Origin: Promethearchaeota archaeon | Lineage (GTDB): Archaea; Asgardarchaeota; Lokiarchaeia; Sigyniarchaeales; SOKP01 | Length of the DNA stretch: 31,291 nt | NCBI GenBank assembly: GCA_016839745.1 | Contig: JAEOTS010000149.1 | Span: forward strand, 1 to 31,291 | Reading direction: 5' to 3' | Shown here: positions 1 through 31,291 of the stretch, piece by piece | Layout of the letters: each line of letters begins with the position of its first letter | Position numbering within the stretch: position 1 is the first letter of the stretch | The notes under the pieces: generated by a model | Database searches by the model: none | What the model was told of the DNA's origin: nothing | Seen by the model: only the letters and a program-made list of their open reading frames with translations | Program-made: the position numbers and the translations under genes

Positions 1-89
1 ATCTATAGTAATAAAAATTTCCGAAATGCTTATTAAAGTTAATTTTTAGAGATTTAGAATTATAGAATCAAGTAAAATAGTTATTTCAA

Positions 90-293
90 TTAAAACGCTA
101 AAACAACGGAAGTATTTAAATAAAAATCTTTTCTTATTCCCTCCTCTATATTCCTAAAATTAACTTTATGCTTGCCTTCTTCATAATCTATATAGTGCGG
201 TATCATTCCGGCTTCTATTAAAATATCCCCAATATCTTTAACGCTAAGTTCGGAAATTGTTCCTTTTTTGTATTCTCGTTTATATACGATTTT
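90..293 (-). pseudogene. Start-less gene fragment, unknown family (KIVYKREYKKGTISELSVKDIGDILIEAGMIPHYIDYEEGKHKVNF...)
   Basis: Manual translation gives 67 sense codons with protein-like composition between TAG (296-294) and TAA (92-90), with no start codon at the 5' end. Confidence 0.3.
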
Positions 294-399
294 CTAAGAA
301 TTACCAATGAGTCCTACCCTACCTATTTAAACGGTACGAATTCTCATTATTCGGAGTTAAATAACAAACTTTTAATAATTTTGAAGAGGATTATTGGTT

Positions 400-654
400 A
401 TGCCAAGTGAAATTCCTTATTGTCCTGTGTGCAACCATAAAACATTGTTAGAAAAACAATTTAGTTGGCTTTGGTTTTTTCTTACTGGAGGGGCTTACTT
501 GTTTTATTACTGGATAAAACCTGCGGACAGGTGTACGGTTTGTGGAGCTCGCTTGACTCTTAGTAATTCGCGGTCTGGATTCTGGTGTTGTATTTTATTT
601 TTTGGCGGTATGTCGTTGGTCCTAATAATATTCCTATTTATTTTTACACCGTGA
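400..654 (+). CDS. Small membrane-associated Zn-ribbon protein (LITAF-like layout: CxxC - hydrophobic segment - CxxC, plus C-terminal TM)
   Basis: CPVC...WLWFFLTGGAYLFYYW...CTVC; GAGGA at 386-390 upstream of ATG 400 (ORF track starts at TTG 394). Confidence 0.65.
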   Translation: MPSEIPYCPVCNHKTLLEKQFSWLWFFLTGGAYLFYYWIKPADRCTVCGARLTLSNSRSGFWCCILFFGGMSLVLIIFLFIFTP

Positions 655-658
655 ATAG

Positions 659-860
659 AAGTAGTAAATCAAGTAAAGTAGGCACCTCGCCCAAAAATCC
701 ACATGTTTTATACGCCATAAAAAATTCAACGCGAGGGCAAAACACAACTGAGTTAGTGCACTGTTTGGATCGCGTGTGAGAACTGATGTGCGCGGTTACC
801 TACCTTACTTACTGCTTAGGTGGAAAATCGCCCTAAAACTGCCAGCGAGATTGCGAGATT
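659..860. ncRNA. Candidate structured ncRNA or MITE-like fold-back element (element 1)
   Basis: GC-rich island in AT-rich DNA; long imperfect inverted repeat 659-686/794-817; inner stems CCTCGC/GCGAGG (685-690/731-736), AAACA/TGTTT, CGCG/CGCG (771-774/791-794); further hairpin TTAGG...CCTAA (816-836). Confidence 0.5.
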
Positions 861-973
861 ATTAATTTGTCAAGATTTATATACCTAATTTTTTATAATT
901 AACATTTTCCTATAGTATCCCTTTTTTCAACAATTCAAAAATATAGATCGTGGCTCAAGTTTTTGGGATCAGT

Positions 974-2578
974 TTATCGCTTGACAATTCTGCCACAGTT
1001 AAGACAATAAACTCGTCCCTTCGTTAAAAGTGTATGCAAGGATTGAGGATTCAAAATATATCTGCACTTATTACACTCAATAAAACGCAAATCTGAATGA
1101 TTAGTTTTTTTCACCTTCATTTTTTCCCCTTTTACATTGATATTCGATTCTATTGAAGAATCTCTATAGACTAATTCTGCAATTTTGTGAAAAATTTTAT
1201 AGACATTATCTCTGTTAATTATAGATATTTCAAAGTAAGTAGCATTTAAGTTTTCACTTATTTGCTCTGCCACTATTTTATCTCTTCTTTTCTCAAATTC
1301 TAAATCTTCCTTTATCCTAACTATAAATTTTGGGATTTGTCTATATGTATCTGAATTCAGAAAATTGTAAAACTGAACCATATAATTTGTCCTAGAATCA
1401 AAAACGAGAATAATAGCCTTAGCATCTTTGAGGTAAATTGGAATCATAACAGAGCTCAATTTTTCTAAAATATCCCAGACCATCAAATTAACTTTCGCAT
1501 TATCTTTTTCTAAATAGATAGACACTCCAATCAAATTAAAAGGAAAATTTTTTTCTTCATTTGGAGTAACAATTTCAGTTAACAAACGCGATTTTTTAGA
1601 ACTATTTCCTAGCAATAAAACCTTATGGGATTTGTCTTGACGACCTTCCTCTTTTGGTGGTTTTAAAAGATAACCTTCAGAGTGGAAATCTTGAATCTGT
1701 TGATCAATTACGTGAAGAATGTCGGAAATGTTAGAATTAGAGTTTTCATCAATATTTTCTAAGAAATTTTCTAATACGTCTTTTATGCTGAATAAATAAC
1801 GGGGGATATACCTTATCCATGGCTTATATGTAGCTATTTTGGGTTTAAATTGAACAACTGATATAATAATCGCTTTACTATTTGGAAGTTTTAGAGTTTG
1901 TAATAATATATTTTCAATTAAGGTCGGAAAATTACGTAGACTTGAAATTAAAAACCTCACTAGAATTTTTGGATCAGTTGAGAGTTTCCTAATAAGATCA
2001 TTTGATTCCAATATTGTTCGGAATTCAAATGGGCTAAATTCACCAATATATCCTTGATTAACGAGATATTGAACTACAGAAGGGTATCCACTTTCGAGTC
2101 TTTGCGCAATCTCCTCTTTATACACCTTTTTTGCTTTTAGATCTCCGAGTTTAGCCAATTCTCTTAATAATGGAAAAGATAAATTGCTCATTAGTATCCT
2201 AGTATCGTAATCACATTCGACCCAAGTTTGAATATTTGAACAATGTCCCCAGAATTCTTGTTCAGGAGTGATGTCATGGTTCTGATTTGGAGTGGGAGCA
2301 GCCATTGGTCCAGTAACAATTCTATTTCGGTATAAATGCTCATTATATACTTCAGTAGCTTCATCTATAGAATCAACCTCCTCATATCGAGGGATATCCT
2401 CTTTTACAATGTTTAAGACTAAACGTTTACATTGTCTAAACAGTTTTCTGTTAATGTAAAGATTAGTTTTTCTATTCTCTAATTTGAGCGTTATAAATTG
2501 ATTAATCTTTTTCGAAATCGTAGTTTCTCTGTTATAATATCGGTTAAAATTTCTTAAATCTTTTTCCCTCTCAATTAA
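974..2578 (-). CDS. Multidomain protein: Lokiarchaeal 'EFWGHCSN' N-terminal domain, degenerate Rab/Roc-like small GTPase domain and C-terminal Zn ribbon; true start lies upstream of ATG 2305
   Basis: Frame stays open about 90 codons upstream of 2305 (KINQFITLKLENRKTNLYINRKLFRQCKRLVLNI...SIDEATE), matching the start of this family as I recall it; HKVLLLGN, LMVWDI, AKAIILVFD and YFEIS motifs of the Rab fold; CNKC...CLNC at the end. Confidence 0.8.
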   Translation of the reverse strand, partial: LIEREKDLRNFNRYYNRETTISKKINQFITLKLENRKTNLYINRKLFRQCKRLVLNIVKEDIPRYEEVDSIDEATEVYNEHLYRNRIVTGPMAAPTPNQNHDITPEQEFWGHCSNIQTWVECDYDTRILMSNLSFPLLRELAKLGDLKAKKVYKEEIAQRLESGYPSVVQYLVNQGYIGEFSPFEFRTILESNDLIRKLSTDPKILVRFLISSLRNFPTLIENILLQTLKLPNSKAIIISVVQFKPKIATYKPWIRYIPRYLFSIKDVLENFLENIDENSNSNISDILHVIDQQIQDFHSEGYLLKPPKEEGRQDKSHKVLLLGNSSKKSRLLTEIVTPNEEKNFPFNLIGVSIYLEKDNAKVNLMVWDILEKLSSVMIPIYLKDAKAIILVFDSRTNYMVQFYNFLNSDTYRQIPKFIVRIKEDLEFEKRRDKIVAEQISENLNATYFEISIINRDNVYKIFHKIAELVYRDSSIESNINVKGEKMKVKKTNHSDLRFIECNKCRYILNPQSLHTLLTKGRVYCLNCGRIVKR

Positions 2579-2581
2579 TCT

Positions 2582-2734
2582 TTACTTCGCTTTCTTCAAT
2601 CTTAGGTCAATATCTCTTTTGTCCTCTGGTGATAGTTCCTTTTGGAGATTATAAAAACAATTAGGACAATTTATCCGAAACGGTCGAACCATTACATATT
2701 TGCAATTGGGGCATACTACTCTTTGTAGTCTCAT
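2582..2734 (-). CDS. 50-aa Zn-ribbon protein (MRLQRVVCPNCKYVMVRPFRINCPNCFYNLQKELSPEDKRDIDLRLKKAK), absent from the ORF track
   Basis: Manual translation; two CPNC motifs; ATG 2734, TAA 2584-2582; same frame as the downstream gene. Confidence 0.7.
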   Translation of the reverse strand: MRLQRVVCPNCKYVMVRPFRINCPNCFYNLQKELSPEDKRDIDLRLKKAK

Positions 2735-2891
2735 TTGTCAAATTTTGAATAATCACACTAGATTTTAAATGTATCTTTAAACTCTTCATAAAAGTATGTA
2801 TTATGATTTGAAAGGAATTTAAATGGAAAAAAAAAGAATTATCTTGGTTTTGGTTTTAAGGTCTTAAAACGCTTGATACAATACCTCAATA

Positions 2892-2899
2892 TTTATAAA
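2892..2899 (+). promoter_or_regulatory. Putative archaeal TATA box for element 2
   Basis: TTTATAAA about 25 nt upstream of the abrupt start of the GC-rich hairpin at 2925. Confidence 0.4.
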
Positions 2900-2922
2900 C
2901 AACATTTGCTTTTTGGTATATA

Positions 2923-3023
2923 GAGCGACAAAAATCGGACGGGTTCCGGTTTGGTTATCGCACATCGCGAGATTGAGTACCTCAATTGTTCTGATCCAGT
3001 TTCTTTTGCGGTTTATATCTGCC
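2923..3023 (+). ncRNA. Candidate small structured RNA (element 2)
   Basis: Hairpin GCGA..ATCGGA-CGGGT-TCCGGT..TCGC (2925-2961) followed by ACA; hairpin ATTGAG-TAC-CTCAAT (2972-2986); U-rich linker; hairpin GCGG/CTGC (3008-3022); G-U pairs favour the + strand. Confidence 0.45.
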
Positions 3024-3099
3024 AAGATTATTTGTTCGATTTATGGAAAAATAATAGGACTGATAATTATTATTTAATAGCTATAGGTATAAGTATATC

Positions 3100-3200
3100 A
3101 GGTGAATTTGCTAAACAGAGTTGGAAGGTCGAAAGCTCAGACCTTTGGCATATTTGCTGGAAGCATCAACACGCTGGTGGTCAAGGAGTAAATGTCACCT
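3100..3200 (+). ncRNA. Candidate three-way-junction RNA of about 100 nt (element 3)
   Basis: 13-bp closing stem AGGTGA-ATTTGCT (3100-3112) / AGTAAAT-g-TCACCT (3187-3200); hairpins AAGGTC/GACCTT (3125-3145) and CATCA/TGGTG (3164-3179); TATA-like TTTAATA at 3073-3079. Confidence 0.5.
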
Positions 3201-3437
3201 TAAAAACAATAATAAACAAAGTCTAAATTACTTCGTCCCATCTATCTAAATAAAAAATTTAAATTTCACGGAATTTCTAAAATGAATGAGACGATTATCG
3301 AGAGAAGAACCTTTAAATTACACTTAGAATTAGTTTTTGTATGGATTTTTTAGTCGAGGGAGAAGTTGTTGTCTTGGAAGGATAAAAGTTGAGAAAATAA
3401 AGAGGAAGAAGATCAAAAATTTGAGCCAACTAAAGGA

Positions 3438-3629
3438 TTCTTAAAAAATCTCGGCAAGTACGCGAAATCTCCATTATCAGCATTAGAAGAATTTGATTTT
3501 TTCGCACAAATTCAACCTATTTTTGAGAAAAAATACAATTGTAAAGTGTTAATTATGTCTGAAAATGATTCGCAAGAAAAGAAAGCAGCTCAAGCTTTAC
3601 CTGGAAAACCTGCAATTATAATAAAATAA
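3438..3629 (+). pseudogene. leuS: Orphan 3' fragment of archaeal leucyl-tRNA synthetase
   Basis: FLKNLGKYAKSPLSALEEFDFFAQIQPIFEKKYNCKVLIMSENDSQEKKAAQALPGKPAIIIK*; the terminal KAxxAxPGKPAI motif is typical of archaeal LeuRS; in-frame TGA at 3390-3392 and no suitable start. Confidence 0.75.
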
Positions 3630-3806
3630 TGGTTAATATTTATATTTCTAAAAATTACATTAATAATTATATTCTACTTCTTTTGCTTAAAATTTGACAT
3701 TAACTGCAGTATTTTAACTAATACTGTTATTCGTTAAAAAACAGAGTGAGATTAAATAAAAAAAAGGATTTTGGTTTTGTAAACCTTTTCTAAAGTATTT
3801 TACTTT

Positions 3807-5036
3807 TTATTTAAATGATGAAATCAAACCTAACTCGGAATCTAACGGATTTCCTAAGCAGAAATACACATTATTCTTAGTATCGACAAAAAACGACCCA
3901 GTAGTCCCTACTTCTAAGGGATCTGGAGAAGTATATCTTCGCGCTACCAGAGGGTCTGAAAAAATTTCAAATAAGTCTTTGATGTTTAATTTTCCGTCTT
4001 GACTATAAGTTTGGCATAATTCTGAGACTCTATTATAACGTTCTACATATTTATTAGGATAAATCATAAAAGACTTAAAATAGGGATTCTCGTATATATT
4101 TGCGTCAAATGTATATTTTCCTCTCCAAACTCTTTCAACTGAATAAGAATTAGGAATTGTTTCTATTGCTATTATATGACGCCTATCTCTAATAATATAA
4201 TTCCAACCTAATGTAAAATCGTTATCAAGGATAATATTCTTAGCTTGTCTGACATTCTTAGCGTTTTCCAACGCACTTCTATAGATTACTGAAATAGGTT
4301 TGCCTACACATCCTACATTAAATACTTCAAGTAAATTGGTCGAAATTGCTACTCCGTATTTATTAACTCCCCCCATTGCTAACATACTTCCCGTTCTGAA
4401 GGAGAAAACCTTTTTGCCTTGAATTTTAGTATAAACCCAAGATGCAGTAGGTTGCATAAGAAGTGAGATATCTATAGTTTGCCCTAAAATAGCTTTTCTT
4501 CCCATATTAGAAGCAATAGCAGTGCACCCCGCAACTATTAGAGGTGGTTGAGGGTATCCAGAAAGTATCGGGATAATTTTGCCGTAATATATGTCCCAGA
4601 AGCAATTCTGAGCTAAAACATCCAAGAAATCTATTGTTATCTCGTAAATCTGATTCATAAAAGGAATTTGAACGAAATCAATTGCAGCGGCTATTCCATG
4701 CATTTCCAAAATGTTTTCTTCAGAAAAGTAATCGAGGTAATCCAAAGCATAATAGATTGCCACATCATAAGAGAGGCCTATTTGCTCTGCTTGAAGCATA
4801 ATCATAAGTTTCATCCACGCTGTTTGAAACGCTAAATTCTTACCTTCCAAATATCCAAGGGTGTAGTAGTTATCCGCTGCAACATATAGGTAAGGCTGAC
4901 CATTTGAGAATTTCCATTTAGCATAATTTGAATAATCTGAATCTCCTTCACAAGCTACAGTTGAATTTAAAAAGCAAAATCCTATAGAAAAAGCCATAAT
5001 AAATACTAGTAACGTTGATTTATTTCTTAATCGCAT
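3807..5036 (-). CDS. Secreted C45-family autoproteolytic Ntn-hydrolase/acyltransferase (NAAA/AAT-like)
   Basis: N-terminal signal or TM segment, YTLGYLEG, GCTAIA nucleophile Cys, LGQTID, GGVNKYGVAISTN, WNYII. Confidence 0.85.
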   Translation of the reverse strand: MRLRNKSTLLVFIMAFSIGFCFLNSTVACEGDSDYSNYAKWKFSNGQPYLYVAADNYYTLGYLEGKNLAFQTAWMKLMIMLQAEQIGLSYDVAIYYALDYLDYFSEENILEMHGIAAAIDFVQIPFMNQIYEITIDFLDVLAQNCFWDIYYGKIIPILSGYPQPPLIVAGCTAIASNMGRKAILGQTIDISLLMQPTASWVYTKIQGKKVFSFRTGSMLAMGGVNKYGVAISTNLLEVFNVGCVGKPISVIYRSALENAKNVRQAKNIILDNDFTLGWNYIIRDRRHIIAIETIPNSYSVERVWRGKYTFDANIYENPYFKSFMIYPNKYVERYNRVSELCQTYSQDGKLNIKDLFEIFSDPLVARRYTSPDPLEVGTTGSFFVDTKNNVYFCLGNPLDSELGLISSFK

Positions 5037-5326
5037 ATGACTTCTCCTATTTAAATGGTATTATAATTTAATTAAAATTTGTATACTACTGTAAGAAAAT
5101 AGCGATTTAAACCCCTTGTTTTCCTGTTTTTTGTTACTTTTTCAATTAAATTACTAATAACATAACTTGAATTTTATATGCATCTTAAAATGTTTCTGAT
5201 TGAAGCGTTTGAGAATTATAATTTCCTAACTTAAATTCAGTAGGTTCAAATATAAATACTCAAATCTATATTTATATAAAAAATAATAATTCACTCTGTG
5301 AATTTATTTAAATTTTCTCCTAAAAC

Positions 5327-6184
5327 ATGACATTCTACGAACTTTCGGTCATAACTAACACAGGATATCCATATTACAATTTAAAATTGAAAGATCCCCC
5401 TAATGGTGCGAGTATATTATTAAGATTTTTTGATTTTACTCATAACAATTCAGAACGAGATACTAAATTGGATCCCGTTAGTTTATTTGAACTCAACGCT
5501 GGATTAGTTTCTGCTTTATTTGAATTTGCACGAAATATTAATAAAAAAATCGAAATTCTTGAATTTAGATCTGGCAAAAAAGAAGTGTCAAAAAATAACG
5601 GTAAGAATTATGAAGGTGATGTATTAATTACAACTCAAACAGAGCCTTACTTACTTCATAAGTCTGTTAAGGAAAAAATAAAGCTTATTTATAACACGGT
5701 AATAGCCACTAAAATTCCACTTGATTCAGCCTTAGAATTACTGCAAAATGAAGAAGATAATATTATAGATATATTGACTGATTCAGCAGCAAGGAAACGT
5801 ATAAAAGCACATAAAAAGGAGATCGATCGCTTAGCAAATGATTTTTTAACAGAAATGAATAGCTTTGGTTTACATGGTATTTGTATAACCTCCTTCGATT
5901 TATCACCCATCACAGTTTACGGGAATAAATATTCATTAAATGATGTAGATGCAATTCTAAGAAACATTGGCATATTTCCTAATATTATACCACTTGAGTG
6001 GATTTATCGGCAGTCTTACATTTTAAACGAACAAATATGGGTTTACATAATAAAATCAGGAGTTGGGCCGACTATTAACGGGCTATTCGAGCCCTACTTC
6101 TATTTGTTGTTTGCGGATCCTCAATCTTATTTAGGAGAGTTTCCAGGAAAACTTGCTACAAAATTTAATCAAATTCTAGGATAA
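5327..6184 (+). CDS. Conserved hypothetical protein, probable longin-like plus roadblock-like two-domain protein
   Basis: N-half FYELSVITNTGYPYY...LNAGLVSALFEFA; C-half GLHGICITSFDLSPI...YLLFADPQSYLG; ORF clear, domain call by pattern only. Confidence 0.6.
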   Translation: MTFYELSVITNTGYPYYNLKLKDPPNGASILLRFFDFTHNNSERDTKLDPVSLFELNAGLVSALFEFARNINKKIEILEFRSGKKEVSKNNGKNYEGDVLITTQTEPYLLHKSVKEKIKLIYNTVIATKIPLDSALELLQNEEDNIIDILTDSAARKRIKAHKKEIDRLANDFLTEMNSFGLHGICITSFDLSPITVYGNKYSLNDVDAILRNIGIFPNIIPLEWIYRQSYILNEQIWVYIIKSGVGPTINGLFEPYFYLLFADPQSYLGEFPGKLATKFNQILG

Positions 6185-6213
6185 ATATAGATCCAATAGT
6201 GTTATATAACTAA

Positions 6214-6999
6214 TTAGTTAATGGATTCTTCGGCAGCCTTAATTATCTCATAAAGAGATTTAGATTGAAGAGATGCTCCTCCAACTAAACCTCCATCAAT
6301 ATTTTCTTTATCAAATATCTCTTTTGCATTAGTTGGTTTAATTGAACCTCCATATTGAATTCTGATTGTTTGCGCTGTGTTTTTTCCATAGATTTTAGTT
6401 ATGAGTTCGCGAATAAATATGTGAATCTCTTCAGCTTGCTCTGGAGTAGCTGTTTTTCCTGTGCCAATTGCCCAAATTGGTTCATAAGCTATAATAACTC
6501 TGCTTAGTTCTTCACTCTTTAAATCTTTAAAAGTTAGATTAAATTGGTTTTCAATTACTTCTTTAGTCCTGCCAGCTTCCCTTTCTTCTAAGTGTTCTCC
6601 TATACATACGATAGGTTTTAAGTCAGATTTTAAAGCTGTTTTTAATTTTTTGTTTATTAAATCATCACTCTCGTTAAAAATATCCCTTCTTTCGCTATGA
6701 CCTAGAATAACATATTCACATCCTAGATCGTTTAAGAAAATAGGAGAAACTTCCCCTGTAAAAGCACCTTTCTCCTCATAATACATATTCTGTGCCCCAA
6801 CCATAATATTTGAGTTTTTAACTGTTTGTATGGTCGAGAATAAAGCTGTAAATGGTGGAGCTATTACAATATCGACAGATTTCATTTTCTCCACTAAAGG
6901 GATCAATTCTTTAAGCATTTTAATTGCTTCTGAGGGCGTTCCCTTGTTCATCTTCCAGTTCCCACCAATAATTGGATTTCTCATTTTAATTTCACTCAA
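6214..6999 (-). CDS. tpiA: Triosephosphate isomerase, bacterial/eukaryotic type (start may be ATG 6984)
   Basis: GNWKMN, GAFTGEVS, ILGHSERR, AYEPIWAIGTG, QYGGS, DGGLVGGASL. Confidence 0.98.
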   Translation of the reverse strand: MSEIKMRNPIIGGNWKMNKGTPSEAIKMLKELIPLVEKMKSVDIVIAPPFTALFSTIQTVKNSNIMVGAQNMYYEEKGAFTGEVSPIFLNDLGCEYVILGHSERRDIFNESDDLINKKLKTALKSDLKPIVCIGEHLEEREAGRTKEVIENQFNLTFKDLKSEELSRVIIAYEPIWAIGTGKTATPEQAEEIHIFIRELITKIYGKNTAQTIRIQYGGSIKPTNAKEIFDKENIDGGLVGGASLQSKSLYEIIKAAEESIN

Positions 7000-7110
7000 T
7001 TATGTTTTTTATTATATTTAGATAAAACTCAATTACTATTTCAATTTAAGCTTTAATAGCAGAGTACAAACCTAAATGATATAATTTTATAAAAAGAGAT
7101 AGGAAGAATA

Positions 7111-7614
7111 CTATTCTTCTTTTTTAATTTTTTCTGCTAATTTTGTAGCTTCAAGAAGCTTTTTTACCTCATCTACATCAGGAGGTATAACTTTTGGTAA
7201 ACCTAATTGATCTCTTCTTCTTTCTATAGCAGGTTGCATAGGTATCGCTTTCCCATTTTCTAAGATTGCAGTCGCTTGGGTAGTGTAGTAATCGGGAGCT
7301 TCACCTTTTTCAACGCTTAGATTTTTTAAAATGGTAAAAATCTCTGTGAGTTCCACTTTCTGAGGGCATACCTCATCACAAGTATCACAAACCGTACATC
7401 CCCATATGTTAAATGCATTTTCTTTGCCAAAGATTTTTTCTTTTAACCCAAGAAGAGCATCCAAAATTAATCTCCTAGGATTATAGCGTCCATTTGTTAT
7501 TTGTGCCACAGGACAAGCACCACTACAAGTAGCACATTGATAGCAATAAGCTAAGGTACCACCTATGTCAGATTGGATGATTTGATTTCGAAATTCAAAA
7601 TCTATAGTTGCCAT
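7111..7614 (-). CDS. hdrC: Heterodisulfide reductase subunit C (2x[4Fe-4S])
   Basis: CYQCATCSGACP, YNPRRLI, WGCTVCDTCDEVCPQ, C-terminal RDQLGLP. Confidence 0.92.
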   Translation of the reverse strand: MATIDFEFRNQIIQSDIGGTLAYCYQCATCSGACPVAQITNGRYNPRRLILDALLGLKEKIFGKENAFNIWGCTVCDTCDEVCPQKVELTEIFTILKNLSVEKGEAPDYYTTQATAILENGKAIPMQPAIERRRDQLGLPKVIPPDVDEVKKLLEATKLAEKIKKEE

Positions 7615-7797
7615 AATTATTTTTTAAGTTTTTTTAAACTTATATTAATAAAACTTACCCTTAAATTTTAAATTAATTCTTTTTAATTTTACGCAAACAA
7701 AAGGGTCAATTTCTTAAAGAAATCAGAAAATAAAAAAAATTCAAAAAATTTTTGGCACTTTCTATTGGAAATGAATTTAATTATTTCTTATAATGAT

Positions 7798-8166
7798 TTA
7801 ATTCATTTTGGCAACTATTTCTCTAATTGTATCTTCACTTCCCGCCCCTATCATAATTCCGTCTCTTACTAAGGGTTGACCTTGAATTTCAATGATTCCA
7901 TTGTATAAATCTCCATTTTTGAAGAAAAGCAGAGTAGGAATAGCAGTTATATTAAATTTATTACCTAAAGGCCTATTTTGGTCCAGATCAATCTTAATTA
8001 ACTTAAATAATCCTTCATCATTAAGCTTTTTCAGTATAGGTGAAACAAATTTACAGGGACCGCACCAGGTTGTAAAAACATCTATTAAAACGTTCCCTTC
8101 CTTCATATCATCAGTAATTTCGATACCAAAATCTTTCAATTCTTCGATTCTCGTCATATTCATCAA
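7798..8166 (-). CDS. trxA: Thioredoxin (start may be ATG 8163 or 8157)
   Basis: WCGPC active site, IPTLLFFKNG. Confidence 0.95.
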   Translation of the reverse strand: MMNMTRIEELKDFGIEITDDMKEGNVLIDVFTTWCGPCKFVSPILKKLNDEGLFKLIKIDLDQNRPLGNKFNITAIPTLLFFKNGDLYNGIIEIQGQPLVRDGIMIGAGSEDTIREIVAKMN

Positions 8167-8368
8167 TTTAGATATTTGAAAAAGTTAGAATTTTTAAATT
8201 ATATGATTATTATTAGTCGAAATAAATATTTAATTTCTTTTATTAGTATCATTTATAAAACATTAAGCCCTATTCGGGAAAAGTCGTGTATTTTTTTTCA
8301 CAGCCAATAGAATTAGAAAGAATTTCGACTAATCATTTTTCAAAAAGTGTGACACAAAAAAGATTTAA

Positions 8369-8983
8369 TTATGAATCCATTGAACTCTTATCTGCAATTG
8401 CGTTTAATTGTGCTATTAACCAGCAAATTTCTTCATAGGTTGATGAGGACTCGAAAATTTCTTGCGTTTTCTTAAGTATATCGCTCTTAGAAGCTTTGTT
8501 TGGACCTTTAATAAGATCCAATTGCATCTCAGCTAAGAGTTGACATAAATTTTTGTAAGATATATTTTTTTTTGATAGCTTATGTGCAGCTAATGTTATT
8601 TCAGCTTCTAAATCTGGACTTATTCCTGCTTCAATTAGTTCCAGAGTTTCTTCAAATTTAATTTCTAACTCTGGTCTTCTCTCTAAATTTTGTTTTTTGA
8701 TTTCCCCTTTCATTAGAGCGTCCTTAATGGCTATAAATGCCCCATATTCTTTATTTTGGGTTATAATTTGAATAATAGCTGCGTTTTCATTTTTTTCATT
8801 TCTCAGTTTTGTTTTGTCTATTGATAAGTCTCTTCTTTTCCTAGATATATTTGATCCAAACCACAAATACATTGTTTTAGAATCGTCAATTAAATATACT
8901 TCATCTTCTTGAAAATCGGCTTTACTAATCTTTTTTAATCCTCCCCTAACGCCAACACTATATAATTTCATTTGTGATCTCAT
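8369..8983 (-). CDS. Gelsolin-domain protein with C-terminal helical domain (Asgard 1DGelX type)
   Basis: FQEDEVYLIDDSKTMYLWFG gelsolin core, IITQNKE; C-terminal repeated helical unit ending TYEEICWLIAQL. Confidence 0.8.
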   Translation of the reverse strand: MRSQMKLYSVGVRGGLKKISKADFQEDEVYLIDDSKTMYLWFGSNISRKRRDLSIDKTKLRNEKNENAAIIQIITQNKEYGAFIAIKDALMKGEIKKQNLERRPELEIKFEETLELIEAGISPDLEAEITLAAHKLSKKNISYKNLCQLLAEMQLDLIKGPNKASKSDILKKTQEIFESSSTYEEICWLIAQLNAIADKSSMDS

Positions 8984-9051
8984 TACAGATTATTAATATA
9001 GCTAATAATTACACTCTCATTTAGTATTAAAATGAATAAAAAAATAAACCC

Positions 9052-9699
9052 TTAGATTTTTAAGGATTTTTCTGTTAAAATTTCTACTTTAATCTTAGAA
9101 TCTTTCTTCGCCATAATATCCTTAAATGAATTTAAATCCTTTTCCCAATTGTGCATAGGAACAACTATTTCAGGCTGGATATCTACAGCAGCATCAGAAG
9201 CTTCTTCAAAATCCATGGTATAGGTTCCTCCACATGGAAGTAATGCGACAGTTATTTTTCTATCCTTGAGATCCTTCATTTCAGGTATTCTTTCAGTATC
9301 ACCCGCATGATAAACACTTTTACCGGCCGATTCTATTATAGTTCCCGACCAATTATTGCTTTTTGGGTGAGTTCCTTTCTTTATTGTGTATGCTGGAACA
9401 AGTTCTATTGAAAAATCTTTATAAGCGAACCCTTCCCCAAATTCTAAACCTTGGCCATCAAATTTTTTTAAACTGCTTTCAATGCTCGCAGGACCTAATA
9501 AAATTGTATCATCTCTCCAAATCTTCTTAATATCTGATCTCGAGAAATGATCTCCATGCGTGTGAGACGAGACTATAATATCAGCTTTTTCTTCTCCGTC
9601 TTTAATATTATAAGGATCCAAATAAATAATCCTACCGCTAAACATTTTTATTTTAAAACTGGCATGCCCTAACCAAAAAATTTCCATTTGAGCGTCCAT
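9052..9699 (-). CDS. Metallo-beta-lactamase-fold Zn-dependent hydrolase
   Basis: WLGHASF, SHTHGDH, YHAGDT, LLPCGGTYTM, VPMH. Confidence 0.93.
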   Translation of the reverse strand: MDAQMEIFWLGHASFKIKMFSGRIIYLDPYNIKDGEEKADIIVSSHTHGDHFSRSDIKKIWRDDTILLGPASIESSLKKFDGQGLEFGEGFAYKDFSIELVPAYTIKKGTHPKSNNWSGTIIESAGKSVYHAGDTERIPEMKDLKDRKITVALLPCGGTYTMDFEEASDAAVDIQPEIVVPMHNWEKDLNSFKDIMAKKDSKIKVEILTEKSLKI

Positions 9700-9876
9700 A
9701 TATATTACCTCGATTTTTTTTAAGAAATTTAAAGTATCATATCTATAAATGATTTATTAGATTATAATTCTACCTTGAAAAACATACTAATCATCTATGA
9801 ATTGAATTGAAAATATTAATATTGATGCCTTTTTTTCATTAATTATTCAAATTTTTATGCTTAAAGTGAAAGACTG

Positions 9877-10377
9877 ATGAATTTAACAAGGAAAGATTTG
9901 ATCCAATCAGATGCTACAATGAATCAAATGCGTAATATGGTTTATCATTTAGAAAGATTTATGAAAATCAACGGAGTATCTGGAACAAGAGAAAATTTAA
10001 GGAGAATGGGGCGAAATATTGCCCGAACTTATACAAAATATTGGACTCCAATTGATTATGTTAATAAAGCTAATGTAAATAATGTAATAACTACAATCTA
10101 TAAAAAAATCTTGAACAGCTCCGTTTCAGTAGAACTCGATGAAATTAATAAAATTATTATGGTAAAAGATAATGATTGTTCTTTATGTAAGTATCAATTT
10201 AACGATATCGATGTTGCGGGGTGCGAAATAATTGCAGCAATGATATCAGAAATTATCTCTTGTATAAACAAAGAAAAACCTTCGTTGATACTACAACCAC
10301 TTGATATTCTAGAATCTCGAACATTTGGACATAAATCTTGTATTCAAAGCTTTAAATACAAAGAGGGAGGTGTTTAA
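9877..10377 (+). CDS. V4R / TRAPP Bet3-like protein
   Basis: LRRMGRNIA (compare Bet3 LxxMGYNIG), CSLC, GCEIIAAMI, SRTFGHKSC. Confidence 0.75.
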   Translation: MNLTRKDLIQSDATMNQMRNMVYHLERFMKINGVSGTRENLRRMGRNIARTYTKYWTPIDYVNKANVNNVITTIYKKILNSSVSVELDEINKIIMVKDNDCSLCKYQFNDIDVAGCEIIAAMISEIISCINKEKPSLILQPLDILESRTFGHKSCIQSFKYKEGGV

Positions 10378-10379
10378 TA

Positions 10380-11855
10380 ATGGGAGCAGTTCAATGGTTA
10401 TTAAAAAAAATCACTAAGGTTTTTGGAAGGAACACGAATTCTCTCTTTTATGTTCTTCTTTATCGCGAAATACTAAAGGAAATAAATGAAATTACGAAAA
10501 ACGAAGAGGATAGTGTGATTATACTTAGAGAGATCGGGAAAAAAGCTGCAACAGAATCATGCGAGCGTCACACGGCTGTTTTTAAATGGATGCCTGGGAG
10601 CCCAAGAAAAGTAATAGAATATTTTGAACTTTTATGGGTTGTTGTTTTTGGAAAGGAATTGGAAGAGGGGGACTTGACGTACGAGGAACTTCCTAAAGAA
10701 GGCTCGAAACATAACGATTATATTGTTAAAATAAAAAGTTGTCCACTTTGCGCAGGGTATGGGGTAGATGATGAAGATAATTTCAACTTTCAAAAAGTAA
10801 GCAATAAAGATACTGAAGGTCTCGCGTGTGGTTTAACGGGCATGTTAGAATCCGTTGCTAACTTCATTCTAAAGATAAAAAGAAGCGATTATAGGATTAA
10901 TATAGTAGAAAAGAAATGCTTAGCGAAAGGTGATGATCATCTTCAGTTTATATGTAAAATTTACGATACTTTGGAGTGGAAAGAGCTAAGTTCCGTTCGA
11001 ATTCAAGATAAAATTAAATCTGGAGTGAAATTTGAAAAATCTGTAGAAGAAGATGTTGTTCAAGAAACTAAGCTTGATATTATTGATAAACTTCAAGAAG
11101 TCTTGTCCCTTGATAAAATTGAGGAATTACTCGATGAACCCTTAGAAGGTATTAAAAACAAAGTTGCTGAGATCATCGAAGATAAATTGAATATGGAAAC
11201 CGAACACTTCTTCGATTACTTTAGAAATTACGAGGACGATCTTCTAAGAATCATAGGTTATCTCGCAGTTCACTTACTTAATGAATATGGTGGATTAATC
11301 AAAAAAATTTTGGAAAATACCACATTTGCTAAAATTGCGGGGTATCTTTTTAAACAGCTAAGAGAATTTGTGTTATTATTCATCCCTATTGATGTTATAA
11401 ACGATTATCATCAATTATTAATAAGTTTTCTAGATGGATTAGCTCCAGCTGAAATGGTTGAGAATATTAGGCAATTTTCAGGCAAAGATGATATTAATTT
11501 TCTCTTTGAGGGCGCCCAAATGGCACTTGAAAATTTAGGTATTGATTTTTCAGAGTTAAAAGATAATGTTTGGGAAGAGATAAGAAGAGAACGGGAAAAT
11601 GGATTGATTTCTTCTGATCAATCAATGATAGAAAAAACTGAAGAAAACATCCCGAAAGTTATTAAGATTATGCAGGAAATTTTAATGTTGTTAAGTGATA
11701 TTTTAACACTTCCTATTCGCGTTTTAATTTCTGAAAGTCATTACGGTTTAAAAACAGCAATAAATTCAGTAGTTTCTGAAGAGGAAGGTTTATTTGGTAG
11801 TATAAAGGATCGCATCGATACAATATTCGATTATGTCCAAGAGATAAGAAAATAG
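10380..11855 (+). CDS. V4R / TRAPP Bet3-like domain fused to a long acidic alpha-helical C-terminal region
   Basis: LFYVLLYREILKEI..LREIGKK, LWVVVFGKE, CPLC, CGLTGMLE, EKKCLAKGDDH; starts 2 nt after the previous stop with GGAGG inside the upstream gene. Confidence 0.75.
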   Translation: MGAVQWLLKKITKVFGRNTNSLFYVLLYREILKEINEITKNEEDSVIILREIGKKAATESCERHTAVFKWMPGSPRKVIEYFELLWVVVFGKELEEGDLTYEELPKEGSKHNDYIVKIKSCPLCAGYGVDDEDNFNFQKVSNKDTEGLACGLTGMLESVANFILKIKRSDYRINIVEKKCLAKGDDHLQFICKIYDTLEWKELSSVRIQDKIKSGVKFEKSVEEDVVQETKLDIIDKLQEVLSLDKIEELLDEPLEGIKNKVAEIIEDKLNMETEHFFDYFRNYEDDLLRIIGYLAVHLLNEYGGLIKKILENTTFAKIAGYLFKQLREFVLLFIPIDVINDYHQLLISFLDGLAPAEMVENIRQFSGKDDINFLFEGAQMALENLGIDFSELKDNVWEEIRRERENGLISSDQSMIEKTEENIPKVIKIMQEILMLLSDILTLPIRVLISESHYGLKTAINSVVSEEEGLFGSIKDRIDTIFDYVQEIRK

Positions 11856-11869
11856 AAAAAAAAAAAGAA

Positions 11870-12586
11870 TTAAGCTTTTAATCCTAAATACATCAATATT
11901 ATACTACTTATCATTGCTAATCTTACAATAACTAGCCCTATTCCCGGATCAACTAAGGCATCACCTGCACCGGCAACTGAAAATACTATAAATCCAATTC
12001 CCAATAACAAGAATTTTTTTCTTAGTACCCCTGTTGATTTTATAGCCTTCGCTAAAAAACCAATTCCATGGAAGACTAAGATTGATAGGATAAATAGTGC
12101 CATTAATAGAAAAGTTGGATATAACGTTACAAAACTAGAATCAATTATCTCTCCTGTTGGTGGTGGAGGTATATTAAATGTCTCTGCAGTATGAAACCAT
12201 AGAAAGTATTCAAATACTACACCTAGAACCAAGTAAATAATAACAATTATCCATTTTCTTTTAGGTGTTAGTAATTCTCCACCAATATACATTGCGCAAA
12301 CTAAAGCTGGGGCAATCCATAAATAGCTTAAGATACCATATATACCAAGCCCCCAAATTTCACTATTTACATTAGAACCTGTTATTATTACCATTAAGAA
12401 ATCTGTAGCTGGTCCCAGATACAAAAATCCTATGAAGAAAATAGAAAATCCTAAAACCGTAAGAAGCTTTGCTTTCAACTTTCTTGCTTTAAAAATAGAG
12501 ATTAAACCAAGTACTATTCCAACTGATATAACACTTGCCGCTGTTAATCCCTCTAACCAAAATGTCCACGATGTAGGAAAATACAT
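11870..12586 (-). CDS. Integral membrane protein with about 7 TM helices (Asgard-expanded 7TM type)
   Basis: Seven hydrophobic segments; KAIKSTGVLRKKFLLL loop. Confidence 0.75.
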   Translation of the reverse strand: MYFPTSWTFWLEGLTAASVISVGIVLGLISIFKARKLKAKLLTVLGFSIFFIGFLYLGPATDFLMVIITGSNVNSEIWGLGIYGILSYLWIAPALVCAMYIGGELLTPKRKWIIVIIYLVLGVVFEYFLWFHTAETFNIPPPPTGEIIDSSFVTLYPTFLLMALFILSILVFHGIGFLAKAIKSTGVLRKKFLLLGIGFIVFSVAGAGDALVDPGIGLVIVRLAMISSIILMYLGLKA

Positions 12587-12830
12587 TTTTTAAAACCATC
12601 TTTTTTTTTAATATTATCTTTATAAAAAAAAATACTTACTTAAAAATTGAAAGAGAATTTCTATTTAAATTTATAGATAATATACAGAACCTATATCCTA
12701 TTTTTTTTAGTTCTAAAATTGTAGAAGATATTAATAACTCTTTATCATAACGTATACTTATTCTTTGATCTTAACTCTCAATAAAAATCATTAAAGAATA
12801 TAGATTGCAGTTTAAAAATAAATTAGTATT

Positions 12831-13202
12831 TTAATCTAAAAGCGAAGCAATTCTATTGGAAACGCTTTGGATGTTTAGAAACACCATTCCTAAACTAGAA
12901 TTAGGACTACATAATGTGCATAAAATAGCGTTATCACCAGCTTTAGAGAGGATAATAATTCCGTTTAAACCCTCGATAAGAATCCTTTTTAATTCACCCC
13001 TATCAAGTTCCTCAACCGCTCGTTCTGAAACGCTCTGAATAGCAGCAGACATAGCCGAAACAATTCCATCATTCACATTTCTGCTTAAAACGGAACAAAT
13101 TGGGAGCCCCTGAACGCTAACTATGGCGGAACCTTCTATGTCACTATTCACCGCAGACAGTTTTCTTAGTAAATCCGTGAGCTCACTAATATTTTCAGAC
13201 AA
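12831..13202 (-). CDS. Roadblock/LC7 (MglB-like) protein
   Basis: DIEGSAIVSVQGLPI, VSAMSAA, ELDRGELKRILIEG, LGMVF; GGAGG 9 nt before the TTG start. Confidence 0.93.
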   Translation of the reverse strand: MSENISELTDLLRKLSAVNSDIEGSAIVSVQGLPICSVLSRNVNDGIVSAMSAAIQSVSERAVEELDRGELKRILIEGLNGIIILSKAGDNAILCTLCSPNSSLGMVFLNIQSVSNRIASLLD

Positions 13203-13422
13203 CCATTACTACCTCCCTAATTTTTGACGAAGGTTTTACTAAATTAAAAATGTTTTCACTCAATTACAAATCGACCTAATGAGTGATTAATTCAGAACTT
13301 ATATTATCTATTAAAATTAACTTTATTTAATTATTAATGTTTACCTTATTTTTTCTATTTTATTAAGTTTAATATCCTTATTTAAAAAATATTTTTATCA
13401 ACTTTTACATTTACATATTTTA

Positions 13423-14403
13423 ATGACTGAGAATAATAATTTAAAAAATGAATCTGCAAAAAAAAAAAATCGAGAAGAAGCAGAAAAAGATGAAGAAGAG
13501 AAGAAACATAAAATCGAATCTCTAACTAAAGCGGGAAACATTGCTCAAGAAGTAAAGACATTCATTAAACCACAGTTAAAAGTTGGAGCAAATATATTTG
13601 ACTTAATAGAAAAAACAGAAACGAAAATTATTGACCTGGGTGGGAAATGGGCGTTTCCTATTAATGTGAGTATAAATAACATTGCTGCCCACTACACATC
13701 TCCGATAAAAGACGATGAACTTACTATCAAAGATAGAGATATTGTTAAAATCGATTTAGGCGTTCATATAGAGGGGTATATTGTAGATACTGCTTTTACT
13801 GTAAGTTTTAACGATGATAAAGCCCTTGAAAACATTATTCAAGCAACAGAAGTCGCTTTAGAAGCAGCAAAAATGATGGCTAAACCTAAGATTAACACGA
13901 AAGAATTGGGTAAAAAAATTGAAGATATTGTTAAAGGTTTTAAATATAATCCAATTAAAGAACTAGGTGGACATCAAATTGAAAGGTGGACTGTTCATGG
14001 AAAAAAACAACTACCTGAATTAGGTACTCAAGGTGGTGATATAATGGAGGAAGGAGAAGTATTCGCAATTGAAATATTTGCTTCGACTGGAAAGGGTTCA
14101 GTACATTCTACTAATGCTTCATACATTTATGAATTAAATCCCTTTATAGGGAGAGTACCTTTAAGAAGGAAATTATCTAAACAAATATTAGGATATATTA
14201 ATAAAAATTATAAAACTTTACCTTTCGCAGAAAGGTGGTTAGCAAAAGATTTTAGAATGGGAGTAATATTTGGACTTCAGGAGCTAGTTAATACAAATAA
14301 AGTAAAAGCTCATTATGTTTTAGCAGAAGAAAAAGGCGAGTTTGTTGCACAATCTGAAGAGACTATATTAGTTATCGAGGATGGATATAAACAATTAACT
14401 TAA
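13423..14403 (+). CDS. map: Methionine aminopeptidase type II
   Basis: AFPINVSINNIAAHYT, KIDLGVHIEGYIVDTAFT, GHQI, AIEIFAS, AQSEET. Confidence 0.97.
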   Translation: MTENNNLKNESAKKKNREEAEKDEEEKKHKIESLTKAGNIAQEVKTFIKPQLKVGANIFDLIEKTETKIIDLGGKWAFPINVSINNIAAHYTSPIKDDELTIKDRDIVKIDLGVHIEGYIVDTAFTVSFNDDKALENIIQATEVALEAAKMMAKPKINTKELGKKIEDIVKGFKYNPIKELGGHQIERWTVHGKKQLPELGTQGGDIMEEGEVFAIEIFASTGKGSVHSTNASYIYELNPFIGRVPLRRKLSKQILGYINKNYKTLPFAERWLAKDFRMGVIFGLQELVNTNKVKAHYVLAEEKGEFVAQSEETILVIEDGYKQLT

Positions 14404-14466
14404 CAATAATTTCATACAATTTTGTTTAAAATCTTTACAAGAGGTAATAAAGTTAACTCCAACGGT

Positions 14467-15120
14467 TTATTCTACCCTCTTTTTCCCAATAATATAAATC
14501 TCAGCTAGATAATCTTTTATTTGTGGATACGAGTTAGAATTTATAGAGGCAAAGCTTCTAAATGCATTTATATCAAATATTTTATTCATATCAGAAGCAG
14601 GAAGAGGTTTGAGAAAATAAGAACCCGATTCAACAAAAATTAAATTCTCTTTAACAATTTCTTCTAATCTAGGAAGATTATACATAAATTTATGACCCAC
14701 CATTTTATCTCCTTCTGATAATTCTAATGATTTACAAATTCCCATGATTTCTCCTAGCAATCGATTTATACTCCATGCATTTGGACAAGTTAAAAATGCA
14801 AATCCGTCATCTTTCAAAAGATAATTAACTTTTTTTAAAACATTTACAACCTCTACCCTAGAAAAATGTTCTATAAAAGCAGAGCTTACGACTAAGTCAA
14901 ACTTTTCTTTTGATTCAAACTCCATTATGTCCGTCTTCACATAATTTATTGTAGGGCTTATAATAACTGGATTTAAATCTACGATAGTAAGTTTTTCAGA
15001 AATTCTTGAAGTATATTTTCCATCTTTTCCTCCAATATCGATAACTTTTTGAAATTTCTTTTTTTTTCCATATTCCTGAATCTTATCAATCATTAGATTA
15101 TTCAAAAATTCTTCCAACAT
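14467..15120 (-). CDS. Class I SAM-dependent methyltransferase
   Basis: VIDIGGKDG, FDLVVSSAFIEH, LKDDG..LTCPN. Confidence 0.88.
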   Translation of the reverse strand: MLEEFLNNLMIDKIQEYGKKKKFQKVIDIGGKDGKYTSRISEKLTIVDLNPVIISPTINYVKTDIMEFESKEKFDLVVSSAFIEHFSRVEVVNVLKKVNYLLKDDGFAFLTCPNAWSINRLLGEIMGICKSLELSEGDKMVGHKFMYNLPRLEEIVKENLIFVESGSYFLKPLPASDMNKIFDINAFRSFASINSNSYPQIKDYLAEIYIIGKKRVE

Positions 15121-15215
15121 TATACTTATTCCTTAAAACCTATTTTTATATAGATTTTAATTTTCTATTATGTATAAAAATTTTTAAATCTAAATTAAGT
15201 TTTTAAACAATAGAA

Positions 15216-16334
15216 ATGAAAAAATTAAAAATTTGTCTAATATCTATAGCAGTTCCACCAGACTTTCAAGATGGTGCTTCTAAGACAATAAAAGGTATAT
15301 ATGATTATTTAAAAAAGCGAGGTTATAATGTTACATTACTTACTGGAAAATGGACTAATAACCTAAATGATCCAGATATCATTCAGCTTAATTTTATTAG
15401 AAAACGGTTTTTTTGGTATCCTCAATTCGTTATCGGCATTATTAAATATTTAAGAACTCATCAATTTGATATAATTCATGGAAATGGACCCAAAGGGGCT
15501 CTACCTATAATTTTATCCAATAAAAAAAGATTTATAACCACGATTCACGATTTAGGTCCCTTCGAAACAAGATTTACCAAAATACCATTTGAAAAACTAT
15601 TAATTAAATATGTTATAAAAAAGGCTACTATAATAACGACTGTTACCAACTTTATTAAAAAAGAAATTGGATATTTTATCCCGAAAAGTAATCCTACTAA
15701 AATAATTAATCATTATAATGCTATAGAAGAGAAATTTAAACCGTATCCTTCTAAAGCTCAAGAATTAAAACAAAAACTTAATATTAAAGGCCCTATCCTG
15801 TTATATATTGGAAGGATTGCTCATTATAAGGGTTTAGATCATATCATCGAAGCCTATAAAATCGTTAAAAGCAGGATACCTGATGTAAATTTGGTAATAG
15901 GGGGAAAACCTGATTTTAGTATGGAAAAAACTTATTTTGAATGGAAAGAGAAATATAGTGATATACATTTTGTAGGCTTTATTTCTGAAAAGGATATACC
16001 CTATTATTATTCAATGGGAGATCTTTTTATTACATATTCTTATGCTTCTGAAGGTTTCGGTTTAACTCCTATTGAATCATTAGCGTGTGGAACACCAGTA
16101 ATTTGTTCATCTATGTTGGCTTATAAGGAAGTGTTAAAAGATAATGCTATTTTCGTTCCCCCAGAAAGACCAAAACTCTTAGCTAAAGAAATTCTTAGAT
16201 TACTTGAAGATTATAATTTAAGATTAAAATTAGTTCAACAAGCTCAAACATTAATAAAGCGATATACTTATGAGGCAGTAGGTGAGAAATTAGAAATTAT
16301 TTATCAAAAATTTCTTAAAAAAAACGCTATTTAA
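15216..16334 (+). CDS. GT4 family glycosyltransferase
   Basis: ITTIHD, YIGRIAHYKG, EGFGLTPIESLACGTPVI. Confidence 0.95.
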   Translation: MKKLKICLISIAVPPDFQDGASKTIKGIYDYLKKRGYNVTLLTGKWTNNLNDPDIIQLNFIRKRFFWYPQFVIGIIKYLRTHQFDIIHGNGPKGALPIILSNKKRFITTIHDLGPFETRFTKIPFEKLLIKYVIKKATIITTVTNFIKKEIGYFIPKSNPTKIINHYNAIEEKFKPYPSKAQELKQKLNIKGPILLYIGRIAHYKGLDHIIEAYKIVKSRIPDVNLVIGGKPDFSMEKTYFEWKEKYSDIHFVGFISEKDIPYYYSMGDLFITYSYASEGFGLTPIESLACGTPVICSSMLAYKEVLKDNAIFVPPERPKLLAKEILRLLEDYNLRLKLVQQAQTLIKRYTYEAVGEKLEIIYQKFLKKNAI

Positions 16335-17407
16335 TTTTTACTGTTTTTTATAAATTCGTTATATCCTAGCTCAATCGGATTTTCCAATTTTTTAATCGTT
16401 TCACTTGTATCAATTTTAAAATTTCCTCCTATATACTCAACTGCTTGGTGAATGCAATCTTTAGCATTATGAAAATGGTAGAGTGGGAATCCATTATCAA
16501 TAAGGAATTGTTCTTGGGGATATGTTTCAAGGGGGAAAAATTCAATAGAGGGAACACCTAATAACGCTGATTCTCTTACCATTGTTCCGCCACCAGTTAT
16601 TACTAATTTCGAAAAGTACATAATATGAGCTAACTGATCTAATCCCCTATAAATTCTAATAGTATCCTCTTTTATTTGCGATAAAAAGATTTTATTTAAA
16701 TAACTATACTGCTCTTCATTTCTAGTTATTATTAGATATTTAAGATTTGGATTCGATTTAATTAATTTTGGAATGATGTTTGATAGTTGTGTTTCATAAG
16801 GTTTCATCTTATCTAAAAGATACCCTGCTTTAGTTGGTTCAGTTCTACACACCACATAGTGATTAGCTTCTAAATTTAGTGTACTGATTACATCGATATT
16901 AGGTTTAAAATTAGATAGCCATCCAACTTCGTCAATTCCATTAAATCTTATAATTTTTTCTTTCTTAAGACCATATTCTAAGTACCATTCAATAGGAATA
17001 CATTTAGGAACAATTAATTGATCAACAAAAGGAAAAGTTGTTTTGCATGGTCCATAAGATCTTGGCTCATCATTAAACATAATATTTGGAATTTGCAATC
17101 CAAATGAAATTCTTAAAGCTTCAGGAGAAGTTATGCAAAACAAAAAACCGGGTTTTTTTTCATTAATAATATCAATTAATTCAGAAAGGCGATCTGAATA
17201 AGCTTTAAGTTTTCCAATAAAAGATGCTCCACCATATTTCCCAACAGGTATGTAATCTATCCCCCATTGATCAAGTAGATAAAAAGTGGAGTCAAAATTT
17301 CTGGCAGTAATGAAAACTTCATGATTAACTAAGAGTTTTTCATAGAGTGGTCTTAACATAGTGACACTTTTTGGCTCACAAAAGTCTAACCATATTTTTA
17401 TTTTCAC
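16331..17407 (-). CDS. DUF354 family GT-B-fold protein
   Basis: KIWLDF, FITAR, VGKYGG, FNDEP, ITGGGTMVRESALLGVPSI. Confidence 0.88.
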   Translation of the reverse strand: MKIKIWLDFCEPKSVTMLRPLYEKLLVNHEVFITARNFDSTFYLLDQWGIDYIPVGKYGGASFIGKLKAYSDRLSELIDIINEKKPGFLFCITSPEALRISFGLQIPNIMFNDEPRSYGPCKTTFPFVDQLIVPKCIPIEWYLEYGLKKEKIIRFNGIDEVGWLSNFKPNIDVISTLNLEANHYVVCRTEPTKAGYLLDKMKPYETQLSNIIPKLIKSNPNLKYLIITRNEEQYSYLNKIFLSQIKEDTIRIYRGLDQLAHIMYFSKLVITGGGTMVRESALLGVPSIEFFPLETYPQEQFLIDNGFPLYHFHNAKDCIHQAVEYIGGNFKIDTSETIKKLENPIELGYNEFIKNSKN

Positions 17408-17424
17408 TCATCTCCTTTAAATAG

Positions 17425-18426
17425 TTATACTCGGGGTAAAGTATTCCAAATGTCAAGATTTCTCTTTACCCACTCAATTTCTTTCCCTACACCAAATTTA
17501 AAATCGGTTTTTGGAATGTAATTTAAAAGATTTCTCATAAATGAACTGTCTAAAATAAAATCTTTTAGTTCCCCCGGTAATCTTTTTCTGTTTGGTTGAA
17601 ACTTACTTGATTCTCCTGGTATTGGATCGTCGTAAATTGGTTTAATATCTGGATTTATAAGCTCAATAACGATATCTGCTACTTGTTTTACAGAATATGA
17701 ATTGTTTCCTCCTAAATTAAACACTTTCCCTTCTGCTTTTTCATTCTTTATAGATAATATATTCCCTTCAACAACATCGTCTATATATACATAATCTCTT
17801 CTTTGATTTCCATCTCCAAAGATAATTGGAGCATTTCCCTCTAAAACTCTTTTTATAAATAAGGTTAATACTCTTCCGTACCACTCTCGTGGGCCATAAA
17901 CGATACCATATCGTAGAGATACCGTTGGAAGACCATGTAATAAATAATATTGTAAACAATATTTTTCTCCCGATAATTTACTTACCCCATAAGGCCAATG
18001 AGGCATGAGAGGATGATTTTCATCTTCGGGGAGATAATTTGCCTGCCCATATACCCCCCCTGATGAGGCATATATTAATTTTTTTACCTTATTTTTAATA
18101 GCGGCATTTAATACATTTAAAGTGCCCTCAATATTAGTTCTTAAATCATGAATGGAATTATCAATTCCAGTAAAAACTTCTAACTCCGCAGCGTGATGAG
18201 ATACAATATCCACATTCTTCATCGTTTTTTCTAGTTTTTTATAATCTAGAATGTCCCCTTCGATAATATCCACTCCGTCTTTCGCAACATATTCCTTTTT
18301 ACCTGTTGAAAAATTATCATATACAATAACTTTTTTAGCATTTTCTTCTATAAGCCGATCTACGATATGTGATCCTATAAAACCTGCTCCACCAGTTATA
18401 AGTATTATATTACCTTCTATTTCCAT
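17425..18426 (-). CDS. NAD-dependent nucleotide-sugar epimerase/dehydratase (extended SDR)
   Basis: TGGAGFIGSH, YASSGGVYG, YGVSK, GDGNQRRDYVY. Confidence 0.95.
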   Translation of the reverse strand: MEIEGNIILITGGAGFIGSHIVDRLIEENAKKVIVYDNFSTGKKEYVAKDGVDIIEGDILDYKKLEKTMKNVDIVSHHAAELEVFTGIDNSIHDLRTNIEGTLNVLNAAIKNKVKKLIYASSGGVYGQANYLPEDENHPLMPHWPYGVSKLSGEKYCLQYYLLHGLPTVSLRYGIVYGPREWYGRVLTLFIKRVLEGNAPIIFGDGNQRRDYVYIDDVVEGNILSIKNEKAEGKVFNLGGNNSYSVKQVADIVIELINPDIKPIYDDPIPGESSKFQPNRKRLPGELKDFILDSSFMRNLLNYIPKTDFKFGVGKEIEWVKRNLDIWNTLPRV

Positions 18427-18584
18427 TATAATTTTAACATCATTAATTAGATTAAGATTATACTTTTAACTTGTAAATAAAAACCTTTAAATTCTTCCAT
18501 TTACCTTTTCAAATAATGTTAAAATTTCATAAGTAGTTTTCAACTGAAGTTATTTTAACTTATAGTAAAAAAAACATTTCTATT

Positions 18585-19952
18585 ATGATATCTATAACTG
18601 GATTGATTTGGGGAATTACCGAAGTCATATATCTAACTATAATTTGTGTCGTAGGATTTGTTATAACGCTTCTCATCATTCCTTATATTATTAGATTAAT
18701 GAAAAAGAAAGGATATATTGGATATGATATTCACAAAAATGCTAGACCTGAAGTTGCAGAATCTGGAGGATTAAGTATTGTAATCGGAATAACAATAACT
18801 TCAATTTTACTGATGGTATTTTTTCCAGTACTATTGAAAGAAATTTTTGTCTATTTTTTAACAGTAGTAATATCTGGGTCAATTGGATTTATTGATGATC
18901 GTGTAAAACTAAGATCTTTATATAAAATAATCCTGACCATTTTTACAGGAAGTGCCCTCTTTTTAGCAAATTATTTTGGTTTTATAACTATTCTTTCCCC
19001 TACAATTCCTTTTTTAGGAGTCACTAGACTAACGATGATTTATCCGCTTGTAATTCCTTTAATCGTTGCCGTTTTTGCAAACGCCTCCAATATGCTGGAG
19101 GGGTATAATGGAGAGGGCTCAGGAACTTCACTGATCGCCCTAGGCTTTCTTTTAATATGTGCATTAATAGGGAATTCAGCAGAAGCACTGCTAATTAGCA
19201 CAACTGCAATGGCAGTATTAATTCCTTTCTTTTTATACAATAAATATCCTTCAAAGGTTTTCCCTGGTGATATAGGTACATTGAGTTTAGGAGCTGTTTT
19301 TGCTTGTATTGCTTTACTAGGCTCATTAGAAGTTGCAGTCTTTTGCGTACTTTTAACCCACATCATAAATAGTTTCTATGTTCTACGTTCAGTAAAAGGT
19401 TTTATAGAAAGTAGTGAAATTCAACAAAACCAAAATGATATCATATTGTTAGAGAATGATAGAATAAAAGCGTCCAATAAGAAAGATTCAGCGTTAAGTT
19501 TACCAAGACTAATTTTAGCAAAAGGATCCTTAACAGAACCGGAATTAGTAAAACAATTTTATGTCATATCAATTATATGTGGATTCTTTTCTATTATTGC
19601 TATTACATTTATAGATTGGACTTTGGGAAATTTGAGTATTATATACATTATCCTTCTGATCGTTATTTTTTCAATTCCCGTCATATTTTTACTCTACAAG
19701 TTTCCCAGAGTAAGAGGTATAGTAATGTTAATGATTCTTCTCTTAATAGTTATCAGTCTCATTTTAATCTTTATTGATTTAATTGTAATACAATTTTTTC
19801 CAGGATCATTTATAATATTTCAAATAGAGATTCCTTATAATATTATATTTTCATTTATTTTGATTATCCCAAGCCTAGCGGTTTGGTACTATATAACAAT
19901 CAAATACTTCTGGATTCAAATTAATACTATGAAAAATTCAGATGGAATTTAA
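18585..19952 (+). CDS. Dolichyl-phosphate GlcNAc-1-phosphate transferase (AglH/DPAGT1/Alg7, MraY family) with extra C-terminal TMs
   Basis: GYDIHK..VAESGG, IGFIDD, NASNMLEGYNG, NKYPSKVFPGDIGT. Confidence 0.88.
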   Translation: MISITGLIWGITEVIYLTIICVVGFVITLLIIPYIIRLMKKKGYIGYDIHKNARPEVAESGGLSIVIGITITSILLMVFFPVLLKEIFVYFLTVVISGSIGFIDDRVKLRSLYKIILTIFTGSALFLANYFGFITILSPTIPFLGVTRLTMIYPLVIPLIVAVFANASNMLEGYNGEGSGTSLIALGFLLICALIGNSAEALLISTTAMAVLIPFFLYNKYPSKVFPGDIGTLSLGAVFACIALLGSLEVAVFCVLLTHIINSFYVLRSVKGFIESSEIQQNQNDIILLENDRIKASNKKDSALSLPRLILAKGSLTEPELVKQFYVISIICGFFSIIAITFIDWTLGNLSIIYIILLIVIFSIPVIFLLYKFPRVRGIVMLMILLLIVISLILIFIDLIVIQFFPGSFIIFQIEIPYNIIFSFILIIPSLAVWYYITIKYFWIQINTMKNSDGI

Positions 19953-20071
19953 CTCATTATTATTGACCTATAAGTCAAATATTGTCATAAATTAACATTC
20001 ATTACCCAAAATTAAAATGTTTCTTACACTTTTTATTATTATAATTTCATTAGCTATCGATACTGGTTTAT

Positions 20072-21142
20072 ATGAAAAAAATACTAGTTACAGGAGCAGG
20101 AGGTCCAGCTGGAGTAAATTATTTAAGGTCGTTGGATTCTGTTAATGGTGATATGGAACTATATGGAACAGACATTAATGCATACCATATAGAATTTGCT
20201 AAACCATGGACAAAGAAGATGTTTATTGTTCCAAAAGCAACTTCGGATCAATATATTCTCACACTAAATGAAATAATAAATAAATATCAAATTGATTTGG
20301 TACATCCACAACCTGACATTGAAGTATCAGTTATTTCTGAAAATCGAGAACAACTCAATGCCCTTACTTATTTACCAAAAAAAGAAACAATTAAAATTTG
20401 TCAAGACAAATTTCTAAGCGCTAACATTTGGAAAGATAAAATGTTTCCATCCGTAAAAGCGATCGAAATTCGAAATGCATATTTACAGAATGATATTCAG
20501 AAGGCTTTTGATCTACTTGGAGAGAAAATCTGGATTCGCGCTAAAAAAGGTGCTGGAGGTACAGGAAGTACACTTATTGAAAATATTGAGACAGGTGTAA
20601 ATTGGATAAAATATTGGCTTTCTAGAGGCAAAAAATGGGATTTTATTGCTCAAGAATTTCTACCTGGTAGAAATATTGCATTTCAAAGTATTTTTAAAGA
20701 AGGAGAATTAATAACTTCTCAAGCAAGGGAAAGAATTGAATATATATATCCTTATTTAGCTCCATCTGGTGTTACTGGGACTCCGATTGTTGCAAAAACA
20801 ATTCATAATGATAAAGTTAATGAATTAGCTACTCAAGCTGTTTTAGCCATTGATACAAACGCGACGGGCGTATTTTGTGTTGATATGAAAGGAGATAAAT
20901 CGGGAATGATCTGTCCAACTGAAATAAATGCTGGAAGGTTCTTTACAACAAGCTATTTTTTCTCTTTTGCAGCACAAAAATTTAATATACCTTTAGCTAA
21001 TATGCCATACATATTAATTAAGCTTGCTTTTAGTGAAAAAGTTCCAGATGGTCCAAAGTATAATATATTACCAAAAAATCTTTACTGGATACGACATATA
21101 GATTGTTCTGAACAATTGATTAAAGAAGAAGACCTAAATTGA
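20072..21142 (+). CDS. ATP-grasp fold protein (carboxylate-amine ligase type)
   Basis: ILVTGAGGPAG, ICQDKF, GAGGTGS, QEFLPG, CVDMK, TEINAGRF. Confidence 0.88.
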   Translation: MKKILVTGAGGPAGVNYLRSLDSVNGDMELYGTDINAYHIEFAKPWTKKMFIVPKATSDQYILTLNEIINKYQIDLVHPQPDIEVSVISENREQLNALTYLPKKETIKICQDKFLSANIWKDKMFPSVKAIEIRNAYLQNDIQKAFDLLGEKIWIRAKKGAGGTGSTLIENIETGVNWIKYWLSRGKKWDFIAQEFLPGRNIAFQSIFKEGELITSQARERIEYIYPYLAPSGVTGTPIVAKTIHNDKVNELATQAVLAIDTNATGVFCVDMKGDKSGMICPTEINAGRFFTTSYFFSFAAQKFNIPLANMPYILIKLAFSEKVPDGPKYNILPKNLYWIRHIDCSEQLIKEEDLN

Positions 21143-21166
21143 TTAATTTCTCTAAACTTTTTTATT

Positions 21167-21478
21167 CTAAAATACTATTTTCTCTCTTGATGTATTACTT
21201 TGACAAGGTTTAGAATTACAGCGAACACATTTGTCAGGATATTTATTAAATAATATTGACTCCCTATCGATCTCTAATAGATTAGCATTTGAGTTGATCC
21301 TAGTACTAATATCCACAATTTCTTCATATACTTTGTTCTTATGAATTTCTTGGTTCTTTAAAATTCTTGCTTGTTCTCCATCTTCTTTCAACCAAATAAA
21401 AGTAAGCTTAATGCCTCTCTCCTTATCTTAATGGAAGTAGTTATCTTTTATCAATTATTGAAGCTCTGAGATCTTCAT
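21167..21478 (-). pseudogene. Decayed MazG-like nucleotide pyrophosphohydrolase
   Basis: MKISELQ*LIKDNYFH*DKERGIKLTFIWLKEDGEQARIL...EEIVDI...ANLLEID...KYPDKCVRCNSKPCQ; in-frame TAA at 21457-21455 and 21430-21428; EEVGEL motif eroded. Confidence 0.85.
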
Positions 21479-21523
21479 TTTCTATAGCGTATTTAGAAAT
21501 TATAAAGAAAAAATAATAAAAAA

Positions 21524-21745
21524 TTATACTGCTCCAGGAGTGAAAATCCAATTGAAAATACCTAAATGAGCAAAAATGACAACTAAAATAAGTGCTATGG
21601 AGATTATTACAGCAGTTATTGGCCCTATTTTTATTCCAATCGAACTATCCTCAAAGAATCTCATTAAACCAGCTCCTCCTAAAGGCATTGGAGCGGTTCC
21701 ACTTCTTCTCTTCTTCCGTCTAGATTGAGTTTGTCTAGAAGACAT
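21524..21745 (-). CDS. secG: Preprotein translocase subunit Sec61beta
   Basis: Basic N-terminus, GAGLMRFFED, GIKIGP followed by a single TM. Confidence 0.95.
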   Translation of the reverse strand: MSSRQTQSRRKKRRSGTAPMPLGGAGLMRFFEDSSIGIKIGPITAVIISIALILVVIFAHLGIFNWIFTPGAV

Positions 21746-21898
21746 GATATTAACTAATTATTTTTGAATAAATAATTATATGATATAAAATTATCAAAAA
21801 TATTAAGGTTTATCCCGAATGATAGAAATAAATTTGAAAAATTTTTATTTATTGTTTTAATTATTCTTAGTTAATTTAAGAAAGTGATCAAAATAAGT

Positions 21899-23764
21899 AT
21901 GTTGAAAAAGAAATTAATTTTTTTACCCGTAATCGGAGTATTATTGATTGCAATTTTAACTCCCTTCTTTTTTTCACCGATAAATATTAATGAGTTTAAT
22001 AACCATAATAATAACTATCCAATTGCTTCTACTAATTTAGAAGGAATAGAAAATATTTTAATACATGACACTGAACGTACTGCGAATCTTAATGCTTATG
22101 GATTAGTTACTTTTGAGGACACATTTACTGTATTAAATCAAAACAATAATCCAATTAATTCAATTTTCATAGGTATTCAAATAAAAAATTCAGATAATTT
22201 AGTCTTTTTTGAAGCAATAGGAATTAACAGCAATGCATTACTAGTCGATCGATCCTCTATGATTTTGAATAATTATGAGATGATAACTATATATTTTAAT
22301 TCACCAGTATTACCTCAGCAAGAGAGAACTATAGAAGTTATACATTCATATCAAAACCTATTAACATACAATATAATTGGCTCTGATCAATATATTAATT
22401 TCTCTGGACCAATTTTTCCAATTTTTCCATATAAAGCCGAAGGGAGTGTTAAAGCTACATTCATCCCCCCAAAGATAGAAATGGAAATAATTTTTGATAA
22501 TATTGGAGAAATGGGATTTTTAGGGGGTCTTGGCGTTATATATGACATTTCTGATGATCCTGCGATTAGTTACATAGATCCGTTTTTAGGTAATTTAAAT
22601 GAGGATGAAAAAGAAATAAATATAAATTCAAAAGATGTTGGAATTGCGAATCAATTTACTAAATTGGAAATGGAGGAAATATATAGAGAGATAGTTATTT
22701 CACCTTGGGGAATTATTAAAGTTAAGGAAGAATATTCAATTCAAAATAAGGGGGTTCTTGCTATTGCTAGATTCTCGTTAAAATATCCTGAGGTTGCGAA
22801 AAATCTATATGTGTCTGATGCACTCGGTGAATTAGTAGGTACAACAATCGATACTGTGAGTGATGTGGAGAACTATAACAAATTAACTATCGATTTAGCT
22901 AGAAATCGTGCAGTTTTAGCCCCTAATTCAAAATTCAGGTTCATATTTGAGTACAATTTACCCTTCGAGAAATATTCTTCATTTAATTGGTTGCAAGAAT
23001 CCATTCAAATTGATATTTTTACTTCAATCAATGATTACTTGGGAAAAAACCAAATAATAAAAATTATTATTGAAGGATGTAATAATATTGAACATATAAC
23101 TAACCCCCCCTATGCTATTGAAGAATCCAAGGGTGCTAAAGTACTTTTATATAAATTTACTAATATAAGTCCGTCAGAAAGAAAAATTATACAATTTGTA
23201 TATACGATTGACTTATTTGATCTGCTTTTAAGACCTTTTATTATAATGTTGATTATAGCTAGTATATCATCAATCTATGTTCTATTTATTAAAATCAAAG
23301 GAGATGAAGACGAATTAACTCTCTTTAAAAAAGAATTCATCCCTGTTAATGAAGTTCGGGAATTTTGCTCTTTATATGAAGAAATGAATGCATTGATTTT
23401 GGAAATAAGAAAAACAGAAGATGATGCTAAACATAAAAAAGTTGTAAAAAAGCAATATAAAAATATTAAAAGTAAAAATACTTCGAAAATTGAACAAATA
23501 AAGCAAGAGATAATCCCTTTTAAACAAACCTTAATAAAAACGAATGAAACATTTGAAAATATTGTAAAAAAATTAGATGTTTTGGACGCAGAACGAGTTA
23601 GCGTCAATGATAGCTTAAACCTTTTAGAAAGCCGGTACAAAAGAGGAAAATTACCTTCTAAAGCAGCATATCAAAAACTTTCAAATGACTTTATGAACCG
23701 TAGAAAAAAAATAGATAGAACAATTGATAAATTTATTCAACAATTAAGAAGCTATATATTATAA
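21899..23764 (+). CDS. Ribophorin I (Ost1/RPN1) homolog
   Basis: N-terminal TM or signal; two repeated beta-rich luminal units (ERTANLNAYGLVTFEDTFTVLN; YREIVISPWGIIKVKEEYSIQN..VSDALGEL); TM; C-terminal coiled coil (ORF track starts at GTG 21884). Confidence 0.8.
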   Translation: MLKKKLIFLPVIGVLLIAILTPFFFSPININEFNNHNNNYPIASTNLEGIENILIHDTERTANLNAYGLVTFEDTFTVLNQNNNPINSIFIGIQIKNSDNLVFFEAIGINSNALLVDRSSMILNNYEMITIYFNSPVLPQQERTIEVIHSYQNLLTYNIIGSDQYINFSGPIFPIFPYKAEGSVKATFIPPKIEMEIIFDNIGEMGFLGGLGVIYDISDDPAISYIDPFLGNLNEDEKEININSKDVGIANQFTKLEMEEIYREIVISPWGIIKVKEEYSIQNKGVLAIARFSLKYPEVAKNLYVSDALGELVGTTIDTVSDVENYNKLTIDLARNRAVLAPNSKFRFIFEYNLPFEKYSSFNWLQESIQIDIFTSINDYLGKNQIIKIIIEGCNNIEHITNPPYAIEESKGAKVLLYKFTNISPSERKIIQFVYTIDLFDLLLRPFIIMLIIASISSIYVLFIKIKGDEDELTLFKKEFIPVNEVREFCSLYEEMNALILEIRKTEDDAKHKKVVKKQYKNIKSKNTSKIEQIKQEIIPFKQTLIKTNETFENIVKKLDVLDAERVSVNDSLNLLESRYKRGKLPSKAAYQKLSNDFMNRRKKIDRTIDKFIQQLRSYIL

Positions 23765-23785
23765 CATTTATTTTTTGGAGATTCT

Positions 23786-24409
23786 ATGAAACCTTGGTTA
23801 TTCGATATTTTGGCTTGTCCATTAGATAAGTATTATCCCTTAGAATTATACATATTTTCTTTTGAAACTAAACCAGATGAATTCCAAAAATTTTTAAATT
23901 CATATGAAATTAAGGACATCGATCTCATTAAGAGGGAGAATGTTGTTAAATTTATCAAGGAGGGTGAGAATTTCTTTATAAAAGACGATATTATAATAGA
24001 AAAAACTCCGTTTAAAGAATATTTTAATCTAATTCTTTCAAGAATCGATGAATTAGAGCATATACATGATATTTCGTTAGACGAAATCAGCAAAATTTGT
24101 TTCGAAAAAATCAAAACATCTATTAGATATAATATTAAAACCTTCCTTATATCTTTAAATCCACAGAATTTTGAAAATATCCTGCCAGAATTATTATTTA
24201 TCAATAAAATTAAGATAGAGACAGAGATAGAATCTGGAATTCTCTTCTGTAAAAAATGTGGTCGATGGTTTCCTATAATAGAAACCATACCCCAAATGCT
24301 TCCTGATGAGTATCGAAATGAGGAAAAGGAAATTCAATTTTTAAAAATCAATAAAAATTTATTAGATAAACAATTTTTTAAACAAGATTTAAAACCATTT
24401 AATATTTGA
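23786..24409 (+). CDS. Trm112 family methyltransferase activator with long central insertion
   Basis: MKPWLFDILACP...EIESGILFCKKCGRWFPIIETIPQMLPDEYR; GGAG RBS. Confidence 0.9.
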   Translation: MKPWLFDILACPLDKYYPLELYIFSFETKPDEFQKFLNSYEIKDIDLIKRENVVKFIKEGENFFIKDDIIIEKTPFKEYFNLILSRIDELEHIHDISLDEISKICFEKIKTSIRYNIKTFLISLNPQNFENILPELLFINKIKIETEIESGILFCKKCGRWFPIIETIPQMLPDEYRNEEKEIQFLKINKNLLDKQFFKQDLKPFNI

Positions 24410-24410
24410 A

Positions 24411-24419
24411 TATTTAAAA
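24411..24419 (+). promoter_or_regulatory. TATA box of tRNA-Gln
   Basis: TATTTAAAA starting 26 nt upstream of tRNA position 1. Confidence 0.5.
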
Positions 24420-24436
24420 TTTGTATTCCTAAATAA

Positions 24437-24538
24437 AGCCCGGTGGTGTAGTGGCCAAGCATCTGGGGCCTTGAACCCCGTGACCACGGTTCGAAAATTA
24501 TCGAGAAAATTCGATAATCGATATTCCGTGCCGGGCTA
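24437..24538 (+). tRNA. tRNA-Gln(TTG) with a 29-nt non-canonical intron in the T loop (59/60; 24496-24524)
   Basis: Acceptor AGCCCGG/CCGGGCT (A1-U72), anticodon stem TGGGG/CCCCG, anticodon TTG at 24471-24473, T stem CACGG/CCGTG, bulge-helix-bulge; spliced length 73 nt, CCA not encoded. Confidence 0.92.
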
Positions 24539-24957
24539 TTTTATATTTTAATATATATATAGTCTTCTATTGGGTGTTCCAGCTCTTCCAATTCAGCAAA
24601 TTGGTAAAATAATCTCATTCGATAAGCTTAAGCTAAATTGTCTCATATATGGTTATAATGATACTAATAACTAATATCTAATTAATGAATAGAATGATTG
24701 AACTAATAACAAAATACAAATAACAACATACGAGGGGTAGGGAGTGCCAGGGGCTATTCTGTTGTGAGTAATACTTTTGACATACCAAAATATTTTAGTT
24801 ATTTTTAAAGAAAAAAGAGCTGTTAGATACAAAATAGATTTAAAAAATAGGGTTAAAAACCTGTAACCTAAATTTCTTCCAAAAAGATTAGAGTAAATAA
24901 TTTTAAGGGATTCACATTTTAAAAAATATTCACAAATTAAAAGAATTATGAGTTCAT

Positions 24958-27504
24958 ATGAAAAAAACACTGAGGTTTATTTTATTTTACGTTTATGTTT
25001 TAATCTCCTTTAGCATAATTTTATCTTTGTTTCTTATTTTCCTTCCAATATCAATGCAAAGCATCATAGATTGGACTTTTTGGGTAGCTATCATTTTTTA
25101 TATATTTTCTATTGAAGAATTTTATAGATTCTGTAAGTTTGGTAAAAGAAGCGAAATGAGCGACTTTGTTGCGATTTTATTCTTTTTTTTTCTGATATTC
25201 TTTTTCTCAAAAGATATACTAACTTCGATTATGGGCGCTTTTTCAATTTATTTGTGGTTCGGAATATATGAACTAAAAGATTATCCCGTTTTAAATAAAA
25301 TTTTAATAATTTCATTAGCAACTTACAATATAATTTTCGTATCAGGAATAATTTCAAATGTTTTAGGTGATCCTATTGTCATAAACACCGCTTTTTCGTT
25401 TTCTTTTTGGATTATTCTTGGATTGGGATTTATTTTATTCGGTCGTAAGTATATTGTTATATGGAGGTTCATGTCTCCTGAATATTTGACATTATTTTTG
25501 TACATAATAGCTTGGCTAGGTATTGTTTTTATCAACGAATACACCCCTCTTAATTTTATCTCACAAAAGGCGCTGCTTTTTAATTCTTTCTCAATATGGG
25601 AACTTTTCATGAATGTTTATACTATTTTAATAGCAATAAATTTGATTATTTATTTTATTTCTGGGCCAATTTTAGATTTTATGCTTGGAATTAAACCACT
25701 TAAGGATAAAAGACTATTAGATATAATTGAGAAAGTAAAATCAGACCTTGGAATAAAAGGAAAAGTAAAAGTTGGGATAGGTAACTATCCAATAATAAAT
25801 GCTATGGCATATGGTTCGTTTTTTGATAAAAGAATCGCCCTTATCGCAGAAAATTATAAATTAGTGCCCGAAGATGAAATCAAAGGTATTGTTGCTCATG
25901 AATTAGCACATACGAAGGGAAAGCACACTTTAATCTTGACTTTTATAACCACTGGTGACCTGCTCTTTAGAATGCTGTTTGGTATTCCTGCTACATATTA
26001 CGATTATACATTTGGTAATCCTCAGCTTCCCTTTATATTTTTTATTCTGTTAAACTTACTAATATATGTAATCTTGTTTATGTTTGTTAGAATATTAGAA
26101 GGGAAAGCCGACCAAAAAACAAAGAAAATTGGATACGCTAGAGAGCTTGTGAAAGCTCTTTATAATTTAGAAAGCTTCTATGCTACTGGACGTGAATTTG
26201 GATTGAACACTATGCTTCTATGCGAGGAAAAAATTTCACAAAATAATGAAATTTTAAATTACTTAGATACAGCAGATTACATTAATAAATCAATAATTAA
26301 ACCAAAAAGGAGCTCTCTGATTAGCAATATTATAAACTCTCATCCACTCACATATCATAGAATTGCTGCTATCCTCGATGATACATTAAAACCAACAAAA
26401 GAAATGCTTCTCCCCTTCTTGTGCTTAAAAAAATCAAATCAAAAACATTATGCTAAACTATTTGAAAACGCACGCGTTAAATTTAAAGATATTGCTAGCG
26501 AAAAGTTTAGAGAACATTTCAATATCAGGGATATTTCTGCTTATGTGCAAAATATTAACAGAATCGAACTCTATAAACTGGAACTCGAAAAGGATTTTAT
26601 ATTTAAGCATAAGATTACAGACGAACTTATTATAGGTAAATTAGAAAGTGTAAGATTTAACGATGATGTTTGCGAAATCGACGAATACATCGTGAGAGAA
26701 TTCAAAACTAGTAATAAAATCCATCTAAATTCTTCAGAATATTCAAAATCTCATATTTCACTAAAAGATGATTACTTTTTGGAAAAGGAGGGAATAGTAA
26801 ATCTTATAGATATAGCTCTGAGCTCAGATCAAAAAAAATCTAAATATATCTTTTTAGATAAAGATGGTCATAAGGTTTTTAAACGTTTAAAAAAAACAAA
26901 ATTACCTAATTCAATATCAACAATAAAAATGTTTAGTGGTAAGGATGTTTTTTTCAATACAAAAGGGGAAACACTAGTACTTAAATGTTTTAAAGTAGAA
27001 CTTTCAAGGAATTTTAAAGACTCCGAATTATATTTTGAAACGCTCTCTCAAAATAATGGAGGTAAAAAGTTTCCATTCAAACTTAAGGATTTGATAATTA
27101 AACCAAGGAATATCTATATAGCGATAAACAGAAATGAAACAGGTCGAAATACAGAATCAAAAATCTTTGAATGGCTAATAGAAAAACAACTAAGGACTTA
27201 TATTTATCTGAAAAAACCAGTCAATAACTTAGAAATTGGTTATATTCAAAATATAAAAATTGATATTGAAAATTTAAAAAAAAACCCAGAGCAAGGAAAA
27301 AATGAGGTATCTAACTATGTAACCATTAAAAATATATTCGGTAAACATCAAGAGATACCATATAAATCATTAGAAGCCTTATCCTTCGAATACATTACAG
27401 GTACCATTCAAAAGAAGTCAGAAACGAGTATTTTTAGCAAATTAGGATATATTCTATTGAAAAAATTCAAACCTGAAAAGATTTTTTATCTCAACAAAGT
27501 TTAA
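24958..27504 (+). CDS. M48 (HtpX/Ste24-like) membrane metalloprotease with multi-TM N-terminus and large soluble C-terminal extension
   Basis: INAMAYG, DEIKGIVAHELAH, EGKAD, SHPLTYHRI. Confidence 0.9.
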   Translation: MKKTLRFILFYVYVLISFSIILSLFLIFLPISMQSIIDWTFWVAIIFYIFSIEEFYRFCKFGKRSEMSDFVAILFFFFLIFFFSKDILTSIMGAFSIYLWFGIYELKDYPVLNKILIISLATYNIIFVSGIISNVLGDPIVINTAFSFSFWIILGLGFILFGRKYIVIWRFMSPEYLTLFLYIIAWLGIVFINEYTPLNFISQKALLFNSFSIWELFMNVYTILIAINLIIYFISGPILDFMLGIKPLKDKRLLDIIEKVKSDLGIKGKVKVGIGNYPIINAMAYGSFFDKRIALIAENYKLVPEDEIKGIVAHELAHTKGKHTLILTFITTGDLLFRMLFGIPATYYDYTFGNPQLPFIFFILLNLLIYVILFMFVRILEGKADQKTKKIGYARELVKALYNLESFYATGREFGLNTMLLCEEKISQNNEILNYLDTADYINKSIIKPKRSSLISNIINSHPLTYHRIAAILDDTLKPTKEMLLPFLCLKKSNQKHYAKLFENARVKFKDIASEKFREHFNIRDISAYVQNINRIELYKLELEKDFIFKHKITDELIIGKLESVRFNDDVCEIDEYIVREFKTSNKIHLNSSEYSKSHISLKDDYFLEKEGIVNLIDIALSSDQKKSKYIFLDKDGHKVFKRLKKTKLPNSISTIKMFSGKDVFFNTKGETLVLKCFKVELSRNFKDSELYFETLSQNNGGKKFPFKLKDLIIKPRNIYIAINRNETGRNTESKIFEWLIEKQLRTYIYLKKPVNNLEIGYIQNIKIDIENLKKNPEQGKNEVSNYVTIKNIFGKHQEIPYKSLEALSFEYITGTIQKKSETSIFSKLGYILLKKFKPEKIFYLNKV

Positions 27505-27532
27505 TTGTCATGCTTCTGTTTAAAAACTTATA

Positions 27533-28462
27533 ATGCCCAGCAAAATCAGAAGTATTTCCCACCTTCTACGAGTAAGACAATATTATAAAAATGTTTTAAT
27601 CTTCGTTGGTGTGTTTTTTAGTAGGAACGTTTTTGATTCTAGGTTTTATTTTCCACTAATTTTAGGATTTATTTTACTATGCTGCGCTTCTTCTTTCAAC
27701 TATATTATCAACGACATCATAGATGTAGAACACGATAAAAAACATCAAGAAAAAATGAAAAAAAAACCTTTGGCGTCTGGAGAATTACCTATGTATTTCG
27801 CAGTATTATTGCTCATCATAATCGTCGGAGTTATGGTTTTCTCTGTTATATTTTTAATTCCAAATATTAGTTTTATATTTATGTTAATTCTTGTCATCTT
27901 AACGGGACAAGTTTATAACCATTTCTTTAAAAATTATGCATTTATCGATATATTGGTCTTATCCACTGGGTATCTATGGAGAGCATTATCCGGAGTTGTT
28001 ATAATCAACTTAGATATCTCTGCTTGGCTATTTTTAGCAATTTTCGAAATCGCAATGTTTTTAAGCATAGCTAAAAGGAAGGGTGATTTATTATATCTCG
28101 GAAAAGATAAAGCAGTTGAACATAAAAAGGTTTACGACCAATATTCTCTAAAACTGCTGGATCAATTTCACGTTCTAATTGCGGGCTCGCTATTTATGAC
28201 TTACTCTCTTTATCTTATATTTAAATTTAACCTTTTCGGAGCTACAATAAATCTACCAGAATATTTAGTGATTTTTACGATTCCTATTTCTCTATATATT
28301 ATTATGCGGTTTATGTATTTAACATCATCAAAGCCAGAAATAGCAAGGAGAACCGAGAAAGCCTTCTTCGATAAAGGAATAATTATTGCTGGTTTTATTC
28401 TATTTCTGATTTTATTGTTTGCTTTTTATTTCGATACATTGATTGAAATCTTTTCTCTCTAA
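27533..28462 (+). CDS. UbiA superfamily, polyprenyl-phosphate phosphoribosyltransferase (DPPR synthase)-like
   Basis: LRVRQYYKN, YIINDIIDVEHDKKH..KKKPLASG, AKRKGDL..HKKVYDQYS. Confidence 0.88.
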   Translation: MPSKIRSISHLLRVRQYYKNVLIFVGVFFSRNVFDSRFYFPLILGFILLCCASSFNYIINDIIDVEHDKKHQEKMKKKPLASGELPMYFAVLLLIIIVGVMVFSVIFLIPNISFIFMLILVILTGQVYNHFFKNYAFIDILVLSTGYLWRALSGVVIINLDISAWLFLAIFEIAMFLSIAKRKGDLLYLGKDKAVEHKKVYDQYSLKLLDQFHVLIAGSLFMTYSLYLIFKFNLFGATINLPEYLVIFTIPISLYIIMRFMYLTSSKPEIARRTEKAFFDKGIIIAGFILFLILLFAFYFDTLIEIFSL

Positions 28463-28536
28463 ATCATAAGCAATAAATATGTATTAAACATTTTTATCGT
28501 ATTTTTTAGATATTTACTATCAAGGAATTACTCTTT

Positions 28537-29727
28537 TTAAGAGTCCAAATATGATATTGTTTTATAACAAATATCAAAACATCCATTTAAAATCTTGTTA
28601 GAACATTTATCTGGAGTATCTTTTGAAGAATGAATATATTTTGAATCTTTTTCCGAATGAATGCAAGCAACTTGAAACGATGTCCTGGTACGTTTAGCTA
28701 AAGAAAGAAAAGATTTATAATCACTTTTAGGACCTCTAATTTTATTAAACTTAACTATAGGTATATTTAATTCTTTTGCTGATTGTTCTAATAAATCATT
28801 TAAATTAGTATTCAATCTTTTCTTCTTATTCAATCCAGTTTTATCTAAAAGACCAATATAACTGCCAACCATATCAATATTTAAATTATAAGATTTATTT
28901 AAATCATATTTTTCATATAACTCCTTTAAATGGGTTTTCCAAAAAGCTTGAGAACCTTTCAATCCCCATTCTTCAGCTCCACAAAATAAAATTATAACAT
29001 TTAAATTATTGAGAGGAGATCTTTTTAATGCTTTTGCTAATTCAATTAAAATTGAGACTCCACTTGCATTATCAATTGATCCCTTAGATTTTTGATTGTC
29101 ATATATTAGTAAAAAGATTATAGTAATTATCACAAATTCTATTAAAGTTGTAAAAATTGCAAAATTTATGACAAATACTTTATTTGTTAGGGGGTTGAAA
29201 TAATCGAGAATAAAATAAAATAAGAAACCTGCAGTAAGGAAAAAGTAAGGTAAAATGATAATTTTAAAGAGAAAAAAAAGCACATTCTGCAATCTATAAG
29301 GTAAACTTGAAGAAAAAGAATCATAATGAGCACTAAGGATTAAAACAGGTTGCTTATTTTCAGTTCTTCTTGCAGGAATGTTAACAACAAGATTTTTTGA
29401 ACCTTCTTTTTCTATTAGGGAAAAATCGCGTAACTTTTTCGACATGTATTTAAATGCAAAGAAGACAGCAATAACTAACCACAAACGATAAACTATAAAA
29501 TATGTTAGTAAAATCAGGTACGCAAGCCTCATGAAAACCCTTTTAGGGCCAACATATGAAAAATATTCTCGTTGAGATGTGATATTCCCTTTTTCTAATT
29601 CTTCTTGGATATAAGAAATTGCCCTCAATTCTTCCACACTACCGGTGGAACGATCAAAAGCTAAAAGATTAACGTGATTAATTATATCCAATTTATCAGA
29701 TAAGTCTTGATTCAAGATCGGGTCCAA
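28537..29727 (-). CDS. M28 family peptidase with inserted TM segments
   Basis: RSTGS, SAHYDS, GSIDNASG, GAEEWGLKGS, NIDMVG, SDY, IHSSKD. Confidence 0.9.
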   Translation of the reverse strand: MDPILNQDLSDKLDIINHVNLLAFDRSTGSVEELRAISYIQEELEKGNITSQREYFSYVGPKRVFMRLAYLILLTYFIVYRLWLVIAVFFAFKYMSKKLRDFSLIEKEGSKNLVVNIPARRTENKQPVLILSAHYDSFSSSLPYRLQNVLFFLFKIIILPYFFLTAGFLFYFILDYFNPLTNKVFVINFAIFTTLIEFVIITIIFLLIYDNQKSKGSIDNASGVSILIELAKALKRSPLNNLNVIILFCGAEEWGLKGSQAFWKTHLKELYEKYDLNKSYNLNIDMVGSYIGLLDKTGLNKKKRLNTNLNDLLEQSAKELNIPIVKFNKIRGPKSDYKSFLSLAKRTRTSFQVACIHSEKDSKYIHSSKDTPDKCSNKILNGCFDICYKTISYLDS

Positions 29728-29902
29728 ATTACCTTTTAATTATTTAAAATTAGAATGATATAAATTATTATTAATTAAGAACTTATGTAAAAATATAATG
29801 TTTTTGTTTCATTCATACAAGAAAGTATACTTTTTAATTTAAATTTCTATTTTCGAATATTTTAATTTTCAAAATAATGAATCAACTTTTAAAATTTATA
29901 GA

Positions 29903-29962
29903 AATAAATCTAGCTTTATTCTAAATGATAGTAATAAATCTAGCTTTATTGTAAATTATCGT
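29903..29962. repeat. 30-bp tandem duplication, each copy holding the near-perfect palindrome AATAAATCTAGCTTTATT
   Basis: Identical 18-mers at 29903-29920 and 29933-29950 in a divergent intergenic region. Confidence 0.85.
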
Positions 29963-30056
29963 AAAAATAAAGACAAACCTTATAAGTTTACGAAGTAATA
30001 CAACGTATAACAAATAATCTATAAAAAATCTAAAATTTAAAATTAAGTGATAAAAT

Positions 30057-31291
30057 ATGGAAATGGAAAGAAAAAACGTAGCAATAATTATTCTAGCCAT
30101 AGCATTAATTGGTTCTGGTGTTGGAAATATTATTTTTGCTGCACAACTCGGACTTATTGAAGTTCTTCCGCCTACGCGGGGACAAGATATGGTCTTTGGT
30201 GAAGCAGGAGGTATTCCAGATCTCGATCCTCATTATGCTTATGATAGCGCTTCAATTGATGTAATTGAACAAGTTTGCGAACCTCTATATACATTTAATT
30301 TATCAGATGAGGCACACGGTTATCCTCCAGTACCAAATTTAGCATCAGCAATGCCTGTAGTTTCTAGTAATTCATTAGAATATACAATAGCTCTCAAACA
30401 GGGGATAAACTTTACAGATGGTACAAAGTTTAACGCATCCTCCGTAGAGTATAACTTCTATAGATTAATGCATTTTGTAAATTATTCTGGAAATTCTTGG
30501 TTACCACAAAACACTTCAATGTGGCAACAAGATTTAGGATTTAACCGACCATTAGCCGCAACGACCGCAAGAAGTCAAATACGCGTTTTATATCAAGCAT
30601 CCACAGGAGAACCTATCATTAATAATATTACTGTTATTGATGAATACACAATAAAAATTGGTTTAAGAGAACCAAAAGCATCCTTCCTTCCGATACTTTG
30701 TTTTGCGGGATCAAGCATTATGTCCCCTACTTATCTTCAAGGTCTTGATGATCCAGATACAGATACAGTCAATGAGGCTATAGACATATATCTCGACGAA
30801 ATTTTCGGAGCAAGTATAATAGGAACTGGACCATTTATTTTTGATACATTTGTAGCTGATGTCGAAGTAGGCTTCGAACCTAACCCAAATTACTGGCAGG
30901 GCGCTCCTAAGCTCACGAGTTTAACCTTTGTCCAAATTGAAGATGATACTACACGAAACCAAGCATTATTATCTGGTGATATTGATGTGTTGGATGCTGG
31001 TATCCTTCCCGCATTTTTGGATCAATTCGAGGCTGATCCTAATATTGACCTCATCAACGGTGGCGGTACATTAAGTACCCTATGGATAACATTCAATTAT
31101 ACGATTCCAAAAGTCGTGAGACAAGCGATCTCGTGGTGCTATAACTACTCTTGGGTGATTGATGTAATTTACGAACGTCAATCAATCAGGATGTTATCTC
31201 CTATTCCACAAGGTCTAGTGCATTCAAATTACAGCTATGATTGTCCTACCTACGATCTTGTCAAGGCAAGAAATTATCTCCTTACTACCGA
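30057..31291 (+). CDS. ABC transporter substrate-binding protein, family 5 (peptide/nickel), truncated by the window end; absent from the ORF track
   Basis: MEMERKNVAIIILAIALIGSG..., DLDPHYAYDSAS, LKQGINFTDGTKFNASSV, IGTGPF, NPNYW. Confidence 0.93.
   Translation, partial: MEMERKNVAIIILAIALIGSGVGNIIFAAQLGLIEVLPPTRGQDMVFGEAGGIPDLDPHYAYDSASIDVIEQVCEPLYTFNLSDEAHGYPPVPNLASAMPVVSSNSLEYTIALKQGINFTDGTKFNASSVEYNFYRLMHFVNYSGNSWLPQNTSMWQQDLGFNRPLAATTARSQIRVLYQASTGEPIINNITVIDEYTIKIGLREPKASFLPILCFAGSSIMSPTYLQGLDDPDTDTVNEAIDIYLDEIFGASIIGTGPFIFDTFVADVEVGFEPNPNYWQGAPKLTSLTFVQIEDDTTRNQALLSGDIDVLDAGILPAFLDQFEADPNIDLINGGGTLSTLWITFNYTIPKVVRQAISWCYNYSWVIDVIYERQSIRMLSPIPQGLVHSNYSYDCPTYDLVKARNYLLTT

What the first reader, a model, noticed from the sequence alone, without database searches (positions are those of the whole stretch)
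659..3629. Cluster of three unannotated structured ncRNA-like elements inside a leuS-bounded accessory island (best candidate for a new system)
Seen: within about 2.5 kb there are three sharply GC-enriched non-coding blocks (659-860, 2923-3023, 3100-3200). Each folds into several stems and each has a TATA-like box about 20-25 nt from one end (876-883, 2892-2899, 3073-3079). They flank a Zn-ribbon/pseudo-GTPase fusion gene, and the region ends in a leuS 3' fragment. Established: in AT-rich archaeal genomes, GC-rich non-coding islands are a classic sign of structured RNA genes. By eye none shows tRNA, 5S, SRP or RNase P hallmarks. Inference: an RNA-rich module, such as an RNP system or the RNA cargo of an integrated element, that I cannot match to a known family.
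Basis: partly seen in the sequence, partly recalled or inferred. Interest (0 to 1): 0.8.

Follow-up and report, generated by a model that had tools for sequence, protein, structure and literature searches.

The report
Broken two-RNA nuclease module remnant
One of the three GC-rich blocks is an intact gene for a new, conserved folded small RNA, the second is a stump of its partner RNA, and the third matches nothing; in related Lokiarchaeal DNA the two RNAs sit back to back in front of an NYN RNA-cutting enzyme gene, which is missing here.

Summary
The three GC-rich non-coding blocks are real (44-47% GC against 21-28% flanks), but they are not three equivalent RNA genes.

- **Block 1** (minus strand, about 854 to 668) is an intact member of a new structured RNA family, here called R1. 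It has a conserved TATA promoter and a ~20-bp closing helix supported by covariation. I found 22 loci.
- **Block 2** shares only a promoter core and its first ~43 nt with a second new family, RNA-2. RNA-2 is transcribed divergently from R1 elsewhere. The 3' part of block 2 is unrelated and lacks the helices that define RNA-2.
- **Block 3** has no homolog anywhere and does not fold better than shuffled sequence, so it stays unresolved.

In related genomes and metagenome contigs the usual unit is RNA-2, a shared promoter, R1, then an NYN ribonuclease gene about 300-320 nt downstream. NYN followed R1 in all 7 metagenome loci with enough sequence to test. This MAG has no such NYN gene, so the window holds a remnant.

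The remnant lies at the right end of a foreign segment of at least 19 kb. That segment starts inside leuS on another contig and ends at 3438/3439, next to the orphan native leuS 3' end.

No Rfam family, tRNA (including single-intron forms) or conserved protein explains the blocks. The function is inferred only: partner or antitoxin-like RNAs of the nuclease. Earlier notes of this scan reported NYN-plus-RNA pairs on other DNA.

The parts
668..854 (-). R1 small RNA gene (block 1). The ends are approximate: the start is inferred about 24 nt downstream of the TATA box, and the 3' end is placed at the end of the closing helix. The 5' arm lies at about 813-795 and the 3' arm at about 690-670.
   Evidence: The covariance model core 665-818(-) scores 137-148 bits, the top of the family. 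It is 93% identical to G014 over 667-917 with unrelated flanks. Covariation is shown. Fold z-score is -2.3. In the paired columns there are 36 G.U pairs against 16 A.C.
855..917 (-). Conserved promoter region of R1. The TATA box is TATATAAA, the complement of 876-883. The region also contains the tandem GCGAGATT x2 at 845-860 in the leader.
   Evidence: Promoter columns are invariant across 6 loci. The 25-nt promoter pattern recovered 14 metagenome loci. The tandem repeat is shown.
880..918 (.). Promoter core, copy A (ATACCT...GTAT), attached to R1
   Evidence: It aligns with copy B at 2880-2919 (28 of 39 identical; score 35 against 18.2 +/- 3.3 for shuffles, 0 of 500 as high). It also aligns with the shared bidirectional promoter of other loci.
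974..2734 (-). Gene with Zn-ribbon parts and a degenerate Ras-like domain. It has a single in-frame TAA at 2582-2584 and lies between the two promoter-core copies.
   Evidence: Translation. Pfam gives Ras (E 1.8e-8) and a weak Zn_ribbon match. It is not linked to the RNAs in most other loci.
2880..2919 (.). Promoter core, copy B. It includes the self-complementary TTTATAAA at 2892-2899 and is oriented to drive block 2 on the plus strand.
   Evidence: 74-91% identical to the RNA-2-side promoter in G008, G056 and 13 of the 14 metagenome loci.
2923..3007 (+). Block 2: a derivative of RNA-2. Positions 2923-2964 are homologous to the RNA-2 5' end. Positions 2965-3007 are unrelated and end in GTTTCTTTTG.
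   Evidence: The 5' 43 nt score 34 against G008a RNA-2, against 14.2 +/- 2.2 for shuffles (0 of 300 as high). The 3' part is at chance level. The RNA-2 model R3 finds nothing here. Fold z-score is -1.2.
3100..3200 (+). Block 3: an orphan GC-rich block whose ends can pair. Its status is unresolved.
   Evidence: No DNA homolog in 42 genomes of the genus or 154 of the order. No paralog in its own genome. No similarity to RNA-2 or to the R1 promoter. Fold z-score is -1.4. No Rfam or tRNA match.
3293..3364 (+). Truncated 5' remnant (23 codons, MNETIIERRT...) of a membrane-protein gene. In metagenome locus L146 the same gene follows RNA-2.
   Evidence: 88% identical over 33 nt and collinear with L146.
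3439..3629 (+). Orphan native 3' end of leuS (last 62 codons plus the stop). The junction with foreign DNA is at 3438/3439.
   Evidence: 84% amino-acid identity to G014 LeuRS but 55% to this MAG's own intact leuS on contig C68. The downstream genes (AAT-family acyltransferase-like gene, Pfam PF03417; 285-aa gene; TIM) follow as in G014, G015 and G011. Contigs of relatives diverge exactly at 3439.
394..654 (+). 86-aa Cys-rich membrane ORF convergent with R1. It occupies the place where NYN lies in complete modules.
   Evidence: ORF, no Pfam match. No NYN homolog in the window or the MAG.

Best explanation
The stretch 659-3629 is the broken remnant of a recurrent Lokiarchaeal accessory module. 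The remnant sits at the right end of a foreign DNA segment that interrupts leuS.

**The complete module**, as seen in relatives, has three parts:
- a compact bidirectional promoter;
- two divergently transcribed structured small RNAs: R1 (about 185 nt, closed by a ~20-bp helix) and RNA-2 (about 190 nt, with a 13-bp long-range helix, an inner hairpin and a U-run);
- an NYN-domain ribonuclease gene about 300-320 nt downstream of R1.

**In this window:**
- Block 1 is an intact R1 gene with its promoter (shown).
- Block 2 is the other promoter half plus the first ~43 nt of RNA-2, fused to unrelated sequence (shown).
- The two halves are separated by the Zn-ribbon/Ras-like gene.
- The NYN gene is absent (shown).
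- Block 3 is not part of the module as known elsewhere. It is either strain-specific sequence debris or an unverifiable private RNA (unresolved).

**Inferred function of the complete module:** the RNAs are partner or regulator RNAs of the NYN nuclease. They would bind it, or be cut by it, and so keep it in check, in the manner of RNA antitoxins. If so, the R1 copy here is an orphan RNA without its nuclease.
For: **R1 family**
- Promoter and RNA are conserved in 10 loci of 7 of 42 genomes of the genus and in 12 metagenome loci.
- On the first 8 sequences, 85% of cells pair against about 42% with slid partners, and 20 of 37 pairs show changes on both sides.
- On 12 new sequences the closing helix is 92.5% paired.
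- G.U pairs outnumber A.C 36 to 16, and the promoter lies on the same strand.

**RNA-2 family**
- 5-6 genome loci and 10 metagenome loci.
- 94.8% of cells pair against 28-50% with slid partners. 15 of 24 pairs change on both sides, and no shuffle of 500 reaches the observed values.

**Module arrangement**
- The two RNAs lie back to back in 11 loci.
- NYN (PF01936, E 8e-18; PADLOC NYN model, E 9e-15) follows R1 in G008 (3 copies), in G056, and in 7 of 7 metagenome loci with enough downstream sequence. Those loci were found through the promoter, not through NYN.

**This window**
- Window 2881-2964 is homologous to the promoter and the RNA-2 start.
- The MAG has no NYN gene of this kind.

**Foreign segment**
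- The leuS gene on contig C68 is chimeric. Its first ~660 residues are 75-95% identical to G014, its last ~270 only 40-61%.
- The native 3' end survives at 3439-3629, next to the ancestral neighbour genes.
Against: - No expression data exist. No RNA run holds the region.
- R1 has two internal U-runs that could stop archaeal transcription before the 3' arm is made.
- R1 also occurs without NYN: here, and in G014, G016, G001, G023 and G008:C30.
- NYN genes of other subclades (30-43% identity, in 26 of 42 genomes) have no R1 nearby. The link could therefore be one ancestral juxtaposition that was then copied.
- The RNAs are not tandem-repeat arrays like known RNA antitoxins.
- The inner helices of R1 are poorly kept in the metagenome set (54-75% paired).
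- The covariation alignments were fitted to the models.
- The related loci are kin, not independent samples.
Confidence: 0.6

Rival explanations
1. R1 is not a free-standing RNA. It is a portable promoter plus a structured 5' leader or attenuator that controls whatever gene lies downstream. The two internal U-runs act as conditional terminators, and the closing helix forms only on read-through transcripts.
For: - A same-strand gene follows R1 within about 70-450 nt in most loci: NYN in 11, a Ras-family gene in G016, and a 168-aa gene in G001 and G023.
- Two U-runs are conserved inside the helix-enclosed part.
- The promoter alone also drives a protein gene in G002 and L144.
Against: - In G000 and G014, which have the best-conserved copies, a convergent gene follows at once, and homology stops exactly at the end of the 3' arm.
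- The R1-NYN spacer holds further TATA-like boxes, including one about 45 nt before the NYN start.
- The partner RNA-2 ends in a helix plus U-run at the edge of the module, with no gene behind it in G008.
Confidence: 0.2
2. All three blocks are independent, functional, novel structured RNA genes that work together with the Zn-ribbon/pseudo-GTPase gene as one RNP system or as the RNA cargo of an integrated element.
For: - All three are GC-enriched, with a TATA-like box at a suitable distance.
- In this genome, 33 of the 75 GC-rich non-coding islands not overlapped by a 70-99-codon open frame are known RNAs. RNase P RNA here peaks at only 48-49% GC.
- A homolog of the GTPase gene (37% identity) lies 3.3 kb from the module in one metagenome contig.
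Against: - Block 3 has no homolog in 154 genomes of the order, in its own genome or in the module loci. Neither it nor block 2 folds better than shuffles.
- Block 2 lacks the helices that define its family.
- The central domain of the GTPase gene occurs widely without the RNAs.
Confidence: 0.12
3. The R1 element acts as DNA, not RNA. The two ~20-bp arms would be inverted repeats of a small mobile element (MITE-like) or a recombination or protein-binding site. The apparent covariation would come from both arms being read by the same protein.
For: - There are several copies in one genome (4 in G008).
- The 251-nt unit is 93% identical between G000 and G014 with unrelated flanks.
- The arm sequence itself is well conserved.
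Against: - The conserved unit is not bounded by the arms. It extends about 100 nt further on the promoter side only.
- There is no target-site duplication.
- G.U pairs outnumber A.C 36 to 16, which a DNA repeat would not favour.
- Helices inside the unit also covary.
Confidence: 0.06

Closest known systems
Type III toxin-antitoxin systems ToxIN, CptIN and TenpIN (PMC3401426, PMC5086642, PMC8860590)
   Same: A separately promoted non-coding RNA gene lies directly upstream of an endoribonuclease gene. The pair sits on accessory or mobile DNA and can be present in several copies. Orphan RNA copies occur.
   Different: Known antitoxin RNAs are tandem arrays of short repeats that the toxin cuts. 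R1 and RNA-2 are single, complex folds. Known toxins are ToxN/AbiQ-type, not NYN. Here there are two RNAs, divergently transcribed, and the host is an archaeon. Neither toxicity nor neutralisation has been tested.
AbiF with its ncRNA RCd22 (abiF motif, RF03085) of a Clostridioides difficile prophage (PMC12373285)
   Same: A structured, non-repetitive ncRNA upstream of a nuclease-like toxin gene. According to that paper's abstract, the RNA neutralises the toxin in cis and in trans by direct binding.
   Different: The protein there is of the Abi_2/AbiD/F family, not NYN. No Rfam family, abiF motif included, matches the window. The organisms are bacteria, not Asgard archaea.
Orphan structured small RNAs closed by a 5'/3' terminal helix (architecture only; comparison from my own knowledge of Y RNA and 6S RNA)
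   Same: A stand-alone promoter, a long closing helix that encloses inner hairpins, and a size of about 150-200 nt.
   Different: No sequence or model match. No Ro- or RNA-polymerase-related context. The distribution is patchy and limited to one genus rather than housekeeping.
Intron-containing archaeal tRNA genes, the other kind of GC-rich island in this window
   Same: A GC-rich non-coding island with an upstream TATA box that both ARAGORN and Rfam miss. The example is tRNA-Gln at 24437-24538.
   Different: Cutting every possible single intron of 8-120 nt from blocks 1-3 never yields a tRNA, while the control is recovered 49 times.

Membership tests
Any Rfam 15 family | Covariance-model match at the gathering score, or at least E <= 10 | tested here: not met
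   No match in the window at gathering score. On 300-4000 at E <= 10 there were only two chance hits, both outside the blocks. Caveat: the same search misses a clear intron-bearing tRNA.
tRNA (plain or with one intron) | Cloverleaf recognised by ARAGORN, directly or after removal of one intron at any position | tested here: not met
   No tRNA found in the window. None found among 6210-16724 single-deletion variants per block, while the control tRNA-Gln was found 49 times. Genes with several introns, split genes and permuted genes were not tested.
Housekeeping RNAs (RNase P, SRP, 5S) | Model match, and conservation across relatives | tested here: not met
   RNase P RNA lies on C130 and SRP RNA on C109. 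5S was not found in the MAG. Blocks 2 and 3 have no homolog in the 42 genomes of the genus, and block 1 only in 7 of them. This rules out an essential conserved RNA.
Archaeal C/D-box or H/ACA guide RNAs | C box (RUGAUGA) and D box (CUGA) with a K-turn; or a hairpin with a pseudouridylation pocket, a K-turn and an ACA box | tested here: not met
   Judged by reading the sequence. There is no RUGAUGA in any block. The block 2 hairpin before ACA (2962-2964) has only a 2-3-nt internal loop and no K-turn. No snoRNA model matched the blocks.
R1 family (defined here) | Conserved TATA promoter and leader, a ~20-bp closing helix, and a match to models R1/R2 | tested here: met
   Block 1 scores 147.7 bits with R1 and 136.9 bits with R2. 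It was itself one of the sequences used to build the models, so independent support comes from the other loci.
RNA-2 family (defined here) | 5' end ACCGACAAAAAU, a 13-bp long-range helix, an inner 9-bp hairpin, a terminal U-run, and a match to model R3 | tested here: not met
   Block 2 has the promoter and the 5' end. R3 gives no match at E <= 1 with filters off, and the 3' part is at chance similarity.
Type III toxin-antitoxin | An endoribonuclease toxin gene directly downstream of the RNA gene | tested here: not met
   Not in this window or this MAG. In homologous loci a NYN RNase gene follows R1.
Type III toxin-antitoxin | Antitoxin RNA made of tandem direct repeats | tested here: not met
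   The only repeat is an 8-nt unit present twice, at 845-860.
Type III toxin-antitoxin | The RNA neutralises the toxin by direct binding | not testable with these tools
   This needs expression and binding assays.
Integrative element inserted in the 3' end of a gene | A restored target gene at one junction, the displaced 3' fragment at the other, identical att core repeats, and an integrase | tested here: inconclusive
   A chimeric leuS on C68 and an orphan native 3' end at 3439-3629 are shown. However, the replaced part (about 270 codons) and the surviving fragment (62 codons) do not match in length, the two 3' ends are only 70% identical, no integrase lies in 1-3438, and the contigs do not join.

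The most novel reading that the evidence does not exclude
R1, RNA-2 and the NYN ribonuclease form a previously undescribed archaeal RNA-controlled nuclease system, of the toxin-antitoxin or defence type. It would have two structured RNA components made from one bidirectional promoter. The orphan R1 kept here at 93% identity to another species would be a functional 'antidote without poison' that protects against incoming copies of the module.
Probability: 0.25. Interest if true: 0.7.

Novelty: new variant of a known kind. Interest (0 to 1): 0.5.

Why it matters
Very few non-coding RNAs of Asgard archaea are described beyond the universal ones. This work defines two RNA families supported by covariation that are absent from Rfam. 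It also shows that they form a fixed unit with a NYN ribonuclease on accessory DNA.

If the RNAs control the nuclease, this would extend RNA-antitoxin-type control to archaea and to NYN nucleases, and would add a two-RNA design. Earlier notes of this scan report NYN-plus-RNA pairs in many bacteria and in Asgard genomes, so the theme may be general. These archaeal loci give it a testable case.

For this window itself the practical result is more modest. It holds one intact orphan RNA gene, one stump and one unexplained block, all inside foreign DNA that rebuilt an essential gene (leuS).

The work also shows that ARAGORN and Rfam miss intron-bearing tRNAs in this genome. 'No hit' therefore carries less weight here than usual.

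Tried and rejected
**Known RNA classes, all negative**
- Rfam at gathering score and at E <= 10.
- ARAGORN, directly and after removing every possible single intron.
- RNase P, SRP and 5S are elsewhere in the MAG or not found.

**Protein-coding readings**
- ORF 2951-3226 has no homolog in 154 genomes of the order (best per-genome E 2e-4 at 22% identity). It also has none in the 5.8-billion-protein collection at near lengths.
- A six-frame search of 2735-3440 against the MAG's own genome found nothing.
- Blocks 2 and 3 are not leuS debris.

**Homolog searches for blocks 2 and 3**
- Genus and order DNA searches gave only AT-rich chance hits.
- The block 3 hairpin pattern in genome and viral collections gave only chance matches limited to the pattern.
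- There is no similar GC island in the MAG's own genome.

**Other tests that led nowhere**
- The first metagenome pattern, requiring both R1 arms, found nothing.
- No RNA holder was listed among public runs, so expression could not be examined.
- The shared TAGGTATA upstream of blocks 1 and 3 is not enriched in the genome (185 observed against 277 expected). The sequence upstream of block 3 is not significantly like the R1 promoter.
- A small conserved ORF inside R1 was rejected, because the frames differ between copies (read from the alignment).
- Trans pairing of R1 with RNA-2 was no better than shuffles in a crude duplex test.
- R1 was not found next to NYN genes of other subclades.
- No overlap joins contig C68 to the start of the window.


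Full report
**1. The observation**

The window is a whole contig (C127) of a 3.5-Mb MAG that is 89% complete and has 32.3% GC.
- The three blocks have 44.1%, 46.5% and 45.5% GC. Their flanks have 21-28%.
- With a crude mask of ORFs of 100 codons or more, the genome has 175 non-coding islands that reach 43% GC, about one per 20 kb. Three within 2.6 kb is a real local excess.
- Of those islands, 24 overlap ARAGORN tRNAs, 6 more carry a T-loop motif and 3 are RNase P or SRP RNA. About 100 are overlapped by an open frame of 70-99 codons. 42 are unexplained.
RNase P RNA itself peaks at only 48-49% GC.
- Independent assemblies confirm the sequence. A 2968-nt contig spans 756-3723, and a piece from a second study spans 3393-3562.

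**2. Known classes are excluded, with one caveat**

Rfam gives nothing in the window at gathering score and nothing at the blocks at E <= 10. ARAGORN finds no tRNA.

These negatives are weaker than usual. Another GC island in the same window (24437-24538) is a clear tRNA-Gln(UUG) with an intron of about 27-29 nt in its T-loop. Both tools miss it, and ARAGORN finds it once the intron is cut out.

I therefore removed every possible single segment of 8-120 nt from each block and ran ARAGORN again. The control tRNA was recovered 49 times, and blocks 1-3 never gave a tRNA.

RNase P RNA and SRP RNA lie on other contigs.

**3. Block 1 is a real RNA gene of a new family (R1)**

*Homologs and boundaries*
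- A DNA search of relatives found a 251-nt stretch (window 667-917) that is 93% identical in G014. The flanks are unrelated on both sides.
- Partial matches occur in G008 and G056.
- On the minus strand the alignment shows an invariant TATA region, a conserved leader, and two arms that form a long closing helix.

*Distribution*
- A covariance model found 10 loci in 7 of 42 genomes of the genus: 8 clear matches and 2 weak, decayed ones in G001 and G023. Other genera of the family gave only marginal hits.
- A metagenome scan with the promoter pattern added 14 loci, 12 of which carry R1.

*Structure support*
- On the first 8 sequences, 85% of cells pair against about 42% with slid partners. 20 of 37 pairs change on both sides.
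- On the 12 new sequences the closing helix is 92.5% paired. The inner helices are weaker, at 54-75%.
- G.U pairs outnumber A.C 36 to 16, and the promoter is on the same strand. Both point to a minus-strand RNA.
- The true unit folds better than shuffles (z -2.3).
- The reading frames downstream of a shared ATG differ between copies, so a conserved small protein is unlikely (alignment).

**4. Block 2 is the stump of a partner RNA (RNA-2)**

- Window 2881-2964 matches the reverse complement of the R1 promoter region of G008 and G056, and then the sequence beyond it.
- That sequence is a second conserved RNA, transcribed divergently from R1 out of a compact shared promoter.
- RNA-2 starts with ACCGACAAAAAU. 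It has a 13-bp long-range helix and a 9-bp hairpin, and it ends in a U-run.
- Its model finds 5-6 genome loci and 10 metagenome loci.
- Covariation on the metagenome set is strong. 94.8% of cells pair against 28-50% with slid partners, 15 of 24 pairs change on both sides, and none of 500 shuffles reaches the observed values.
- Block 2 shares only the promoter core and its first 43 nt (score 34 against 14.2 +/- 2.2 for shuffles). Its 3' part is at chance level, and the model does not match it.
- The promoter core occurs twice in the window, at 880-918 with R1 and at 2880-2919 with block 2. The Zn-ribbon/Ras-like gene lies between the two copies.
- Further right, 3290-3345 matches the start of a membrane-protein gene that follows RNA-2 in metagenome locus L146. 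Window 2881-3360 is thus collinear with that locus, but its middle has diverged beyond recognition.

**5. Block 3 remains unexplained**

- It has no DNA homolog in 42 genomes of the genus or 154 of the order.
- It has no paralog in its own genome.
- It shows no similarity to RNA-2, to the R1 promoter or to the module loci.
- Its fold is not significant (z -1.4).
- The ORF that spans blocks 2 and 3 (2951-3226) is not a conserved protein.
- I cannot tell whether block 3 is a private RNA or debris. I lean towards debris.

**6. The complete module and its likely working**

*What is shown*
- In G008 (three copies) the order is RNA-2, shared promoter, R1, a spacer of about 300 nt, NYN, a terminator-like hairpin, a well-conserved ~200-nt element, and then further genes, one of them ParB_N-like.
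- In the metagenome loci, which were found through the promoter alone, NYN lies about 300-320 nt downstream of R1 in all 7 loci with enough sequence.
- The two RNAs are back to back in 8 metagenome loci, and in the 3 G008 copies.
- NYN matches Pfam PF01936 and the PADLOC NYN model.

*What is inferred*
- The RNAs are partner or antitoxin-like regulators of the nuclease. This compares with type III toxin-antitoxin systems (PMC3401426, PMC5086642) and with AbiF/RCd22 (PMC12373285).

*Reasons for caution*
- R1 occurs without NYN in six loci, this one included.
- NYN genes of other subclades lack R1.
- The RNAs are not repeat arrays.
- R1 has internal U-runs.
- Nothing has been tested experimentally, and no RNA data are available.
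- The main rival reading is that R1 is a portable promoter plus leader.

Earlier notes of this scan describe NYN-plus-RNA pairs on other DNA, including Asgard genomes. I took the type III-like comparison from them as a lead. I tested only the local association myself.

**7. The leuS setting**

- Relatives carry the gene order: radical-SAM-like gene (named from its sequence only, not Pfam-scanned), leuS, an AAT-family acyltransferase-like gene (Pfam PF03417), a 285-aa gene, TIM.
- In this MAG the left half of that order is on contig C68. There leuS is chimeric: about 660 residues are 75-95% identical to G014, and then about 270 residues are only 40-61% identical.
- The right half begins in the window with the last 62 native codons. 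These are 84% identical to G014 and 55% to C68.
- Contigs of relatives diverge exactly at 3439.
- Window 1-3438 is therefore the right end of a foreign segment of at least 19 kb that starts inside leuS.
- A simple site-specific integration is not established. The lengths do not match, the two 3' ends are only 70% identical, there is no integrase in this part, and the contigs do not join.
- One-sided homologous recombination with an illegitimate far junction fits equally well.

**8. Verdict**

What is present is one intact orphan RNA gene of a new family, one stump of its partner, and one unexplained block. Together they are the remains of a two-RNA-plus-NYN module whose nuclease is missing here.

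Noticed in passing
window 24437-24538 (+): A tRNA-Gln(UUG) gene with an intron of about 27-29 nt in the T-loop. ARAGORN misses it, and so does Rfam even at E <= 10. ARAGORN recovers it once the intron is removed. Similar tRNAs are probably under-called across this MAG: only 11-25 tRNAs were found, and 6 further GC islands carry a T-loop motif.
   Followed up: yes
window 2582-2584 within gene 974-2734 (-): A single in-frame TAA separates a 50-codon Zn-ribbon ORF from the rest of the Ras-like gene. The frame is otherwise open for 586 codons. It could be a fresh pseudogene, read-through, or two genes. The source-sample contig that spans it differs at only 4 places from the window.
   Followed up: partly
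G000 contig C68, leuS (L127 5915-8719): The MAG's only intact leuS is chimeric. The first ~660 residues are native-like (75-95% identical to G014), and the last ~270 are foreign-like (40-61%). Three extra ORFs are also inserted upstream of it compared with G014.
   Followed up: partly
L130 7973-8186 (G008:C32), also G008:C51, G008:C12 and G056:C48: A ~200-nt non-coding element downstream of NYN is 87-92% conserved, more than the NYN coding sequence (67-76%). It contains a TATA-like box and a stretch that resembles the R1 3' arm. The decayed R1 copy on G008:C30 is fused to its tail, with NYN deleted.
   Followed up: partly
RNA-2 5' end, the R1-NYN spacer and the NYN 5' end in L130, L145, L149, L150, L154, L155, L156; window 2926-2935: The motif (C)GACAAAAAU recurs about 25-45 nt downstream of each TATA-like box of the module. 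It also stands at the start of window block 2. It could be a shared start region or a binding site.
   Followed up: no
RNA-2 of G008a and G008c (L130 about 6556-6566; L132 about 3321-3331) against the R1 5' arm: RNA-2 carries UACCUUACUU, which is complementary to the R1 5' arm AAGUAAGGUA. In G008c both sides differ in step (GUUACUC with GAGUAAC). This hints at pairing between the two RNAs, but a crude duplex test was no better than shuffles.
   Followed up: partly
L156 12372-13586 (-) and L145 11468-11800: A homolog of the window's Zn-ribbon/Ras-like protein (37% identity over 484 residues) lies 3.3 kb from the RNA-2/R1/NYN module on one metagenome contig. A partial match lies on a second contig. 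This could be chance, because such genes are abundant in these archaea.
   Followed up: no
window 315-382 and G014:C166 1655-1722: A second short segment (81% identity over 68 nt) is shared by G000 and G014 downstream of R1. In both genomes it lies upstream of a convergent ORF, but the two ORFs differ (86 and 254 residues).
   Followed up: no
G000 whole genome: No 5S rRNA was found with RF00001, and the SRP RNA match is cut by the end of contig C109. Both probably reflect the incomplete assembly.
   Followed up: no
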